Shown in pieces: positions 1 through 60,083 of a stretch of 60,083 nucleotides of DNA. The notes under the pieces are model-generated. The model did no database searches, was not told the origin of the DNA, and worked only from the letters and a program-made list of their open reading frames with translations. Made by a program: the position numbers and the translations under genes. The stretch comes from a virus. Taxonomy: Duplodnaviria; Caudoviricetes. Each line of letters opens with the position of its first letter. Position 1 is the stretch's first letter. Location: IMG/VR virus record IMGVR_UViG_3300004806_000027, positions 1 to 60,083 of that record. One strand, given 5' to 3'.

Positions 1-315
1 TGGCACAGCTACCACGTTAGTTGTTGGTGGTGTCACTTACTCAGCCGGTGGTGGCCTTAATAAAGCGCTTGTTTATCCAGGGGGCATGTCTGGTGGTGGC
101 GGTCCGGGCGGTATTTATTCTGGATCAACCACTTCTACTGACGGCGGTTATCCAGGTGGTGGTGGTGCTGGTCAACGCAACTCAGGTACAGTCTATCAAG
201 GCGGCTATGGTGCAGCCTCATTATTTTCAAGTTCATCTTTGGGGGGATCGGGCGCAGCTTCCGGCACGGCTGGTGGTGGTGGTGGTGGTGGGTACTTAGG
301 CAAAGGTGGCGATGG
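1..315 (+). repeat. Terminal overlap (circular assembly), copy 1; matches 59772-60083 except for a divergent central patch
   Basis: 1-~96 and ~207-315 are identical to the end of the window; the middle differs and is one codon longer (315 vs 312 nt). Confidence 0.95.
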
Positions 316-451
316 AGCCAACGCTACTGCCGCTGGTGCAGCGGGCGGTAATGCTTCTGGATATGGTGGTGGTGGCGGTGGTGCCGCTGCTGGTACAAGC
401 GCGCAATCAGGTGGTAACGCAACAGCGGGTTACGCGGCAATCTTTTGGTAA
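2..451 (+). CDS. C-terminal part of glycine-rich tail-associated protein (continues from 59383 across the circular junction)
   Basis: Frame is open from position 2 (GTATTLVVGG...); GGGGG-rich repeats end in GYAAIFW; same frame as the ORF running off the right end. Confidence 0.85.
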   Translation, partial: GTATTLVVGGVTYSAGGGLNKALVYPGGMSGGGGPGGIYSGSTTSTDGGYPGGGGAGQRNSGTVYQGGYGAASLFSSSSLGGSGAASGTAGGGGGGGYLGKGGDGANATAAGAAGGNASGYGGGGGGAAAGTSAQSGGNATAGYAAIFW

Positions 452-457
452 AAAATC

Positions 458-676
458 ATGTCACGGTATTGGAGTAATGGGGAAATGGACCATAAGACTG
501 AGCTGCACGGTGCGCTTGAGGCCGCGTTAGGATTCATTCTAATGACGTTGCCGACATGGCATGATTTTGTCGAAAGCACGTTGGGGGTTGCGCACGGAAT
601 TGGCGCCATTGGTGGCGCGATTATTGCGGTTCACGGGGTTTATCGTATTTGCGAAAAACGATGGATCAAAAAATGA
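458..676 (+). CDS. Putative holin / small membrane protein (alternative start 485)
   Basis: Two hydrophobic stretches and a basic C-terminus (EKRWIKK); stop overlaps the endolysin ATG. Confidence 0.6.
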   Translation: MSRYWSNGEMDHKTELHGALEAALGFILMTLPTWHDFVESTLGVAHGIGAIGGAIIAVHGVYRICEKRWIKK

Positions 677-1083
677 CCGCGCGCGGCATTCGATTAAACA
701 ATCCTGGCAATATCAAACTTTCCAAAACCATTTGGAAAGGGCAAGTGGTGCCGGGTTCCGACGATCAATTTTGCGAATTTGATACGCCGGAAGATGGTTT
801 GCGGGCGCTGATGATTACGTTGAAAAATTATCAAGTGCTGCACGGCATTAATACGATTTCTGGCGCAATTGATCGATGGGCGCCCCCATCGGAAAATGAC
901 ACTGAGGCATATAAAAGCGATGTGTGCAATTTGACCGGATGCGGACCGGATGAATATGTGAATTTGTCGTCTCAATTGGTTTTGATCCCGTTGACGCGCG
1001 CCATTGTCCATCACGAAAACGGGTCTGATCCATATACCGATAATCAGCTTGCTCAAGCGGCTGCGTCGGCTTTATCAGGGTAA
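673..1083 (+). CDS. Endolysin, lysozyme-like (NNPGNI family)
   Basis: RGIRLNNPGNIK, FDTPEDGLRAL, RWAPPSENDT and AIVHHENG motifs; lies between holin-like and spanin genes. Confidence 0.85.
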   Translation: MTARGIRLNNPGNIKLSKTIWKGQVVPGSDDQFCEFDTPEDGLRALMITLKNYQVLHGINTISGAIDRWAPPSENDTEAYKSDVCNLTGCGPDEYVNLSSQLVLIPLTRAIVHHENGSDPYTDNQLAQAAASALSG

Positions 1084-1087
1084 TGTT

Positions 1088-1315
1088 ATGAACACCAGTC
1101 AAAATACTTCCACGTCCGCTGTTGCCATGTCCACGGCTGGCGCTGGGCTTGTGTTGCAATGGGTCATTCATTGCCTGAGCGCCGGTCAATTGGTTGTGCC
1201 TGGCGATGAAGTGGCGCTGATTGTGGGGGCGTCTTTGGTGCCGTTGGTGGATGCCATCCGGCGCAAGTTAATCCGTGAAATTGATCCTCAATCCCTTCAA
1301 ACAAACGGGGTTTAA
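1088..1315 (+). CDS. Small two-TM membrane protein (holin/antiholin-like)
   Basis: Hydrophobic segments AGAGLVLQWVIHCL and VALIVGASLVPLV; inside the lysis cassette. Confidence 0.5.
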   Translation: MNTSQNTSTSAVAMSTAGAGLVLQWVIHCLSAGQLVVPGDEVALIVGASLVPLVDAIRRKLIREIDPQSLQTNGV

Positions 1316-1316
1316 T

Positions 1317-1628
1317 ATGTCTTGGTTTTCACAATGGTTTCACAAGGCTGTCGAGCCGTTTGTGACCGATGCTGTTTCTCAAATTGAACACGCCGAAGTG
1401 GCCACATTGATTCCGTTTGCGGAACAATTTGCCACTTCGGCCATTCAAGCGGTTGCCAGCAATCCGACTGATTTGCATGCTGCGGCTCAAGCCATTGGCG
1501 ATGCGGCGTCCAGCACGGCTAAAGCGGCGGTTGCGGCGGGTGTAAAGGCTGGGGCGGCGTCACTGGCGGTTGCTCTGTCAACGGCCATTGCTCAAGCCCA
1601 TGGCGCGCAACAAACGGCTGGTCAATGA
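1317..1628 (+). CDS. Ala-rich hypothetical protein of the lysis cassette
   Basis: ATG 2 nt after the previous stop; its stop overlaps the next start. Confidence 0.6.
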   Translation: MSWFSQWFHKAVEPFVTDAVSQIEHAEVATLIPFAEQFATSAIQAVASNPTDLHAAAQAIGDAASSTAKAAVAAGVKAGAASLAVALSTAIAQAHGAQQTAGQ

Positions 1629-1858
1629 TTGAAGCCCTTTTATCCCTTGTCTCGACCATCGTGTCGTCCATAGGGGCGAAGATTGTTGATATGGTTCGAG
1701 ACAAGGGATTAAGGGATCATGGCCGAATTGAACAACAAGCGGTTGATTTGCAATCCGCTGTTGCGGAGGATCGAAATGCTCAAATCATTCATGATGATGT
1801 GCGGCGCATGTCTGACGCTGATCTTGACAGCGAGTTGCGCGGAAAATCCGGCGCCTAA
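1625..1858 (+). CDS. Inner-membrane spanin (Rz-like)
   Basis: N-terminal hydrophobic anchor, then a coiled-coil-like periplasmic segment; overlapped by a lipoprotein ORF. Confidence 0.7.
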   Translation: MIEALLSLVSTIVSSIGAKIVDMVRDKGLRDHGRIEQQAVDLQSAVAEDRNAQIIHDDVRRMSDADLDSELRGKSGA

Positions 1859-1991
1859 TCCAACTGCGTGCGGGTGGCTTTCCGAAGTCCATCCTGATTC
1901 AGATTTTGAATCAAGATGGACGCGTTCGGAAAAGCAATGGGCGGTTATTCACAATCGTAATGTCGAAGCCAATTGCCGGACTAAAAATTGA
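1776..1991 (+). CDS. Outer-membrane spanin lipoprotein (Rz1-like)
   Basis: GGAGG RBS at 1765-1769; lipobox LTAS-C; Pro-rich linker; two further Cys; overlaps the i-spanin 3' end. Confidence 0.75.
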   Translation: MLKSFMMMCGACLTLILTASCAENPAPNPTACGWLSEVHPDSDFESRWTRSEKQWAVIHNRNVEANCRTKN

Positions 1992-2469
1992 CGTAATTTT
2001 CAACGTGGCTGGTTCTGGTGCCGTAAACCAAAGTGCCAGCCGTTGTGCTTTCCAGCGTTAGCGAAATGGATTTGCCGGTCAAAACGCAATTGGGCGCAAG
2101 ATAATTGGGCGATGACAGACCTTGACCGCCGATGCACTGAATTGTTGACGTTGACGTATAAACGTTAGGCGCCGTTTCGGTGTCAACCGGCTCTAGTCTG
2201 GCCAAATACCAATCTGCATTGCCGTTGCCGGTATCGCTCCATCCAAGGCCAGAAATCAGGATTGTGTGGCCATTGGTGGATTGTTGGATGGTCCAGCTTG
2301 TACCGCCTTCGCTGGGGTTCCAATACAGGCCGGAATTTGGCACCCATAAAGCCTGATTGCCGCCGTTACAGCGAAAATACCCGGCGAACATTTGACACGG
2401 CGTTCCTCCGGCCATGGCTGGGGGTGCAATAAACATTAGGGCCAATAAAGCTAATAGGGCGTTTTTCAT
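1981..2469 (-). CDS. Secreted beta-rich protein with four Cys (accessory/moron)
   Basis: Signal peptide MKNALLALLALMFIAPPAMA|; GGAG RBS upstream. Confidence 0.8.
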   Translation of the reverse strand: MKNALLALLALMFIAPPAMAGGTPCQMFAGYFRCNGGNQALWVPNSGLYWNPSEGGTSWTIQQSTNGHTILISGLGWSDTGNGNADWYLARLEPVDTETAPNVYTSTSTIQCIGGQGLSSPNYLAPNCVLTGKSISLTLESTTAGTLVYGTRTSHVENYVNF

Positions 2470-2524
2470 TGTCGTTACTCCAAGGGGTTAAAAGGCGTTT
2501 TTATTTACCTTGATGCCTTTTTAG

Positions 2525-3697
2525 CTATGCAACAAGTGATGACCGTACACTTTTAGACGATATGGCGGCGTCAATGGCGTTTTTAACCGCCGCAATGTCA
2601 ACAATCATGTCTTTTTCGGAACCGTGATCCGGGGTGATGATTCGCCCGTACCAATGGCCCAACCACTTGGCGACGTACCAGAACAAAGGGTGCTGGTAGG
2701 ATTCGGGGGCAATTTCAATCAAGGCGGTGCTGGGGCTGGCAAACAGCATATTCATTAATCCGGCGCCGTGTGGCGCCACAATGATTGATGCTGAATGAAA
2801 TAGCTTGGCCTGGTCGAGCACGCTTAAATTGCTCAACGTGACACGCTCAAAGCCCATGGGAGCCAGGGCGGTCATTATGTTTGATTCATTAGCAATACGG
2901 CGGCTGGTGGCGTCGTTTCTGGAAATCAGAATGCGCTTGTTGCCTGATGTAACTGGGGGATTTGAGAAATAAGGGATTTTGTCGCAAAGCCTTTGTTGAA
3001 ACAGCGCGCGGATTTGTTTGAACTGTTCCGCGCAAATCCCGTTATGGGCAAATTGGGAAATGACATATAATTCATCGTATTGAACGGCTTTTTGGGTTTG
3101 CGGAACGTATTTGATTGATAGCAAATCCGCAATCTCGCGCTGATATGGGGTTGTCGGGTTCCAGATTAGCTGCGGCAAATGATCGTCCCAATGTTCTGCT
3201 AAAAACAATTTTCCCACGGTTTCCATTAGGCAATGCGCATAATTCGTGTCCCATTGATGAGCCAATAATACGCTGGGGACGGATGACACCGACTCTGGCG
3301 CAATATCTTCCATGACATGCACGTCAAACGATCCGGCATTGGTGGGGATTCTCATGGTTTGACCGCAAAAACGGTTAAACCATTCGCCCGAATAATAGGT
3401 TTCTTCAATACAAACCCCTGGGCTGACGGCAACGTGCCAGCGGTCTTGACCAAAATTGACGCGCTGAACCATTGCGTTTTTTAATTTGACCACAAATGGG
3501 TCATCGGCCAAAAGGTAAGGGGTGCCGTCAATGGTTTTGTATCGCCATCCAAATTGATCGGGCTGACCATTGGCTTGAATGTTTTGACATTGGCCATGAA
3601 TGAAATTGGGCCACTCAATCGCGGATTGATATGGGAATCCGTCAAACAAAATTTGACCGGCTGCACGCGCTGGGATGTAGTTGAATGAGCGAATCAA
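2525..3697 (-). CDS. Glycosyltransferase family 61 (DUF563)
   Basis: NYAHCLMET, ISRNDATSRRIANE, LSVLDQAKLF and IIVAPHGAGLMNMLF motifs typical of GT61. Confidence 0.9.
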   Translation of the reverse strand: MIRSFNYIPARAAGQILFDGFPYQSAIEWPNFIHGQCQNIQANGQPDQFGWRYKTIDGTPYLLADDPFVVKLKNAMVQRVNFGQDRWHVAVSPGVCIEETYYSGEWFNRFCGQTMRIPTNAGSFDVHVMEDIAPESVSSVPSVLLAHQWDTNYAHCLMETVGKLFLAEHWDDHLPQLIWNPTTPYQREIADLLSIKYVPQTQKAVQYDELYVISQFAHNGICAEQFKQIRALFQQRLCDKIPYFSNPPVTSGNKRILISRNDATSRRIANESNIMTALAPMGFERVTLSNLSVLDQAKLFHSASIIVAPHGAGLMNMLFASPSTALIEIAPESYQHPLFWYVAKWLGHWYGRIITPDHGSEKDMIVDIAAVKNAIDAAISSKSVRSSLVA

Positions 3698-3708
3698 AGC
3701 GCGGGGCC

Positions 3709-3891
3709 TTATTGAGTGATGCGACTGACTTCAATGTCAGTGGCTTCAAGTTTTGGGTTATAGTGATTGGCGCGAGACAAAATTTCACCTGTCATCATTT
3801 GCACCCAATCTTCGGGCTGGTAGTAAGCACCCGGCACATCATCCAAATCAACGGATACCGTAATGGTGATTTTGGCGCGTCTGCGGATCAT
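3709..3891 (-). CDS. Small hypothetical protein (left cassette array)
   Basis: Bounded by AATAA(A)GGCCC junction motifs on both sides. Confidence 0.7.
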   Translation of the reverse strand: MIRRRAKITITVSVDLDDVPGAYYQPEDWVQMMTGEILSRANHYNPKLEATDIEVSRITQ

Positions 3892-3902
3892 GGTCTGGGC
3901 CT

Positions 3903-4154
3903 TTATTGTTTAGCTTTGAGGGTGGCGCGGATTGCGTCATTGTCGGCTTTTTGCTTGGTCAATGCGCTTTGCATTATCAAAGCGTTTGCCATTGCAGCCG
4001 CCGCCGTTGCCAGTGATGTAAACGCTTGGATCACGGAATGATCCGCATCGCCGCTTAGGTTAAGATTGGCTTTACCGCGCTCAATCAATGCGGCCTTGTT
4101 GTGCAGGTCTGCGGCAAGATCGGATGCTTGGTCAACTAAATCTGATAAGGTCAT
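3903..4154 (-). CDS. Small helical hypothetical protein (left array; start moved to 4154)
   Basis: ATG follows the junction motif AATAAAGGCCCCGACT. Confidence 0.7.
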   Translation of the reverse strand: MTLSDLVDQASDLAADLHNKAALIERGKANLNLSGDADHSVIQAFTSLATAAAAMANALIMQSALTKQKADNDAIRATLKAKQ

Positions 4155-4176
4155 AGTCGGGGCCTTTATTCTAGGG

Positions 4177-4695
4177 TTAAGCGTATTCGCCACGGCGTTC
4201 CCAAATGTCACGTTTTTGGGCTTCCAATTTATTAACCTGGGCAACAAGGCATTTCACCTGATTTTCCAAATCAAGAATGCGCTCATTTTTGATAAGATCG
4301 GCGTAAGCATCTGCGATTTTGCGCCGTAAATCTAAGCCGCCATATTCGGACAAGGTGCCGTTTATGACTTGGTGCCATTGATCGTCTGGACGCTTGGCAC
4401 CACATACATCGGCATCGCTTCGACCTGTCCAAGCGCCACGTTCGCAACCAAGATACCGGCGCATTTCGTTTTCATTGCCGCGCAATAAAGCGTCAATTGT
4501 TTTGTTTGCCATATCGGCCACATATTCGACCAAATTGTAAGCCAGATCATCTTTGACGCGGTATTCAAGATCATCTTCAATTTCTTGGATAATTTCTTTT
4601 GTCTTTTCTTTGACGGCTTTAAGCGCAGTCTCGCCTATTGCAGCATCAAGCGTTGCTTTTAGCTTTTCGCCAATGTCTTTGTGAATGTCGCGCAT
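4177..4695 (-). CDS. Coiled-coil hypothetical protein (left array)
   Basis: 172-aa ORF preceded by CAATAAAGGCCCGCTCC-ATG. Confidence 0.8.
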   Translation of the reverse strand: MRDIHKDIGEKLKATLDAAIGETALKAVKEKTKEIIQEIEDDLEYRVKDDLAYNLVEYVADMANKTIDALLRGNENEMRRYLGCERGAWTGRSDADVCGAKRPDDQWHQVINGTLSEYGGLDLRRKIADAYADLIKNERILDLENQVKCLVAQVNKLEAQKRDIWERRGEYA

Positions 4696-4706
4696 GGAGC
4701 GGGCCT

Positions 4707-4970
4707 TTATTGCTTGAGTTCGCTGACGGTGACAAAAGGTTTGCCAATCCGAATTGCGTCACGTATCAACCGGCCATACTGGTCTTTGGTTTCAATGCGT
4801 TCACGCGGCTTGGCTTCCCAACACTTAATCCTCAAATAAGTTCCATCGGTAAATTGGATTGTGTGCAGTCGCATATCCTTAACCAAAGATGCGGGCACAA
4901 TTTCCCGATGATGCACCTTTTGTTGGGCGCTTACGTATCCGCTCCATTCACCCTCAAGAACATAACGCAT
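4707..4970 (-). CDS. Hypothetical protein (left array)
   Basis: 87-aa ORF between junction motifs. Confidence 0.75.
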   Translation of the reverse strand: MRYVLEGEWSGYVSAQQKVHHREIVPASLVKDMRLHTIQFTDGTYLRIKCWEAKPRERIETKDQYGRLIRDAIRIGKPFVTVSELKQ

Positions 4971-4984
4971 TAGTCGGGCCTTTC

Positions 4985-5203
4985 TTATTCAGCCATTTGG
5001 GCTTGATATTTCATATCTGCTTTTTCCATGTCCGTATAAATGCGCGGGGCATCGTTAGACAGGGTATTAAAAAACTCGATTACCGCTTCGTCTGACCAAT
5101 GAGCGGGGATTTCACCGCCAAGGCTTTTGACGCAGCCGCGAATAAATTCGGCGTGTTCCTGGTCGTTTCCGTCAAAAATTGAAATATTCTTTTCGATGGT
5201 CAT
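4985..5203 (-). CDS. Hypothetical protein (first gene of left array)
   Basis: GGAGA RBS; directly downstream of the leftward promoter. Confidence 0.75.
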   Translation of the reverse strand: MTIEKNISIFDGNDQEHAEFIRGCVKSLGGEIPAHWSDEAVIEFFNTLSNDAPRIYTDMEKADMKYQAQMAE

Positions 5204-5229
5204 TGTCGTGTCTCCGTGTTGGTGTCCCC

Positions 5230-5327
5230 ATTATACACGGATCAAATTAGACTGCAATAGCCATTCGCTAATTCCAGTGTAAAAATCATACGCTATTTGT
5301 TGACTATCTGGCCGTTTCATGTAAAAT
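5230..5327. promoter_or_regulatory. Divergent sigma70-like promoters driving the left array and the recombinase/right array
   Basis: Minus strand TTGCAG(5257-5252)-16-TATAAT(5235-5230); plus strand TTGACT(5300-5305)-16-TAAAAT(5322-5327), 6 nt before ATG 5334 (possibly leaderless). Confidence 0.65.
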
Positions 5328-5333
5328 GTGGTC

Positions 5334-5954
5334 ATGGTTTTGAAACGACGCACAAAATTGCCAGACCTGCCCGCGACCCGATTAATCGGGTATGCCCGCG
5401 TGTTCACAGAAGATCAGAAACTTGACCTTCAAGTGGACGCGCTTAAGCGTGCCGGGGTGTTGCCCGACAATCTCCACATCGAAAAAAAATCGGCGGCGTC
5501 TAAGTCCAGACCGGCACTTGAACACGCCATGAAAGATTTGCGCGAGGGCGATACCCTTGTGGTCTGGCGTCTAGATCGGCTGGCCCGCAATATGCGTGAA
5601 CTATACGCACGGCTAGACCAGATTTCCGATGCGGGCGCGTCTTTTAAATCCCTGACAGAGCAATTCGATTTCAGCACAGCAACCGGCAAGCTAATCCTTG
5701 GCCTATTCGCCATTGTCGCGGAATTTGAACGCCAGCTAACCATTGAACGGACTAAAGCCGGTATTCAGGCGTTTAAAGAACGTGAGGGCGGCTGGCAAGG
5801 TGCGCCCAAGAAACTAACCGCTGAAAAGCTGAAACAGATTAAAGCCCTCCGCAAGGAAGGGCTGACGATCAAGCAAATCGCGGCCAAGCTGAAAGTCAGC
5901 GAAAGCATTATTTACACACGATTGCGCGATTGCAAAAAGCGCAAAGCAAATTAG
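5334..5954 (+). CDS. Small serine recombinase (resolvase/invertase) with C-terminal HTH; catalytic Ser replaced by Phe
   Basis: GYARV-F-TEDQ, GDTLVVWRLDRLARN and AEFERQLTIERTKAG motifs; TTC at 5403-5405 where the family has Ser. Confidence 0.92.
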   Translation: MVLKRRTKLPDLPATRLIGYARVFTEDQKLDLQVDALKRAGVLPDNLHIEKKSAASKSRPALEHAMKDLREGDTLVVWRLDRLARNMRELYARLDQISDAGASFKSLTEQFDFSTATGKLILGLFAIVAEFERQLTIERTKAGIQAFKEREGGWQGAPKKLTAEKLKQIKALRKEGLTIKQIAAKLKVSESIIYTRLRDCKKRKAN

Positions 5955-5963
5955 GAGCCGGTA

Positions 5964-6161
5964 ATGGACGAGCTTGATGAATATCTTATCAAAGAAATCC
6001 TCGAAGTTCCCCAATCTTGGGGGAAAGGCGGTCGAGTGCATAATTGGCGCAATCACGTTGGTTACAAAACAAGAGAAATATGGGACACTTTCACCGAGGC
6101 GCAGAAATTGGCGATTGGCGTAGATGCGGTTGACCGCGCTAATAATGAAAATTGGGAATAA
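5964..6161 (+). CDS. Small hypothetical protein (right array)
   Basis: RBS; ORF contains RVHNWRNHV; flanked by junction motifs. Confidence 0.75.
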   Translation: MDELDEYLIKEILEVPQSWGKGGRVHNWRNHVGYKTREIWDTFTEAQKLAIGVDAVDRANNENWE

Positions 6162-6171
6162 AGGAGCGACC

Positions 6172-6348
6172 ATGAACCCGTCTAAAAAGCGCATCAAAGA
6201 AATAATGGATGAGGTCGAAACGCTTGACCTGTCAGATGGAGCACATTGGGCACTTGTCCATGAAAAGCTAGATTTGAAATATGGAAAAGTATTTGACTTA
6301 ATTTCAGACGATCCAGAATATTTTGGGTTTAAACAAACTGCACAATAG
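6172..6348 (+). CDS. Small acidic hypothetical protein (right array)
   Basis: AAGGAGCGACC-ATG at 6172. Confidence 0.75.
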   Translation: MNPSKKRIKEIMDEVETLDLSDGAHWALVHEKLDLKYGKVFDLISDDPEYFGFKQTAQ

Positions 6349-6358
6349 GAGCATCGAA

Positions 6359-6526
6359 TTGACTGATTTCTGTCTTGGTCAATCTCAAGTCATTCAGAGC
6401 CGGATGACCGCTGATGACGCCCATAGGGGACATTTCCGACAGAATACGACTGTGCTGCGCGGGGGTACGGTAAGAGATAATCCAGCTACCGGATGGTGGA
6501 CTGCGATAGCCCGCGCCAATTATTAA
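6359..6526 (+). CDS. Doubtful 55-aa ORF (right array; TTG start)
   Basis: Fills the unit between two junction motifs, but its composition is atypical. Confidence 0.35.
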   Translation: MTDFCLGQSQVIQSRMTADDAHRGHFRQNTTVLRGGTVRDNPATGWWTAIARANY

Positions 6527-6533
6527 GGAGCCG

Positions 6534-6746
6534 ATGATGTGGATTAAACTTTTAACTTATCTATGCCCCCAAGGGTTTGTCATTGTTCCCAAAGAACCAA
6601 CTGACAAACAAATATCGGCTGGGTTACAAGCTGCGTTAGAACTCATGGATCAAAACAAAATAGACGCATTGTCGCCGTTCGAAGATTACCCGCCGCCTAA
6701 ACAAACAACTGCCATTTGCTATACGGCAATGATCAAAGCGGCATAA
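6534..6746 (+). CDS. Small phage protein with VPKEPT...YxAMIKAA motif (right array)
   Basis: Motif common in small phage early proteins; flanked by junctions. Confidence 0.75.
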   Translation: MMWIKLLTYLCPQGFVIVPKEPTDKQISAGLQAALELMDQNKIDALSPFEDYPPPKQTTAICYTAMIKAA

Positions 6747-6761
6747 AAGGAGCGAGTCGCC

Positions 6762-6944
6762 GTGAAAAATTTTCGATATTCTTTGACGCGACATATAATC
6801 CATTTTGGTTTGTGGGTTATGCCTCGCGGACGCGCTAGAGATGAAGTCATTTCATTGCTTTGGCGATGGCATTATCATGTGGTCAATGAAGTTATTAAAG
6901 CCGATATGGAAAAAATATCCGGCGTGACCAGTTACATGAAATAA
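6762..6944 (+). CDS. Small hypothetical protein (right array)
   Basis: GTG start after AAGGAGC; stop sits in the next junction. Confidence 0.65.
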   Translation: MKNFRYSLTRHIIHFGLWVMPRGRARDEVISLLWRWHYHVVNEVIKADMEKISGVTSYMK

Positions 6945-6953
6945 GGAGCTGCT

Positions 6954-7025
6954 ATGACCCATCCGTACTGCACCACGAAAGACATGGGACAAGCGTGTGC
7001 AGGCGATTTGTCCATTTATTATTAA
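6954..7025 (+). CDS. 23-aa mini-ORF MTHPYCTTKDMGQACAGDLSIYY (not in ORF track)
   Basis: TAAGGAGCTGCT-ATG; its TAA forms the next TAAGGAGC junction. Confidence 0.55.
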   Translation: MTHPYCTTKDMGQACAGDLSIYY

Positions 7026-7035
7026 GGAGCGACCG

Positions 7036-7251
7036 ATGATTGCGATTTGGATAGAAAATAATGGTATCGCTCATTCTGGTTCTGTGACTGGTGAAGATTA
7101 TACGCTTTGTGGGTTTTCGCTTGATGGCGAAGAAGGTAATGATTTCTTTGTCAAATCTGAGCGCGGCAAAGTCACTTGTAAATCTTGTATCCAAATAATT
7201 GATTTTTGTAAAACCATTCCAGCGCGCAAATTAGCGCGAGAAGCAAAATAG
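7036..7251 (+). CDS. Small His/Cys (Zn-finger-like) protein (right array)
   Basis: H..TLCG...VTCKSC pattern; start after the junction at 7026. Confidence 0.75.
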   Translation: MIAIWIENNGIAHSGSVTGEDYTLCGFSLDGEEGNDFFVKSERGKVTCKSCIQIIDFCKTIPARKLAREAK

Positions 7252-7259
7252 GAGCCGGG

Positions 7260-7298
7260 ATGACCCATATAATGTTCAATAAACCCAATAATGAATAA
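7260..7298 (+). CDS. 12-aa mini-ORF MTHIMFNKPNNE (terminal unit of right array)
   Basis: TAGGAGCCGGG-ATG; same ATGACCCAT start as the 6954 mini-ORF. Confidence 0.3.
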   Translation: MTHIMFNKPNNE

Positions 7299-7375
7299 TA
7301 TATGGGGCAAAACCAGAACACCCCTGACAAATGATGTGTCCGATTCTGTGTCAGCCTAAACCGATATTGTTCGCG

Positions 7376-7744
7376 CTAGGCCGGAGTCACAATTGGCTTG
7401 CCATTAGGCTTTGCGGCTTCAATTGCTTGATAGATAGCCCTTAAAGCTAAATCGGTGGGCGCCGAAAACCACTCGCCTCGAACGTGATAGCCCTGGGATT
7501 TTAAAGTTACCATGGCTTCATATTCTATCCCGATCACTTCTTCGGCGGGCACTTCAAAATACCGGATTAAACGTAATTTGGCGGGTGTGGCATTTTGCAA
7601 AGCCAAAAATCTGGCTTGAACATTTTTCGTTCTGCCAATTTTTAAATGTTGCCCGCTGCGGACCAAATAAACAAAACTGGTTTTGGTTGAATTTTCCAGT
7701 TTTGATGTTTGTGGCGCCAAATTGACTGAAACATCTCCTGCCAT
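7376..7744 (-). CDS. GIY-YIG-like nuclease (T5orf172/MUG113 type)
   Basis: FVYLVR..LKIGRT..RFLALQ..GEWF motifs. Confidence 0.85.
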   Translation of the reverse strand: MAGDVSVNLAPQTSKLENSTKTSFVYLVRSGQHLKIGRTKNVQARFLALQNATPAKLRLIRYFEVPAEEVIGIEYEAMVTLKSQGYHVRGEWFSAPTDLALRAIYQAIEAAKPNGKPIVTPA

Positions 7745-7860
7745 TTTATCACTTTTCCATCAAACTGCCGTTACACTTAGCCCGTAAGTCATTGATATAT
7801 CATACATGAACAGACGCAGAACAAGTGTAAAAAATGGCGGATTTGCTAGGGGTGCATGAT

Positions 7861-7906
7861 ACTTTTAATCAAAGGGTCATGGGTTCGAATCCCATCGCGC
7901 TCACCA
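7861..7906 (+). other. attP core = 3' half of tRNA-Lys(TTT) (anticodon loop to CCA)
   Basis: ACTTTTAATCAAAGGGTCATGGGTTCGAATCCCATCGCGCTCACCA: CTTTTAA anticodon loop, T-arm GGTTCGAATCC and CCA end; no 5' half upstream. Confidence 0.9.
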
Positions 7907-7910
7907 AGAT

Positions 7911-7949
7911 TTTTCAAGGGGTTAGGGAAAATCCTTAGCCCCTGAAAAA
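7911..7949. terminator. Hairpin after the att core (replacement tRNA terminator / int terminator)
   Basis: TTTTCAAGGGGTTAGGGA-AAA-TCCTTAGCCCCTGAAAA imperfect inverted repeat. Confidence 0.6.
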
Positions 7950-7983
7950 CCCCCAAAGTGTAACGAAAATTACACCTGATCCT

Positions 7984-9036
7984 TTACCTGTTCGCCCTCC
8001 GTTTCGCTTGAGCGCCTTCGGCACCGGCTGACGATACCACCACATAAGTCGCCGCCTGATTCCGGGTTTTCCAGCCTTGGAGCGCCCGTAACTGATCATC
8101 TGTTGCCCCGGCATTGCCAATTTCCGTGGCGGCTGTCCGGCGCAGATCGCGGAATTGAAGCTGTTCCGGCAGTTTGGCCGCGCGCCTGATCTTGGTGCAT
8201 AGGTGCCGGAAATAATCAGCCTTATAGGGGGCTTTGGTCCCCTCACAAATCAAGACATGCGAGTGTTTGCGCGGCATGGCGTCGATTTCAGCCCAAAGAA
8301 ACGGGTTTTCGAACGGCGCATTGACGCGGGTTTTGGTCTTGGACTGCTTAATCATAAACCCGGACCCGGTGTAAGTGGTCCAAGTCAGCTTGATATAGTC
8401 GCCAGGGCGTTGCCCAAGGTCATAGGCCAATAGCATCGCCAGACGCATGGACGGCCTGCCCATTTCCACGGCGGCATCACAAAATGCAAGGATTTGATCG
8501 ACCGTCCAGACTTGCTCTCGCGGCGGCGGCGTTTGAAGCCCAAGCCCGGCGGCGGGGTTATCTTTGCGCCATCCGAGGTCATAGGCGTGCTTAAGCAATA
8601 TCTGCCAGACCTTCATATACGCATTGGCGGTATAAAGGCCCCTGGCGGCGATTAGCTTCTCATAGGTCTGCAACATGCCGGGCCGGTCAATGGTCGCCAC
8701 AATGACATGCCCGGCAAGCGCGCGGATGTGTTTTAGGAAATGGTCATAGCCCTTTCGGGTGGTTTCCGCCCGGCTCTTATACCGGGGGCAGGACTGATAG
8801 GCGTCGATCAGGGCTGCCACCGTGTCGCCGCGCTTGGTCCTGGCATCCAACCCTAGTTTGGCCCGCTCGACCTGTTCATTAAGCTCCCTGGCCCTTGCAG
8901 CGGCTTTCATGGGGTCTTTGCCCAAAGCCTCGTAAGAAAACCCCAAAGCACGGATAGGGGCCGTGGGGCGCCAATAAAAGCGGTCCCCGACGATATGGAG
9001 CCGTGGCACGCTGAGGCTCAAGCGGATTTGTCCCAA
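7984..9036 (-). CDS. int: Tyrosine integrase
   Basis: LGQRPGD (Arg I), QSKTK, FRDLRRTAAT, GWKT..ATYV catalytic boxes; next to att core. Confidence 0.93.
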   Translation of the reverse strand: MGQIRLSLSVPRLHIVGDRFYWRPTAPIRALGFSYEALGKDPMKAAARARELNEQVERAKLGLDARTKRGDTVAALIDAYQSCPRYKSRAETTRKGYDHFLKHIRALAGHVIVATIDRPGMLQTYEKLIAARGLYTANAYMKVWQILLKHAYDLGWRKDNPAAGLGLQTPPPREQVWTVDQILAFCDAAVEMGRPSMRLAMLLAYDLGQRPGDYIKLTWTTYTGSGFMIKQSKTKTRVNAPFENPFLWAEIDAMPRKHSHVLICEGTKAPYKADYFRHLCTKIRRAAKLPEQLQFRDLRRTAATEIGNAGATDDQLRALQGWKTRNQAATYVVVSSAGAEGAQAKRRANR

Positions 9037-9335
9037 TTTATGTCCCCGAGGCCCGAAGGTTGATCAGGAAGAGTATCAGATACAATGCCCTTTAGCCGGT
9101 CAACTGCCCTATCAAGGTCGCCCAAATCCCAAAATATGCGCCGTCCGCGCCGGATTGGCGGGGGCCAAATGCCTTGTTCGACCTCCGTTCGGAAAGTACC
9201 GATCGAGACACCGCCGACATAGGCAGCCGCCAAAAGTTCTGGTAGCAATCGCGGCCAATTTGGCAGCCGTGCCCAAGGCCGATGAATTTCAATTTCATCT
9301 TGCCTGTTGGCTGGGATTGGGCGCGGGAAGTTCAT
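9018..9335 (-). CDS. xis: Excisionase / AlpA-like recombination directionality factor
   Basis: RLL..LAAAYVG.VS..TF....G.WPPPIRRGRRIFWD pattern; directly upstream of int. Confidence 0.75.
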   Translation of the reverse strand: MNFPRPIPANRQDEIEIHRPWARLPNWPRLLPELLAAAYVGGVSIGTFRTEVEQGIWPPPIRRGRRIFWDLGDLDRAVDRLKGIVSDTLPDQPSGLGDINWDKSA

Positions 9336-9377
9336 GGGTTATCCGGCCTGACGGGATAGGAAGCGGGGGGTCATGGG

Positions 9378-9566
9378 TTATTTAATTGCCAGCGTTTGGC
9401 GCTCGATGATGCGAGCCAAAAATCCAATTGAGGCAATAATTGTTGAAATCCCGTCTGCAATAAGTTCGGCCTCAGATGCAGGTGTAAAATTCCATCCAAA
9501 GTAAGCTGTTTCGACAGTGCAATAAAAAATCGCCAAAACAAAAATCCATGTTGATATTGGCATCAT
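9378..9566 (-). CDS. Small two-TM membrane protein
   Basis: ETAYFGWNFTPASEAELIADG loop between hydrophobic helices. Confidence 0.7.
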   Translation of the reverse strand: MMPISTWIFVLAIFYCTVETAYFGWNFTPASEAELIADGISTIIASIGFLARIIERQTLAIK

Positions 9567-9763
9567 TCCCTCCCATCATGCGACAAACCCCATTGAACCA
9601 GTCGCCAACCCCCGCCTATAACCGATAAAACAAAAAATGCTTTAGGCACAAAACTTTCAGCGCCAAATATCATCATTGTGCAAAAGAAAATTCCAAACCA
9701 AATTAAAAAACATCCGACAATAATTGCCGTTTTTGCATCTGCTTTTTCCATCATTCCCTCCAT
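9563..9763 (-). CDS. Small two-TM membrane protein
   Basis: Two hydrophobic segments; ATGA overlap with the next gene. Confidence 0.6.
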   Translation of the reverse strand: MEGMMEKADAKTAIIVGCFLIWFGIFFCTMMIFGAESFVPKAFFVLSVIGGGWRLVQWGLSHDGRE

Positions 9764-9779
9764 TCAATCGCCTGGATGC

Positions 9780-10142
9780 CTATAAGCTTCTGCGAAATAG
9801 CTTGTCGTTGTAGCCGATCTTGGCCGATGTGCGATTGAATTTATCAATCACAGCCACTTCCAAATTGATCCCGGCGCTTTGAGCGAGCAAATCGAGATAA
9901 ATAAACGTATCTGCAATTTCATCCGCCAAAGCTGCTTGCAATTGTTCCGGCGTTTCGCTGTTGCCGGGAATTCCATCGCGCACACGATTCAGCTTTTTTG
10001 CGACATTGGCAGCTTCGCCAAGTTCACCAACAACCGCAGTAAACCAGTCCGAAAGGGTCCATCTCGAAAGGGCGTGGTTGAAACCATTGGCCGCTTCGCA
10101 ACGGCGGCGGTTGAAAACACTGAAATCTTGAAAGTCCATCAT
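9780..10142 (-). CDS. MazG-like nucleotide pyrophosphohydrolase
   Basis: GELGEAANVAKK...LADEIAD...DKFN all-alpha NTP-PPase signature; AAGGAG RBS. Confidence 0.88.
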   Translation of the reverse strand: MMDFQDFSVFNRRRCEAANGFNHALSRWTLSDWFTAVVGELGEAANVAKKLNRVRDGIPGNSETPEQLQAALADEIADTFIYLDLLAQSAGINLEVAVIDKFNRTSAKIGYNDKLFRRSL

Positions 10143-10273
10143 TGTCTCCTTTTGTTAATCGCCGGGGTGCATAGGGCCACCGCCCCGGCTCGGTGCTGGA
10201 AGCGCCGACGGTTCGCCGCCCTATGCGTTGGTGGTTTCGGGGTTAAGGGCGGCATCGACGCGAGTGGCCTTTC

Positions 10274-10465
10274 TTATCGATTAATTCCAATTGAGATTTG
10301 AACAATCAGCCCATCAAGGACGCCAATTAACGCTTTAAGGTCTTTTTGGGCCGCGTGACCCATGCTACCGGCCAAAGCGTGATTTACGACCAACAATTGA
10401 TGCAGCGCGGCTAGGTCGAGTGGCGTCACGTTAATTGTGATCGTGTGAGTGTCCAAGGCATTCAT
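10274..10465 (-). CDS. Hypothetical protein
   Basis: Preceded by GAATAGAGGCCCCAACC-ATG (left-type junction motif). Confidence 0.65.
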   Translation of the reverse strand: MNALDTHTITINVTPLDLAALHQLLVVNHALAGSMGHAAQKDLKALIGVLDGLIVQISIGINR

Positions 10466-10476
10466 GGTTGGGGCCT

Positions 10477-10845
10477 CTATTCCATAATTTCGACAAGGAA
10501 ATCGCGCTCAATTTGCGCGGTCAGTTTTGCAACCGTTTCGGCGGGAACCTGATGATCGGCCCCCAAGCCGTTATGGACTGCACCAATGGCGAACCTTACG
10601 GCCCGCTCAACCTTATCGCGTTCTTGGGCATAGGTTTTCTTGGTGACTTCCGGGTGTCCAGCGATCATTGGGCGGGCCTTTTTTGAGTGCAGCGCGTCGG
10701 CTGCAAAGTTTTGAAGAACACTGGTATCTGAACCACTTTTGGCGGCGTCAATAATCAAACGCAAAGCCGCCTCAAGCTCCCTAATGCGGGCAGATTGCCT
10801 TATGTTGTCAGTCAATATTTGACGCATTGGGTTTTTGTCATCCAT
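10477..10845 (-). CDS. Hypothetical protein, apparent fusion of two small ORFs
   Basis: Internal degenerate junction CAAAAAAGGCCCGCCCA-ATG at about 10685-10666. Confidence 0.65.
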   Translation of the reverse strand: MDDKNPMRQILTDNIRQSARIRELEAALRLIIDAAKSGSDTSVLQNFAADALHSKKARPMIAGHPEVTKKTYAQERDKVERAVRFAIGAVHNGLGADHQVPAETVAKLTAQIERDFLVEIME

Positions 10846-10848
10846 CGG

Positions 10849-11217
10849 TCAGTCCTCAATTGGTGGGGTTGGTAGGGGCATCCAGTGGGTGGGCATAAAT
10901 TCAACCGGGTCGTGAGTATTGATCCACCACCATTCCATTTGACCATCATTTGATCTTGCAAAAATTGCTTCTCCGACTTTGTTGTTCTTTGTTGCCAAAA
11001 TTACAGATTGATATTTTGGCGCATTTTCAATCGGTCGCCATTTCCGCTCAGCTTCCAACTCCGCCACCTTCTTACGTAGTGCATCTATTTCATCGCAGAG
11101 GGCGGGTATGTGCTCGTAGGCAATTTCAGCAGCAAGAAATATATTACCTGGAAACCAATCATTTGGCTTTATACCATGCAGCAATGCGCGGATTTGTGTT
11201 GTGTCTAGGGTTATCAC
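10849..11217 (-). CDS. DUF551-like protein
   Basis: WRPIENAPK...PTHWMPLPTPP. Confidence 0.85.
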   Translation of the reverse strand: MITLDTTQIRALLHGIKPNDWFPGNIFLAAEIAYEHIPALCDEIDALRKKVAELEAERKWRPIENAPKYQSVILATKNNKVGEAIFARSNDGQMEWWWINTHDPVEFMPTHWMPLPTPPIED

Positions 11218-11585
11218 TGTCTCTCCTGTTTCATCTTATGTGGTGATCTGCGCCATAGATCGGCGGCAATGGTGTGGGGGTCTAACCGATACTTAGCCGC
11301 GAATGTCTTTGCCCCGATCCGATGGCTTTCCGCGTGATGCCCGTTAGGTCCACCACATAGCGGCCACGTCCAGTTGTCGCCATTTTTAAGCCCCATACCG
11401 CCCCGATCAGCCAATGGCACGTCATAGTCAACGTGAGCACATTCTATCGGTGTATTGACGCATCCTGGTGCAGCACAGACGTGACCGCGCACCCATTGAC
11501 GGTGTGATGCGTTACGGATCGGCCCGTCATTGTCTCGAATACCTGAGCGGGTGTGTTTGCGGCGTTGGAGCATGGCAGACCTCAA
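11214..11585 (-). CDS. HNH-like (DUF968/HNHc) nuclease
   Basis: HRQWVR..C...GC...ECAHV...GMGLK..D..TWPLC...HH..SH. Confidence 0.8.
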   Translation of the reverse strand: MRSAMLQRRKHTRSGIRDNDGPIRNASHRQWVRGHVCAAPGCVNTPIECAHVDYDVPLADRGGMGLKNGDNWTWPLCGGPNGHHAESHRIGAKTFAAKYRLDPHTIAADLWRRSPHKMKQERQ

Positions 11586-12043
11586 AATGGGATTTCATCA
11601 TCCATATCGCTGTTTTGTGGCGCACGATATGATGAGGCTGGGCGTTCGTCCTGATTGTAATCATCCTCGCCTGGTTCTCGATTTGATGCTCTAGCACCAT
11701 CCAGCATGGTCAATTCGCCTTTAAACCGTGCCAAAACGATCTCGGTTGAATATCGTTCAGTGCCGCCTTGATCGACCCATTTGCGGGTCTGCAATTGGCC
11801 TTCAAGATAGACTTTCGCGCCTTTCTTGAGGTATTGCTGCGCGACCTTGCCCAAGGCATCGTTAAAAATTACAACACGATGCCACTCGGTTTTCTCGCGG
11901 CGTTCACCTGAATTTTTATCCCGCCATGATTCCGATGTGGCAACCCGCAAGTTTACAATCAAGTCACCTGATTGCGTGTGGCGGCATTCGGGGTCTGCGC
12001 CCAAATGACCAAGGATGATGCATTTATTGACTGATCCGGCCAT
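11582..12043 (-). CDS. ssb: Single-stranded DNA-binding protein
   Basis: MAGSVNK..LG.LGADPE, TEWHRV and C-terminal DDEIPF. Confidence 0.97.
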   Translation of the reverse strand: MAGSVNKCIILGHLGADPECRHTQSGDLIVNLRVATSESWRDKNSGERREKTEWHRVVIFNDALGKVAQQYLKKGAKVYLEGQLQTRKWVDQGGTERYSTEIVLARFKGELTMLDGARASNREPGEDDYNQDERPASSYRAPQNSDMDDEIPF

Positions 12044-12987
12044 TATGCGGCCTCCCCTAAACCGTCATCTTTCGGTTCGGTTGGCTCTGGTTCATTTTCA
12101 GCGTGTAGCGCGTCAACGGTTTGCGCCACAATTTTGAGCCGGTCTTTTTCATCGGCCAAAAGCCGCTGGTGTTCTTTGGGGGTATGTTTCCAGCAATCCG
12201 CAAAGGCAATTAAACCTTGCTGGGCGGCTTCAATCATTAAAGCCTTGGACCGTTCAAGGGCGGTATCGACTGCCTGTCCAGTGGATACCCATTCTTTAAT
12301 GATCCGTCCTGTATCAACGGTGATTAGATCGCCGTCTTTTAAAACGCCGGTTAAGGGCTTTGGTAGGTTTTTCAGCTTGGAATAATATGCTTTGTTGGTC
12401 TGGTAATCACAAAGGCAAGCAAGGGTCATTTCATAAATGAAACGGGATTCCTGTTCGCAAATCATTTCGCCCTTAATGAACGTGTCTTTGCCTTGGGCGT
12501 TTTTGACCGTTAGCAATTCTGGCTTTGCGCGAAGGGTAAAAATGACCGGCACTTGACAACGGAGAATGCGATTCATCATTCGAGCGTGGTTGCGCTTTGG
12601 TTTAATCCATGCTTGGGGGCCGGGCTTTGCCATTTCCTCGGCTTGCTCGATACATCCGCCTGTGCCGGACCACTCCATGGTCATACTGTCGATCACAATG
12701 CAGTCAGCTCCGGCATTTTCAGCGGCGTCGATGGCGTCAATAAATGATGCACTGGTAAACGGCGGATACATATCTCCCACGATAAACCCGCCAATTGTCG
12801 GATCATCGGCATACATTTGGCTTCGACCGTTCTCGGTGTCCAAGACAATAATCTTGCCTTTGGGTCCGGCAATGCCTCGCGCCATTAAAAGAGCACCATA
12901 AGTTTTTCCGCTGCCTGATGGTCCACCAATGGCAATGAGCGGGCGGGTGGCTTTGCGGATCGCTTGGGTAAATTTCATCACGGTCAT
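12043..12987 (-). CDS. Sak4-like AAA ATPase (recombinase)
   Basis: GPSGSGKT Walker A, LDTENG and VIDS; between exonuclease and SSB; ATGA overlap at 12987. Confidence 0.85.
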   Translation of the reverse strand: MTVMKFTQAIRKATRPLIAIGGPSGSGKTYGALLMARGIAGPKGKIIVLDTENGRSQMYADDPTIGGFIVGDMYPPFTSASFIDAIDAAENAGADCIVIDSMTMEWSGTGGCIEQAEEMAKPGPQAWIKPKRNHARMMNRILRCQVPVIFTLRAKPELLTVKNAQGKDTFIKGEMICEQESRFIYEMTLACLCDYQTNKAYYSKLKNLPKPLTGVLKDGDLITVDTGRIIKEWVSTGQAVDTALERSKALMIEAAQQGLIAFADCWKHTPKEHQRLLADEKDRLKIVAQTVDALHAENEPEPTEPKDDGLGEAA

Positions 12988-14093
12988 TGGACACCTCTTT
13001 GGAGCACCCACACTGGAAACTCGTCATCGCGGAAAGGTTGGATTTCGTAGTCAGTCACCCATGGTTCATCGGGGCCAAAAGTCCGCATATATCGCGCCCA
13101 TTGCTCGATGCCGTGCTTGTAGGCCATGCGACCGATTGAAAAATATTCGTTAGCCTGGGCACCCAATCCAGCAAAGGTGTCAAATTCGGCAAATTCACGA
13201 ATAATAAAATTGGGACAGCGACCAGTTTGCAGAAAAGCAAAAAAGAACCTATGCCGGTCGGTCGCCATGACCTTTTCAAGCCATTCGGGGTCATGATCCC
13301 CAACAATTGCCAGCTTCCCGGCTTTGAATAGAGCCTTGATGGTTTTAATGCCGTCCAGATAGACAGCGGCTTGGATTTCATAGCGGTTGTTTGAAATCTC
13401 GCTAACCACGGCTGACCGCAAGTCTTTGCCCATTTTGTTGGCAAAGGTCTTTAGGTCCACTATGGCGCTGGGTTTTAAATAGTCGATCCGGGCCTTCATC
13501 GGGACGCCGGATTCATGCACCCAAAAAATTGAAACCTCCGACATGCCGCCCGTAAATGCACGTTTGGCGCTGTCCATGCGGGATAAAACCATGCGGGCGC
13601 GTTGCAGCTCTGTCCAAGTCTCGCGGGATACCGCTTCACAATCCATGTGATCGGCTTTCCATTTGGCGCGAATATCTGGCCAAAATTCTAGGGCAGGGTT
13701 GATTTCAAGGGCGAGCTGATACAGTTCGGCATTAGTGCCCGTCTGTTTTGCGCCCTGATCTTTCAACCAAGCTTTTAACGCTGATCCATCCGGCAATGCG
13801 TCCGGATAATTTTCAATGGTTGGCGCTACCACGTAGGTCGCATCGAAAGCCGCAATGCCTTCCAAAAGCATTTTGTGATATGCTTTGCCTTTGTCTTTGG
13901 CTTCGGTTTGGTCATCTTCCCGCGTGGGGTCCAGACAATCGCACCAATAATCAAAAGGTGATCGGATCAAGCTTTTAATGCCTGACGCGGATAGGCTGGG
14001 GTCCGCACGGTATTCATTTTCGGGCAGGTTAAAATAAATACCTGGCGCGAATCCCGCTTTGGGCAAAGCGTGAAGTTTGGTGGGCGCGTTCAT
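12984..14093 (-). CDS. RecE/exonuclease VIII-like PD-(D/E)XK nuclease (DUF3799)
   Basis: LSASGIK, GKAYH, EVSIFW, KARIDYL, DLKT and Y.IQAAVY motifs. Confidence 0.9.
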   Translation of the reverse strand: MNAPTKLHALPKAGFAPGIYFNLPENEYRADPSLSASGIKSLIRSPFDYWCDCLDPTREDDQTEAKDKGKAYHKMLLEGIAAFDATYVVAPTIENYPDALPDGSALKAWLKDQGAKQTGTNAELYQLALEINPALEFWPDIRAKWKADHMDCEAVSRETWTELQRARMVLSRMDSAKRAFTGGMSEVSIFWVHESGVPMKARIDYLKPSAIVDLKTFANKMGKDLRSAVVSEISNNRYEIQAAVYLDGIKTIKALFKAGKLAIVGDHDPEWLEKVMATDRHRFFFAFLQTGRCPNFIIREFAEFDTFAGLGAQANEYFSIGRMAYKHGIEQWARYMRTFGPDEPWVTDYEIQPFRDDEFPVWVLQRGVQ

Positions 14094-14188
14094 TTCTTTG
14101 CTCCCATAATGGCTGCGCAAATCAGCCGGGTTTCTAGGGGTAAGTCAGCAAGCGTTGGACGCTTGAACCAATTAAAAATCAGTTTCAT
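14090..14188 (-). CDS. 32-aa ORF MKLIFNWFKRPTLADLPLETRLICAAIMGAKK (not in track)
   Basis: ATGA overlaps at both ends with neighbouring genes. Confidence 0.55.
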   Translation of the reverse strand: MKLIFNWFKRPTLADLPLETRLICAAIMGAKK

Positions 14189-14466
14189 AGCGTCACCAAG
14201 ACGATGGTTGCGGCGCATGCGATAAAACCAACAAAAAAAGTTAAAACCGAAAATGCCAGTAAAAAATCGTTGGTCACGTCTTTGACAACCACACGGCTTT
14301 TAAAGGGAATATCGAACGTCTTTTTTTCATCGACATATTCGCGCAACAATTGAACGGTTAAATCCCGTTGCGCGCGGCGTTCGAGTTCGGCGTTTATAAA
14401 ATTTATTGATTTGCGGCGTGTATGTGGGCGCACAATAACGCGCGGCTGATCGGGTGTGGCAATCAT
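14185..14466 (-). CDS. Hypothetical protein with C-terminal TM
   Basis: Hydrophobic C-terminus; coupled overlaps with neighbours. Confidence 0.65.
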   Translation of the reverse strand: MIATPDQPRVIVRPHTRRKSINFINAELERRAQRDLTVQLLREYVDEKKTFDIPFKSRVVVKDVTNDFLLAFSVLTFFVGFIACAATIVLVTL

Positions 14467-14612
14467 TGTTCACCTGCCATTTGGCGTTCGGCCAAATCAA
14501 TATTGCACACGTCGCAAATAAACGGCGCGCGGTCGCCAAGCCAAAAGCCTGACTCGGTGTCTTGTTTTCCAATCCGCTCGTCGCATATTTCGCAAAGGTG
14601 TTCGATTTCCAT
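14463..14612 (-). CDS. 49-aa zinc-finger protein (CEIC...CDVC; not in track)
   Basis: Hand translation MEIEHLCEICDERIG...FICDVCNIDLAERQMAGEQ; GGAG upstream; ATGA overlap. Confidence 0.7.
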   Translation of the reverse strand: MEIEHLCEICDERIGKQDTESGFWLGDRAPFICDVCNIDLAERQMAGEQ

Positions 14613-14618
14613 GGTAAA

Positions 14619-15179
14619 TTACTCCGCTGCCACTTGTTCAGCCGGTGCTTCAATGGCCCAACCACGAAGGCGCGCAATTATTTCAGCGTAATCCAGCGCC
14701 GCCATAACTTCGCACCGGTCATTTTTATTGGCCCAATATGCGCGGGCTTCATCTAACCGCTTATCTCGGCAACCGACGCGGATCGATAAGAAACCGTCGC
14801 GCAGCCAAGCAACAGCCGACCAACCATCCGGCGTTCCAAGCGAAAATGCACCTTTAGCACGGCTGAGATAGGCACCGCTGAGATCGGCACCGCTGAGATA
14901 GGCACCGCTGAGATCGGCACCGCTGAGATCGGCACCGCTGAGATTGGCACCGCTGAGATAGGCACCGCTGAGATCGGCACCGCTGAGATAGGCACCGCTG
15001 AGATCGGCACCGCTGAGATCGGCACGGCTGAGATTGGCACGTTCGCCCTTTTCTTTGGCTTTGCCGATCACAACCGACAAGGCAGCGCGCATTTGAAAGC
15101 GCGGTTCAACATCGTCGGCGATCTCGACCTCAAATGCGGCTTTGCCAGTCCATGAACGGAAAGGGATTGTGAATAGCAT
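14619..15179 (-). CDS. Pentapeptide-repeat protein
   Basis: 12 x A(D/N/Y)LS(G/R); C-terminal IRVGC...W domain. Confidence 0.93.
14857..15040. repeat. 12 tandem copies of a 15-bp unit GCAC(C/G)GCTGAGAT(C/A/T)G
   Basis: Counted directly; only two variable positions per unit. Confidence 0.97.
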
Positions 15180-15184
15180 AGTAA

Positions 15185-15511
15185 TTACTCCGCTGCATCA
15201 CGGCGTTCCAGAGCGCGCATTTCCATGGCGTCCGCAATCATGCCGTTGTGATCGTTTAAACAAGCGTCCGCTAGGCTTTGAAGTGCGCTTGCTGACAGTA
15301 GGGGCATAAAATCAAACGGTTGGCCCATGATCGGGTTTCTGCCGCCTTGCAGATATGCTCTGCCGGTAACTCTGATAATGTCGCAATGCTCCGGCACGCG
15401 GGGTTCTGACCAACCGCCGCCGTATGCTTCATTATGCTCGTAATCAACATTGATTTCGTATTCGATTTCAATGTCATCGCTTTTAAGCGTGAATAGGGTT
15501 TCGTAGCGCAT
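15185..15511 (-). CDS. Hypothetical early protein
   Basis: 108-aa ORF coupled to the upstream gene (TAATG). Confidence 0.7.
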
Positions 15512-15708
15512 TATGCGGCAACCCGAATTTCGGTGATTACCGGATAGCGAGCGATTAACACATCGCGCAAGGCAACCAATTCTTTGTCAGTGGCGTAGAC
15601 GGTAACAACATCGCTGCCCGCGTTGTCGTAACCAGTAAGCATAATGGTGGAGTTAGTTTGGAACACTTCCCAAGATTTAACCTCAATTTCTGACGTTAGG
15701 CGGGCCAT
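15511..15708 (-). CDS. First gene of the PL operon, hypothetical
   Basis: AAGGGAG RBS. Confidence 0.7.
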   Translation of the reverse strand: MARLTSEIEVKSWEVFQTNSTIMLTGYDNAGSDVVTVYATDKELVALRDVLIARYPVITEIRVAA

Positions 15709-15807
15709 ATCAAATCTCCCTTGTGGTGGTCAGCGGCCCCGGCTCGATGCAGGAGGGTTTGTACCGGGGCCGCTGCTTCACCGGGGGTGCATCCGGTGAC
15801 GGAAATA

Positions 15808-15869
15808 TTTATAGGACAAACTATATTTACGGTCAATAGGCAAATTTATTGCAATATAGAAATACCGAT
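15808..15869 (-). promoter_or_regulatory. PL promoter with OL operators
   Basis: Minus strand TTGACC-17-TATAAA; ATAG-N6-CTAT at 15811-15824, with one-mismatch copies at 15836-15849 and 15856-15869. Confidence 0.8.
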
Positions 15870-15915
15870 AATTTTGGGCATGGAGAAAATTTGCAAAAAT
15901 TTGCCCGGCGTCAAA

Positions 15916-16242
15916 TTAGCGTTTTTGAGGGGATCGCACCGTTAAAACGACGCTGGTTGCCATTGGCAGTTCATCGTTTAAAAGCTTGGCCTTAAGATTG
16001 GTTTGAAGGGCTGGGGATGTGCCGGTTAATTGTAAACGCACGCTTTCCATAAAATCCGTGTGGCAAAGCCCCATAATGCCCAAAGCGATTGATCCGGCAT
16101 CGGATTGGTGGTCGTCGAATTGCACGGCTTTTATAGTCATGCAATCAAACCAGGTTTTGATTGCCTCGTTTTTTTGTTGGGGTGTGGCCAGCTGAGGGCT
16201 GGCGCATGCTCCTAGTATAAAGAGTGCGGCAAGCCGTTTCAT
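15916..16242 (-). CDS. Lipoprotein co-transcribed with cI (superinfection-exclusion candidate)
   Basis: MKRLAALFILGA-C lipobox; ATGA overlap with the cI stop. Confidence 0.7.
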   Translation of the reverse strand: MKRLAALFILGACASPQLATPQQKNEAIKTWFDCMTIKAVQFDDHQSDAGSIALGIMGLCHTDFMESVRLQLTGTSPALQTNLKAKLLNDELPMATSVVLTVRSPQKR

Positions 16243-16901
16243 TCCATGGCCGTCCCGCAAACCCGCAACATCATTCGAATTTCGCTGCGAGAAAGCACAA
16301 AATCATTGGGCGGGTCGTATTCGCGCAAGGTGACGCTATTGGCCGATCTGCGAACCAATCGTTTAACGATTACGGATCGGTCAATTTTTTCAATAACGAC
16401 AAAATCCATAATTTTTGGTTCTTGTTTGGGGTGAACCAATAACAAAGTGCCTGGGATCAAGACTTCGCCCATGGAGTCGCCGGTAACATAAAGCGCAAAC
16501 GCTTCATCTATGCCGACTAAATTAGATGGACGAAAAGTATAATCTATTGCGTCTTGGTCAAATGTTAGCACCCCATCACCCCCTTGAGCCAGACCTCTAA
16601 TAGGTAAGTCTCTTTTGCCCATATTGATGGTAGTAAAAACTGATTCGTTTGCAACAGGATTATTTTTATAAGTTGTAAGTTTGTTGGGGACGCTAAACTT
16701 TAGTTTATTGCCCATCAAAAGCCAATTGGGGTCACATTCCAATACTTCTGCCAGCTTTAATATTTTGGTGGTGCCTTGAGTCTCGTCATTTTCAATGGCT
16801 GATAAAGACGGCTGAGATATGCCCACGCGGCTGGCAAGTTCCGCTTGAGACAATTTTAAATCAGCGCGACGGGCGCGCACTCGTTTACCTAAAGTTTCCA
16901 T
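16239..16901 (-). CDS. cI: CI-like repressor (Cro/C1 HTH + S24 peptidase)
   Basis: LSQAELASRVGISQPSLSAIE HTH; VTGDSM and VKRL catalytic motifs. Confidence 0.95.
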   Translation of the reverse strand: METLGKRVRARRADLKLSQAELASRVGISQPSLSAIENDETQGTTKILKLAEVLECDPNWLLMGNKLKFSVPNKLTTYKNNPVANESVFTTINMGKRDLPIRGLAQGGDGVLTFDQDAIDYTFRPSNLVGIDEAFALYVTGDSMGEVLIPGTLLLVHPKQEPKIMDFVVIEKIDRSVIVKRLVRRSANSVTLREYDPPNDFVLSRSEIRMMLRVCGTAME

Positions 16902-16935
16902 GTCCGCACATTAATTAAAAAAACTCATTTTTCCA

Positions 16936-16986
16936 ATAGCATCCACTATTGACGCGGCTTTGGTTTGCCTATATAGACAAACCTAT
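16936..16986 (+). promoter_or_regulatory. PR promoter with OR operators
   Basis: ATAG-catcca-CTAT at 16936-16949 and ATAG-acaaac-CTAT at 16973-16986; TTGACG-17-TATAGA places +1 near the cro ATG (probably leaderless). Confidence 0.75.
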
Positions 16987-17233
16987 GAACACGCCTATAA
17001 CCGCGCTGCAACGCGCATTAGAGATTGCCGGTGGACAAAACGCCTTGGCCCGCGCCATTGGGGTCAAACAGCCGTCCATTTGGGCATGGGTTAATCGTTC
17101 AACCAAGATTTCAGCCGAAAATGCGTTGGCCATTGAAAGGGCAACCGGTATTTCCCGGTGCGAATTAAGGCCAGACATTTTTTTGGTGCCATTGCCGCAA
17201 TCTCAAAATGATGAGGTGCGTAATGCTGGCTAG
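16985..17233 (+). CDS. cro: Cro-like (YdaS-type) repressor
   Basis: AGGQNALARAIGVKQPSIWAW...LRPDIF; divergent from cI. Confidence 0.9.
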   Translation: MNTPITALQRALEIAGGQNALARAIGVKQPSIWAWVNRSTKISAENALAIERATGISRCELRPDIFLVPLPQSQNDEVRNAG

Positions 17234-17448
17234 ATCAGTCATTGGCCGCAACTTGTTCGCCAATCGGTTGGGGATGATCCGACCGGTTAATAAGTTTGCA
17301 GCCAATGACGATCAAGGCCAGTCCTGTCGCCATATCAAGTTTTACCCAATTGTCGAGCGTGTCATTCCGGCCAAGGTCGTCACGCTCCAATTCCCGTTCA
17401 ATCATCAATCTGGCTCCCGTCCTTGCATCATTAAAATGCGAGGGAACG

Positions 17449-17898
17449 ATGAGCAAATACACAGTGAAAGTTACCAAAAAAATGCCGTGCGTTGATGCCG
17501 TTCCTGAAATGGGATCGCGCGTGGCGTTCTGGCTGCGCCAAGCCTATCCGCGCAATACCGTGAAAGAGGTGGCGAGAGCGGTTGATAGTGATGAGCGCAC
17601 CGTTCGGGAATGGCTTGAGGGCAAGTACCCAAGCGGAAAGCATATTTCGCGGTTAAGCGGCTTATTTGGGTATCGGTTTGTGGCGTTTGTGTTTGAACCA
17701 GCTTGTGGCGACACGGCAATGCTACGAATCCGAGGGGAATTGGATGATTTACAGAAAGAACATGCGCAATTGGCGGATCGCATTTTACAAGCGCGGGCTG
17801 ATTTTGACGGCATCCGCGCTGAATCGGATCGGCCATTGGTGCATTCGAACGGGTCACAAAGTGATGGACCTGTATTTTCCGATTTAACTGGCGATTGA
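17449..17898 (+). CDS. CII-position HTH regulator
   Basis: TVKEVARAVDSDERTVREWLEG HTH plus coiled coil; GAGGG RBS. Confidence 0.7.
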   Translation: MSKYTVKVTKKMPCVDAVPEMGSRVAFWLRQAYPRNTVKEVARAVDSDERTVREWLEGKYPSGKHISRLSGLFGYRFVAFVFEPACGDTAMLRIRGELDDLQKEHAQLADRILQARADFDGIRAESDRPLVHSNGSQSDGPVFSDLTGD

Positions 17899-17961
17899 GT
17901 TTTAAGAATTGCGGGTTTTTACCTGCTCAACAGGCCCACACGGGCGTACCTCCCTCAACTT

Positions 17962-17987
17962 GCCGGGGCTTTGGCCCTGGCCTTTTT
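17962..17987 (+). terminator. Possible tR terminator
   Basis: GCCGGGGC-TTTG-GCCCTGGC followed by CTTTTT. Confidence 0.5.
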
Positions 17988-17998
17988 GGAGATTGAGA

Positions 17999-18277
17999 AT
18001 GACAATTTCAAACGGACAATTGCAGTCAATAGTGGAGCGGATTGAGCGCCTTGAAACCGAGAAGGCAGAGCTGGCTGGGGACATTAAGGATGTGTACGCG
18101 GAGGCGGCTGCTCACGGGTTTGAAACCAAAATCATCCGCAAGGTCATTGCGCTTCGCAAAAAAGACAAAGCGCAGCGCGATGAAGAAGAAGCAAAGCTGG
18201 AATTGTATTTGAACGCTTTGGGCATGCTTGCCACCACTCCGTTGGGTGAAGCCGCATTAAAGCGTGTTGCGGCCTGA
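17999..18277 (+). CDS. gapR: GapR/DUF2312 nucleoid-associated protein
   Basis: QLQSIVERIERLETEKAELAGDIKDVYAEA...GFETKIIRKVIALRKKD...EEEAKLELY. Confidence 0.92.
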   Translation: MTISNGQLQSIVERIERLETEKAELAGDIKDVYAEAAAHGFETKIIRKVIALRKKDKAQRDEEEAKLELYLNALGMLATTPLGEAALKRVAA

Positions 18278-18708
18278 TGCGTCACTTGGCGACATTTGAA
18301 ATTGGCGGGGAGCCGGTCGGCAAACAGCGTCCGCGCATGACCAAACAGGGTCATGTTTATACTCCCGCCAAGACGGTTGAATATGAGCAAGCCGTTCAAT
18401 GGGCGGCGCGCGCCGTGTTCAAAGATGATCCGGTTGGCAATGCCATAGCGGCGACCATCAATGTGTTTGTCGTGCCTCCTAAATCTTGGCCAGCACGTCA
18501 ACGCAATGCGGCTTTAAAAGGGACGTTTGCACCGATTCATCGGGTCGATCTGGATAATGTCGCCAAGGCGGTTTGCGATGCTCTTAACGGCGTTGTGTAC
18601 CAAGATGACAAGCAAATCATTTGGCTGACCGTGCGGCGGCATTGGGCGGATAAGCCCAAGGTCAAAGTAACCATCGAAGCATTTGAATTGGATGCGGTGG
18701 CGGCATGA
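18277..18708 (+). CDS. rusA: RusA Holliday-junction resolvase
   Basis: GEPVGKQRPR, DLDNVAKAVCDALNGVVYQDDKQI. Confidence 0.93.
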   Translation: MRHLATFEIGGEPVGKQRPRMTKQGHVYTPAKTVEYEQAVQWAARAVFKDDPVGNAIAATINVFVVPPKSWPARQRNAALKGTFAPIHRVDLDNVAKAVCDALNGVVYQDDKQIIWLTVRRHWADKPKVKVTIEAFELDAVAA

Positions 18709-19892
18709 CGGCTTATTACAACGAAAACGATCCGTTTGCCGCTGCTTGGTTGCGCGAGCTAATCAAACAAGGATTGATTCCAGATGGATTCGTCGACATT
18801 CGATCTATTTGCGACGTCACCGGCGCCGACCTTGTCGGATTCGACCAAGTCCATTTCTTCGCCGGAATCGGGGGATGGGCCGAGGCTCTTAGACTTGCCG
18901 GATGGCCGGTCGACCGTCCCGTCTGGACCGGCTCGCCACCATGCCAGCCCTTCAGTGTCGCGGGAAAGCGGCAAGGGGTCGACGACAAGCGTCACCTCTG
19001 GCCGGAATTGTTTCGGCTCGTCGGCGAGTGTCGACCTTCAAACCTGTTTGGCGAACAGGTTGCGGCAGCGGTTGGTCAATCATGGCTCGACAATGTCGCC
19101 AATGATCTTGAAGGACTTGATTACGCCGTTGGGGCGGCGATTATTCCGGCTTGTGCCGTCGGCGCGCCGCACCGCCGCGACCGATTGTTCTTTGTGGCCC
19201 ACGCCCACAACTCCGAGCGGCGGGCAAAGCAATCCTCCCGGTACGACGCCGACAGGGGTCCGGCCGGACGGCTCAAAAGCAACAGTGACGCTACAGAATA
19301 CGATCCAAGCACTTTGGCCGACGCCTCGGGCGAACGACGGGACGGGCGCGCAGCTTCAACCGAATTTACAAGGGGGCTTGTTGTTGCGCCAGACGACGGC
19401 GCTTTGGGCGACGCCGCAAGTGCGCGAGAAGGGCGGCGGGGACTATACGGACCCGGACAAAGCGGCAGCCCGGATACAATCGGGGCACCAGGTCAATTTG
19501 CAGGATCATGTGCCGGCGCTTTGGTCGACGCCCAAAGCGACAGACGGCGACAAGGGCGGACCGAACCAGAAATACGGATCGGGGAGCATGACGCTTCCGT
19601 CTATGGTTTATTGGTCGACGCCGACAACGAACGACGCCAAAAACAACGCGGGGCCGTCACAATTCGAACGCAACAGCCAAGCGTTGAACGTTCAAGCGGC
19701 AATTATTGGGCCGATGCAGAACGGATTGTCGGGATCGACGGAAAAGCCAGGCCAGTTAAACCCGGAATTTGTCTCTTGGTTGATGGGCTACCCAACCGAG
19801 TGGGTATGTTGCGCGGCTTCGGTAACGCGATTGTCCCGCAAGCAGCGGCAGAGTTCATAGGTGCATATATGGATGTGAGGGCGGCGGCATGA
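18705..19892 (+). CDS. C5-cytosine DNA methyltransferase, large (alpha) subunit
   Basis: FFAGIGG (I), SPPCQPFS (IV), EQV (VI), HRRDRLFFV (VIII), LRGFGNAIV (X); motif IX absent in this frame. Confidence 0.92.
   Translation: MTAYYNENDPFAAAWLRELIKQGLIPDGFVDIRSICDVTGADLVGFDQVHFFAGIGGWAEALRLAGWPVDRPVWTGSPPCQPFSVAGKRQGVDDKRHLWPELFRLVGECRPSNLFGEQVAAAVGQSWLDNVANDLEGLDYAVGAAIIPACAVGAPHRRDRLFFVAHAHNSERRAKQSSRYDADRGPAGRLKSNSDATEYDPSTLADASGERRDGRAASTEFTRGLVVAPDDGALGDAASAREGRRGLYGPGQSGSPDTIGAPGQFAGSCAGALVDAQSDRRRQGRTEPEIRIGEHDASVYGLLVDADNERRQKQRGAVTIRTQQPSVERSSGNYWADAERIVGIDGKARPVKPGICLLVDGLPNRVGMLRGFGNAIVPQAAAEFIGAYMDVRAAA
18784..19860 (+). CDS. C5-MTase small (beta) subunit nested in the +1 frame of alpha
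   Basis: 358 open codons inside alpha; five W(P/A/S)TP modules; terminal GQLNPEFVSWLMGYPTEW (motif IX-like). True start uncertain. Confidence 0.8.
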   Translation: MDSSTFDLFATSPAPTLSDSTKSISSPESGDGPRLLDLPDGRSTVPSGPARHHASPSVSRESGKGSTTSVTSGRNCFGSSASVDLQTCLANRLRQRLVNHGSTMSPMILKDLITPLGRRLFRLVPSARRTAATDCSLWPTPTTPSGGQSNPPGTTPTGVRPDGSKATVTLQNTIQALWPTPRANDGTGAQLQPNLQGGLLLRQTTALWATPQVREKGGGDYTDPDKAAARIQSGHQVNLQDHVPALWSTPKATDGDKGGPNQKYGSGSMTLPSMVYWSTPTTNDAKNNAGPSQFERNSQALNVQAAIIGPMQNGLSGSTEKPGQLNPEFVSWLMGYPTEWVCCAASVTRLSRKQRQSS

Positions 19893-20095
19893 TGAGTGCG
19901 GCGCCCGCAATCCGGTATTTTCGCCACTTTCCCAAGTCTCAAGTGGATTGGGCCATAGGCACCGGCAAATGGGCGCGCACGGGTCGAAACAATGGGCTTT
20001 CGCACCATGAATATTGGAGCGAGTGCCTGGAATGGATAGGCGAGGGTGAGCCGGTTGACACAAAATTTTATGCTGGGACACCAAATGAACGGTGA
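19889..20095 (+). CDS. Hypothetical protein
   Basis: ATGA-coupled to the MTase. Confidence 0.6.
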   Translation: MMSAAPAIRYFRHFPKSQVDWAIGTGKWARTGRNNGLSHHEYWSECLEWIGEGEPVDTKFYAGTPNER

Positions 20096-21524
20096 TTATC
20101 AATCTTTTCTTGCGTCCAAGCAGCCTCGTGCGGTTATGCGCGGCTTAAAGGGCGATGCGTTGTTAGCGGATCATTTGTTTCCGTTTCAGCGCGAATGCGT
20201 TGACCATAATTTGCGCGTCGGCGCGGCTGGGTTGTTTTTAGACACTGGCATGGGCAAAACCGAGATCCAGCTTGAGTATTTGTACCACGCCATGAAGGCG
20301 ACTAACGGGCGCGGTTTATTGCTGACGCCGTTAGCTGTCGCGCAACAAACCAAGCGCCGGGCGGATAAGTATGGTTATGAGGCCCGCGTAATCCGCGAAA
20401 TGTCAGATGTTGGACCAGGAATTAACATTTGCAATTATGACCGCTTGGATAAGATTGATCCTGATGCTTTTGGTGCCGTGTCACTTGATGAGGCGTCAAT
20501 TCTTAAATCATTTACAAATAAAACCACGCGGGCGTTGATTGATGCGTTCAAGGGTCATCGGTTTAAGCTGACAGCGACCGCGACACCGGCCCCGAATGAT
20601 CACATGGAAATTGGCAATTATGCTGAATTTCTTGAAATCATGGCCGCAAATGAAATGCTATCCCGGTTCTTTATCAATGACACTTCAACCGCTTCCCAAG
20701 AGTGGCGGCTTAAGGGTCATGCTGAGATTTCATTTTGGGATTGGATGGCATCTTGGTGCCGGATGGCTGAACGTCCGGCTGATCTGGGGGACATGGAAAC
20801 TGACTCGCGGTTTGATCTGCCGCCGATGGAAATTATCCGGCATCAGGCGGCCCAAACCGAAATTAAAACCGATGGCAATGATCTATTTGCCCATCTGGCC
20901 CTATCAGCGACCAATCTGCATGACGTGAAACGTCAAACCGCTGCCGCTAGAACGGATGTTTTGGGCGGCTTCGTCACTCAAGATAAACCGTGGATCATTT
21001 GGGTTGATACCGATTATGAAGCCGACAGCGTTAAAAAGGCTTTGCCTTTTGCGGTTGAGGTTCGGGGGGCACAATCCATTGATGAAAAGGAAAGCCGACT
21101 AGAGGCTTTTGCTTCGGGCGATATCAAGGTGCTGATCGGCAAGCCGTCGATGCTTGGATATGGCTTAGATTGGTCGCATTGCGCTGATATGGCGTTTGTC
21201 GGTCGCGGCTATTCCTATGAGACATGGTATCAGGCCGTCCGCCGTTGCTGGCGGTTTGGACAGACTAAACCTGTCAATGTTCACTTGATCGTTGCAGAGG
21301 GTGAATCCGAGATCGGACGCGTGATTGACCGCAAGGCGATGGATCACAGCAAGATGAAATCCGCCATGCGCGCCGCCATGCTTCGGTCTGCTACCACTAC
21401 TCAACAAACAAAGATTGCTTACGAACCTAAACACAAAGGGAGACTACCATCATGGTTGACTGCGACAACGAATACCACGGCGAGCGGTTTGCGGCGTTCA
21501 ACGGAGACTGCGTTAGCGTCATAA
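20085..21524 (+). CDS. SNF2-like SF2 helicase
   Basis: DTGMGKT, LDEASILK, TATPAPND and QAVRRCWRFGQ motifs. Confidence 0.93.
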   Translation: MNGDYQSFLASKQPRAVMRGLKGDALLADHLFPFQRECVDHNLRVGAAGLFLDTGMGKTEIQLEYLYHAMKATNGRGLLLTPLAVAQQTKRRADKYGYEARVIREMSDVGPGINICNYDRLDKIDPDAFGAVSLDEASILKSFTNKTTRALIDAFKGHRFKLTATATPAPNDHMEIGNYAEFLEIMAANEMLSRFFINDTSTASQEWRLKGHAEISFWDWMASWCRMAERPADLGDMETDSRFDLPPMEIIRHQAAQTEIKTDGNDLFAHLALSATNLHDVKRQTAAARTDVLGGFVTQDKPWIIWVDTDYEADSVKKALPFAVEVRGAQSIDEKESRLEAFASGDIKVLIGKPSMLGYGLDWSHCADMAFVGRGYSYETWYQAVRRCWRFGQTKPVNVHLIVAEGESEIGRVIDRKAMDHSKMKSAMRAAMLRSATTTQQTKIAYEPKHKGRLPSWLTATTNTTASGLRRSTETALAS

Positions 21525-22330
21525 GCCAGTTACCGAGCGAAAGCATTGATTTTTCGGTCTATTCGCCGCCTTTCGGATCGCTGTTTGTTTATTCGACCAG
21601 TGCCGCCGATATGGGCAATTCTACTGATGAAGAATTTGCAGCCCATTATCAATTTTTGGTGCGCGAAAAATTCCGTGTAACCAAACCTGGGCGGCTGACT
21701 GCCGTTCATTGCTCCGATCTCCCGATGACTAAATGGAAAGATGGCGCGGTTGGGATCAAGGATTTCAGCGGGCAAATTATTCGTGCTCATGAGGCGGAAG
21801 GATGGATTTTGCATTCACGGCGCACGATCTGGAAATGCCCTGTCACGGAAATGACCCGTACAAAGCATGTCGGCTTGCTTTATAAGCAGCTAAAAAAAGA
21901 CAGCGCCAAAAGTCGCGGCGGGATGCCCGATTACCTTTTGACGTTTGTGAAACCGGGCGAGAATGCTGATCCTATCACTCATACGCCGGAAGATTTCCCC
22001 GTTGAACAATGGCAGGAATGGGCCAGCCCGGTATGGATGACTGTCAACCAATCCAATGTTTTGAACGTCCACATGGCGCGGGAACATAATGATGAGCGCC
22101 ATTTGTGTCCATTGCAGCTTGATGTGATTGAGCGGGCCTTGATTATGTGGAGCAATGCCGGGGATGTGGTTTTGAGCCCATTTATGGGGATTGGATCTGA
22201 GGGGTATATGTCTCTCAAGCTAGGCCGAAAGTTTATTGGCACGGAACTGAAAGAGGCTTATTGGCGCCAGGCGTGCCGGTATTTGGATTCCGTTGATCGG
22301 CAATCAAATTTATTTGGGGATGCCGCATGA
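21452..22330 (+). CDS. N4-C/N6-A DNA methyltransferase (beta class)
   Basis: SPPF, H.CPLQ and SPFMGIGSEG motifs; overlaps the helicase 3' end by 73 nt. Confidence 0.92.
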   Translation: MVDCDNEYHGERFAAFNGDCVSVISQLPSESIDFSVYSPPFGSLFVYSTSAADMGNSTDEEFAAHYQFLVREKFRVTKPGRLTAVHCSDLPMTKWKDGAVGIKDFSGQIIRAHEAEGWILHSRRTIWKCPVTEMTRTKHVGLLYKQLKKDSAKSRGGMPDYLLTFVKPGENADPITHTPEDFPVEQWQEWASPVWMTVNQSNVLNVHMAREHNDERHLCPLQLDVIERALIMWSNAGDVVLSPFMGIGSEGYMSLKLGRKFIGTELKEAYWRQACRYLDSVDRQSNLFGDAA

Positions 22331-22587
22331 TTATTCCTGAGCACATTAACAGTTTTGAGCGTGGCCGGTATGTCATTGCAGAAGTGGCTAAATCCCATGG
22401 GTTTACCATTGATGAAATTAAAGGCGAGGCTCGGTTTCGTGAATTGGTTGCGGCTCGTCGGGCTGCTGTAATGGCGATGGCCCCGCTGGGGTTGTCGTGC
22501 GCACAAATGGGGCGATTATTAAATCGGGATCACACGTCAATTATGCACCTGCGCGGCACGCGCAAGCGTAACCGGAAGGCGGGTTGA
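22327..22587 (+). CDS. DnaA C-terminal-like HTH protein
   Basis: ELVAARRAA...LSCAQMGRLLNRDHTSIMH. Confidence 0.85.
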   Translation: MIIPEHINSFERGRYVIAEVAKSHGFTIDEIKGEARFRELVAARRAAVMAMAPLGLSCAQMGRLLNRDHTSIMHLRGTRKRNRKAG

Positions 22588-22588
22588 T

Positions 22589-23419
22589 ATGAGCCAGGCG
22601 CCGGTTATGCCAATGTTTGTGGATGCGCTTTTGGGCGATACTCTGCATTGCGATGCTGAGTTGTTTGGAGCGTATCATTTTATTCTTTATGCGACATGGC
22701 GCAACAATGGCGAGCCGTTAGATGATGACGCGGAAACCATGGCGCGGATATGCCGGATGCCATTGGCGCGATTTACAAAGCTACGTCCTGTGTTGGTCAG
22801 GTTTTTTGATTTGACTGACGGCAAGTGGCGTCAAAAGAGATTAGAGAAAGAATGGGCCGCTGCTATCCTACGGCAAGAGCGGGCGCGAACCAATGGGGCG
22901 GGCGGTGGCAGGCCTAAAGCTAAACCCAAAAATAACCCAGTGGGTTTGCTAGATGAAACCCAAAGCAAACCCAAAGATAACCAAGTGGCTAACCCCCACG
23001 AAAGCTATCCTAATCCTATATCCAATATAGAGGATTCAGTTACTAGCGTAACTGGCGGCAAGCCGCCCGATTTGGCCACTTTGGTTTTTACTGATGGTCT
23101 AAAATTTTTAATTTCCAAGGGCGTCAAAGAGCCTCAAGCCCGGTCAGTGCTTGGCCGATGGCGAGGCATTCATGGGGATGCGGCTTTGATTGAGGTTTTG
23201 GGTTCGGCAAAACGGGAAGGGGCGATAGATGCAATCTCATTCATCGAAGGGTGCTTTAGAGCGCGCGGATCAAAGGGAAAACGGCAATCCAGCCTTGATG
23301 CCGCGCTTGCCAGCATCGCTAGCGCCGTTGGTGGGGATGGTGGAGCGCCGGGGGCAAGCGGTGGGCATTTCAGCGGACCAACACTTGATCTTGAGCCGGT
23401 ACAGCCGGGATTTGTTTGA
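22589..23419 (+). CDS. Replication initiator (YdaU/DUF1376)
   Basis: MPMFVDALLGDTLH..AELFGAY...W...QKRLEKE; internal iterons. Confidence 0.88.
   Translation: MSQAPVMPMFVDALLGDTLHCDAELFGAYHFILYATWRNNGEPLDDDAETMARICRMPLARFTKLRPVLVRFFDLTDGKWRQKRLEKEWAAAILRQERARTNGAGGGRPKAKPKNNPVGLLDETQSKPKDNQVANPHESYPNPISNIEDSVTSVTGGKPPDLATLVFTDGLKFLISKGVKEPQARSVLGRWRGIHGDAALIEVLGSAKREGAIDAISFIEGCFRARGSKGKRQSSLDAALASIASAVGGDGGAPGASGGHFSGPTLDLEPVQPGFV
22922..22988 (+). repeat. Iteron-like direct repeats (likely replication origin) inside the initiator gene
   Basis: AAACCCAAAAATAACCCAGTGG (22922-22943) vs AAACCCAAAGATAACCAAGTGG (22967-22988), plus AAACCCAAAG at 22956. Confidence 0.7.
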
Positions 23420-23783
23420 TGCGTTGCAACCTTGCGGAAAGGCTTTTGCGGGCGAAATGATGACTTGGCTGGTTCGATCAAAGGCACTGACCAATTTTGA
23501 CGGGGAATTGTACGTCAAGATTTTGGCGCCTGTTCCTGAGCGGATTTTGCGTCAAGTGATCGGGGAGCAAATACGGTCGGCGGATACGTTTATTCCGGTT
23601 GTTGGGGTCATTTGGAGCCGGTGCGAGAAGCTAATGAAGGACAAGCAAGCGGAATTGCGCGCGGTTCAAAAGCTTTTGGCACCGCGTGATCCAGCGCCGG
23701 TTGAAATGAGTAGGGACGAGCGCATGGTATCGGTCGAGCGCATCAGGGCCAAGGTTGCGACCATGTTTAGGGCGGAGGCGTGA
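23229..23783 (+). CDS. Replication-associated protein (helicase-loader position); start uncertain
   Basis: Follows and overlaps the initiator; TFIPVVGVI resembles the FxP motif of lambda P-like/inhibitor proteins. Confidence 0.55.
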   Translation: MQSHSSKGALERADQRENGNPALMPRLPASLAPLVGMVERRGQAVGISADQHLILSRYSRDLFDALQPCGKAFAGEMMTWLVRSKALTNFDGELYVKILAPVPERILRQVIGEQIRSADTFIPVVGVIWSRCEKLMKDKQAELRAVQKLLAPRDPAPVEMSRDERMVSVERIRAKVATMFRAEA

Positions 23784-23956
23784 TGGAAACCCTATCATTT
23801 TGGTGGTGGGTGTTTGTCACAAGCCCGCTTTGGCTGATGGGGGTGCTTATCATCGGCGCGTCGGCATGGATTACGGTTTTGGATTGGTTGGACATTCTGC
23901 GGGATTATCGCGGTGAAAAACCGGCGCGACCGGGATTTTTTGGGGAAACAAAATGA
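23783..23956 (+). CDS. 57-aa membrane protein METLSFWWWVFVTSPLW... (not in track)
   Basis: TGATG and ATGA overlaps with both neighbours; one TM segment. Confidence 0.6.
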   Translation: METLSFWWWVFVTSPLWLMGVLIIGASAWITVLDWLDILRDYRGEKPARPGFFGETK

Positions 23957-24513
23957 GAAACGCCATTCAGATTTCGGACTCGCGCAAATACATTCGAGAG
24001 GCTTGGGAAAAAACTCCTGGGGCATCGTCCAGCCAGATTGCTTTAATTGCTTCGGAGGCGGCTGGATGGCATATCACGCGCAATGCAGTTATGGGGCAAT
24101 TGCGGCGGTTGGGGCTTAAGCTGTCAAATGCCAAGGGGGCGGATCAGGAGCCGGTCGAACAAAAGCCAAAGGCCAAGGCACATGCAAAGCGCGTGATGGG
24201 GTTTAAAGGGCTGCGGATGCCCAGGCTGGTCACTGAACCAATGAAGCCGCGCTTGGTATCTAAATCACTGCCGATTGATCCGGCGTGGGGTGATGTTGTG
24301 GCCGGTGAGGGTGTTAAAGAACCGTGCGGGTGCTGCTGGGTCTATGGCAATCCGGGGCCGCAAGATAATGTTTGGCGTTACTGCCAAGACGCAAAGTTAT
24401 CGAATAAGCCATATTGCGCGGATCACGCTGCCATTGCTTATTTTCCTTTGGATAAGAAGCGGGAGCGGTCATTTAAGCGGCATGCGGAATTTGTCGGGCG
24501 GAGGTTTGGGTAA
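23953..24513 (+). CDS. gcrA: GcrA-like transcription regulator
   Basis: N-terminal SSSQIA...ITRNAVMGQLRRLGL; C-terminal CCWVYGNP..YC..PYCADHAAIAY. Confidence 0.88.
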   Translation: MRNAIQISDSRKYIREAWEKTPGASSSQIALIASEAAGWHITRNAVMGQLRRLGLKLSNAKGADQEPVEQKPKAKAHAKRVMGFKGLRMPRLVTEPMKPRLVSKSLPIDPAWGDVVAGEGVKEPCGCCWVYGNPGPQDNVWRYCQDAKLSNKPYCADHAAIAYFPLDKKRERSFKRHAEFVGRRFG

Positions 24514-24538
24514 TGGTTTTTTGCTTGTCGGTGCTGGC

Positions 24539-24550
24539 TGCGTCGGGTGA
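24539..24550 (+). promoter_or_regulatory. Late-motif copy 1 (TGCGTCGGGTGA)
   Basis: Intergenic, starting 26 nt after the gcrA stop; motif recurs at 28280, 35968(-), 36070 and 53808. Confidence 0.55.
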
Positions 24551-24556
24551 AAATAC

Positions 24557-24874
24557 ATGACCATGAAACGGCAAACGGCTTTAAAAGTATTTGGATTTGC
24601 GCAATTTTTGCTTTTTGCGCCCGCGATACTGGCTGTGGTCAACGGTTATGTGCCTGGCTGGCGGATTTGGGTGCCATTTGTTTTTGGGGGCATGCTTGGA
24701 TTGTTTTTTGAAATCAATTTTCAAGAGAGCGTTTGGGCTTGGAAATTGCGGTCATTGATGGAAATTAAAAGCGCGAGGCGGACCATGATAGCGTTGATGT
24801 TCTATGCCGTTGGATGGTTGTGCTTTTTAACTGGCACGATTATTTCCGCCATTAATTTGATGGATGGCCAATGA
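24557..24874 (+). CDS. Three-TM membrane protein
   Basis: Three hydrophobic segments. Confidence 0.7.
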   Translation: MTMKRQTALKVFGFAQFLLFAPAILAVVNGYVPGWRIWVPFVFGGMLGLFFEINFQESVWAWKLRSLMEIKSARRTMIALMFYAVGWLCFLTGTIISAINLMDGQ

Positions 24875-25107
24875 GCAAACCGGAATACATGCCGCAAATT
24901 GGGCCGGTGACCATCTCGTATAACGGACGAGTGGTTGAATTACCCGCTGCTCCGTCTGATATACTGGCGGAAGAATTTGTGGATGCGATATTGGAAATGG
25001 CGGGATTGGCGTCAAAGCCTGTTGAACCCGTTACGGGCAGCGACATTCTGGGGCCAAACGGTATGGATGCGTTTGTATCCCGCGAGTTTTTTGGAATGTG
25101 GCGATGA
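24871..25107 (+). CDS. Hypothetical protein
   Basis: ATGA-coupled at both ends. Confidence 0.6.
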   Translation: MSKPEYMPQIGPVTISYNGRVVELPAAPSDILAEEFVDAILEMAGLASKPVEPVTGSDILGPNGMDAFVSREFFGMWR

Positions 25108-25331
25108 TTGCAATTGGCGACATAACCGACCAATCGGGCGTTTTATTGCCTCCGCACATTGTTGAAATGTATTCAAAAGCCCTGCGCGCTCAATTTGAAT
25201 ACGAATCCCGGCGTTACAATTCGCGGTTTATGCCGGGCTATAGTCGGAACAAAGCGTATTTCCACGGCGTGGCTGCGGCGGAAATGGTGGAGAGACTGGC
25301 CAAATCATTGTTGAAAGGCCAAACGCCATGA
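25104..25331 (+). CDS. Hypothetical protein
   Basis: ATGA-coupled; similar to the next ORF. Confidence 0.6.
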   Translation: MIAIGDITDQSGVLLPPHIVEMYSKALRAQFEYESRRYNSRFMPGYSRNKAYFHGVAAAEMVERLAKSLLKGQTP

Positions 25332-25459
25332 ATCGCGCTTTTGAACACCAAGGCCAAGTTTTCATGCCGCCTGTCATGTTGGATTTTTTTAATAGGATCA
25401 GCATTGCAATCTTTGTCGAGTGTTTGGCTAAGTCATTGTTTGGCAAGATAAACGCATGA
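25328..25459 (+). CDS. 43-aa paralog of the preceding gene (not in track)
   Basis: MNRAFEHQGQVFMPPVMLDFF...FVECLAKSLFGKINA; ATGA overlaps on both sides. Confidence 0.6.
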   Translation: MNRAFEHQGQVFMPPVMLDFFNRISIAIFVECLAKSLFGKINA

Positions 25460-25902
25460 GCGACCTGAACCCCAAGCAACAACGCTTTGTTCTTGAATAC
25501 GTTAAGGATTTAAACGCGACACAAGCGGCTATCCGGGCTGGGTACTCGGCTAAAAGCGCAGAGGTTAATGGTCCGCGCTTGCTAGGGAATGCTCAGGTGA
25601 AGGCGGCTGTGGCTCAATTGGTGTCAAAGCAAATAAAAACGGCTGAAATCACGGCAGATTTGGTGCTGGACGGGCTTTTGACCGAGGCTCGGCGTACAGG
25701 TGAAGGTTCGTCACACGGGGCGCGTGTGACCGCTTGGGCAAAGCTGGGCGAGTATCTCAAATTGTTCGTTCAAAAGCACGAGCATGAGCACAAAGGGTCG
25801 ATTGAGCATACCGTTAAGGAAATGGCGCCAAACGAGCGCGTTGCCGATGCTATGATGATTATGAAGAAAGCGCGCGAGATTGCCCCGTCAAAAGTTCATT
25901 GA
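25456..25902 (+). CDS. terS: Terminase small subunit
   Basis: LNPKQQRFVLEYVKDLNATQAAIRAGYS. Confidence 0.95.
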   Translation: MSDLNPKQQRFVLEYVKDLNATQAAIRAGYSAKSAEVNGPRLLGNAQVKAAVAQLVSKQIKTAEITADLVLDGLLTEARRTGEGSSHGARVTAWAKLGEYLKLFVQKHEHEHKGSIEHTVKEMAPNERVADAMMIMKKAREIAPSKVH

Positions 25903-25937
25903 TGGAAATTATTTCTTAAAAATGAGGAGTTTGCGCG

Positions 25938-26156
25938 GTGGTTACTGAAAATATTTCCAAACAGGTCAATTTTGCCGCTCGATTGGCTGAATATCGGGAA
26001 TTATTGGGCCTATCGCGTGCTGAATTGGCTTTGGTATTAGACGTGACCGCGCGCACGGTTCAGAATTGGGAAACGGGCTATTGCCCGGTTATGGCGTTTC
26101 TGGCTGTAAAAGCATTGTACCATCGGTTAGGCGGCGAATGTGGCTTTGTTCGATGA
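25938..26156 (+). CDS. Cro/C1-type HTH protein between terS and terL
   Basis: LGLSRAELALVLDVTARTVQNWETG. Confidence 0.8.
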   Translation: MVTENISKQVNFAARLAEYRELLGLSRAELALVLDVTARTVQNWETGYCPVMAFLAVKALYHRLGGECGFVR

Positions 26157-26913
26157 AGTTGCGGCGCTGACGCCAGAACAATTGGCAGCGCTGCCGGTGG
26201 ATGATTATGCGCGCCTTAAGGCCATTATCGAATTAGAGCATGACATTTACCGCAAGACGCTGCTTTACCGGGCTTATCCTGATACCGGGCCATTGCGGCG
26301 CGAATTATACCCTAAGCATTTGGCCCATTTTGCGGCTGGGGCCACGTATCAAGAGCGGGCTTTGGTCGGCGGCAACCGATCGGGAAAGACGTTTGGGTGT
26401 TCGTATGAGTGCGCCCTTCATTTAACTGGTTGGTATCCCCATTGGTGGGTTGGGCGCAAGTTTGATCGCCCTGTGACCATGTGGGCGGCGGGCGAAGATA
26501 CCAAGGCCGTCCGCGAATCCTTGCAAGTGACGTATTTGGGGCCAACCGGGGACCATGGCACGGGTTTAATACCGGCTGACAATATCATCAAGGCGACACC
26601 AAGGCCGGGCGTGCCGGATGCTGTGGATAGCGTGACGGTCAAGCATTTATCGGGCGGCGTGTCGCGGATGCTGTTTAAATCCTATGATCAGGGGCGTGAA
26701 TCGTTCCAAGCGGCCAAAATCGACATTATGCAATTTGATGAAGAACCGCCATTGGACATTTACTCGGAAGGCTTAACTCGAACGCTTTCGACCGTGCCCG
26801 GTCAACCGTCCGGGTTGGTGATATGCGGGTTCACGCCGCTGCGCGGCCTTTCGGCTGTGGTTCTTTCATTCATGCCGGGTGGTGCGCGTTTGGAAGGGGA
26901 GGTTAAGTCATGA
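26140..26913 (+). CDS. terL: Terminase large subunit, N-terminal ATPase half (P22 gp2-like)
   Basis: GGNRSGKT Walker A, FKSYDQGRESFQ, FDEEPP Walker B and FTPL coupling motif. Confidence 0.93.
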   Translation: MALFDEVAALTPEQLAALPVDDYARLKAIIELEHDIYRKTLLYRAYPDTGPLRRELYPKHLAHFAAGATYQERALVGGNRSGKTFGCSYECALHLTGWYPHWWVGRKFDRPVTMWAAGEDTKAVRESLQVTYLGPTGDHGTGLIPADNIIKATPRPGVPDAVDSVTVKHLSGGVSRMLFKSYDQGRESFQAAKIDIMQFDEEPPLDIYSEGLTRTLSTVPGQPSGLVICGFTPLRGLSAVVLSFMPGGARLEGEVKS

Positions 26914-27434
26914 TTGCTGAATGGCGGATTGTGCCTGGTTTTGAGGATTATGAAGTTAGTGAATGGGGCGCTGTTCGTCGCGTTACGGCTGCTCCCGGCG
27001 CGCGCATTGGCAAAATATTGAAGATGTGGATTCGATCTGACGGCTATCCAATGGTGATTTTGCGTAAGGATGGTAAGTCGATCCACAAAAAAGCTCATCA
27101 ATTGGTTGCGTATGCTTTTATAGGGTTAAAGCCGTTTGACGGGGCGGAAATTTGCCATATCGACGGCGATCCATCGAATAACCATTATTCAAATCTAAGA
27201 TGGGATACTCGGTCGTCAAATCATTTGGACAAGCGAAAGCATGGGACAAGTTTGATGGGTGAGCGGCATCATAACGCCGTCTTGTCTGTCGATGATGTGC
27301 GTAAGATATTAAGCCTTTGGAAAAGCGGCAAATTTTATCAACGACAATTAGGTGAAATGTTTGGGGTAAAACAAACGCAAATTGGGCGCATTGTTCGCGG
27401 CAAGCGTTGGGCCGTTGCTTTGCAAAACGGCTAA
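26910..27434 (+). CDS. NUMOD4-HNH homing endonuclease
   Basis: EWRIVPGFEDYEVS (NUMOD4); HQLVAYAF..ICHIDGDPSNNHYSNLRW (HNH); C-terminal HTH. Confidence 0.93.
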   Translation: MIAEWRIVPGFEDYEVSEWGAVRRVTAAPGARIGKILKMWIRSDGYPMVILRKDGKSIHKKAHQLVAYAFIGLKPFDGAEICHIDGDPSNNHYSNLRWDTRSSNHLDKRKHGTSLMGERHHNAVLSVDDVRKILSLWKSGKFYQRQLGEMFGVKQTQIGRIVRGKRWAVALQNG

Positions 27435-27439
27435 CGGAA

Positions 27440-28201
27440 ATGGCGAAATACATTACATTCGTTTCCTGGGCAGACGTTCCGCACATATCAGCGGAAGCGC
27501 AAGCGGAAATGATTAAGTCTTATGCTCCGCATGAACGGGACGCGCGCACCAAAGGCATTCCGGCCCTTGGATCGGGCGCCATTTATCCGGTGCCGGAAGA
27601 TGACGTGACCTGTGATCCGTTCGAAATACCCGCTCATTGGAAACATTTTTACGCCATGGACGTGGGATGGAATAGAACGGCGGGATTGTGGTTTGCGCAT
27701 GATACCGAATCGGACGTGGTTTACGCTTATTCTGAACATTATCGCGGGCAGGCTGAACCATCGACTCACGCTCAAGCCATTAAGGCGCGCGGAGAGTGGA
27801 TACCGGGGGTTATTGATCCGGCGTCACGCGGTCGAGCACAAAAGGATGGCGAGCAATTGTTATGGGAATATCAACAATTAGGATTAACGCTGATTACGGC
27901 CAATAATGCGAGGGAAGCGGGCATATATCGGACCTGGATGCGATTATCGACGGGGCGGCTTAAAATATTTAAAACGCTGCAAAATACGTTAAGCGAGTAT
28001 CGCATTTATCGCCGGGACGATAAGGGGCAAGTGGTCAAAGAAAATGACCATTTAATGGACTGCATGCGGTATGGGATTATGAGCGGGATTGACATTGCCG
28101 CATTTCGTCCGGTTGACGATTACCGCGTGCGCGCTGGGTTGCGACCAAACAAACATGAAGTTGATTACAATCCTCTCGCCTCTGCATGGGGCAAGCGATA
28201 G
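27440..28201 (+). CDS. terL: Terminase large subunit, C-terminal nuclease half
   Basis: DVPH..HERDARTKGIPALGSG, MDVGWN and NDHLMDCMRY motifs. Confidence 0.93.
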   Translation: MAKYITFVSWADVPHISAEAQAEMIKSYAPHERDARTKGIPALGSGAIYPVPEDDVTCDPFEIPAHWKHFYAMDVGWNRTAGLWFAHDTESDVVYAYSEHYRGQAEPSTHAQAIKARGEWIPGVIDPASRGRAQKDGEQLLWEYQQLGLTLITANNAREAGIYRTWMRLSTGRLKIFKTLQNTLSEYRIYRRDDKGQVVKENDHLMDCMRYGIMSGIDIAAFRPVDDYRVRAGLRPNKHEVDYNPLASAWGKR

Positions 28202-28279
28202 CACCCAAATATCCGCTTTGCCGCCCCCAATCGTGGGGCATATAGGGTGCAATTCGCACCCATAGAACACAAATGACCA

Positions 28280-28290
28280 TGCGTCGGGTT
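28280..28290 (+). promoter_or_regulatory. Late-motif copy 2, upstream of the portal operon
   Basis: TGCGTCGGGTT, intergenic. Confidence 0.6.
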
Positions 28291-28325
28291 TAGATTTTGC
28301 CTCACTTAACCGTGAGGATTGACCT

Positions 28326-28562
28326 TTGGGCGCGTTATTTTCGTCACCTCCGACACCTCAAGCTCCTGTTATTCCTGCTGTGCCACCGGCTGCGGCGCCG
28401 CCAATTATGGCCAATGCAAATGTCGATCAGGCTGGCAATTCACAAAAGGGCAAAGCTGCTGCTGCGGCGGGTGCGGGATTTAGCGGGACTGTCAAGAATG
28501 ATGGCGGGGCTGGTGGCTTAACGACACCGGCGACAACGGCCAAGGCATCGCTGCTCGGATGA
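28326..28562 (+). CDS. Small Pro/Ala-rich virion protein upstream of portal
   Basis: MGALFSSPPTP...KASLLG pattern typical of this position in T7/BPP-1-like podoviruses. Confidence 0.75.
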   Translation: MGALFSSPPTPQAPVIPAVPPAAAPPIMANANVDQAGNSQKGKAAAAAGAGFSGTVKNDGGAGGLTTPATTAKASLLG

Positions 28563-30424
28563 GTGACGCTGCGGTTACAGACCGTCCGGATACACGCTCC
28601 AAGCCGGGCCGTAAGGCGCGCGAGGTCGCGTATGAAAGCGCCGGGCCAAAAGCATTAGCCATGACACCGGCCAAAGCTTCGGTGCGCGAAGTAACGCAAG
28701 GCAATGACTGGCTGATCCTGCGCGGGCATTTAGAGACACGGCTGGCCATGCTTCGATCCTGGCGGCAAAGCTGGGCGTCGCATTGGTCGATCCTTGAAAC
28801 CTATATCCTGCCGCGCCGGGGCATTTTTATTAACAATGCAATGCCGACACCCAATAGCATGGTGCGCGGCTCGCCTATTAATGACGCGATTGTCGATCCT
28901 ACGGGCACGCTGGCCATGCGTAAGTGTGCGGCTGGTATGATGAGCGGTTTAATGTCTCCATCTCGCCCGTGGTTCAAATTAAAGCCTGGGCTGCTTGATC
29001 GTTCAGATATGGATGATGACGCAGTTGATTGGTTTGAAGAATGCGAGAACCGCGTTTACGAGGTCATGGGCCGGTCGAACTTCTATGACGCTGGCGCCCA
29101 AATGTTTGAAGATTTGGTGACCTTTGGGACGGGTCCGGTCATTCTTTACGAGGATGATGAAGATGTGATCCGTGCTTATACGCCATGCTGCGGTGAGTAT
29201 TTCTTGGCTTCGTCATCGGCCAATCGGGTTGAATCTCTTTATCGCCAATTTGTTATGACCGTTTCCGCGATTGTGGAAATGTTTGGGATTGAGAATTGCC
29301 CGTCTGACATTCAAAAGCTGTGGATGGAAAAGGGCGGTTCGCTTGAAGTCGAACGGACCGTGGCGCATGCGATTGAGCCAAATTTTCCCATTAAGACGCC
29401 TAATGGCTCCGGCAATGTCGGCGTCGTGGATGGGGATTTTGTCTGGCGCGAGGTCTATTGGGTCTGGGGTGCCGGTGGGGCTTATCCCCTATCCATGCGG
29501 GGCTTCTTAGACCAACCGCATTACGCTCCACGCTGGGCCACAACGTCCAATGATGCTTATGGGCGTTCGGTGGGCATGGACGTGCTCCCGGACATTATGC
29601 AGTTGCAAGTCGAGACAATGCGCAAAGCGGAAGCCATTGAAAAAATGGTGCGTCCGCCAATGCTTGCTTCGATGGATTTGAAGAATGAGCCTTCCTCGAT
29701 CCTGCCCGGCAAAGTGACTTATGTGAATCAATTGGACAATGGCAAGGGCATGCGACCGATTTATACGGTTCAGCCCAACATTGATCACATGATGCAAGAC
29801 TTGGCCGCAATTCAACAGCGGATCAAAGAGGGGTTCTTTAATGACCTGTTCATGATGCTGGAAACGGCATCGAACAAGAACATGACCGCTTATGAAGTTG
29901 CACAACGGCAACAAGAAAAGCTGCAAGTGCTGGGTCCGGTGATTGAGCGGTTACAGAATGAAGCCCTAGCACCTGCGGTTAAGCGGGTGTTTGCGATTAT
30001 GCAACGCAAGGGTTTGCTGCCGCCGCTGCCCAAATCGTTACAGGGCGTGAATATCGGAATTGAGTTTGTGGGCATGTTGGCCTTGGCGCAAAAAGCCTCG
30101 TCCACGTCCGCGCTTGAGCGGTTTGCTGGTACGGCTGGGAACATGCAAGCGGGTGATCCGTCCATCGCTGATATTTGGGATCGGGATGCCTGGATGCGCG
30201 AATACGCGGATGATTTATTTATTCCCAAACATATCCTTAATTCGCCTGAGAAGGTTGCGGCATTGCGTCAGCAACGCGCGGCGCAGATGCAAGCGCAGCA
30301 ACAAGGGCAAGCCAGCCTGGCGGCGGTTCAAGGGGCCAAAACACTATCGGATATTGACGTGGGCGGGGGGCAAAACGCGGTTCAAGCCATGCTGCACGGC
30401 ATTGGGAACGGGGGCAGTCAATGA
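28559..30424 (+). CDS. Portal (head-tail connector), T7/BPP-1-like
   Basis: SPSRPWFKL, SNFY, FGTG, YGRSVG, MTAYEVAQRQQEKLQVLGPVIERLQNE. Confidence 0.95.
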   Translation: MSDAAVTDRPDTRSKPGRKAREVAYESAGPKALAMTPAKASVREVTQGNDWLILRGHLETRLAMLRSWRQSWASHWSILETYILPRRGIFINNAMPTPNSMVRGSPINDAIVDPTGTLAMRKCAAGMMSGLMSPSRPWFKLKPGLLDRSDMDDDAVDWFEECENRVYEVMGRSNFYDAGAQMFEDLVTFGTGPVILYEDDEDVIRAYTPCCGEYFLASSSANRVESLYRQFVMTVSAIVEMFGIENCPSDIQKLWMEKGGSLEVERTVAHAIEPNFPIKTPNGSGNVGVVDGDFVWREVYWVWGAGGAYPLSMRGFLDQPHYAPRWATTSNDAYGRSVGMDVLPDIMQLQVETMRKAEAIEKMVRPPMLASMDLKNEPSSILPGKVTYVNQLDNGKGMRPIYTVQPNIDHMMQDLAAIQQRIKEGFFNDLFMMLETASNKNMTAYEVAQRQQEKLQVLGPVIERLQNEALAPAVKRVFAIMQRKGLLPPLPKSLQGVNIGIEFVGMLALAQKASSTSALERFAGTAGNMQAGDPSIADIWDRDAWMREYADDLFIPKHILNSPEKVAALRQQRAAQMQAQQQGQASLAAVQGAKTLSDIDVGGGQNAVQAMLHGIGNGGSQ

Positions 30425-30582
30425 ACACATACGAGTATAACGTGGTCGATTTCCCACGGATGACACCGGAAGAATTGGCTCAACGATTAAACGCGCATGG
30501 TGCTGCCGGATGGGCGGTGGTTGGTTCTGATCCGATGCCCAATCATTGGCGCGTTATTTTTGCCAAATTGAGCGGGGGTTAG
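30421..30582 (+). CDS. 53-aa DUF4177-like protein (not in track)
   Basis: YEYNVV...LNAHGAAGWAVVG...VIFAK; ATGA overlap with the portal. Confidence 0.7.
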   Translation: MNTYEYNVVDFPRMTPEELAQRLNAHGAAGWAVVGSDPMPNHWRVIFAKLSGG

Positions 30583-30585
30583 GCC

Positions 30586-30885
30586 ATGGCCAATCTTTAT
30601 GTAACTGAATTTTCGTCATTGGGCATGGTGGGAAACCAGATTGGCCAGATTGGTCATCAACCGTATTTGGCAACGCAGAAGGTGGCCATCACGGCGGGCG
30701 TGACCTACGCGGCGTTCTTTAATCCCAAAACGGTCATGGTGCGGCTGCATCCGGATGCCACTTGCTCGGTAGATTTCAACGTGGCTGCGGCGGCAACGTC
30801 TCCACGGATGTATCAAAACTCAACGGAATATTTTGCGGTGCCAGCGGGCGGCGGAACGTCCGTATCTGTGATTTCTAACACATAA
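30586..30885 (+). CDS. Small beta-rich virion-associated protein
   Basis: 99 aa, beta-strand pattern, in the head module. Confidence 0.65.
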   Translation: MANLYVTEFSSLGMVGNQIGQIGHQPYLATQKVAITAGVTYAAFFNPKTVMVRLHPDATCSVDFNVAAAATSPRMYQNSTEYFAVPAGGGTSVSVISNT

Positions 30886-30896
30886 GGATCGGGACA

Positions 30897-31454
30897 ATGT
30901 TTGGTGGATTAAACATGCCAATGGAAAGCACCTTAAAGGGGCTTGGCACACTTGAAGGTCTGATTGTGCTTTTGTCTGATTCCGCGACCACGGGGCAGGT
31001 CATTGCCACGTTGAAAGATGCCATTGAGCAAAACACGGCTTTACTGGCCGAAGTCAATGAGGCTCAAACGGACGTGGTGGCCAAGGAAAAAGCCTTGGAT
31101 CAGCGCAAGGTGGAAATTGACCAATTGTCGGATGTTCAAGAAGGCATCCGGGCGCATTTGGATCAGCGCAAAACGGCGCTAGACGCGCGCGAGAATGATT
31201 TGAATCAGCGCGAGGCTGATTTGAATGCAGCGCAAGAAGCCTTCAATGCGCAAGCAGCCAAGGTCGCGGCGGATCATCAAATGGCGGTCGAGGACCACGA
31301 AGAAAACATTGAAACCGCCAGGGATCAGATATTGGCGGCGCATAAAGCATTGGATGAGCGCGAGGCTGAAATTGAGGCGCGCGAGGCCGAAGCTGCGGCC
31401 AAGCTGAGTGATTTGAATGCGCGGCTGGCCAAGCTGCGTGAGTTGTCTGCTTGA
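30897..31454 (+). CDS. Acidic coiled-coil protein
   Basis: Heptad LDQR/LDAR/LNQR repeats. Confidence 0.8.
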   Translation: MFGGLNMPMESTLKGLGTLEGLIVLLSDSATTGQVIATLKDAIEQNTALLAEVNEAQTDVVAKEKALDQRKVEIDQLSDVQEGIRAHLDQRKTALDARENDLNQREADLNAAQEAFNAQAAKVAADHQMAVEDHEENIETARDQILAAHKALDEREAEIEAREAEAAAKLSDLNARLAKLRELSA

Positions 31455-31592
31455 GTTTCGTGGGGCGCCATTTCCGGCGGGTAAGTCGGCTGTCCGAGCA
31501 TACCAAGCTGTCCTGCGTGTCCGGGCGCCCGGCTTTAGGGGCTTTGAAACGGATAAGGATGGCAAGCCGACATTTAACAGGGGAATTGAATC

Positions 31593-31832
31593 ATGGCTGA
31601 AACAACGATGAAAGCATATCAGAACCATATTGGTTCTGAAATTAACGAGCGCGAATTGTTCCTGCGCATGAAGGATCATTTGGCGCAATTGCACACATTG
31701 GCGCGCGGCATGGCTCATTCGCGCAAGTCAATGCACTGGCTTGCTATGGCGGGCATCTATGAAGAAATGAGCGAAAAAACAGAACGCTTAATGCGCAAAG
31801 GGACGGGTTTGATTATTCCGTATCGCAATTAA
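31593..31832 (+). CDS. Hypothetical protein
   Basis: AGGGG RBS; 79 aa. Confidence 0.65.
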   Translation: MAETTMKAYQNHIGSEINERELFLRMKDHLAQLHTLARGMAHSRKSMHWLAMAGIYEEMSEKTERLMRKGTGLIIPYRN

Positions 31833-31845
31833 AAAGGGCTTTGGC

Positions 31846-33531
31846 ATGACCATTGAAATTTCTGTCCTGATCCCGTCGCGGGGTCGTCCCGGCAATCTTT
31901 TGCGCGCCGTATCATCTTTGATGATTAACCGCAAAATCCCGCCAAATGTCGAAGTGCTTATTGCACTAGACGACGACGATTCAACTTATACCGAAGCGGT
32001 TGAATTGCTTGGCACGCTTGAAATCCCCGGTCGGCAATTGTCCGTCGTGCTGGGTGAGCGACATGGGACATTGGCAGCGGTTTACAATGCTTTGGCTGAA
32101 AAATCTCAAGGTAAGTATCTGATGGCTTTTGCCGATGACTATACTTTGGATGATGATGCCAAATGGCCCAATCGCATTTTTAATGCGGCCAAGGGACTGG
32201 TCAATGGGATTGGGGTCATGCACCTGCGGGATGCGGGGCATCAGGGGTTTCCGTCTCTGCCGGTCATTCCTCGCAAGGTCTATGAGACACTTGGGTATTT
32301 CATGCCCAATGGGTTTCCAAATTGGTTTGGCGATACGTGGTGGGATGAAATCGCCACGGTGTTTGGCCAATTGATCGAGGTTGATCTTGATGTGTTAATG
32401 CCCGAAGGCAAGGGGCTTACTCACGGTTTGGTTGAGTTTGAATTTTGGCTTGGCTATTTTGAGGCAACGCATCCTGTTCGGTGCCGAGACGCGTTTATTC
32501 TGGGTGAAGTGGCGTTTGGCGGCAAAGAAACGGCTGCGTTCCGGGCCATGCTTGAACGTTTGCCGCAAGCCCAAGCCTTTTGCTATGAAAAGATTAAGCA
32601 CCTGCGCAATCCGGAATTGATCAAGCAAGTGTCGGCCAAGATGGATCACGCGCCATCTGACAAGTATTTGCAAATCAAAGCGGCGGCTGAAAAGCACATT
32701 GCTGAGATTAAAAAATCCATCCCGCGTCCGTTGCGGGTGGGTATTGCTATTCCATCTGGCCGGACATGGGAAGCGGGAACGGCGGTTGATGTGGCGGGGC
32801 TGCTGACTTATTCGGCACGGGCCGGGATTGATACCGCCATTATCAATGTTCAATCTTCGATGATTACGCATTCCCGCAACTCCACGGTTCAAAAAGCTTT
32901 GGATACAGGATGCGATTTTATCCTGTGGGTGGATTCAGATATGAAGTTTCCACCGGATACGCTTATTCGGTTGTTGAACCACAAGAAAGACATTGTGGGC
33001 GCGACTTATAATAAGCGCGTGCCGCCCTATGAAACATTGGGGACCTTTAAAAACCCGCAATCGGTTATGGAAGGCGGGTTACAGGAAGCTTTGTTGCTGC
33101 CTGGCGGGTTGTTGCTGGTCAAATGTGATGTGTACCGCAAGACGCAATGGCCGTCATATTTTGAAACCTATCATTGGCAAGGTGAAACCCGGCTGGATGG
33201 GTTCAAATCTTTGCTGAAAGATTATTTTACGGACGTGCCGCCGCAAGAGGTTTTGGACAGTTTGGATGGCACGCCATTAGCGGAGTGGATCAACGAGAAT
33301 TACACTTTGGGCCATGACGGCAAAGAATTTTTGTATTTTTCGGAAGATTTGAATTTCTGTCGCAAGGTTCGCAAAGCTGGGTATCAAATCTGGTGCGATG
33401 TTGATTTGACATTCCAAGTGGTTCATTTGGGGACGTTGGAAGTCACGTGCAAAAACCCTGCAACCTTAACCGATGAGGAGCGAGCAAGGTATTTGCCGCC
33501 TGAGACGGTTAAAGTTCAAGTTGCGGCATAG
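31846..33531 (+). CDS. Tandem two-domain GT-A (GT2-like) glycosyltransferase
   Basis: Domain 1: SVLIPSRGRP, LDDDD, FADD. Domain 2: GIAIPS, RNSTVQ, WVDSD, SEDLNFCRK, HLG. Confidence 0.88.
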   Translation: MTIEISVLIPSRGRPGNLLRAVSSLMINRKIPPNVEVLIALDDDDSTYTEAVELLGTLEIPGRQLSVVLGERHGTLAAVYNALAEKSQGKYLMAFADDYTLDDDAKWPNRIFNAAKGLVNGIGVMHLRDAGHQGFPSLPVIPRKVYETLGYFMPNGFPNWFGDTWWDEIATVFGQLIEVDLDVLMPEGKGLTHGLVEFEFWLGYFEATHPVRCRDAFILGEVAFGGKETAAFRAMLERLPQAQAFCYEKIKHLRNPELIKQVSAKMDHAPSDKYLQIKAAAEKHIAEIKKSIPRPLRVGIAIPSGRTWEAGTAVDVAGLLTYSARAGIDTAIINVQSSMITHSRNSTVQKALDTGCDFILWVDSDMKFPPDTLIRLLNHKKDIVGATYNKRVPPYETLGTFKNPQSVMEGGLQEALLLPGGLLLVKCDVYRKTQWPSYFETYHWQGETRLDGFKSLLKDYFTDVPPQEVLDSLDGTPLAEWINENYTLGHDGKEFLYFSEDLNFCRKVRKAGYQIWCDVDLTFQVVHLGTLEVTCKNPATLTDEERARYLPPETVKVQVAA

Positions 33532-33538
33532 GTGAACC

Positions 33539-34906
33539 ATGGCCGGGCATAAAATTCCACAATGGGCATTGCAAGAAGCTGTGGATTTATATGCCCGGCA
33601 TAAAACGCATTTGATGGCGTCGCAATTTGCGTCGGTTCTTGATAAGCAAATGCAGCCCACGGGAGACAAGGGAATCCCGCGCGGGACATTCGAAACGCGG
33701 TGTAATGCCGGGTTTAAACGAGGTCTGGTTGCGTCAGAGATACCGAAAGCTGCCAATGAAAAGCCGCGATTCCGGTTAAAATCGGATGGCACATTTGAAC
33801 AAATATCGGGAGAGCCGGTTAGCATTGCGCTTGATCAAACGCCACTTGCCGAACGCGAGCGGATCAAGTTCAAAGACCGGATTGATGTTTTAACAAAGCA
33901 ATTGACCGAGGCGCACCGGGAAAGCCTATCCGCTGAACGGATCAGGGAAGAAATATTCAACCTGTCCCGGTTGCCGATCATTATTCCTGATTGGGTTGTT
34001 AATTCAACCAGTGTGGCGGGGGCGCCTGGCGTACCTAGTACGATGTGGTCAGATTGGCATGTGGGCGAGCGGGTTGACCGGATTGAAGTGGCGGGGGTCA
34101 ATGAATTCAATCTTGAAATTGCCGAACGGCGCATAAAATCGCTGGTCGAGCGCATTGTTGATTTGTGCATCCATCACTTATCATCCCCTGAATATCCCGG
34201 TATTGTAGTCAATTTGGGCGGGGATATGATTTCCGGGGATGACCTGCACGATGAATTGACCCAGACCAATGAAATGCGGACGGCGCCAACTTTAGTTTGG
34301 CTAATGGGTCAATTGATTCGCGCCATTGAAACCATGGCAGAGCGGTTTGGCAAAGTGTTTGTGCCTTGCGTCGTGGGCAATCATGGGCGTATGGGCAAAA
34401 AGCCAAGGTCAAAGCAACGGGTTCACACGTCTTATGAATGGCTGCTTTATACGTGGCTTGAACAGCGGTTTGCGGGCGATGACCGGGTACGGTTTTATAT
34501 TCCTGGGGAAACGGATGCCCATTATTGCGTGGCGGGGCATCGGTATCTTTTAACCCATGGTGATGCGCTGGGGGTTAAGGGCGGCGATGGAATCATTGGC
34601 GCATTAGGGCCGATCCTGCGCGGGACCGTGAAGCTGCACGGTTCCGAATCTCAAATTGGCCGGGATTTCGATACCGTCATTATGGGGCATTGGCATCAAT
34701 ACTTGCCGCTGCCCGGCGTGATCGTAAACGGAACGTTGAAAGGTTATGACGAATATGCGCGGCTATTCCTGCGCGCGCGGTATCAGTCGCCTATTCAAGC
34801 TCTTTGGTGGACCCATCCTAAGCGCGGGGTGACATTCCAAGTGCCGGTCTATCTCGAAGATCAAGTGACGGTTAATCAATCTGATTGGGTACGGTGGGCG
34901 GCATGA
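33539..34906 (+). CDS. Calcineurin-like metallophosphoesterase with N-terminal extension
   Basis: SDWH, GDMISG, GNHGR, THGD and GHWH motifs. Confidence 0.88.
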   Translation: MAGHKIPQWALQEAVDLYARHKTHLMASQFASVLDKQMQPTGDKGIPRGTFETRCNAGFKRGLVASEIPKAANEKPRFRLKSDGTFEQISGEPVSIALDQTPLAERERIKFKDRIDVLTKQLTEAHRESLSAERIREEIFNLSRLPIIIPDWVVNSTSVAGAPGVPSTMWSDWHVGERVDRIEVAGVNEFNLEIAERRIKSLVERIVDLCIHHLSSPEYPGIVVNLGGDMISGDDLHDELTQTNEMRTAPTLVWLMGQLIRAIETMAERFGKVFVPCVVGNHGRMGKKPRSKQRVHTSYEWLLYTWLEQRFAGDDRVRFYIPGETDAHYCVAGHRYLLTHGDALGVKGGDGIIGALGPILRGTVKLHGSESQIGRDFDTVIMGHWHQYLPLPGVIVNGTLKGYDEYARLFLRARYQSPIQALWWTHPKRGVTFQVPVYLEDQVTVNQSDWVRWAA

Positions 34907-35211
34907 AACTTCCAACAGAAATCCGCGTTGGGTATCGAAAAATCAAAGTAGAGCTATATGATTTTTACGATGACACCCAAGGCGTGTTTCTGGATCACAA
35001 ATCCACAATCAGGATTGACCAAGATTTAGAACAGCAAGTGCGAGCTGAAACATTCTTGCATGAATTACTTCACACGATATTCCGCACGTCTATGGTTGGA
35101 TTGCCAATGAAAGAGGAGGAACGGGTTATTCGGGCAATATCCCCGTTTCTATTGCAGTTTATCAATGACCATCCGGAGGTCATTGCGGATATGAGAAAGG
35201 CGCTAAAGTGA
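34903..35211 (+). CDS. Small zincin-like (HExxH) protein
   Basis: ETFLHELLH...EE motif. Confidence 0.8.
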   Translation: MKLPTEIRVGYRKIKVELYDFYDDTQGVFLDHKSTIRIDQDLEQQVRAETFLHELLHTIFRTSMVGLPMKEEERVIRAISPFLLQFINDHPEVIADMRKALK

Positions 35212-35438
35212 TTCAGGTTAAGACGCCCAATGAATTAATTGACTATGTGCGATCTATCCGGATTAACGGCAAAAAGCTAAATTCAACGGGCCGCGAACAA
35301 ATGTTGGCGTCTTGTGCCTTTGAGGCATACAAATGCACGTCAAGCGGTTATGTGCGGCGGATACCGTCAAGCGGGCCTGTGCCAATGGAAATCAGAGAAG
35401 GTTTCCCCGATTCATGGTTGGAAGCGCCCCATGGATGA
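35208..35438 (+). CDS. Hypothetical protein
   Basis: GTGA-coupled. Confidence 0.6.
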   Translation: MIQVKTPNELIDYVRSIRINGKKLNSTGREQMLASCAFEAYKCTSSGYVRRIPSSGPVPMEIREGFPDSWLEAPHG

Positions 35439-35595
35439 TTATAAGCCCGCTCAAACAGCCAATTTAAGTTATGACGGCCAGCAATATTTGATTACCGGCG
35501 TTGGATCAAATGGTCAGCCGGTGCGCATTGAATTGTCTGATCGCGCGTTTAATCTGCTTTATGCTCAAGCGGTCAAATTAAATTATCATCGCTGA
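35431..35595 (+). CDS. 54-aa hypothetical protein
   Basis: ATG at 35431 overlaps the previous stop region. Confidence 0.55.
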   Translation: MDDYKPAQTANLSYDGQQYLITGVGSNGQPVRIELSDRAFNLLYAQAVKLNYHR

Positions 35596-35744
35596 TTGCG
35601 CGTGTCACAATTGGTATTATTTCCAATATCCCCTGCGGCGATGATATTCGTCATAAATAGACATTGACCATTGGATTATACCCAAAAGCCACAATGGACC
35701 AATGGCCACGATAAGAGCAACAAGTGTTGCAAATTGAATGTCTG

Positions 35745-35930
35745 TCACCTGGCACCCCGTAATTTTTCCAACATCGGATCAAGCCCGCGCCGGATCATTT
35801 CTGACCGGCTGACACCACGGCGGATTGCTTCATTGTCGATCAGCCTAATGACGTGTTCAGCCATATATAAATTGACGCGCACCAATGGGTACGCAACGGG
35901 GGCGTTTGTCTCTGCGCTAGTGGACATCAT
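35745..35930 (-). CDS. Ribbon-helix-helix (CopG/Arc-like) DNA-binding protein
   Basis: VRVNLYM..VIRLID.EA.RRGVSRSEMIR; GAGG RBS. Confidence 0.85.
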   Translation of the reverse strand: MMSTSAETNAPVAYPLVRVNLYMAEHVIRLIDNEAIRRGVSRSEMIRRGLDPMLEKLRGAR

Positions 35931-35967
35931 GCCTTGGCCTCATGATGGTTGATTTATGAATTAATGA

Positions 35968-36081
35968 TAACCCGACGCAGCAATTTTCAAGACTGCTTTT
36001 TACCCATATCAGCACCCATCATTACATCATTTAGCACCCATCTGTGACCCATTTGAACATTTGCGCTTATGCGTCGGGTTA
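35968..36081. promoter_or_regulatory. Divergent control region with back-to-back late motifs and ACCCAT repeats
   Basis: TGCGTCGGGTTA on the minus strand (35979-35968) and plus strand (36070-36081); AGCACCCATC at 36011-36020 and 36033-36042. Confidence 0.7.
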
Positions 36082-36093
36082 GTGGTTAAGGCT

Positions 36094-36429
36094 ATGAACT
36101 TGCCGCGTCGTCCACGTACCAAAAAACCGGCCTTTGATGCCTCTGATCCAAAAGCAATAAAGCTGGCGGAGCAAGAGTCGCAAGTAAGGGAAGTTAAACG
36201 GCGGGAGGTCGCTGCGACTATTTTGGGGTCGCTTTATGGCCGTGAATGGCTGTGGCAAATCCTTTCAGATACGGGCATTTGGGAAAAGCGCATAAGTATG
36301 ACGGGGGAACACGAAAACGGGTTTTACGAGGGTCAACGTGAAGTTGGTCTAAACCTGTTGCGTTTCTTGTGCGCTGTCGATCCTGCCAATGCCGCCTTAA
36401 TGATTTCGGAGAATGACCAGCGTGCCTGA
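36094..36429 (+). CDS. Bbp19-like small protein upstream of scaffold
   Basis: GREWLWQIL...FYEGQREVGL motif and position. Confidence 0.8.
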   Translation: MNLPRRPRTKKPAFDASDPKAIKLAEQESQVREVKRREVAATILGSLYGREWLWQILSDTGIWEKRISMTGEHENGFYEGQREVGLNLLRFLCAVDPANAALMISENDQRA

Positions 36430-37270
36430 TCCAATTCAAGACATTGCGGCAACCATCCCCGCACCTGCAAGCCAAGGGGCGGGCGCGGTAACTGCGCCGG
36501 TGTCTGTGCCGGATGCGAGCGCGACACCGGCGACTTTTTCAGCACCCGATAACGCGACACCCACAACAACGCCAGACGTTGCACAAACGCCGGATATCGC
36601 GGCTGCTGAAACCCCAAAGGTCGCTGATACCGGCGAAACGCTGTTAAGCGAGGCTCGGACCAAAGAGCCGGAAGCCAAAGAAATTGAGGCAAAGTCTGAT
36701 GAGGCAAAGGCGCCCGAATCGACCGATGCCGTGGTTCTGCCGTCTTATGAAACATTCGCGGTGCCGGAAGGCATCAAGCTGGATGAAAAGTTAGTTGGTG
36801 ATTTTAATAAGTTGCTTGGTGAGTTCGAAGTAAAGGCCAATGTGCCGCATGATGCGGCGCAAGCCCTTGGTCAACAGTTGGTCGATTTCTTCATTAGCGA
36901 GCAAAAGGCAAGCGCGGAGCGGGTTCAAAATGTCCAATTAGAGACATGGAACAAAGTGCGCGATAGCTGGAAAGATGAATTCCGCAAAGACCCTGACATT
37001 GGTGGCAATCGTCAAGAAACGACGATCCGCAAGGCGGGGGCGGTTATTGAACGCTACGGCTCCATCGTTGGGCCGGAAAAGGAAGCGGCATTACGCAATG
37101 CGCTTCGCGTAACGGGGGCCGGGGATCATCCCGAAGTCATCCGTTTTGTCAATTGGGTCGCTGGCAAAACCGTCGAGACTGCACGTCCCGTCGCTGCCAA
37201 CACTCCGAAAGCACCAGTTCTTAAATCTCGCGCGGATAGACGTTATTCCGCCTCTAGTGGAGCAAATTGA
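36413..37270 (+). CDS. Capsid scaffolding protein
   Basis: Low-complexity N-terminus; YETFAVPEG, DPDIGG and GAGDHPEVIRF motifs; directly before the capsid gene. Confidence 0.88.
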   Translation: MTSVPDPIQDIAATIPAPASQGAGAVTAPVSVPDASATPATFSAPDNATPTTTPDVAQTPDIAAAETPKVADTGETLLSEARTKEPEAKEIEAKSDEAKAPESTDAVVLPSYETFAVPEGIKLDEKLVGDFNKLLGEFEVKANVPHDAAQALGQQLVDFFISEQKASAERVQNVQLETWNKVRDSWKDEFRKDPDIGGNRQETTIRKAGAVIERYGSIVGPEKEAALRNALRVTGAGDHPEVIRFVNWVAGKTVETARPVAANTPKAPVLKSRADRRYSASSGAN

Positions 37271-38307
37271 TGGCTTACCTTTCCCTTCTGGACGTGACCC
37301 GTCGCATGGACCCGGATGGGTCGGTGGCGGAAATTGCTGAATTGTTGTCTCAGTGCAACGAAGTGTTTAAGGACATGCTGTGGGTTGAATCCAACCTGCC
37401 GACTGGTCACAAAAGCACGATCCGCACCGGTCTGCCGCAAGGCACCTGGCGCGCGGCTTATGGTGGCGTTCCTTACACCAAGTCGCGCACGGCGCAAGTG
37501 ACCGATGCCATTGGCCAATTGGCTGCTTATAGCCAAGTTGACAAGATGGTGGCGGAATTGGGCGGCAAGGTCGCACAAGTTCGCATGTCGGAAGATAACG
37601 CCCATTTGGAAGGTTTGAGCCAGCAAATGGCAACCACGCTGTTCTATGGCAACGTGTCCACGGCTCCGACCCAGTTCACGGGTTTCTCGCCGCGCTTTAA
37701 TACCAAGACGGCCACCACTGCCGCCAATGCTCAGAACGTGATTGACGCCGGTGGCACCGGGTCGTCAAACGCTTCAATCTGGCTTGTTGGCTGGGGTGAC
37801 AACACTTGCTTTGGCATTTTCCCGCAAGGGTCGAAGGCTGGTCTGGTGTTTGAAGATCGTGGGGATGTGGTTCCGGGTTATGACGCCGCCAACAATCCCT
37901 TCCCGGCCTATACCTCGTATTTCCAATGGAATGCGGGTTTGGTCACCAAGGATTGGCGTTATATTTGCCGCATTGCCAATATTGACACCACAACGGTCGG
38001 TCTGCAAGGTTCAACGCCGCCTGACCTGTTCTATTACATGAGCAAGGCGGTTGTGCGTTTACCGACGCTGACCAAGCGCGCATCTGGCATTACGGAAACG
38101 GATGCTCCGGATGAACCGGCGCCCGGTATCAGCCCGGCATTCTATGTCAACCGTACCGTCCGCGAGTACCTGGACATTCAGGCTATCCGCGACAAGAACG
38201 TGTTGTTGAAACCCACGGAGTATGCCGGTGAGCCGGTTGTCGAGTTCCGTGGCATCCCCATTCGTGTTTGCGACACGCTCGTAAACACCGAAGCCACCCT
38301 AGTCTGA
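37270..38307 (+). CDS. Major capsid protein (BPP-1/epsilon15-like)
   Basis: IAELLSQCNEV..DM.W.E.N, RTGLP, LFYG, SIWLVGWG, DWRY..RIANID, FRGIPIRVCD. Confidence 0.95.
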   Translation: MAYLSLLDVTRRMDPDGSVAEIAELLSQCNEVFKDMLWVESNLPTGHKSTIRTGLPQGTWRAAYGGVPYTKSRTAQVTDAIGQLAAYSQVDKMVAELGGKVAQVRMSEDNAHLEGLSQQMATTLFYGNVSTAPTQFTGFSPRFNTKTATTAANAQNVIDAGGTGSSNASIWLVGWGDNTCFGIFPQGSKAGLVFEDRGDVVPGYDAANNPFPAYTSYFQWNAGLVTKDWRYICRIANIDTTTVGLQGSTPPDLFYYMSKAVVRLPTLTKRASGITETDAPDEPAPGISPAFYVNRTVREYLDIQAIRDKNVLLKPTEYAGEPVVEFRGIPIRVCDTLVNTEATLV

Positions 38308-38319
38308 GGAGCCGGAACA

Positions 38320-38829
38320 ATGTTGTTCGACGTTAATACACTTTTCTATCACTCCGGTTCCGCGTTTGCATTTACGGGTGGCGAATATGTTTCGCTGGTC
38401 ACGACTGCAACCACGGCATCATCCGTCATCGACATGGGCGTGTTTGAAGATTTGGGCATCGGCGATGGCCTGTACATTCCCAAGGTTGCCTTGCAATTAA
38501 GCACCGGCATCACTTGCGCTTGTACGTCGCTGACCCTGAATTTCCAATTCCAAGGTTCGACCAATTCCACCACCTGGACCACCTATGCCGAAAGCGGCAC
38601 GGCTTCAACCGCGTCTTACAAGGCCGGTTATTTCGTGCTGCCCATTGACGTGCCGCGTCGTCCGGCTGGCGCCGCTTTGCCGCGCTATTACCGGATTAAC
38701 ATGGTTGTGGCTGGCAATGCCAACACGGAATCCATTTCGTCTGGCAATGTCATCGGTGGCATCGTTATTCAGCGCGAAGATAGCTACGACACGCAAGCTC
38801 TCTACGCTGCTGGCTATTCTGTATCGTAG
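38320..38829 (+). CDS. Capsid cement/decoration protein (Bbp16-like)
   Basis: M.FD...SVIDMG..DLGIG...RYYRIN...G.V jelly-roll pattern; follows the capsid gene. Confidence 0.8.
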   Translation: MLFDVNTLFYHSGSAFAFTGGEYVSLVTTATTASSVIDMGVFEDLGIGDGLYIPKVALQLSTGITCACTSLTLNFQFQGSTNSTTWTTYAESGTASTASYKAGYFVLPIDVPRRPAGAALPRYYRINMVVAGNANTESISSGNVIGGIVIQREDSYDTQALYAAGYSVS

Positions 38830-38842
38830 CATTTAGTTCTGG

Positions 38843-38872
38843 CCCTCCCGGCCTAAAAACCGGGAGGGTTTT
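38843..38872 (+). terminator. Rho-independent terminator after the capsid genes
   Basis: CCCTCCCGG-loop-CCGGGAGGG-TTTT. Confidence 0.85.
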
Positions 38873-38901
38873 GACCCTATAACTAATTTTGGAGCGCTAT
38901 A

Positions 38902-39516
38902 ATGCGTTACGATGATGAAGGCGGCAATACCGCGACCGAAGCTCTTGGCGGATCAGATTTAGCCAGCATTAAGGCTGAGAATGAGGCGCTGCGCGCCCGT
39001 CTTGCCGAATTGCAAGGCAATACCATTTCGCGTCCCGTGTTCAACGGTGAGGTGCCGAAATACAAGCTAAACTCTCCGTGCTATTTCGAAGATGATACGC
39101 TTCGCATGGAAGGGGACATTGTTGAATATATCGGCACGCCCAATCTGGAAATGGTGCCGCTCAACAAAGCCGCTGAAAAGCGGATGCAAGAATTTATCGG
39201 CATGCTGACCGATGCGGCGCGTCAAACCGCTCAATTGCACGGGCGCCCGTTCGAAGGTCTTGTGACCGATAATGGCGTGCTGATTGCGCAGAATTTGCAG
39301 CATGCGCGCCGGACGGCCAATGAAGTGGTTGTAGCCATGCCGGTGGATCGCTCGGAAGTGCCGACCATGCCGCACACGGAAGATGCTGCTGCGATACGTA
39401 ATCGTGGCGGGCGTCCGCGCAAGGCAAGCCCGGTTATTTCGACCACGCCGCAAAGCTCGGCCAATGAACGGCCTACGCCGAAAACTTATGCTCAAATCGG
39501 ACGTGAGGCAATCTAA
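38902..39516 (+). CDS. Hypothetical virion-module protein
   Basis: GGAG RBS; 204 aa; RGGRPRK AT-hook-like motif. Confidence 0.75.
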   Translation: MRYDDEGGNTATEALGGSDLASIKAENEALRARLAELQGNTISRPVFNGEVPKYKLNSPCYFEDDTLRMEGDIVEYIGTPNLEMVPLNKAAEKRMQEFIGMLTDAARQTAQLHGRPFEGLVTDNGVLIAQNLQHARRTANEVVVAMPVDRSEVPTMPHTEDAAAIRNRGGRPRKASPVISTTPQSSANERPTPKTYAQIGREAI

Positions 39517-39623
39517 TGGCTAATCCATGTGATGTTGGCGCTGCGGCTTTGACCAAAACGCGCATTGATGCGGATACCGCTTCAACGTGGTGGAATTACA
39601 CGTATTTTGCGAGTTACGCATGA
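39516..39623 (+). CDS. 35-aa mini-protein (not in track)
   Basis: MANPCDVGAAALTKTRIDADTASTWWNYTYFASYA; TAATG and ATGA coupling. Confidence 0.65.
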   Translation: MANPCDVGAAALTKTRIDADTASTWWNYTYFASYA

Positions 39624-39733
39624 GTGCGCCGAAACAGCCGAACAAAGCGGGCGGCGCTCCGGTGGTCACGCATGTGGATGCAAGGCAAGATGTTGATTGG
39701 CACAAATACACGCTGGCTTCGTCGTTTAAATAG
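39620..39733 (+). CDS. 37-aa mini-protein, paralog of the previous (not in track)
   Basis: MSAPKQPNKAGGAPVVTHVDARQDVDWHKYTLASSFK. Confidence 0.65.
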   Translation: MSAPKQPNKAGGAPVVTHVDARQDVDWHKYTLASSFK

Positions 39734-39740
39734 GTGATCC

Positions 39741-39926
39741 ATGCCGCCTGTCTCGCAAAGTCAACGCGCTCTTATGTATGCCGCTGCATCAAAAAAGGGC
39801 GGTTTAGCGGGCGTGTCGCAAAAGGTGGCTAAAGAGTTTGTGGCGGCTGACAAGCCTGGAAAGTTACCTGAGCACAAATCAAAGGCGTATCGCCGGTATA
39901 AGTCTAAGGGGTCTGACGGTGGCTAA
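39741..39926 (+). CDS. Small basic protein
   Basis: AGGTG RBS; MPPVSQSQRALMYAAA...SKAYRRY. Confidence 0.8.
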   Translation: MPPVSQSQRALMYAAASKKGGLAGVSQKVAKEFVAADKPGKLPEHKSKAYRRYKSKGSDGG

Positions 39927-40128
39927 TTGGATCAAAGGTGCGGTTGGGAACAACAAAGGCACGTTTCGCAAAAAGGCGGAACGGGCTGGTAAAACCACGC
40001 GCGAATATGCCGCCGAAAAAGCCGATGCGCCGGGCAAGCTGGGCCGCGAAGCGCGATTGGCTGAAACCTTAATGGGAATGAGCCATAAGGTATCAAAACG
40101 GTATGCCCCGAAAGGAGTGGTGCGCTGA
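39919..40128 (+). CDS. Small basic protein (GTG start)
   Basis: MANWIKGAV...PGKLGREARLAETL...KVSKRY. Confidence 0.8.
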   Translation: MANWIKGAVGNNKGTFRKKAERAGKTTREYAAEKADAPGKLGREARLAETLMGMSHKVSKRYAPKGVVR

Positions 40129-40331
40129 TGGCCAAATGGATCAAAAAGGGCAAGAAAGTCGAAAAAGACGGATCGTCTTACAAAGATGAACCTGTTTTTG
40201 CCGATGACGATGATTCTGTGGAAACTGTAAGTTCCATTGACCGGGCCAACAAAGCCGAAAAGGTCATTGGATTGCAGCATAATTCAAAGGCCGCGCGTCG
40301 TTATGGCCGGGTCACTGTTAAGAAGGGCTGA
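40128..40331 (+). CDS. Small protein
   Basis: MAKWIKKG...SKAARRY; TGATG coupling. Confidence 0.75.
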   Translation: MAKWIKKGKKVEKDGSSYKDEPVFADDDDSVETVSSIDRANKAEKVIGLQHNSKAARRYGRVTVKKG

Positions 40332-40335
40332 TACG

Positions 40336-40734
40336 ATGAGCGAATATCCCAAAGCAAAATCCAAAGGCGAGAAGCGTTATGGCACACCGCCGCATATTGA
40401 AACCGTGAAATCTGAGGGTGACACGGATCGCGCCGTGGCGCCGAAAAAGGCCGCTGCGGCTGCTGAAAAGACGGCGGATCGTGAAGCCACGCCGCATGCT
40501 GGCGATAAGAAAATGGTGGGCAAAGAAGGCACCATGGGTGGCAATGACGACATGGTGCATGTTTCCGAATTGCACGCGACCGAACGCAAGGAAATGCACA
40601 CGCGGCATGAAAAAGAGCGCCGCGACATGCATACGCGCCACGAAGAAGAACAAAAGGCCATGGATAAGAAGCACATGGAGCGTTATGACCGCACCGACAT
40701 TGGTAAGGGCGGCACTGAATTAGGGCGCGAATAA
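40336..40734 (+). CDS. Charged protein with His/Met-rich 11-residue repeats
   Basis: SKGEKRY near the N-terminus; HATERKEMHTR/HEKERRDMHTR/HEEEQKAMDKK. Confidence 0.8.
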   Translation: MSEYPKAKSKGEKRYGTPPHIETVKSEGDTDRAVAPKKAAAAAEKTADREATPHAGDKKMVGKEGTMGGNDDMVHVSELHATERKEMHTRHEKERRDMHTRHEEEQKAMDKKHMERYDRTDIGKGGTELGRE

Positions 40735-41033
40735 TGAGCGCCTATGGCATGGTGAACCTTAAGCGCACGCCGCGCGAAAAGGTTGAAGATATGATGCCGA
40801 TGGCTTACGAGCCGTCTGATACGCCGCCGGGTCTGTGTTTGTGCTTGACCGAAACGGAATTGGAAAAGCTGGGGCTTTCCGATGACGTTGATATGGGTGA
40901 TTTGCTGCATCTTCGTTTGATGTGCGAAGTGACGGCGGTTCACAAGACTGAAAACGGATGCCGGATCGAATTGGCTGCAATTCATGGCACTGTCGAAGAT
41001 GAAGATGACGAAGGGGACGAGGAGGACGAATAG
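40734..41033 (+). CDS. Capsid staple-like small virion protein
   Basis: MVNLK...PPGLCLCL...LEKLGL...EVTAV pattern; acidic tail. Confidence 0.65.
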   Translation: MSAYGMVNLKRTPREKVEDMMPMAYEPSDTPPGLCLCLTETELEKLGLSDDVDMGDLLHLRLMCEVTAVHKTENGCRIELAAIHGTVEDEDDEGDEEDE

Positions 41034-41066
41034 TCCCCACGTTCAAAGTTAAGGTGAGGTTGTCGC

Positions 41067-41834
41067 ATGAACGCGGTTGATGTGTGCAATCTTGCCTTGG
41101 CTGAAATTGGCAACCGCACGTCTATTTCATCGTTTGATGATGGATCGCCGCAAGCCAATATTGCCAAGCTGTTTTATACGCCCAAAATGCAAGCATTGGC
41201 GCGGGGGGCGCCTTGGAACGGCTGGCGCGGTCAAATTGCTTTAACGCAATTGAAATCCTACACGGATTCAAACCCGCCGCCGCAACCTTTTTTATATGAA
41301 TATGCTTGGCCCTCCGATTGTTTGGAGGCCCGGTTTATCATTCCAACTCAAACAAATACCACGGGCAGCACGGTGCCTTTGACCACGGGTCAAACGGTAT
41401 GGCAACCCGCGCAAGCGGTGGATACCACAACGCCTTTTGTGGTGGGTACGGATTACGACACCAATGGCAGTCCGATTAAGGTCATTCTGACCAATTTGGA
41501 ACAAGCCCAATTGATTTACACGCGGGATTTAACCCAAGTGCCCGATTTGTGGGATTCATTGTTTTTGACGGCGGCAACGGCTTATCTTGCGTCTTACTTT
41601 ATTAATGCGCTGGCCCGGAATGAACAGCAATTAAAAGATCAGATTGCCATTGCCAAGAACGCGATTATGGATGCTCGATCTGGATCGGGCAATGAAGGCA
41701 TTAACGATACAGACCACATACCGGATTGGTTCAAGGCTCGTATGGTGTCATCTGTGCCTTGGGCTTTTGGGTCTGCGGGCGGCTTCCCAATGAATTGGGA
41801 TAATGTGGTGTTTGCTGATGGGCTGAGTTATTAA
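41067..41834 (+). CDS. Tail tubular protein A / head-tail adaptor
   Basis: VDVCNLALAEIG, YEYAWPSDCL and WDSLF motifs. Confidence 0.9.
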   Translation: MNAVDVCNLALAEIGNRTSISSFDDGSPQANIAKLFYTPKMQALARGAPWNGWRGQIALTQLKSYTDSNPPPQPFLYEYAWPSDCLEARFIIPTQTNTTGSTVPLTTGQTVWQPAQAVDTTTPFVVGTDYDTNGSPIKVILTNLEQAQLIYTRDLTQVPDLWDSLFLTAATAYLASYFINALARNEQQLKDQIAIAKNAIMDARSGSGNEGINDTDHIPDWFKARMVSSVPWAFGSAGGFPMNWDNVVFADGLSY

Positions 41835-44800
41835 ATGACAGCGCCCATTTTACAAAATGCCCTAAATGCTGGTGAATTATCGCCGTCATTATTTGGCCGG
41901 ACAGACCTTGATAAATACCGCAAAGGTTGTTCGACGCTGCGCAATTTCTTTGCGTCCTATCGCGGCGGCGCTGCATCGCGCGCGGGAACGGCTTTTGTGG
42001 GTCAATGCAAACAAGGGTCGCTGGGCAATAATGCTGCATTGCCGCCTGTTTTGATCCCGTTTCAATACTCGGTCACTCAAGGCATAGCACTTGAATTTGG
42101 CGATAATTATTTGAGATTTGCCATTGATGGGGCTTATGTCACCGAAACACCAATACCCATTTATGGGTTTAACAATGTTTCGCCCGCGTTAATTTCGGTC
42201 AATAACCTTTGGGCGCCGGGCGATTGGGTTTATGCGTCTGGTATTGGGGGTATTCCGGAAGTTAATGGCCGGTTATTTGTGATTGGCACGCGGTCCCCAA
42301 TTGGGGTCACTTTGCTTGATCCTTTAACCGGTGGAAATGTCGATGCGACCAATTGGCCGTTATGGACCGGCGGGGGAACGCTGGCGCGCATTTACGAGGT
42401 GTCAACGCCTTACGCCGCGTCTGATCTTCCTTTGTTAAAATGGACCCAAAGCGCGGACGTGATGACGCTTACTCATCCGTCCTATCCGCCCTATGATTTA
42501 ACCCGGATCAATTATAACAATTGGACATTGACGCAAACCAGCTTTGATGTGGCGATTGCTGCGCCCACGGCTTTATTTGCGTCTGCATCCAGCGTCACCA
42601 CGTCCACAACGTCTTTCTACTATCAATATGTGGCCACGGCGGTTGATGCGGTCACGGGGCAGGAAAGCATAGCGTCTCCACCTTATACGGTGGCATCGGT
42701 TAATATTTCCGCGCAAGCCGGGACCATTCGGATTAACTGCAATCCAGTGACCACGGCGGAATCCTATAATTTTTATCGGGCGCCCGTGTCTTATGCGTCC
42801 CCTCCCGTGGGGGGCCAGATTTACGGGTATATCGGAACCAGCCGGGGTGTCTGTTTTACGGATGCCAATATCACGCCTGATTATACCGTATCGCCGCCCA
42901 TCCATACCAATCCGTTTGCTACGTCCTCGGTCACGTCTATTAATGTGACAAATCCGGGGTCTGGTTATTCCACGGCTGGGGTGACGGTATCAATTTCATC
43001 GACCAATGGGTCTAGCTTTGCCGGTACAGTGGTTGTTATTGATGGTCAAATCCAATGGGTCACGATTGACAATGGGGGTCATGGGTATTCGACCTCTGAC
43101 ACATTGTCATTTATTGATTCAACCGGATCGGGCGCACAAGGTACAATTCAAGTCGGCCCGTCCACTGGGACTTATCCGGGAGTTTGTGCGTATTTCCAGC
43201 AACGCCGGTTTTATGCGTCCACGTATAACAATCCGGACACTTATTTTGCGTCTCAACCTGGCGCGTTCACTAATATGGATCGGTCTATTCCGACCAAAGC
43301 CGATGATGCGATTGTTGGGACTCCATGGTCGCAACAAGTCAATGGCATTCAATGGATGATTAACATGCCTGGGGGCTTGGTGGTTTTGACCGGGCGCGGA
43401 GCGTGGCAATTATCCGGATCGGGGCAATCGGGAACGGCCATCACGCCGTCAAATCAATTTGCCGCGCCGCAAGCCTATACCGGATGCTCTCCGACAATCC
43501 GGCCCATTCCGGTCAATTTTGACATTCTCTATGTTCAGGAAAAAGGCTCTATTGTCCGTGATCTGAGCTATAATTTTTTTACGAATATCTATACCGGCAC
43601 GGATTTGACGGTGCTTTCAAACCATCTGTTTGATGGCCATACGATCGTGCGGTGGGATTGGTGCGAGGAGCCGAATAAGCTCTTATGGGCCGTGCGCGAT
43701 GACGGCATTTTGCTCAATCTGACTTATTTGAAAGAGCAAGACGTTTATGCGTGGTCACGGCATGACACCAATGGCTTGTTTAAATCGGTCTGTTCGATTT
43801 CTGAGCCTCCGGTGGACGCGGCTTATTTTGTGGTTCAACGGTATATTCCTGGGGCGGGGGTTAATGCGTATTATCTGGAACGCATGAATGACCGGCTATG
43901 GGAAACCATAGATGATGCGTGGTGCGTTGATGCCGGGCTGTCTTATACCCAAAATCAACCGGAAACCTATGCCAGCGTTTTAAGCGCGACGGGAACACCG
44001 ACACTTCAACAACCTGTTTTGGCTTATGGAGGTCAGAATTATTCCGATACGACTTATGCTCGGATTGACGATCCAACCGGATCAGGGGCTATCGGCACGG
44101 TAACAGTGACGGCTGGGGCTATTACCGCCGTGGGGGTTATCGGGACCTTGACGGGATACACAAACCCTAAATTTGTTGTAGTCGATCCGACCAATCAGGG
44201 CGGCGGCGCGGTTGTTAATATTTTTTCGCTCAACGTCACCACATTTTCCACAAGTGCGGCGGTGCTGTCGAATACGGCGGGCTATGGCCAAGCGGGCGAT
44301 GTTATCCGGATCGGCGGGGGTCTGCTGACGGTTTTATCCTATATTGATTCAAGTCATTTATCTGTTCAGGTCGTGCGGCCAATTACGCAGACTTTTCCAA
44401 ATGACCCCAATAATCTGCCCATTCCGCAATCGCCGGGTACGTGGTCAATCGCCACTCCGATCACAACGGTTTATGGGCTGAACCATTTGGAAGGCATGAC
44501 CGTTTCAATTTTGGCGGATGGCGTGGTTCAAGCGCCTCAAGTGGTGTCTGGCGGTACGGTTACATTATCGGTCGCTGCATCAAATATTGTGGTGGGCCTT
44601 GGGTTCACGGCGCAATTGCAAACCATGTATTTGGATTTTCCAGCGCAAGTGACTGTTCAGGGACGCAGAAAAGTCGCGTATAATGCAACGGTTCGGGTTG
44701 AAAATTCCGGGTCTGTTTTTGAAGTGGGAACCAATCAGCCGGATCAATCCGTTCAGCCTGGGAATGCAACGGTTACATGGTCGAATATGACGCAATTTGC

Positions 44801-44984
44801 AGCACCGGTCGGGACAAATAATCCTTTGCAGCCCTATGCCCTTTTCACCGGGGATATTTATAACAATATCAATGATGGGCTGGGTGGGACTAAGGGGCAA
44901 ATTGCGGTCCAGCAAACGCAACCTTTACCTTTGACGGTTTTGGCAATGGTGCCATGGTTTGATGTTGGGGATAGTGCCGGGTGA
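41835..44984 (+). CDS. Tail tubular protein B / nozzle
   Basis: NAGELSPSLFGRTDL, QSADVM, YPG..YFQQR, AWSRH, GLNHLEG, QPLPLTVL. Confidence 0.93.
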   Translation: MTAPILQNALNAGELSPSLFGRTDLDKYRKGCSTLRNFFASYRGGAASRAGTAFVGQCKQGSLGNNAALPPVLIPFQYSVTQGIALEFGDNYLRFAIDGAYVTETPIPIYGFNNVSPALISVNNLWAPGDWVYASGIGGIPEVNGRLFVIGTRSPIGVTLLDPLTGGNVDATNWPLWTGGGTLARIYEVSTPYAASDLPLLKWTQSADVMTLTHPSYPPYDLTRINYNNWTLTQTSFDVAIAAPTALFASASSVTTSTTSFYYQYVATAVDAVTGQESIASPPYTVASVNISAQAGTIRINCNPVTTAESYNFYRAPVSYASPPVGGQIYGYIGTSRGVCFTDANITPDYTVSPPIHTNPFATSSVTSINVTNPGSGYSTAGVTVSISSTNGSSFAGTVVVIDGQIQWVTIDNGGHGYSTSDTLSFIDSTGSGAQGTIQVGPSTGTYPGVCAYFQQRRFYASTYNNPDTYFASQPGAFTNMDRSIPTKADDAIVGTPWSQQVNGIQWMINMPGGLVVLTGRGAWQLSGSGQSGTAITPSNQFAAPQAYTGCSPTIRPIPVNFDILYVQEKGSIVRDLSYNFFTNIYTGTDLTVLSNHLFDGHTIVRWDWCEEPNKLLWAVRDDGILLNLTYLKEQDVYAWSRHDTNGLFKSVCSISEPPVDAAYFVVQRYIPGAGVNAYYLERMNDRLWETIDDAWCVDAGLSYTQNQPETYASVLSATGTPTLQQPVLAYGGQNYSDTTYARIDDPTGSGAIGTVTVTAGAITAVGVIGTLTGYTNPKFVVVDPTNQGGGAVVNIFSLNVTTFSTSAAVLSNTAGYGQAGDVIRIGGGLLTVLSYIDSSHLSVQVVRPITQTFPNDPNNLPIPQSPGTWSIATPITTVYGLNHLEGMTVSILADGVVQAPQVVSGGTVTLSVAASNIVVGLGFTAQLQTMYLDFPAQVTVQGRRKVAYNATVRVENSGSVFEVGTNQPDQSVQPGNATVTWSNMTQFAAPVGTNNPLQPYALFTGDIYNNINDGLGGTKGQIAVQQTQPLPLTVLAMVPWFDVGDSAG

Positions 44985-45433
44985 GGTATCAAATTGTTCC
45001 CGCGCAATTAAATCACGTTTCGATGTTGGCAGATAAGCTGCGTCGGGGTGATAAATTAGAATTAACGTCCGTGGGCATGTCGCCCAATCGGGCGCTGTTT
45101 AAGGCGTTTCGTGGTAGCATTATTCGACGCACGGCATTTGTTGATGGCGACATTGCGTGCATGTTTGGGGTTGGCGGATCGGTCTTATCGGGTGTGGGTT
45201 ATCCATGGCTTTTAACGTCTGAGGCTATTGAGCGCGTGCCATTTTCTTTTGTAAGGGAAGGGCGGCGCGAAGTGGCCAAGATGCAAGCAATGTTTCCTTT
45301 ATTGGAAAATTATGTGCTGGCATCCTACGTGCAAGCCTGTGGGTTTCTTTTGATTCTGGGGTTTGATCTTGGTCCGCCCGTTGAATTTGGACCAAAGCGG
45401 GCCTTGTTTCGGCGATTTGAATTGAGGCGGTAA
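44981..45433 (+). CDS. T7 gp13-like (acetyltransferase-fold) internal virion protein
   Basis: LRRGDKLEL, PWLL, LENYV and LGF motifs; position after the nozzle. Confidence 0.8.
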   Translation: MRYQIVPAQLNHVSMLADKLRRGDKLELTSVGMSPNRALFKAFRGSIIRRTAFVDGDIACMFGVGGSVLSGVGYPWLLTSEAIERVPFSFVREGRREVAKMQAMFPLLENYVLASYVQACGFLLILGFDLGPPVEFGPKRALFRRFELRR

Positions 45434-45970
45434 ATGTGTGAACCAACTACATTAGCAATTGCAGCATTGGCAACGGCGGGTGTGGGGACTGGCGTTTCGA
45501 TCCTTGGCAATATTCGTCAAGGCGAAGCGCAGCGAGCGGCGGCAAATTATCAAGCTCAAGTCGCGCAAAATAACGCCATTATCGCCGGGGAAAAGTCGCG
45601 GGTGGCGTCTGTTGCGGGCGAACAGCAAACCGCCAATGAAGGGCAAAAAAATCGGCAAGAATTGGGGGCTATTAAGGCCGCTCAAGCTGCGTCTGGAGTC
45701 GATGTTAATTCCGGGTCATCTGTGGACGTGCGGTCATCGGCGGCGGAAACCGGACAATTAAACGCTTTAACCGTTCGATCCAATGCCGCCAAGCAAGCCT
45801 ATGGCTATGACCTTGAGGGTGCTGGGTTTCAGGCGGATTCTCAATTGGATACGCTCAAAGGCGAGAATGCGGCGGCTGCGGGACAGATTGGCGCGTTTAG
45901 TTCATTGTTAAGCGGGGCATCTTCACTATCCGGTCAAGCGGCTGGGTATAAAATGGCCGGTGTGATCTAA
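45434..45970 (+). CDS. Ejection (internal virion) protein, T7 gp14-like
   Basis: MCEP + hydrophobic N-terminus; AASGVDVNSGS. Confidence 0.85.
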   Translation: MCEPTTLAIAALATAGVGTGVSILGNIRQGEAQRAAANYQAQVAQNNAIIAGEKSRVASVAGEQQTANEGQKNRQELGAIKAAQAASGVDVNSGSSVDVRSSAAETGQLNALTVRSNAAKQAYGYDLEGAGFQADSQLDTLKGENAAAAGQIGAFSSLLSGASSLSGQAAGYKMAGVI

Positions 45971-48315
45971 TGCCCATTGCAACGCCCGACGCCATACCGA
46001 GCGTTCAACCTAACGGACCATCCGGTGGGTTTTTGAATGTCAATGCGTCTCCGGATGCGTTTGGCGCCGGGGTTGCGTCTGCTATTTCGGGATTGGGTCA
46101 ATCGGTTCAGCATGCCGGTCAAGAAGCTGGTGATATTGCCCTGAAACAACAAGGCATGCTGAACGAGACAATGGCCACAAATGCCGAAACAACTTATATG
46201 GACCAATTGTCCAAATTGAGCGCGGCGTATAAGTCAAAAGAGGGCTTGGCGGCGGTTGCGGCCCTTCCTCAATATAGTCAAGACGTTCAAGATTTACGTC
46301 AACAATTGTTAGAAACGCTGCCCAATCCTGCGGTTCAAAAAGCGTTTACCACATTGGCATTAAGGCATGAGGGTTATGCGCTTTCGGATGCCAATAATTA
46401 TTCCGCGACCCAAGTTAAAAAGGCGGACGCGGATTCCGCCCATGCGTCGGTTTTAACGGCTGTCTCAAGGGCTGGGGATTCATCCATTGCCGCCAATGAC
46501 ATGCGGTTTGAAGATATTTTGCATGACGTGAATTTTGGCGTGGCGCGTCAAATGCAAACCCAAGGATGGGATGCTGGTACGGGCATGACCCAACAAGATG
46601 ATGGGTTGTTATCATTTGACGACAGCGAAAATGGCAAGCGGGCGTCGTCCGTTTATCAATCCGTTCGAGATACCGCCGTGGGTAAGGCATGGGAAGAAAG
46701 ACTGCGCACGCTGTCCAATTCCAATGTCGATATGGCGGCAAAATTGTTTCAAGACAATCGGTCGCGCATTCCCGGCACGGCTCAAGTTCAGATTGAAGCG
46801 TTTTTGCAGCCCAAGATTAAAGACGCGCAAACCCGGTCCATTGCCGATAATGTCATTGGAACAGCGACCCAGACATTTACCAATGGGCTGAATAAAGGGT
46901 CTAATAACCCTGGAAATATCAAATCTGCTTATGGCATTGCCAATAATGTGCCGGATTTTGAAAACTATGCGACACCTGCCGATGGGGTGAACGCGACGGC
47001 ATCCAATCTTCGTAATAATTACCGGGGAATGACACTTGCGGAAATCGGGCGCAAATGGGTGGGCAAGGATCAGCCACAAAGTGAAGTGGATAATTGGGTC
47101 AATAATGTGTCCAGGGCATCCGGGCTTGCGCCCAATGCGGTGCCAAATATGGATGACAAAACGGCGGTATCGTCCTTAATCAAGGCAATTGTTCCCGCTG
47201 AAAAGGGTCAAGCGGATCGAGCGGCGTTTGACGATACGTCCGTAACGCAAGGAATCGAACAAGCTTTCGCGGGTCAAAAACCGACCAAAGTTGCAAATGC
47301 GGCTGGGAACGATAACCGGCCCATGCTGACCTCGACGGATTATTTGCGGCAGAATTATGCGGCGATTGTCAAGCAAGCGGAAGATCAAGCGGAAGCGCAA
47401 CGGCCTGGGGATCAACAATTCAGGGATTTGGCCCGGTCGCGGGTTGAGCAGAGATTGGGTGACCAAATCCGCCAACAGGAAATGTCTTATAAGGCGGACA
47501 ATGATTTGGTCGTTCAGGCTGTCAGCGGGGAATTAAACCGGACGGGTCAAAAACCCACGTCTATTGAACAACTGACCTCGATTAGTCCTGACGTGAAAGC
47601 CGCGTGGGAACGGTCAATGGCGCATTCTCCGCAATTTGCCACGAGCATTCAAACACATGTTTTGACGGCAGCGGCGCATGGAGTGAACAAAGACGCGGCG
47701 TTGTATGGCAAGGATTTTCCCGATTTGGTCGCGCAAGTTTTGGCGCCGTCACCTAATGGGCCACAAATTACCGATCCATCACAATTAATGCAGCATTTCA
47801 AAGATGGCGGGTTGAATTTTGAGGGGCTTAAGCACCTTCAAACCCTGATGGCGCAAAATGATTCCGAAAAGCAATTGCAAACAGAGTTTTTAAAAGCCGC
47901 CAAGGGTCAAATTACAGGCTCGAATGAGCACATGGGGTTTGTTGATCCCAAGGGGGATCAACTTTATCAAAATTTCTTGGGGTCATTTGTCGATGCTTAC
48001 AAAGAGGGTCGGGCAAAAGGCATTCCACCGGCCAAATTATTGAGTTTTGGAAACCCGGAATCTTTGGGCGAATTAACTAAAGGGTATGCGCGCCCGTTTA
48101 ATCAATGGCAAGCTGACGTATTGGTGGGCAATCCGCAATCGGTTGTCCCAACTCAGACGGCGCCCGTTAAAGCCGCTGCGGTGGATTTGTCCACAAAGGA
48201 AAATGTGCTAACGGCTTTCAATCAAGGCAAAATCACGCGCGACCAAGCGCGAAAAGCTTTGCTAGATAACAAATGGGCAACCGAAGCCTATAAGCCCACG
48301 GTGCCAATGCAATGA
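45970..48315 (+). CDS. Ejection protein with internal lysozyme-like domain
   Basis: Helical 781 aa; NNPGNIK...YATPADG...IKAIVPAEKG segment aligns with the endolysin. Confidence 0.85.
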   Translation: MPIATPDAIPSVQPNGPSGGFLNVNASPDAFGAGVASAISGLGQSVQHAGQEAGDIALKQQGMLNETMATNAETTYMDQLSKLSAAYKSKEGLAAVAALPQYSQDVQDLRQQLLETLPNPAVQKAFTTLALRHEGYALSDANNYSATQVKKADADSAHASVLTAVSRAGDSSIAANDMRFEDILHDVNFGVARQMQTQGWDAGTGMTQQDDGLLSFDDSENGKRASSVYQSVRDTAVGKAWEERLRTLSNSNVDMAAKLFQDNRSRIPGTAQVQIEAFLQPKIKDAQTRSIADNVIGTATQTFTNGLNKGSNNPGNIKSAYGIANNVPDFENYATPADGVNATASNLRNNYRGMTLAEIGRKWVGKDQPQSEVDNWVNNVSRASGLAPNAVPNMDDKTAVSSLIKAIVPAEKGQADRAAFDDTSVTQGIEQAFAGQKPTKVANAAGNDNRPMLTSTDYLRQNYAAIVKQAEDQAEAQRPGDQQFRDLARSRVEQRLGDQIRQQEMSYKADNDLVVQAVSGELNRTGQKPTSIEQLTSISPDVKAAWERSMAHSPQFATSIQTHVLTAAAHGVNKDAALYGKDFPDLVAQVLAPSPNGPQITDPSQLMQHFKDGGLNFEGLKHLQTLMAQNDSEKQLQTEFLKAAKGQITGSNEHMGFVDPKGDQLYQNFLGSFVDAYKEGRAKGIPPAKLLSFGNPESLGELTKGYARPFNQWQADVLVGNPQSVVPTQTAPVKAAAVDLSTKENVLTAFNQGKITRDQARKALLDNKWATEAYKPTVPMQ

Positions 48316-51300
48316 CCGATCAGCCGTCATCTGTCGATGATTTATTGGATGCGCATGCGCCGAATCAGTCAATGGACGTTGATTCATTGCTGGATCAGCA
48401 TGCGCCTGCTCAACCTGGGCCATTTTATCCGGGTGTTGATGCGCGTCTGCCAAAAGTGCCGCCTATTCAGCCTTTAGCCAATACGTCTGACCAATTTAAT
48501 CAATGGTTCAAGGGGACACCGGAAGGCAGGATTACTGATGCTTTTGTGGGCGGCGTAAAAACCGGCTGGGAAGGAATGGCGTTGTCTCCGGAAAGCGAAG
48601 ATTTCTTTAAAAAACTGGGTTGGTTTAACGATCCCAAAAAACCCAGTTTCATGGGTGGGTTTAATGATACGTTCATGCGCCCTGCGGTCATGGCGGCAAA
48701 TGCAGCTTTAAGAGTAGGTGCGGCGGGGTATAGCGGCGTCCAAGCGGGTATCGTTCAGGCGGGTGAAGAAGCCAATAATGCAACGGGTGGCGTGTTTGGC
48801 TTGAATAAGCTGGGACGGGACGTAACGGGCATTATGGACATGGAAGCCATGGGCTTTCCATTTGGGTCAAAGTTTCATCCGGCACCGGCAAAGTTTTGGA
48901 ATGATGCCATTAAGAACAAAGTCATTGGCGGGGATGACGCGGTTTATTTTGGACTGAAAGAACCTGAACCATTGGCCGATGGTGCATTGGCGGATGATTT
49001 AAAATCCAGTGTCAAACCGTTAGAAGATCAGCTTGCCGAACAAGGGGCGGCTGGGGCGGAGGCTCAAGCGACACCGGAGGCAACGCCGGTTCAAGCCACA
49101 ACGCAAGAAGCACAGCCGGATATTCATTCTATTGCGCGTCAAATTGATCCCGATACGTTTGAAAAATACGATGCTTTGGTGGCGCGGCGCGATACCTATC
49201 GCAAATGGCTCAATGAGCTGTCGGAAACGCGCGATGAAGCACACGCTAACCGGGAAGATGTAAAATCAATCAATAGCGAAATTGACGATATTTTAGCCAA
49301 GGTTAATGGTGTCGAAGATCGTTTGACCAAACGTCAAGCGGGCCGGTTATCTGATTTGCGGGATCAATTGGACGAAATTGAAAGCACGGCCAAGCTGGAT
49401 TCGCCGGACATGGCGCGCATCCGCCGCGTGCTGCAAGAAAATGATTATAAAATGCGCGATTTAGCGCCGGATGTGACAAAAGCATATCGGGAAGCGCAAG
49501 AGCGTATGCCGCAAGAAGCCGCACCGGAAGTCGAGCAAGCCGTTGATGAGGCGCGCGTTCAGGGCCGGGAGCAAGGTGAAACGGAAACTGCGCAACCGAA
49601 AAATGAAACGGTCACTGAAACGGCCAAGCCGGTCGAGACTAAACCGGGTGAACCTGCGGCGGAGGGTGTAAAGCCTGACGAGACACCGGCCAAAACAGAA
49701 TTGCCGATTGAACAACAAAAGGCGCAAATTGCCTCTAGGGTCGCGCGTCAATTGGAAGATGCCGGACGGCCAAGGGATGAAGCGGAAGCCGCTGCTCAAT
49801 TAATCGCGGCAAGGTATGAAACACGGGCGGCGCGCATGGGCGGCAAGCTGGGATCGCCGTTGGAATTGTTTAACCGGGATGGGGCCGTCATCCAAGCCGC
49901 GCGCGAACGTGTGCGGGAAATGGCGCAAAAAAAGGATCAAGCGCCGGAAATCACGGCCAAGGAATATGAGCAAGCCAAGCGGGGTTCTGTTCAATTCCGG
50001 GAAAATAAGACAATTATCAAACTGTTCAAGGGCGCCGATGCGTCAACTTTTATCCATGAAACCGGCCATAAGTTTCTAGAAGAAATGATGGCCGATGCCG
50101 TTCATGAGGCTGCACCGGATCAAATTAAGGCGGATGCTGCAACGGTGCGTAAATGGCTTGGGGTTAGCGAGGATGAGGCCATACCGACGCGGGCGCATGA
50201 AAAGTTTGCGCGCGGGTTTGAACGTTATTTGATGGAAGGCCGCGCGCCAAGCCAAACCCTAGCGCGGGTGTTTGATCAATTTAAACAATGGCTGACCAAG
50301 ATTTATGAAACCGTGACCCGGCTGAAATCGCCTATCAATGACGATATTCGGGACGTGTTCGATAGGCTTTTGTCAACCAACCCGGAAAAGGTTACAATAG
50401 CGCCGGATCGTGCTTTGGGGGCTGATTTTGCAACGCTGCATGAAGGCGATGCGGAACACACGCCGGGGAACCAAGCAAAGGTCGTTGGCGATAGGGTGCG
50501 TGATGAGCGTCACGCGGTAGCTGATGAACATGCTTCGGAGATTTCGGATGAATTACAGCCTGGAAGAATTGGAAACGGACCTGGCGAAAGCCCGGCACGA
50601 AGTGAAGGTGCTGACAGTGGCGTCAATGCGTCCGGACCTGACACCGGAACAAATGGCGCTATACAAAAATCTGGAACGGTCGGCGCGGGCGGAGGTCAAG
50701 CTAAGGTTGAAGGCATTGGACCACCACAAGAGTCAAACCTAAAATTTGGCCCTAGTTCAAAGCAAAAGCTTTATTCCAAGGTTCCTGCGCGCCCTTCGAC
50801 GCTAACCGATTTTGTTCGATCTTATGGCGGAATTGGCAATGATCGGGGCGATATTGCGGCATTGTTTGGTGGCAAGCGTAATGGCGGGGTGCTGCGCAAA
50901 ACGGGCAAAGATATTGACCGGGTGGCGCAAGCGGCGGAAGAAGCCGGGTTTTTCCCTGAATTGGGCGGTGAACGTCCCACGATTAATCAATTTTTGGAAA
51001 AGCTAACCCGTGACGTAAACGGGGACCATCAATTCTCCGATTTTGATTATGACAAGGTTAAAGCCTATCAGGATGCTTTAAACCACAATTCCGAAGTGGA
51101 TCGAATTGCCGGGGAATTGGGCATTAAAGCGGACGGCATGTCGCATAGCGAGTTCTGGAATGAAGTTGCCAGCCGCATGTCAACCGAAGAACAATTAAAG
51201 GAAATTCATTCTCAGGAAGCGGATTTTGAGCGCGAATTGCGCCACGCGGAAGAATGGGCCAAGTCTCATTTAGAAGCCAAAGGCGATGCTTGGGAAGGTG

Positions 51301-53792
51301 ATAACGTGCCGGATTACGACAATCCGCGCACCGAGGAGGATTTGGAAAATGAATACCGGGCGGAAGAATCTGCTAGAGGGCCGATCAAGAGCGCGGATGA
51401 TGGCGGGCAATCAGGACCTGCCGGAGGAGGTGCGGTCGATGTTCAAGAAAGCAGCGGATCACGCGGACGCAGCACTAGGTCTAATGGGAGCAAGACAGAA
51501 TACCCAGCCGGACCCAATGAGCGGTTCGCAACCGATGAATCAGACCTTGTAGATAAGGCCGGGAATATCCGGTTAGATAATCTCAATACACCGGAAGATG
51601 TAAAAGAAGTTTTGCGTCAAACGGCGGCGGATAATGAAGATTTCATGGCCGCACGGCGGGGCGTGATTTCTGCCGGGGAACAATTGGACCTGGCCGATGC
51701 TTTGGGCATGAATGCGGCAAAACTCAATTGGCGCCGGATCGGGGAAGCGTTCAACGCCGAACAAATCCTTGCGGCTCGAAAGCTGTTAATTCAATCTGCG
51801 ACGGAAGTGCGTGATTTGATGGCAAAAGCGGCCAATGGATCGGATGCCGATGTGATGGCCTATGCCAAAGCGCGGCAACGTCACTTGATGATTCAAGAGC
51901 AAGTGGCGGGGATTACGGCGGAAGCTGGCCGGGCGTTGGGAGCATTCCGTAAGCTGGAAGGGTCGGCGGATGCCGAAGCGTTGGCGCAATTCTTCCAAAG
52001 CACCATTGGCCGGACACCGGAACAACTAAGGCAAGAAGCGCAATTTGGGATGAACCTGCAAACGCCGGGACAAGTGGCCAAGTTTGTTAATGATTCCGCC
52101 CGTGGGTCGATCAAAAACGCCATATTGGAATATTACGTTAATGCTTTGATTTCGGGGCCGATAACCCATGCCCGGTATTCGGTGGGCAATGCGTTAAATG
52201 CCTTGGCGCGTCCTTTGATCGAAATTCCGGTGGCGTCTGCGGTCGGCGCGGCGCGCGAGGCTTTGGGCTATGAGGTCAAAAATCGAGTTTATTTAGGTGA
52301 GGCGGGCGCGCAATTATACGGCATGATGAAGGGATCATCCGATGGCTTAATGGCGGCAACGCAAGCGTTTAAAACCGGCATTTCCCCTGCATTGCCTGGG
52401 GAAAAGGTATCTGGTCATTTTACCGATATGAACACGCGGGCCATTCCGGGCAAGGTTGGCGAAATTATCAATGTGCCGTCCAAATCGGTTGCGGCCATTC
52501 ACTCGTTTTTTAAATCCCTGCGATATGAGCAAAACATTCAATCTTTGGCCTATCGGGAAGCCATGAATGATGGTTTGACCGGGGATGCGTTCAAAGGACG
52601 GGTTGCGGAATTAACTCAAAAGCCGACACCGGAAATGATGATTGCTGCAAGTGCGGATGCCATGAAAGAATTATTCATGGCGCCTGCGGATTACAATTCG
52701 TTTTCAGGGAAATTAACAGCTGCGGCCAATTCAAACCTAGCGGCAAAAATCATTGTGCCGTTTATGAAAATTGGCACCCAAATAACCCGCGAAGCATTTA
52801 TTGAACGCTCGCCCATTGGCTTATTGGATAGGGACGTGCGCGGCAATTTGTCCGGGCAAAACGGCGGGTCTGCTCAAGACATGCAATTTGGCAAAATCGC
52901 CACCGGCACGGCTTTAATCGGTACATCCGTCATGATGACCTTAAATGGGTTGATGACCGGGGATGGCCCTGCTGATCCCAATGAGCGCCGTGTGTGGCTG
53001 ATGGCCAATAAACCCAATCACATTACCATTGGCGATGTGTCGGTGGCCTATGACCGTCTGGGGCCGTTTGCCATGCTTATGCGGTTTGGGGCCAATATGA
53101 CCGAAGCCGCGCATGGCTGGGATGGTGAAGATGGCACGGTTTTAGCCAAAGCGGCGTTTGAAGGGTTTAATAAAGCGGTGTTGGATGAAACCTTTATGAA
53201 AGGATTGTCTGACATGCTGAATGCGGTGTTTCATCCGGAAGAATATGGCGAAAGCTATATTCGAGGGATGGTCATCAATTGGATGCCGTTTAGCGTTGGC
53301 ATGAGTCAAGTGGCTCACGCGGTCGATCCGTATCAACGCGAAGCGCGGACCTTATTGGATGCCGCCAAGGCCAAGGTGCCGTTTGTCTCAATTGGCCTAT
53401 TGCCCAAACGAGATATGTTTGGCGAACCAATCCCGCAAAGTGGCACGGCGGATCGTTATGCCAATGATTCGGTGGTTAAGGAAATGAACGCCTTGGGTCT
53501 GGGGGTTGGGAAATTGCGCCGGTCAATCCGAGGGCAGGATTTGACCGATGAGCAATATGACCAATATGCCCAGACGGCGGGCCGGTTAGCCAAAATGCGA
53601 TTAAACGCTTTGGTTCAAAATCCGGGCTGGCAGCAAATCCCCAAGAATATCCGGGCGGAAACCATCACCAAAACGATTTCATCCAGCCGGACGGCTGCGG
53701 CAAATATGATTGCGGCTCAAAGTGTCGGGGGGCCAAACGACATTATCAAAGGTGCAATGGAAGATAAAATGCGGGCTAGGAATGGCGAATAG
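48312..53792 (+). CDS. Giant (1826 aa) ejection / polyvalent protein with zincin-like motif
   Basis: ADASTFIHETGH...HEKFARGFE.YL.EG motif; C-terminal helical/membrane region (IVPF, RDMFGEP) typical of large podovirus ejection proteins. Confidence 0.85.
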   Translation: MTDQPSSVDDLLDAHAPNQSMDVDSLLDQHAPAQPGPFYPGVDARLPKVPPIQPLANTSDQFNQWFKGTPEGRITDAFVGGVKTGWEGMALSPESEDFFKKLGWFNDPKKPSFMGGFNDTFMRPAVMAANAALRVGAAGYSGVQAGIVQAGEEANNATGGVFGLNKLGRDVTGIMDMEAMGFPFGSKFHPAPAKFWNDAIKNKVIGGDDAVYFGLKEPEPLADGALADDLKSSVKPLEDQLAEQGAAGAEAQATPEATPVQATTQEAQPDIHSIARQIDPDTFEKYDALVARRDTYRKWLNELSETRDEAHANREDVKSINSEIDDILAKVNGVEDRLTKRQAGRLSDLRDQLDEIESTAKLDSPDMARIRRVLQENDYKMRDLAPDVTKAYREAQERMPQEAAPEVEQAVDEARVQGREQGETETAQPKNETVTETAKPVETKPGEPAAEGVKPDETPAKTELPIEQQKAQIASRVARQLEDAGRPRDEAEAAAQLIAARYETRAARMGGKLGSPLELFNRDGAVIQAARERVREMAQKKDQAPEITAKEYEQAKRGSVQFRENKTIIKLFKGADASTFIHETGHKFLEEMMADAVHEAAPDQIKADAATVRKWLGVSEDEAIPTRAHEKFARGFERYLMEGRAPSQTLARVFDQFKQWLTKIYETVTRLKSPINDDIRDVFDRLLSTNPEKVTIAPDRALGADFATLHEGDAEHTPGNQAKVVGDRVRDERHAVADEHASEISDELQPGRIGNGPGESPARSEGADSGVNASGPDTGTNGAIQKSGTVGAGGGQAKVEGIGPPQESNLKFGPSSKQKLYSKVPARPSTLTDFVRSYGGIGNDRGDIAALFGGKRNGGVLRKTGKDIDRVAQAAEEAGFFPELGGERPTINQFLEKLTRDVNGDHQFSDFDYDKVKAYQDALNHNSEVDRIAGELGIKADGMSHSEFWNEVASRMSTEEQLKEIHSQEADFERELRHAEEWAKSHLEAKGDAWEGDNVPDYDNPRTEEDLENEYRAEESARGPIKSADDGGQSGPAGGGAVDVQESSGSRGRSTRSNGSKTEYPAGPNERFATDESDLVDKAGNIRLDNLNTPEDVKEVLRQTAADNEDFMAARRGVISAGEQLDLADALGMNAAKLNWRRIGEAFNAEQILAARKLLIQSATEVRDLMAKAANGSDADVMAYAKARQRHLMIQEQVAGITAEAGRALGAFRKLEGSADAEALAQFFQSTIGRTPEQLRQEAQFGMNLQTPGQVAKFVNDSARGSIKNAILEYYVNALISGPITHARYSVGNALNALARPLIEIPVASAVGAAREALGYEVKNRVYLGEAGAQLYGMMKGSSDGLMAATQAFKTGISPALPGEKVSGHFTDMNTRAIPGKVGEIINVPSKSVAAIHSFFKSLRYEQNIQSLAYREAMNDGLTGDAFKGRVAELTQKPTPEMMIAASADAMKELFMAPADYNSFSGKLTAAANSNLAAKIIVPFMKIGTQITREAFIERSPIGLLDRDVRGNLSGQNGGSAQDMQFGKIATGTALIGTSVMMTLNGLMTGDGPADPNERRVWLMANKPNHITIGDVSVAYDRLGPFAMLMRFGANMTEAAHGWDGEDGTVLAKAAFEGFNKAVLDETFMKGLSDMLNAVFHPEEYGESYIRGMVINWMPFSVGMSQVAHAVDPYQREARTLLDAAKAKVPFVSIGLLPKRDMFGEPIPQSGTADRYANDSVVKEMNALGLGVGKLRRSIRGQDLTDEQYDQYAQTAGRLAKMRLNALVQNPGWQQIPKNIRAETITKTISSSRTAAANMIAAQSVGGPNDIIKGAMEDKMRARNGE

Positions 53793-53807
53793 CTAGACCT
53801 TAACCGC

Positions 53808-53819
53808 TGCGTCGGGTTA
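53808..53819 (+). promoter_or_regulatory. Late-motif copy upstream of the tail-fibre operon
   Basis: TGCGTCGGGTTA; partial second copy TGCGTCGG at 53847. Confidence 0.6.
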
Positions 53820-53884
53820 AAGAAGTCTTAGGCAAGAGCGCAAAGATGCGTCGGCCATAACATCCCTTGGCGGAAAAGGTGCAA

Positions 53885-54664
53885 ATGCGCTTGTCCGCCG
53901 TGTTTAAAATTCTGGTCTTTGTTGTACTGGGACTGATTGCGGACCCGGTATTTTCGACCGTTTCAACCACGTCAAGTTCGACCACGGCGCAAGGAAATGG
54001 GGTTACAACCTCGTTCACCTATAATTTCCCCATGGTGTCGGCTGGGGATGCGGTCATCACAGTATTAAATACCAATGTCACTCCCAACACTTTGACCACA
54101 TTAACGCCAAGCCAATACACCCTGACAGGGGTTGGAAGCATTGGCGGGACGGTCACTTATCCCTTAACCGGATCGCCATTATCGGCGGGATATTACATCA
54201 CGATTTCGCGTGTGGTTCCTTTGGTTCAAACGGTGTCGATTTCCAACCAGGGGCCGACATTTAAGGCGATTGAGGGCGGGTTAGATTACCTAACCTATAT
54301 CACTCAACAGCTTCAAAGCCAGATTAATTCACTATCCGTGTCCACCACAACGTCAACGGCCAATGTGGGGCGCCAAATCACATCTGGGTCAACGGATACC
54401 GCAATTCCGTCTCTAAGCACGATTGCTTGGAAAAGTGCCACGGCTTCAAACAAGACCGAAAATCTTTACCAATGCACGTCCACTTATATCTGGAACAAAA
54501 TTACCGTTACTGACGAAATTGGCACGGCTCAAACCTACAATATCGCTGTGACGCCTTATTCCGGGGACACCATTTTAGGGTCCACGTCCGCTTTTAACCT
54601 TCGATCCAATTTTGCCAGTGCAACGCTGCAATGCGATGGCGCGGGCAATTGGTTTGTTCAATAG
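53885..54664 (+). CDS. Tail-fibre adaptor (T7 gp17 N-terminal-like domain) preceded by a signal peptide
   Basis: TVSTT..GNGVTTSFTYNFP..Y...GGTVTY..TISRVVP..Q..IEGGLDYLT..QQL domain; N-terminal MRLSAVFKILVFVVLGLIADPVFS|. Confidence 0.88.
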   Translation: MRLSAVFKILVFVVLGLIADPVFSTVSTTSSSTTAQGNGVTTSFTYNFPMVSAGDAVITVLNTNVTPNTLTTLTPSQYTLTGVGSIGGTVTYPLTGSPLSAGYYITISRVVPLVQTVSISNQGPTFKAIEGGLDYLTYITQQLQSQINSLSVSTTTSTANVGRQITSGSTDTAIPSLSTIAWKSATASNKTENLYQCTSTYIWNKITVTDEIGTAQTYNIAVTPYSGDTILGSTSAFNLRSNFASATLQCDGAGNWFVQ

Positions 54665-54671
54665 GTGGTTT

Positions 54672-57023
54672 ATGAGTTCAAATATTCAATCGCCTAATGT
54701 CTTTGTCTATGCCGGGAATCCAAACGGGCATGTTGCCGGGCAGCAAGGTGTTGCCGGGGGTGTACCGCCCGATTTCTGCTATGACGTGACCAATCGGGCT
54801 TATTATGCATGTGTCACCACGGGAACCACGACAAGCGCGGGCTGGGTCGCGGTATCTGGGGCTGGGGTCAATTCGGTTGGCCTATTTTTGCCCACGGCTT
54901 TATTTGGTATTACCGGATCGCCCGTCACCACGTTTGGCACTTTAAGCGCGTCGTTTATTTCGGTGTCCAGCCAAACATTTTTGGCGGGGCCGGGGAATGC
55001 GTCCACGGGTGTCACCGCGTCTCCGACATTTCGGAACATTCAAGATCAGGATTTGCCGCGCAATCTTGCGTATTATGGCGGTATTTCGACTTATGGGTAT
55101 GACAATACGGTTGCGGTCACAACGGCGATTGGCGCCAATACAAATGGCAGCATTTATGTTCCCGTTGGGCTTTATACCACAACCATAACCGCGTCATCGG
55201 ATGGCGGAAGCTCGACGGGTGGTGCGACATATCAGACTTGGCCGAAATTAACGGCAAATTTCTATGGTCAAGGGCAAGTTGCGTCTTTGGCGTTGGATGG
55301 CTCGCAATCCAAGCGCGGCAAATTTTATTCAATGGTCACAATGCAACCGGACCTGACTAATTTTGCTTTGGCCGATAATACCAAATATTTTAACGGGGAT
55401 TGGTCGCGCCAGAATTTTTCCATTGAACATTATGTCACCGGCCTAAACACGCTGGGGGGGTATTCAACCGGTATTTATTACATGCCGCAAACCTTTCCCT
55501 TTGCTTTGTTTATGCGGAACTATTCGGGCTGGAATAGCAGCACGGATTATACCGTTTTTGGCAATCCGTTGACGCAACGGACAAGCGCCGTTGGCATGCA
55601 ATTAAATGTCTATCAGGACAATAAGGGCGATTGCGCCGCGTTGAATGTCAATGTTGGCATTTCGGCATTGGCCAAGCCCACAATTACGTCCGGCGATGCG
55701 ACTTATGGGTTTGCAACGTGTCCTGCCGTTTCAATCATGAACGGCGGGGCCACGTCTTACAAAGATGGCACGTATCTAAACCCGTTTGAATTTGATTACA
55801 CCAATCTTTCTGGCACCACATCTTATGACGTGGCATGTATCGGTTGGTTTCATAGCATGCTGCGAGCCGGGTCCAGCACGTCGCAATCCACTTTCTACAG
55901 CGGAACCACGACGACTGTTGGTTACGGCAATACGTGGATTGGCTGGCTGATGGATTCCAGCGGAACCAATGTTATTGGCGGGTCTACTGTAAAATTTCCG
56001 GTGGACGCGGGCATTTCGTTTAAAGGTCTGTCCGGGTATCGCGCGGCAATCGACTTGACCCAAGCGCACCGATATAATCCTGGCACCAGTGCATCGATTG
56101 TTTTGGCCGATTCCGCTCGCATTTATTTAAACGGATCATATGGGGCGGGTAAAGCGTTTCCAGATTCCACAATGAATCCGGGGACGGCTTATATTCAATG
56201 CGTGTCTGGTCAAGTGGGCATTTTGAGCGGCGGAACGTCCAGTGCTTATATTAACATTGACGGCACGGGCGTTCTGGCTGGTTTGACGTTAAATGGACGC
56301 GCCACATTTACCGGGGGCGGTGGTTATGCGGCTGTGTTTGGCGGTCATTTGGCTGGGTTATCTGACAATGCTTACACATGCGGCACGGCGGCGGGCCGGT
56401 GGTCTGCGGTGTGGGCTGTCAATGGCACCATTCAAACATCTGATCCAAGTTTAAAAACCGATATTGAGCCGGTTTCGGATGTGTTGCCCATCATTAAATC
56501 CCTTGAACCAAAGACGTTTAAGTGGATTGCCGGTGGACGGGATGAAATTGAAGTTGAAGAAGATCAACTTGTTCACGAAAGCGAAGTGTCTGAGGGCGTT
56601 GTTCACGATATTCAAATTGTGGACGGCAAGCCGGTTGCGTTTGACCGGATCGTTAAAACGGAAACTGGCGTTTATGACTTGATGCCGGTGGTTGATGCCG
56701 ATGGCAATCCGGTCATGGAATTTGTGCCGGGCAAAAAAGGCGAGCCGGGACAATTGCAGCAAAAAATGCACCCTGTCCCGCGCATGATCGCAAAAAAGGT
56801 CAAAGTTAAAAAATTTGTGGATCGTCCTGGCAAGCGGACCCATTGGGGTTTCTTGGCTACCGAAGTGCGCGATGCGTTTGCCGCCACGGGCAAAGATTTT
56901 GCCGGATATGTGCAAGACGAAGATGGCACACATCATTTGAGGCCGGATCAATTAATTCCGGTGTTGTGGCAAGCGGTGCGTGAACTCACTGCCCGGCTTG
57001 AAGAATTGGAGGCCAAAAAATGA
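54672..57023 (+). CDS. Tail spike/fibre with C-terminal S74 intramolecular chaperone
   Basis: GTIQT-SD.SLK cleavage site, HWGFLATEV, LRPDQLIPVLWQAVRELTARLEELE; no signal peptide. Confidence 0.9.
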   Translation: MSSNIQSPNVFVYAGNPNGHVAGQQGVAGGVPPDFCYDVTNRAYYACVTTGTTTSAGWVAVSGAGVNSVGLFLPTALFGITGSPVTTFGTLSASFISVSSQTFLAGPGNASTGVTASPTFRNIQDQDLPRNLAYYGGISTYGYDNTVAVTTAIGANTNGSIYVPVGLYTTTITASSDGGSSTGGATYQTWPKLTANFYGQGQVASLALDGSQSKRGKFYSMVTMQPDLTNFALADNTKYFNGDWSRQNFSIEHYVTGLNTLGGYSTGIYYMPQTFPFALFMRNYSGWNSSTDYTVFGNPLTQRTSAVGMQLNVYQDNKGDCAALNVNVGISALAKPTITSGDATYGFATCPAVSIMNGGATSYKDGTYLNPFEFDYTNLSGTTSYDVACIGWFHSMLRAGSSTSQSTFYSGTTTTVGYGNTWIGWLMDSSGTNVIGGSTVKFPVDAGISFKGLSGYRAAIDLTQAHRYNPGTSASIVLADSARIYLNGSYGAGKAFPDSTMNPGTAYIQCVSGQVGILSGGTSSAYINIDGTGVLAGLTLNGRATFTGGGGYAAVFGGHLAGLSDNAYTCGTAAGRWSAVWAVNGTIQTSDPSLKTDIEPVSDVLPIIKSLEPKTFKWIAGGRDEIEVEEDQLVHESEVSEGVVHDIQIVDGKPVAFDRIVKTETGVYDLMPVVDADGNPVMEFVPGKKGEPGQLQQKMHPVPRMIAKKVKVKKFVDRPGKRTHWGFLATEVRDAFAATGKDFAGYVQDEDGTHHLRPDQLIPVLWQAVRELTARLEELEAKK

Positions 57024-57415
57024 AATGGTTAATTGTCGTTTTTTGGCTTTTGGTATCACCGGCTTTTGCCCAAACTGCGGCAAGCGTTGTTCCAAGTAAG
57101 ATTTCAACGGTTGGATGCCCTGGCAGTCAACCAAGCTGCACGGTGTCCACGGCATTTGTAACGCCATTGGGGTATCAGCAAATCACCTCATTGTCTGGGG
57201 CAACGTTTTTGACCGTGCCGACCGGGGCGACATTGGCTGTTATCGTGGTTGAAACACAATCTGTTCGGTGGCGCGATGATGGTGTGGCACCAACTGCATC
57301 TGTTGGCATGCTGGTCGCGGCGGGTTCTGCTTTGTCTTACACGGGCAATCTGGCTTCGTTGCAGTTTATTCAAACGACTGCAAGCGCCACTATCAACGTG
57401 AGCTATTACAAATGA
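57020..57415 (+). CDS. Small beta-sandwich tail-associated protein with signal peptide
   Basis: MKWLIVVFWLLVSPAFA|Q; VRWRDDGVAPTASVG...NVSYYK. Confidence 0.8.
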   Translation: MKWLIVVFWLLVSPAFAQTAASVVPSKISTVGCPGSQPSCTVSTAFVTPLGYQQITSLSGATFLTVPTGATLAVIVVETQSVRWRDDGVAPTASVGMLVAAGSALSYTGNLASLQFIQTTASATINVSYYK

Positions 57416-58902
57416 TGAAGCGGCTTGCTATTGTTTTATTTGGCTTGATTGTTTGCGTTCCCGCAATTGCTCAGCAATTGGGAAATAGTGGAATTGTGAT
57501 TTCGTCGGGGGCGTCAAGTGGTGGCAGCGGATCGGGTACGGTTACGTCTGTGACGTGTTCGACCAATGGCGGCTTAACCTGTACGGCCAATCCGATCACC
57601 ACAAGCGGATCAATTGCGCTGGGAACCAATGTGGGTGTGCCGGGATATACAAGTTCTGGCGCAACGGCGTTTCAATTTACCGGAAACGCCAATAATTTCT
57701 ATCAATTGAGCCTTCAAAATACCAATAGCGGATCAAGTGCCTCATCTGACTTTGTTGTAACGGCGGACGATGGCAATGATTCAACGCATTATGCGGATTT
57801 TGGCATAAATAATAGTGCTGGGGCCGCAGCTCCGTTTACAGCTGCTCATGCGGCTTATACTTATACTACAGATGGTGAATTTGACATTGGTGCGCTTGGA
57901 ACCGGGGGCGTTATCAATTTTTATTCCGGTGGGGGGACTGTTTCGCCAACAAGCGTTGGCAGCATAACGTCAACCGGTTTGAATAGCATGGCGGTGGGCG
58001 TCACAACGGCCAGCACGGGCAAATTTACCACTCTGCAAGCAACGTCCACGATTACATTCCCGTCAAATAGTCTGACTTTGGCAAATTTGCCGCAAATTAC
58101 GGCTAACACGATTTTGGGGAATAACACCGGGTCAACGGCTAACATTGCGTCTTTTGCCATTCCATCTTGCTCGGCTGCGACCAGTGCGCTGACTTGGACC
58201 ACAAGTACGGGGTTTGGCTGCAATACTATTTCGGGCGGATCGGGTACGGTCAATTCCGGTACGTCCGGGCAATTGAGTTATTACGCCTCAACCACAAATG
58301 CCGTGTCTGGTAATGCCAATGCAACGATTTCCAATGGTGCTTTGACTTTGGGTCAATCAACGGGGCCGGTTGGCGGATCGTTGATAATGCAAGGTGCCAC
58401 AAGTGGCGCCACAACGATTGTTCCCACAGCGGTGGCCGGATCAACCACGGCAACCTTACCAGCTAATACCGGAACCATTGCCGAATTGAATTTGGCGCAA
58501 ACTTGGACGGCGGTTCAAACGTATAACAATTCAACAATAAAGATTTTGGGGTCATCGACGGGCGCTAATACATTGACCATGGCAAACGCCGGAGCGTCCA
58601 ATTTTACAACAACAATTCCAGCTGTGAATGGCACGGTAATCACTTCTGGGGATACCGCAACGGTCACTTTACCGATGCACGCTACACAATCAGCAAATAC
58701 GGTGGTGGCAAACGTCACCGCTTCAACCGCAAGCCCAACTGCTGCAACCTTACCATCATGTACGGATACGGGTGGCAATCATTTAAATTACACAAATGGC
58801 ACCGGTTTTTCTTGCGGAACATCATCTAGCGGAACAACGGCGGCTTACATTCAAGCTGCGTCTGTGTCCGTGCTTATGGGGTCTTTTGGAGGCATAAAAT
58901 GA
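57412..58902 (+). CDS. Ser/Thr/Gly-rich fibre-like protein with signal peptide and three Cys pairs
   Basis: MMKRLAIVLFGLIVCVPAIA|Q; GSGTV repeats; STGKFTTL; duplicated ANT...PSC..C unit. Confidence 0.85.
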   Translation: MMKRLAIVLFGLIVCVPAIAQQLGNSGIVISSGASSGGSGSGTVTSVTCSTNGGLTCTANPITTSGSIALGTNVGVPGYTSSGATAFQFTGNANNFYQLSLQNTNSGSSASSDFVVTADDGNDSTHYADFGINNSAGAAAPFTAAHAAYTYTTDGEFDIGALGTGGVINFYSGGGTVSPTSVGSITSTGLNSMAVGVTTASTGKFTTLQATSTITFPSNSLTLANLPQITANTILGNNTGSTANIASFAIPSCSAATSALTWTTSTGFGCNTISGGSGTVNSGTSGQLSYYASTTNAVSGNANATISNGALTLGQSTGPVGGSLIMQGATSGATTIVPTAVAGSTTATLPANTGTIAELNLAQTWTAVQTYNNSTIKILGSSTGANTLTMANAGASNFTTTIPAVNGTVITSGDTATVTLPMHATQSANTVVANVTASTASPTAATLPSCTDTGGNHLNYTNGTGFSCGTSSSGTTAAYIQAASVSVLMGSFGGIK

Positions 58903-59381
58903 ACGCGCGTCAATTTTATTGTAGTTCGGCCCTTGTATTATCACTTGTGGGCATTGCAAGCGGGGTCAATGCAGCAACGACGCCCAATAGCGTTGTAACC
59001 GTTCAAACGCCTACGTTGGGCCTTGTGCAATCCAATGCGGCTAACAATGTGACGATTTACACGGCTGGGGCCAATGGGTCGGCGTGTTTTTCGTTGACAG
59101 CGGCAAATACTTGTACGTCCACGGCTTACAATGTGCAGGTTTTTGTGACCCGATCAGCGGTCAATTATTATCAAACAACGGTTGCTATCCCGGCTGGTGC
59201 CGGTGCGGTTTCGACTGCGCTTAATGTCAATATGTTCAATTCTGCAACTTGGCAGGGTTTGCCATTGGACAATTATGGAAATCCATATTTGTTTTTGAAA
59301 AGCGGCGATACGTTGACGGCGACTCCGACCGTTTCCACGTCAACCTATATCAATCTGACCTCTGTTTGCGGTGATTTCTAA
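58899..59381 (+). CDS. Beta-sandwich tail-tip-like protein with signal peptide
   Basis: ...LVLSLVGIASGVNA|A; IYTAGANGS...YLFLKSGDTL...GDF. Confidence 0.8.
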   Translation: MNARQFYCSSALVLSLVGIASGVNAATTPNSVVTVQTPTLGLVQSNAANNVTIYTAGANGSACFSLTAANTCTSTAYNVQVFVTRSAVNYYQTTVAIPAGAGAVSTALNVNMFNSATWQGLPLDNYGNPYLFLKSGDTLTATPTVSTSTYINLTSVCGDF

Positions 59382-59382
59382 A

Positions 59383-60083
59383 ATGCTTAAGAATCTTCGC
59401 TTTGGATTAATTGCGCTTTTATTCGCAATTGGTCAGTTAGGCTTTGCGGTTGCAACGCCGTTGAATGTTGCGCCTGGGGCGGGTCCCGCTGCTGGCAAAG
59501 CATTTATTGGCCTAAGCGGTCTTAATTATCAAGTTGCCTACACGGCAAGCGGGACATTTAATCCGGTCACGCAAGGCAAAGGGTATGGCGTTTATTACGT
59601 TTTACTTGTTGGCGGGGGTGCTGCTGGCAATGGCACCCCTGCAAGTGGAACAGAGGGCGGCGGCGGCGGTGGTGCTGGTGGCGTTGAATTTTTCCCCGTC
59701 TACATTGGGTCTAGTGCAACCATAACAATTGGCGCTGCTGGCGCTGCTGCAAGTGGTGCAATTGGCGGTAATGGCACAGCTACCACGTTAGTTGTTGGTG
59801 GTGTCACTTACTCAGCCGGTGGTGGCCTTAATAAAGCGCTTGTTTATCCAGGGGGCATGTCTGGTGGCGGTGGCCCAGGTGGTATTTATAGCGGCACGAC
59901 AGCTGCGGACGGGGGTTATCCGGGCGGGGGTGGCTGCGGTCAGCGCAATTTAGGCACAGTCTATCAAGGCGGTTATGGTGCAGCCTCATTATTTTCAAGT
60001 TCATCTTTGGGGGGATCGGGCGCAGCTTCCGGCACGGCTGGTGGTGGTGGTGGTGGTGGGTACTTAGGCAAAGGTGGCGATGG
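59383..60083 (+). CDS. Glycine-rich tail-associated protein, N-terminal part, with signal peptide (not in track; completes at 451)
   Basis: Hand translation MLKNLRFGLIALLFAIGQLGFAVA|TPLNV...YTASGTF...VLLVGGGAAG...GGGGGGAGG; open to the window end. Confidence 0.88.
   Translation, partial: MLKNLRFGLIALLFAIGQLGFAVATPLNVAPGAGPAAGKAFIGLSGLNYQVAYTASGTFNPVTQGKGYGVYYVLLVGGGAAGNGTPASGTEGGGGGGAGGVEFFPVYIGSSATITIGAAGAAASGAIGGNGTATTLVVGGVTYSAGGGLNKALVYPGGMSGGGGPGGIYSGTTAADGGYPGGGGCGQRNLGTVYQGGYGAASLFSSSSLGGSGAASGTAGGGGGGGYLGKGGD
59772..60083 (+). repeat. Terminal overlap, copy 2
   Basis: Matches 1-315 with a divergent central patch. Confidence 0.95.

Follow-up and report, generated by a model that had tools for sequence, protein, structure and literature searches.

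Divergent arrays of small phage genes with arm-specific stop codon and ribosome site junctions, which look like expression signals and exchange points at once

INTRODUCTION

In the Caudoviricetes virus record IMGVR_UViG_3300004806_000027, two divergent arms of small genes flank a gene for a Hin/Gin-family DNA invertase homologue, and the genes of each arm are joined by a short motif of their own. A sequence-only reading of the window (the whole 60,083-nucleotide stretch analyzed here) had described this layout as integron-like and had proposed that the small genes were cassettes shuffled at stop codon-ribosome site junctions, either by the serine recombinase or by the phage's own short-homology recombination functions. 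The question that the locus raises is whether the junctions are expression signals, exchange points, or both, and what might move genes between them.

RESULTS

Two arms of small genes share a central promoter region

The features of the region are listed in Table 1. The cassettes of each arm have the same orientation and tight spacing and share a common predicted promoter in the platform between the arms. A promoter scan of positions 1800 to 8000 identified one high-scoring promoter-like site, the rightward one at 5300 to 5327 (10 of 12 positions), and four weaker matches (9 of 12) within the invertase gene and the right arm. The leftward site was absent from the scan list because its -35 hexamer fits just 3 of 6 positions. 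On the rightward side, 7 nt separate the -10 hexamer from the ATG of the invertase gene, so the invertase mRNA may be leaderless. Neither the scan nor the junction sequences revealed a promoter or terminator within the window junctions. In our best reading, the two-armed region is an accessory-gene module of a temperate phage, placed between the late genes and attP; the tyrosine integrase gene of the window (7984 to 9036, phrog_1) lies past attP in an operon separate from the arrays.

Table 1. Features of the two-armed region and of a similar junction outside it
Feature	Position	Strand	Remarks
L6	2525..3697	-	GT61-family glycosyltransferase (PF04577, E 7e-25); last left-arm gene; TTG start
Junction before L6		-	CAATAAGGCCCCGCGCT-TTG; junction reading
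L5	3709..3891	-	ORF; cassette, 60 aa
Junction at L5		-	CAATAAAGGCCCAGACC-ATG; junction reading
L4	3903..4154	-	ORF; cassette, 83 aa
Junction at L4		-	GAATAAAGGCCCCGACT-ATG; junction reading
L3	4177..4695	-	ORF; cassette, 172 aa
L2	4707..4970	-	ORF; cassette, 87 aa
Junction at L2		-	GAATAAGAAAGGCCCGACTA-ATG; junction reading
L1	4985..5203	-	72 aa; first left-arm gene; ordinary GGAG ribosome site
Leftward promoter-like site	5230..5257	-	TTGCAG (5257-5252), 16-nt spacer, TATAAT (5235-5230); read from sequence
Rightward promoter-like site	5300..5327	+	TTGACT, 16-nt spacer, TAAAAT; scan, 10/12 positions
Hin/Gin-family DNA invertase homologue	5334..5954	+	Resolvase domain and HTH_7
Right arm, R1 to R8	5964..7298	+	65, 58, 55, 70, 60, 23, 71, 12 aa
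R1	5964-6161	+	65 aa
R2	6172-6348	+	58 aa
R3	6359-6526	+	55 aa; TTG start, coding doubtful
R4	6534-6746	+	70 aa
R5	6762-6944	+	60 aa
R6	6954-7025	+	23 aa
R7	7036-7251	+	71 aa
R8	7260-7298	+	12 aa
Right-arm GGAGC starts	5954, 6163, 6348, 6527, 6749, 6945, 7026, 7251	+	junction reading
Sixth left-type junction	10465..10481	-	AATAGAGGCCCCAACC-ATG; part of the leftward early operon, not of the arrays; motif match 10471-10481

Each arm has its own junction motif

The two motifs were present as the sequence-only reading had described them. When the right-arm junctions were anchored on stop codons, all eight carried a stop codon followed by GGAGC. All five left-arm junctions carried AATAA(A)GGCCC, and in four of the five the TAA was the stop codon in front of GGCCC. 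The exception was the junction between L3 and L4, where the motif is present and the real L3 stop codon precedes the TAA of the junction by 12 nt.

Both motifs were rare elsewhere: stop+GGAGC and stop+GGCCC each trailed just 1 of the 93 other predicted genes of the window. A search for AATAARGGCCC with at most one mismatch returned nine matches in the window, compared to 2.83 +/- 1.49 in shuffled sequence, and none of 100 shuffles reached nine. Five of the nine matches were the five left junctions. The window junctions are 7 to 15 nt long, asymmetric, and in direct orientation; the intergenic spacers measure 5 to 15 nt, and only 6 to 11 nt are constant within one array.

The view that GGCCC is a poor Shine-Dalgarno sequence agreed with the predicted anti-Shine-Dalgarno pairing, which was weak in the left arm (-7.9, -3.6, -4.7, -3.6, and -2.7 kcal/mol) and stronger in the right arm (-6.5 to -8.5 kcal/mol).

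The genes between the junctions are unrelated to one another

All-against-all blastp comparison of the array proteins yielded a sole match, 17 residues between R0 and R1 (E about 1e-3), in keeping with the earlier impression that the ORFs were mutually unrelated. In family profile searches, R1 matched phrog_9546 (annotated as RecX-like; E 7e-13), R4 matched phrog_5913, and R7 matched phrog_15583; L5 had no family match. L3 had 19 homologues among metagenome proteins (45 to 57% identity). None of the window array proteins had a match in any of the 312 loci that we compared. The cassettes may have roles in lysogenic conversion, host takeover, or anti-defence.

The invertase homologue of the window has a substituted catalytic position

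The central gene product is a clear member of the Hin/Gin family: a Resolvase catalytic domain (PF00239, E 6e-38) is followed by a C-terminal HTH (PF02796, HTH_7, E 1.9e-5), and the protein matched phrog_125 (E 3e-57) and structures 4m6f and 3uj3. The match to the Gin structure had an E value of 4e-34, with ~45% identity over 177 to 180 aligned residues. However, the alignments placed YARVFT of the window protein against VRVST in Gin and ARVST in gamma-delta resolvase, so that the position of the catalytic Ser (Ser9 or Ser10) is occupied by Phe (TTC, 5403 to 5405). The TTC codon was identical in contigs of two other runs, and Ser was retained at this position in 160 of 160 homologues and homologous loci, clade relatives included.

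We also looked for recombination sites. No convincing hix/gix-like or attC-like inverted repeats were detected in positions 1 to 9500 of the window or at the junctions there, and none were convincing around the invertase genes of relatives L001, L002, L003, and L150. The invertase gene does not adjoin the ends of tail-fibre genes. The substituted nucleophile, the absence of such repeats in the regions searched, and the short, asymmetric, directly oriented junctions lend no support to the idea that the invertase catalyzes cassette movement. In our best reading, the window invertase lacks its nucleophile and is probably not the agent of cassette exchange.

The architecture recurs in relatives with different cassettes

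The same set of features, namely divergent promoters, a Hin/Gin-type invertase gene, left junctions of stop+(G)GCC, and right junctions of stop+GGAG, recurred around the invertase genes most like that of the window, all of which were on uncultured phage contigs. In 30 loci with invertases at least 50% identical to that of the window, the sense strand of the left arm contained 91 stop+GCC versus 15 stop+GGAG sequences in 77.6 kb, and the right arm contained 107 stop+GGAG versus 23 stop+GCC sequences in 66.8 kb; these junction sets were collected by regular expressions, and part of the motif is thus fixed by construction. In 155 loci with invertases less than 45% identical (a count that includes two pairs of identical loci), the left side contained 165 stop+GCC and 57 stop+GGAG sequences in 364.9 kb, and the right side contained 101 stop+GGAG and 109 stop+GCC sequences in 305.7 kb. 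The antisense strands of 17 loci contained 25 GCC-type and 5 GGAG-type sequences on the left side and 18 and 3, respectively, on the right side.

The surroundings of the module were also similar: in L235, genes encoding an endolysin and a virion protein are located upstream of the left arm, and L150, like the window, has a tRNA-Lys-like fragment and an integrase gene after the right arm. Cassette content, on the other hand, was almost wholly different between relatives, with very few cassettes in common, and arm lengths and cassette numbers varied widely.

Homology between relatives begins or ends at junctions

In six cases, namely L003, L002/L235, L234/L246, L231, L007, and L265, homology began or ended at junctions; these breakpoints were mapped in relatives with invertases 47 to 62% identical to that of the window. 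The clearest cases were L003 and the pair L002/L235. In L003, one Dam-like cassette was present a second time, at another array position, as a 514-bp copy with 99.8% identity. The copy spans the AGGAG of one junction to the TGAGGAGC of the next, and both of its ends lie within GGAG cores. L002 and L235 shared a single 235-bp cassette at 97% identity, which began at TAG|..GCCAATG and ran up to the TAG of the cassette itself, even though their invertase genes were about 71% identical. An 88% identical block shared by L234 and L246, containing the promoters and the invertase gene, started at the start codon of the first left gene and ended at TAGGGAGC. In L231, L007, and L265, repeats began or ended at junctions.

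Some junction repeats extended into the last codons of unrelated cassettes. This was the case for a 25-nt repeat in L150 (two copies), the recurring repeat TTGAAGGA(A/T)TAG in L002, and GAGTTGGCAAAATAG in L230 (two copies). As at the L3-L4 junction of the window, the motif persisted in L235 at a place where the stop codon it contains does not serve as the functional one.

These results matched the expectation that relatives would differ in ORF content and have breakpoints at the motifs. The proposal that the units are cassettes shuffled at their junctions thus held for the relatives; such shuffling was not visible in the window itself because we found no close relative of this phage. In contigs of four other runs, the region was unchanged except for one C>T substitution. 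These contigs, which drop rare variants, contained no joints or indels and gave no indication that shuffling continues in this population. Taken together, the junctions look like expression signals and exchange points at once.

DISCUSSION

We propose, with a probability of roughly 0.55, that the two arms are accessory-gene cassette arrays whose translational-coupling junctions also act as sites of short-homology exchange, as in the T4 PeSL system and not as in an integron. In this proposal, a conserved platform, which combines a Hin/Gin-family invertase gene with sigma-70-type promoters placed back to back, would drive two divergent polycistronic arms of promoterless cassettes. Each cassette would start with a short leader, continue with an ORF, and end in a stop codon that is joined to the ribosome-binding context of the cassette after it. 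The left junction would comprise an A-rich last codon, TAA or TAG, and then (A)GGCC(C). Because this is a weak Shine-Dalgarno sequence, left-arm translation probably requires termination-reinitiation. In the right junction, TAA or TAG would run directly into GGAG(C), which makes a good Shine-Dalgarno sequence. Since the junction is the sole sequence common to unrelated cassettes, it would also be the site at which short-homology recombination causes duplication, loss, and in-register exchange of cassettes. Likely agents would be the AAA_24 (Sak4-type) protein, PD-(D/E)XK nuclease, and SSB that the phage encodes, or host RecA. The presence of these genes is compatible with the suggestion that the phage's own functions carry out the recombination, a part of the sequence-only reading that we retain as inference. 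Among the points against the proposal, homologies of 8 to 25 nt are short for known recombinases, and the retention of GCC on the left and GGAG on the right across the clade exceeds what coupling alone explains.

Breakpoints at junctions could equally arise if breaks were random and selection then favored genes that remained intact and expressed. On this account, the junctions are expression signals only, illegitimate recombination occurs anywhere, and selection keeps whole coupled genes. The account fits the presence of a stop codon and of a Shine-Dalgarno-like purine tract whose distance from the start is fixed, spacers too short for a break between genes to fall elsewhere, and the stability of the region in the four other runs. 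We nevertheless consider it unlikely, given that some junction repeats run 12 to 25 nt into the C-terminal codons of cassettes unrelated to each other, that the L003 copy starts and stops inside GGAG cores, that the motif persists without a functional stop codon in the window and in L235, and that arm-specific motifs are conserved across the clade. The arm specificity might instead suggest that the motifs mark each operon for selective control by a DNA-binding protein, an RNA-binding protein, or an endoribonuclease. The motifs are indeed asymmetric, oriented with transcription, and kept across relatives, and the left motif is longer than a Shine-Dalgarno sequence requires. This idea seems improbable to us: we found no candidate binding protein, the motif register is bound to the stop and start codons, the 6 to 11 nt that are constant within one array are few, and the breakpoints at junctions would be left unexplained.

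The position of the invertase gene raises the possibility of a serine-recombinase counterpart of integrons, in which this invertase clade captures and excises single-gene cassettes at a TAGG core in the junction, with the two following bases (AG on the right, CC on the left) acting as a compatibility code that separates the arms, and in which the window phage, whose enzyme lacks the nucleophile, was recently inactivated and its arrays frozen. The invertase gene is central between the arms in every clade member seen and is conserved while everything around it varies, and individual cassettes move as wholes, with a junction core at each end. Even so, we regard this reading as very unlikely. The junctions lack the dyad-symmetric half-sites of ~12 bp found in resolvase and invertase sites and are directly oriented in each arm, the regions searched contain no inverted repeats on either side of the invertase gene or the arms, the window arrays are well formed despite the Phe, and one junction of the left type belongs to a different operon at a distance from the invertase gene. 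The reading that we disfavor most, and to which we assign hardly any weight, is that the junctions are alike only because a conserved operon was inherited from a common ancestor, with ORFs that evolve fast and cassettes that do not move. Module synteny is conserved, as this would predict, but the near-identical cassette of L002 and L235 in a diverged setting, the intragenomic copy in L003, and the widely differing arm lengths and cassette numbers all argue against it.

If cassettes are exchanged at the coupling junctions as we propose, each junction would double as a linker, and single accessory genes could be swapped in register and expressed at once. The invertase clade, the back-to-back promoters, and the two junction motifs would form a recognizable platform with which arrays of uncharacterized small phage genes could be harvested from metagenomes as candidates for lysogenic conversion, host takeover, or anti-defence. 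The conserved difference between the junctions of the two arms would pose a testable question about phage translation or recombination specificity.

Comparison with known systems

Integrons contain an IntI-type tyrosine recombinase, an attI site, and attC sites, imperfect inverted repeats of tens of base pairs located 3' of each cassette. The arrays described here share the layout, with a conserved platform, a recombinase gene, a common promoter, promoterless cassettes in one orientation, and variable content, and to this extent the label integron-like was apt. The defining parts are absent: the array has no attC hairpin sites, no attI, and no IntI-type tyrosine recombinase beside it, its neighbor is a serine invertase that appears dead in the window, and it has two arms. 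In the Hin, Gin, Cin, and Min switches, two inverted crossover sites of ~26 bp flank an invertible segment. The invertase homologue has the domain order of these enzymes, but we found neither inverted crossover sites nor an invertible segment in window positions 1 to 9500 or in L001, L002, L003, and L150, and the catalytic Ser that is present in the clade relatives is replaced in the window.

Short asymmetric motifs that lie at gene junctions and are oriented with transcription recall two regulatory systems. The stoperators of L5-type mycobacteriophages are oriented sites for a DNA-binding protein that blocks elongation, and T4 RegB is an endoribonuclease that acts on GGAG ribosome sites and marks one gene class. 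Those systems are not known to be tied to cassette exchange, and no corresponding binding protein or nuclease was identified here.

Exchange between diverged phages at short identity, as in the window phage's relatives, has a counterpart in the relaxed homologous recombination by phage recombinases that leads to temperate phage mosaicism (De Paepe et al. 2014, PMC3945230), and the window phage likewise has its own recombination genes. The mosaicism reported there is genome-wide, whereas our arrays have a repeated, arm-specific junction motif and single-gene cassettes.

The closest parallel is the PeSL-mediated modular shuffling in the hyperplastic regions of T4-type phages (Arbiol et al. 2010, PMC2839356; Comeau et al. 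2014, PMC4122927), where exchange occurs by homologous recombination between motif copies. A PeSL comprises an early sigma-70 promoter and a stem-loop terminator, so that each unit is its own transcription unit, whereas the junctions described here are 7- to 25-nt stop codon and ribosome site sequences inside one polycistronic operon. Our phages are temperate and uncultured, and an invertase gene lies between their two arms, which differ in motif. Physical evidence exists for PeSL mini-circles, whereas our data are contigs in which no joints were seen. In both systems, short regulatory motifs lie between small ORFs, which in the T4-type phages are non-essential and mostly of unknown function, and the ends of indels or replacements between relatives fall in the motifs. 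If our reading is correct, the arrays would be a temperate-phage counterpart of the T4 PeSL mechanism.

Two divergent arrays with arm-specific junctions

From position 5203, genes L1 to L5 ran leftward, followed by the gene for a GT61 glycosyltransferase, and the gene for the invertase homologue (R0) and units R1 to R8 ran rightward from 5334. The sequence-only reading had described stereotyped, arm-specific junctions between these genes, and this description was confirmed. All five left junctions had the form (C/G)AATAA, 0 to 3 nt, GGCCC, 5 to 6 nt and a start codon. The TAA was the real stop in 4/5 junctions; at the L3-L4 junction, the true stop was located 12 nt upstream. On the right, stop+GGAGC was found at 8/8 junctions. 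The motifs were also commoner at array junctions than elsewhere: each followed just 1 of the 93 predicted genes in the rest of the genome, and the left motif had 9 matches in the window versus 2.83 +/- 1.49 in shuffles, with 0/100 shuffles reaching 9. The lone left-type junction outside the arrays is listed in the table below. A left-junction copy without a stop (AAAAAAGGCCCGCCCA-ATG) was also found in frame at 10666-10684 (-), inside a 122-aa gene (10477-10845), where it might serve as an internal start or represent a fused junction.

Comparison of the array proteins revealed no mutual relatedness, which bore out the claim that the ORFs are unrelated to one another. Family assignments were mostly absent, the exceptions being R1 (phrog_9546, annotated RecX-like), R4, and R7, and no PADLOC family was obtained for 10 of the 13 array proteins. 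A protein atlas provided no usable lead for L3 (top score, 0.79). L3 had 19 homologues in metagenome protein sets (45-57% identity), which indicated that it represents a real gene family. The G+C content of right-arm cassettes was 38-52%, versus 51% for the genome.

Some right junctions resembled one another beyond the core motif. The R0-R1 (5939-5961) and R7-R8 (7236-7258) junctions agreed at 20/23 nt upstream of the core, the R7-R8 junction (7245-7268) was like the R5-R6 junction (6939-6962) downstream of the core, and the R6 and R8 ORFs shared the opening sequence ATGACCCAT. R8, which is only 12 aa long, may be the remnant of a cassette that has been lost.

An early-operon gene at 11214-11585 (-) showed a weak HNHc_6 match (E 6e-4). 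Its homologues included a 34% identical left-arm cassette in the related locus L228 and a 38% identical homologue in locus L003; genes may thus pass between arms and other operons.

Coordinates of features in the window
Feature	Position	Strand	Remarks
Invertase homologue (R0)	5334-5954	+	
T5orf172/MUG113-domain small protein, GIY-YIG-like	7376-7744	-	PF10544 E 1e-6, PF13455 E 1.5e-8
tRNA-Lys(UUU) 3' part, anticodon loop to CCA	about 7862-7906, within stretch 7837-7906		adjoins integrase
Tyrosine integrase	7984-9036		
Lone outside left-type junction	10465-10481		in leftward early operon
CI-like repressor (HTH_3 + Peptidase_S24)	16239-16901		

The two-arm architecture in related loci

No close relative of the phage was found in the collections searched (deposited phages, IMG/VR, and genomes of the order of the MAG that contains the contig). 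A nucleotide search with the array region yielded no match among deposited phages, in which the closest invertase was 45.6% identical, and protein-anchored IMG/VR searches with the GT61 protein, L3, and R1 yielded no relatives. By terminase, there was no close phage (top match 63% identical, on short contigs). The only 100% terminase match was the same contig binned in the MAG. In a search of 301 genomes from the MAG's order, no invertase except that of the MAG itself exceeded 47% identity. The most similar invertases (about 47-62% identity) were all encoded on contigs from uncultured viruses or metagenomes, and the surrounding loci had the same two-arm architecture as the window. Two-arm cassette arrays are so far known from uncultured contigs only, in a clade that was set by identity to the window invertase and not by a tree.

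In these relatives, the left arm consisted of small ORFs that lay upstream of the invertase gene in divergent orientation, and its junctions contained an A-rich last codon, TAG or TAA, (G)GCC(C/G), 0 to 9 nt, and a start codon. Such junctions occurred in a row, with about nine in L005, seven in L002, and five in L150. The junctions downstream of the invertase gene read (A)AA-TAG-GAG(C) and were of the right type in 9/11 cases in L001 and 6/6 in L150; in the right arm of L003, 8/12 were directly fused, and 2 more had a few intervening bases.

To count junctions, we used 30 loci with invertase identity of at least 50%, including two pairs of identical loci. On the sense strand of the left arms (77.6 kb), GCC-type junctions outnumbered GGAG-type junctions by 91 to 15, whereas the right arms (66.8 kb) contained 107 GGAG-type and 23 GCC-type junctions. 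Antisense control counts were low (17 loci). The arm-specific excess faded at 45-50% invertase identity (53 loci) and was absent below 45% (155 loci). TAG was the commonest stop, at 45/73 left and 64/85 right junctions. Because the junction sets were chosen by regular expressions, the bases directly after the stop were partly fixed by construction; the same did not apply to stop-codon usage, to the A-rich nature of the last codon, or to the asymmetry of strand and side.

Synteny extended beyond the arms: the left arm of L235 was preceded by genes for a virion protein and an endolysin, and the right arm of L150 was followed by a tRNA-Lys-like fragment and an integrase gene. The last gene of the L002 left arm had no Pfam match and was read from its sequence as glycosyltransferase-like.

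Cassette turnover with breakpoints at the junctions

The arms of relatives had almost no content in common, none of the window cassettes was found in any of 312 loci, and residual similarity between arms started or stopped at junctions. One of the two clearest cases was the right arm of L003, in which a 514-bp segment was present twice, 2.7 kb apart (10829-11342 and 13512-14025), with 99.8% identity. The segment was exactly one cassette, which encodes a 164-aa Dam-like protein (N6-adenine methyltransferase type, PF05869), and identity ran from the AGGAG of the upstream junction to TGAGGAGC of the next junction. In L002 and L235, the invertase genes were about 71% identical at the DNA level, yet one 235-bp left-arm cassette was 97% identical from the junction's TAG to the cassette's own TAG, and the neighboring cassettes differed. 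This cassette was the last before a terminator-like hairpin in L235, and its use as a query revealed no loci beyond those two. L234 and L246 shared an 88% identical block that began at the start codon of the first left gene, included the promoters and invertase gene, and ended at TAGGGAGC, with unrelated flanks beyond. Internal repeats that started or ended at junctions were found in L231 (252 bp, 90%), L007 (98 bp, 99%), and L265 (96 bp, 100%), and two homologous genes, one in L003 and one in L229, lost similarity directly after an AAGG(G)CCCG junction. Some junction repeats also covered the C-terminal codons of cassettes that were not related to one another: a 25-nt repeat was present twice in L150, TTGAAGGA(A/T)TAG was found in L002, and GAGTTGGCAAAATAG was present twice in L230.

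Two further candidates were set aside. A homologous segment on opposite sides of the invertase gene in L001 and L228 was rejected as a cassette, as it was a convergent flanking gene, and a small membrane-protein cassette common to L001, L002, L228, and L235 was too divergent for breakpoint mapping.

The proposal that cassettes vary with breakpoints at the motifs was therefore upheld for relatives (L003, L002/L235, L234/L246, L231, L007, and L265), where all of the breakpoints were mapped, but not for the window's own lineage. There, the array region was invariant apart from one C>T in contigs from four other sequencing runs (X7 to X10), which showed no joints, indels, or reordered units in it.

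The invertase homologue and the joining of cassettes

The mapped breakpoints show, at the level of sequence comparison, that recombination at junctions has happened in relatives. The agent had been proposed to be the recombinase or microhomology recombination. The central gene clearly encoded a Hin/Gin-family invertase (PF00239, E 6e-38; phrog_125, E 3e-57; Gin structure match, E 4e-34), and the remaining conserved catalytic-domain residues were kept. At the nucleophile position, the window protein read YARVFT, compared to VRVST in Gin and ARVST in gamma-delta resolvase. Serine was present at this position in 160/161 aligned loci, the sole phenylalanine being that of the window copy, and its codon (TTC, 5403-5405) was invariant in contigs of two other runs. 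The catalytic serine is indispensable in enzymes of this family, so the window invertase should not recombine DNA. Shuffling by the recombinase was further opposed by the junctions, which were short, asymmetric, and in direct orientation, by the occurrence of a left-type junction in another operon, and by our finding no convincing hix-like or attC-like inverted repeats in positions 1-9500 of the window or around the invertase gene in L001, L002, L003, and L150. Two observations nevertheless leave a small probability for a catalytic or regulatory role of the invertase: its gene is always at the centre of the platform, and the junctions of the two arms differ in a conserved way.

Most probably, cassettes are joined by recombination at the junctions: the junction is the sole homology between cassettes, so unequal recombination, or recombination between phages, can link them in register there. 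Candidate agents of such recombination are encoded by the phage itself, namely an SSB, an AAA_24 (Sak4-type) protein, and a PD-(D/E)XK nuclease.

Promoters and translation of the arms

Both arms would be transcribed from the promoters of the platform. The rightward promoter of the window matched at 10/12 positions. Its -10 hexamer (TAAAAT) ended at 5327, the invertase ATG was at 5334, and no Shine-Dalgarno sequence was found in front; with so short a gap, the invertase message may be leaderless. In relatives, back-to-back -35 boxes formed a TTGACA-N3-4-TGTCAA palindrome, which could also serve as an operator. The intergenic promoter region of L234 and L246 (about 9880-9990) was nearly identical and contained TTGAGTCAAAAAGGTCAACAGGAATTGTCAA.

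Within the arms, stop and next start were 5-15 nt apart. The stop was fused to a good Shine-Dalgarno sequence in the right arm (predicted pairing, -6.5 to -8.5 kcal/mol), and predicted pairing was weak in the left arm (-2.7 to -7.9 kcal/mol; median, -3.6), in agreement with the view that GGCCC is a poor Shine-Dalgarno; these energies were calculated with an assumed anti-Shine-Dalgarno string, which may differ from that of the host. The weak pairing suggests that the left arm may be translated by termination-reinitiation.

The phage and the MAG that contains its contig

The 60,083-base window is the complete virus record, and the phage encodes a Cro-like protein in addition to the CI-like repressor. 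The array module was placed between the late-gene end and attP, an interval that accessory genes of other temperate phages tend to occupy. The tRNA-Lys(UUU) fragment is likely to be the attP core. A search for whole tRNA genes in the window was negative, and an Rfam search of positions 1-18000 yielded sub-threshold matches only. These included a weak match of 7837-7906 to tmRNA ends (14.8 bits) and a SorX sRNA match at 17933-17987 (+), directly downstream of the immunity region (30.4 bits versus a gathering score of 46.6; E 7e-4). The T5orf172/MUG113 gene was convergent with the right-arm end, between the right arm and attP, and no homologue of its protein was found in related loci.

The window sequence was present in freshwater metagenome runs, and no RNA run was listed among those containing it. 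The same contig (100% identical over the array region) was binned in a MAG labelled Beijerinckiaceae. The tRNA-Lys of this MAG and the attP fragment disagreed at 4 of about 46 aligned positions; the binning is thus no proof of host, and the true host may be other than the MAG. The MAG version of the contig was 369 bases shorter than the virus record. The record ends (1-315 and 59772-60083) were direct repeats (91% identical, 316 nt) inside a Gly-rich, repeat-rich gene.

Comparison with known systems

A literature search on integron-like serine-recombinase gene cassettes in prophages returned nothing comparable among the matches listed, and those on mosaicism at gene boundaries and on relaxed recombination returned general background only. 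The layout of the arrays is like that of an integron, although none of the elements that define one (IntI, attC, and attI) is present here. The closest described mechanism is the PeSL-mediated modular shuffling of T4-type phages, whose repeated element consists of a promoter and a terminator (PMC2839356, PMC4122927). In contrast to that element, the repeat of the window type is a stop and ribosome-site junction that lies within a temperate-phage operon.

What the first reader, a model, noticed from the sequence alone, without database searches (positions are those of the whole stretch)
53885..60083. Tail-fibre module whose proteins carry Sec signal peptides and paired cysteines: possible extracytoplasmic maturation of virion parts
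Seen: five of six consecutive tail-region genes begin with a basic/hydrophobic/AxA-type leader. They are 53885 (MRLSAVFKILVFVVLGLIADPVFS|TVSTT), 57020 (..SPAFA|Q), 57412 (..VPAIA|Q), 58899 (..GVNA|A) and 59383 (..GFAVA|T). Only the S74-chaperoned spike (54672) lacks one. In the adaptor, the predicted cleavage exposes TVSTT, the sequence with which T7 gp17-like adaptor domains usually start after Met, so the leader looks added onto a genuine virion protein. Mature regions carry Cys mostly in pairs: 2 in 53885, 2 in 57020, 3 close pairs in 57412 and 3 Cys in 58899. 57412 also shares a GxVxSV...PxTTxG fibre motif with the non-exported spike. Established: tailed-phage virions assemble in the cytoplasm, and disulfides form in the periplasm via Dsb. 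Inference: these fibres are exported, oxidatively folded and joined to particles at or after lysis. Alternatively they have been repurposed as a secreted adhesin or receptor decoy.
Basis: partly seen in the sequence, partly recalled or inferred. Interest (0 to 1): 0.9.

Follow-up and report, generated by a model that had tools for sequence, protein, structure and literature searches.

The report
Phage tail fibres carrying export signals
In this uncultured short-tailed phage, the protein that bolts fibres onto the tail and four fibre-like proteins behind it start with bacterial secretion signals and carry paired cysteines, so they very probably fold outside the cytoplasm where the particle is built.

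Summary
The window is a complete ~59.8-kb temperate T7-like podophage. Five of six consecutive late genes carry Sec-type leaders: anchor A (53885), C (57020), D (57412), E (58899) and F (59383, continuing into 1-451). Spike B (54672) has none. A is the genome's only tail-anchor domain, and homology starts exactly at the predicted cleavage site.

The leaders are selected features. In the A, C, D and E families, leaderless, Cys-poor relatives coexist with leader-bearing, Cys-paired ones. At boundaries set by homology, 20 of 20 E leaders and 8 of 8 A leaders obey the -3/-1 rule. The E Cys pair occurs in 19 of 20 leader-bearing and 0 of 13 leaderless proteins. Of 90 leader-bearing D relatives, 89 have an even number of mature cysteines.

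Export and disulfide folding are therefore well supported, though only by my own heuristic, with no SignalP and no experiment. It is not shown that the exported parts then join the particle, which I suggest happens between holin triggering and outer-membrane rupture.

Six literature searches found no description. This scan has flagged the same pattern before on other DNA, including two near-identical genomes.

The parts
53885..54664 (+). Gene A, 259 aa: 24-residue Sec-type leader (53885-53956), tail-anchor domain (53957-54340), helix, docking domain (about 54470-54658) with Cys197 and Cys250
   Evidence: only anchor in the genome; 28lx_A residues 2-125, E 4e-20; 7rfv/7rej/7rfo residues 111-174, E about 3e-5; AF2 pLDDT 81; helix 3-17; 8ck1_B, CBA120 TSP4, T4 baseplate 5iv5_AC, T7 gp17 N 7boz_b
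54672..57023 (+). Gene B, 783 aa tailspike or fibre with no leader; Peptidase_S74 chaperone at residues 590-623 (56439-56540); 7 Cys
   Evidence: (phrog_28871, phrog_1171 tail spike)
57020..57415 (+). Gene C, 131 aa: 17-residue leader (57020-57070), Cys33/Cys40, then an 85-aa domain with 3069 representative clusters in metagenomes
   Evidence: ATGA overlap with the stop of B
57412..58902 (+). Gene D, 496 aa S/T/G-rich fibre: 20-residue leader (57412-57471), three close Cys pairs in the mature part
   Evidence: ATGA overlap with the stop of C
58899..59381 (+). Gene E, 160 aa: 25-residue leader (58899-58973), jelly-roll body, Cys63 and Cys157 conserved in leader-bearing relatives
   Evidence: (pLDDT 85.5); ATGA overlap with the stop of D
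59383..60083 (+). Gene F, 5' part: 24-residue leader (59383-59454) and a Gly-rich body with no Cys; it runs off the contig end
   Evidence: no family or relative found
1..451 (+). 3' end of gene F, reached through the terminal overlap (1-96 identical to 59772-59867; the last 30 nt match 286-315)
458..1991 (+). Lysis cassette directly after the fibre genes: small membrane protein (458-676, holin-like by position and one hydrophobic stretch only), soluble endolysin without a membrane segment (649-1083), spanin-like lipoprotein (1719-1991)
   Evidence: (phrog_873 endolysin 1e-48; phrog_1275 Rz-like spanin 3e-7)
41067..53792 (+). Leaderless tail tube A and B and internal virion proteins: the cytoplasmic partner on which the anchor should sit
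   Evidence: phrog_394, phrog_376, phrog_418, phrog_6651; none called by the leader rule

Best explanation
The host-recognition apparatus of this temperate T7-like podophage is made in two compartments. The anchor/adaptor A and the fibre-like proteins C, D, E and F are translated as Sec preproteins from the same late operon as spike B. They cross the inner membrane and are cut by signal peptidase I exactly at the start of their conserved domains. They fold in the periplasm, where their cysteine pairs are oxidised. Capsid, tail tube, internal proteins and spike B (with its own S74 chaperone) stay in the cytoplasm.

The two sets can meet only once the holin has opened the inner membrane. I propose that A then docks on the tail tube and the other parts dock on A, in the interval before endolysin and spanin break the outer layers, or just after. 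Fibre addition is the last step of podovirus assembly.

Basis of each step:
- Shown by sequence comparison: the leaders, their conservation as a feature, the cleavage-site geometry and the covariation with cysteines.
- Inferred: actual export, cleavage and disulfides (about 0.85).
- Inferred with much less support: incorporation into virions and its timing (about 0.45-0.5).

The confidence given is for the whole chain, late joining included.
For: 1. Leader calls: five of six consecutive late genes, and none in head, tail-tube or internal proteins. Chance is about 7e-4.

2. A is a real virion anchor and the only one in the genome. Homology starts at residue 25, which corresponds to residue 2 of leaderless relatives.

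3. No in-frame ATG, GTG or TTG lies between codons 7 and 49 of A, so no leaderless isoform from a usual start is possible.

4. Leaders recur with unrelated sequences but the same design.
- 9 of the 15 non-self proteins have one.
- So does 1 of 18 IMG/VR loci.
- So do 4 of the 24 metagenome loci that show an N-terminus, one of them being the same contig as the IMG/VR locus.

5. At boundaries set by homology, not by my rule, 8 of 8 A-type and 20 of 20 E-type leaders have small residues at -3/-1.

6. Cysteines follow the leader.
- The E Cys63+Cys157 pair is in 19 of 20 leader-bearing and 0 of 13 leaderless proteins.
- The A Cys197+Cys250 pair is in 8 leader-bearing proteins (6 anchors and 2 with another N-terminal domain) and in none of 6 leaderless.
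- Of 119 D relatives, 90 are leader-bearing. Their median is 6 mature Cys and 89 of 90 have an even count. The other 29 have a median of 2.
- Among the 150 best C relatives, the mature Cys median is 2 for 56 leader calls against 0 for 94 without. Among proteins with any Cys, 33 even and 5 odd against 5 even and 23 odd.
- In IMG/VR fibre relatives, 20 with a leader have 1.17 Cys per 100 aa and 55 without have 0.20.

7. The switch is module-wide. L020 has a leader-bearing anchor followed by at least 5 further leader-bearing fibre-like genes. ORFs downstream of leader-bearing anchors are called 8 of 13, against 12 of 116 after leaderless anchors (only two informative loci).

8. The stop codons of B, C and D overlap the next start as ATGA, and no promoter or terminator signal exceeds shuffles. 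Together these point to one late operon.

9. The endolysin is soluble, so it needs large holin holes. Holin, then endolysin, then spanin is the established order, and spanin mutants end as spheres bounded by an intact outer membrane (PMC10865782, passages read).
Against: - No experiment and no trained predictor. The leaders were called by my own rule, which gave about 7 false calls among 56 in the C set.
- B has no leader, so the model needs parts from two compartments to meet. That has no precedent I know of in tailed phages.
- Inside this genome the exported proteins are not richer in Cys than the others. A has 0.8 per 100 aa and F has none, against 0.9 for B and 1.14 over all ORFs.
- The E-family association is essentially one evolutionary event: one 19-row clade plus P0153 alone. 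Its Fisher P is therefore inflated.
- P0153 has a leader but no Cys pair. The leader-bearing anchors P0007 and P0016 lack the A pair, though their C-termini are different.
- 11 of 29 D relatives without a leader call have 4 or more Cys. Some may be truncated gene calls, which I did not check.
- C-F have no family assignment. Their place in the virion is inferred from position, composition and viral-only look-alikes.
- There is no cultured close relative. The best tail-tube match is about 34-36% identical, and its fibre is leaderless.
- An earlier AI check of a near-identical genome gave the bold reading low odds. That note is unverified.
Confidence: 0.5

Rival explanations
1. The proteins are exported but are not virion parts. 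The leader-bearing fibre-like proteins act in the periplasm or outside. They might block or mask the receptor (superinfection exclusion, or protection of progeny from debris), act as decoys, or serve as adhesins of the lysogen. B alone, or B with something unrecognised, would then equip the particle.
For: C-F match no known virion family. Phages do export non-virion proteins, and this genome has a spanin, a lipoprotein and a secreted 162-aa protein. B has no leader. Some loci with a leaderless anchor still carry leader-bearing fibre-like genes, for example L011 with 2 of 6.
Against: A is a well-conserved tail-anchor domain and the only one in the genome. In the periplasm it would have no tail to bind, and the particle would have no anchor. 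Cleavage recreates the native N-terminus of leaderless anchors. The genes are translationally coupled to the spike gene. The nearest clusters to C and E are 83-100% viral. A leaderless C-type gene lies between the likely capsid gene and the tail-tube genes of another phage (those roles are my reading of its position, since the record annotates hypothetical proteins).
Confidence: 0.27
2. Dual fate. The leaders are inefficient, so part of each protein stays in the cytoplasm and builds virions, while the exported part has a second role.
For: It removes the topological problem. The leader of A has a Lys inside its hydrophobic stretch and Ser at -1, so it looks weaker than those of C and D.
Against: An unprocessed 24-residue hydrophobic extension would sit on the N-terminus that starts the anchor domain in all leaderless relatives. 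Conserved Cys pairs and even Cys counts argue that the functional form is oxidised.
Confidence: 0.1
3. The leaders are uncleaved membrane anchors that hold the fibres on the periplasmic face of the inner membrane.
For: Hydrophobic N-terminal helices can act as signal anchors. AF2 models residues 3-17 of A as a helix.
Against: 28 of 28 leaders checked at homology-defined boundaries have small residues at -3/-1. The hydrophobic cores are short, about 10-15 residues.
Confidence: 0.08
4. Artefact: wrong start codons or chance hydrophobic N-termini, with the proteins being ordinary cytoplasmic fibres.
For: Only a home-made predictor was used.
Against: A has no alternative start between codons 7 and 49. 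Leaders are kept, with diverged sequence, across relatives in four families. They covary with Cys pairs. The run of five is improbable by chance.
Confidence: 0.03

Closest known systems
Anchor-and-branch receptor-binding systems of leaderless phages: T7 gp17 N-domain (7boz), Carin-1 tail fibre (8ck1), Dpo31/Dpo36 tailspikes (28lx, 28mg), CBA120 TSP4 N-terminal domains (7rej, 7rfo, 7rfv), T4 baseplate (5iv5_AC)
   Same: A has the same N-terminal anchor (HMM E 4e-20; Foldseek E 5e-8) and a TSP4-like docking domain (E about 3e-5). It lies after the internal virion proteins and before a spike gene.
   Different: All of these start directly at the anchor after Met. A has a 24-residue Sec-type leader and a Cys pair in the docking domain that the aligned PDB chains lack.
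Leaderless relatives of C, D and E in uncultured phages (for example P0151-P0169 for E; P0056 and P0122 for D; the 96-aa gene in MW202577.1 for C)
   Same: The same domains, and the same first residues after Met as after the predicted cleavage.
   Different: They have no leader and few or no cysteines.
Exported phage proteins already known: spanins, SAR endolysins, and lipoproteins such as T5 Llp or lambda Bor and Lom (recalled; Lom is also mentioned in PMC12309495, passage read)
   Same: They use host Sec signals and are encoded by phages. This genome has its own examples.
   Different: None of them is a virion tail part. Here the leader sits on the tail anchor itself and on a whole fibre module.
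In vitro completion of particles by adding fibres last (P22 tailspikes onto heads; T4 long tail fibres onto fibreless particles). Recalled from textbooks, no paper seen here.
   Same: It shows that fibres can join finished particles without the cytoplasm. The model needs this.
   Different: In those phages both partners are made in the cytoplasm.
Secreted phage-fibre-like adhesins of bacteria (Bdellovibrio fibre proteins). Recalled, no paper seen here.
   Same: Trimeric fibre-like proteins with signal peptides.
   Different: Those are chromosomal cell-surface proteins, not genes of a phage late operon, and they have no tail-anchor domain.

Membership tests
Sec / signal peptidase I signal peptide | Positively charged n-region, uncharged hydrophobic core of about 8-18 residues, small residues at -3 and -1 | tested here: met
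   My own rule was applied to all 94 ORFs. The -3/-1 rule is met at homology-defined boundaries in 20 of 20 E-type and 8 of 8 A-type leaders. No trained predictor (SignalP) was available.
Sec / signal peptidase I signal peptide | Actual translocation and cleavage | not testable with these tools
   This needs PhoA fusions or N-terminal proteomics.
Lipoprotein (signal peptidase II) signal | Lipobox [LVI][ASTVI][GAS]C at the end of the core | tested here: not met
   The lipobox pattern was found only in 15916-16260(-). None of the five has it. The leader Cys of D is preceded by Val.
Tat signal | Twin-arginine motif in the n-region | tested here: not met
   The five n-regions read MR, MK, MMKR, MNAR and MLKNLR. 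None has RR.
Podovirus tail-fibre N-terminal anchor (T7 gp17-N / epsilon15 gp20-N type) | Sequence and fold similarity of the N-terminal ~125 residues | tested here: met
   12 PHROG tail families, best E 4e-23. PDB profile match E 4e-20. Foldseek 8ck1_B E 5e-8 and 7boz_b E 0.018.
Podovirus tail-fibre N-terminal anchor (T7 gp17-N / epsilon15 gp20-N type) | Domain begins at the protein's N-terminus (residue 2) | tested here: not met
   It begins at residue 25 of the precursor. The feature would be met only after cleavage.
Podovirus tail-fibre N-terminal anchor (T7 gp17-N / epsilon15 gp20-N type) | Bound to the tail tube in the virion | not testable with these tools
   There is no virion data.
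CBA120 TSP4-N / T4 gp10-type docking domain | Sequence and fold similarity | tested here: met
   A 196-258 against 7rfv, 7rej and 7rfo residues 111-174, E 3e-5 to 4e-5. Foldseek E 2e-4 to 8e-4, rmsd 2.5-2.9 over about 100 columns.
CBA120 TSP4-N / T4 gp10-type docking domain | Binds the N-terminus of another spike | tested here: inconclusive
   The one complex job gave no verdict. It is reported only under Tried and rejected.
Peptidase_S74 intramolecular chaperone (spike B) | Pfam PF13884 above the gathering score | tested here: met
   36.8 bits against 22, covering profile positions 1-35 of 58.

The most novel reading that the evidence does not exclude
A tailed phage assembles in two compartments. 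The whole receptor-binding set, tail anchor included, is secreted by Sec, disulfide-bonded in the periplasm, and bolted onto finished cytoplasmic particles in the seconds between holin hole formation and spanin-driven outer-membrane rupture. The same route would be used by many uncultured soil and freshwater phages of several tail types.
Probability: 0.4. Interest if true: 0.9.

Novelty: new variant of a known kind. Interest (0 to 1): 0.8.

Why it matters
Tailed-phage particles are taught as purely cytoplasmic assemblies. If anchors and fibres mature in the periplasm, several things follow.
- Assembly would have a late, extracytoplasmic step tied to the lysis programme.
- Fibre stability would rest on host Dsb enzymes.
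- Host factors such as Sec, signal peptidase and DsbA would become determinants of phage yield.

It also matters in practice. Receptor-binding proteins of this class would misfold if expressed in the cytoplasm for structural work or engineering. Annotation pipelines that treat a signal peptide as evidence against a virion role would mislabel them.

The pattern is common in metagenomes. It appears in 90 of 119 D relatives, 20 of 75 IMG/VR fibre relatives, and about a third of the 150 best C relatives. It is nearly absent from cultured phages: C matches 1 of 50,697 records. That would explain why it has gone unnoticed.

Tried and rejected
- Complex prediction with A residues 150-259 (three copies) and B residues 1-120 (three copies) gave no verdict. 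It is evidence neither way.
- The C-terminal 499 aa of the 1826-aa internal protein found no relative in viral contigs.
- D against cultured phages gave no match, possibly because of the low-complexity filter.
- P0086 matched cultured phages only in its C-terminal domain.
- F had no relative in viral contigs and no family.
- My idea that F's Gly-rich body is the one fused to the leaderless anchor P0013 failed: BLASTP E 0.69.
- L020's fibre genes are not homologous to C-F. Only the anchors match, at 1e-15.
- The promoter and terminator scan showed nothing above shuffles.
- The fold of E gave only weak matches: phage KHP40 cement protein (E 5e-4, TM 0.49/0.60), Agrobacterium phage 7-7-1 tail fibres and TNF-like lectins. 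That says jelly-roll and no more.
- I read passages in PMC12309495, PMC5723332, PMC3556154, PMC12210884 and PMC12923769. None describes Sec leaders on tail fibres. The eCIS 'signal peptides' are cargo-loading tags.
- Supplements were not requested.

Full report
**What the window is**

The window is the whole record: one contig of 60,083 bp. Its first 96 bases repeat at 59772-59867, and its last 30 bases match 286-315. It is therefore a complete, circularly permuted or terminally redundant genome of about 59.8 kb. The last ORF (F) continues into 1-451.

PHROG matches identify the following genes:
- portal at 28559
- protease/scaffold at 36413
- major head protein at 37267
- tail tube A at 41067 and tail tube B at 41835
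- internal virion proteins at 45434 and 48312
- integrase at 7984-9036, minus strand
- directly after the fibre genes, an endolysin at 649-1083 and a spanin-like lipoprotein at 1719-1991

It is a temperate podophage with T7-like morphogenesis. The nearest cultured phages are only about 34-36% identical in tail tube B. They include Caulobacter phages SR18, Jess A and RapA, a Vibrio phage and Pelagibacter podophages. A 100% identical copy of gene A lies on a 59,714-bp contig labelled as a Beijerinckiaceae MAG.

My signal-peptide rule called 11 of 94 ORFs. Five are A, C, D, E and F. The rest are a spanin lipoprotein, a secreted 162-aa protein, a lipoprotein, a membrane protein and two weak calls. 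No head, tail-tube or internal protein was called. At the background rate, five of six in a row has P = 8e-6, about 7e-4 after allowing for 89 positions.

D and E each have one further Cys inside the leader, and F has none. The strict fibre motif is in D only. B has a looser form, and no other ORF has either.

The stop codons of B, C and D overlap the next start as ATGA, and F starts two bases after the stop of E. Promoter-like and terminator-like sites do not exceed shuffles. This looks like one late operon.

**What A is**

A matches 12 PHROG tail or tail-fibre families. All matches begin at residue 25 or 28, and 10 align residue 25 to profile position 2. A profile of A and five relatives gave two PDB matches:
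- residues 2-125 of the Dpo31/Dpo36 tailspikes (28lx, 28mg, 8ck1) at E 4e-20
- residues 111-174 of 7rfv, 7rej and 7rfo at E about 3e-5, matched by A residues 196-258

An AF2 model (pLDDT 81.4) shows a helix at residues 3-17, a beta domain, a long helix and a second beta domain. Foldseek finds the following:
- the Carin-1 tail-fibre anchor (8ck1_B, E 5e-8)
- CBA120 TSP4 N-terminal domains
- the T4 baseplate chain 5iv5_AC
- T7 gp17-N (7boz_b)

A is therefore an anchor plus a docking domain, and it is the only anchor in the genome. No ATG, GTG or TTG lies in frame between codons 7 and 49. A leaderless form from a usual start is thus excluded.

**The leaders are a selected feature**

*A family.* Of the 15 non-self proteins found with A, 9 have a hydrophobic leader. 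Seven of these are anchors. Two (P0011, P0014) have another N-terminal domain but the same C-terminal domain. The other six start M-T-[VIL]-S directly.
- In IMG/VR, 1 of 18 loci (L020) has a leader.
- In metagenome contigs, 4 of the 24 loci with a visible N-terminus do. One of them is the same contig as L020. Three further loci are cut at the contig start.
- The leaders share no sequence. All 8 leader-bearing anchors in the alignment have small residues at -3/-1 just before the conserved T-V-S.
- The Cys197+Cys250 pair is present in 8 leader-bearing proteins and in none of the 6 leaderless ones. The leader-bearing P0007 and P0016, which have different C-termini, lack it.

*E family.* There are 33 proteins including self.
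- 20 have leaders that end just before the conserved ATTPNS. All 20 obey the -3/-1 rule.
- 13 start M-ATTPNS.
- The Cys63+Cys157 pair is in 19 of 20 against 0 of 13.
- A tree shows this is essentially one event: a 19-row clade with 96/94 support, plus P0153 alone, which has a leader but no pair. The Fisher P of 2e-8 therefore overstates independence.
- What the tree does show is that the leader has been kept through deep divergence while its sequence changed completely.

*D family.* There are 237 hits, of which 120 are listed.
- Leaving self out, 90 of 119 are called leader-bearing.
- Their mature parts hold a median of 6 Cys, and 89 of 90 have an even number.
- The 29 others have a median of 2, though 11 have 4 or more. 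Some of these may be truncated gene calls, which I did not check.
- In IMG/VR, of 80 loci with related fibres, 75 have a complete 5' end. Twenty are leader-bearing with 1.17 Cys per 100 aa, and 55 are not, with 0.20.

*C family.* There are 3069 representative clusters at E <= 0.001.
- Among the best 150, 56 are called leader-bearing. About 7 of these are false calls that fall inside the domain.
- Mature Cys counts in the 56 are 2 in 23, 4 in 10, 0 in 18 and odd in 5.
- The 94 without a leader have 0 Cys in 66 and an odd count in 23.

So four unrelated protein families of this one module each exist in two states. One is leaderless and Cys-poor. The other is leader-bearing with paired cysteines.

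**The switch looks module-wide**

L020, a 62-kb high-GC viral contig, has a leader-bearing anchor followed by at least five more leader-bearing fibre-like genes. These genes are not homologous to C-F. ORFs of 120 aa or more downstream of leader-bearing anchors are called 8 of 13, against 12 of 116 after leaderless anchors. Only two leader loci are informative, so this is a hint and not a test. L011 is a counter-example, with a leaderless anchor and two large leader-bearing proteins.

**What C-F are**

None matches Pfam, PHROGs or NCBIfam.
- The Atlas places C and E next to viral-only clusters of hypothetical proteins. Structural matches cover just the mature parts, E 25-160 and C 42-131.
- E folds as a jelly-roll (pLDDT 85.5) with only weak PDB matches.
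- A leaderless 96-aa C-type gene lies between the likely capsid gene and the tail-tube genes of MW202577.1. That position is my reading, since the record annotates them as hypothetical. It was the only hit among 50,697 phage records.
- F has no relatives that I could find.

**Mechanism**

The evidence supports export, cleavage at the domain boundary and disulfide formation. I put this at about 0.85.

Whether the exported parts enter the virion is inference. In favour:
- A is the only anchor.
- Its anchor domain is well conserved.
- Cleavage recreates the N-terminus that leaderless anchors have.
- The genes are coupled to the spike gene.

The partners can meet only after the inner membrane opens. 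The endolysin here has no membrane segment, so it depends on holin holes large enough for proteins. The established order is holin, then endolysin, then spanin. Without spanins, the cell ends as a sphere bounded by an intact outer membrane (PMC10865782, abstract and introduction passages read). Its reference list cites the 'micron-scale holes' papers, which I did not read. That interval would let periplasmic fibres and cytoplasmic particles mix at high concentration. That fibres can be added last to finished particles is textbook knowledge for P22 and T4, which I recall and did not check.

Against:
- There is no precedent and no data.
- B stays in the cytoplasm.
- In this genome the exported proteins are not Cys-richer than the rest.

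**Comparison and novelty**

The parts belong to known kinds: a T7/epsilon15-type anchor, a TSP4-type docking domain, an S74 spike, and S/T/G-rich fibres. The new element is the Sec leader on the anchor and on the fibre module, together with the paired cysteines. Six full-text searches and the passages I read found no description (29, 47, 48, 78, 79).

This scan has noted the same pattern before. A word look-up returned 417 notes in at least 379 genomes. Two near-identical genomes had follow-ups that reached the same reading. Those are AI notes and not independent evidence. One later check gave the bold reading low odds.

**Verdict**

I class it as a new variant of a known kind, with interest 0.8.

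Noticed in passing
window 1-315 and 59772-60083: The terminal overlap is exact for 96 nt and for the last 30 nt, but the middle differs (127 mismatches in an ungapped comparison). It lies inside the Gly-rich repeat of gene F. This is either two variants collapsed in assembly or a true internal repeat next to the genome ends.
   Followed up: partly
window 31846-33531 (+): A 561-aa two-part glycosyltransferase-like gene (phrog_14945, phrog_1574) and an exonuclease-like gene (33539-34906, phrog_284) sit between the portal and the scaffold/capsid genes. This is an odd place for them, and virion glycosylation is a possibility.
   Followed up: no
window 1981-2469 (-) and 15916-16260 (-): Two further exported proteins lie outside the fibre module. 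One is a 162-aa protein with leader MKNALLALLALMFIAPPAMA and several Cys, with no family found. The other is a 114-aa lipoprotein with lipobox LGAC.
   Followed up: partly
gene C family (P0170-P0319): The 85-aa C-terminal domain of C has 3069 representative clusters in metagenomes, but no Pfam or PHROG model matched. It hit only 1 of 50,697 cultured or deposited phage records. It is a large unnamed viral domain family.
   Followed up: partly
L011 13513-17518: In an IMG/VR contig with a leaderless, Cys-free anchor (327 aa), two large downstream proteins (595 and 701 aa) have leaders and 8 Cys each. Mixed modules therefore exist.
   Followed up: no
A3 alignment; L118 10001-11461: A second fibre N-terminal domain (..QSG.VT.GH...W...GVIQDGG..) also occurs in both forms. 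It follows a leader in P0086 and ten others, and it sits directly after Met in L118 (486 aa, 0 Cys).
   Followed up: partly
L002: The same phage (gene A 100% identical) is deposited on a 59,714-bp contig labelled as a Beijerinckiaceae bacterium MAG. At about 51% GC the phage is well below what I recall for that family, so the label may not name the host.
   Followed up: no
window 54777-54812 (B residues 36-47): The leaderless spike B has a close Cys pair (Cys36/Cys47) in its N-terminal domain. This is the kind of pair seen in the exported proteins. It could be oxidised only after release.
   Followed up: no
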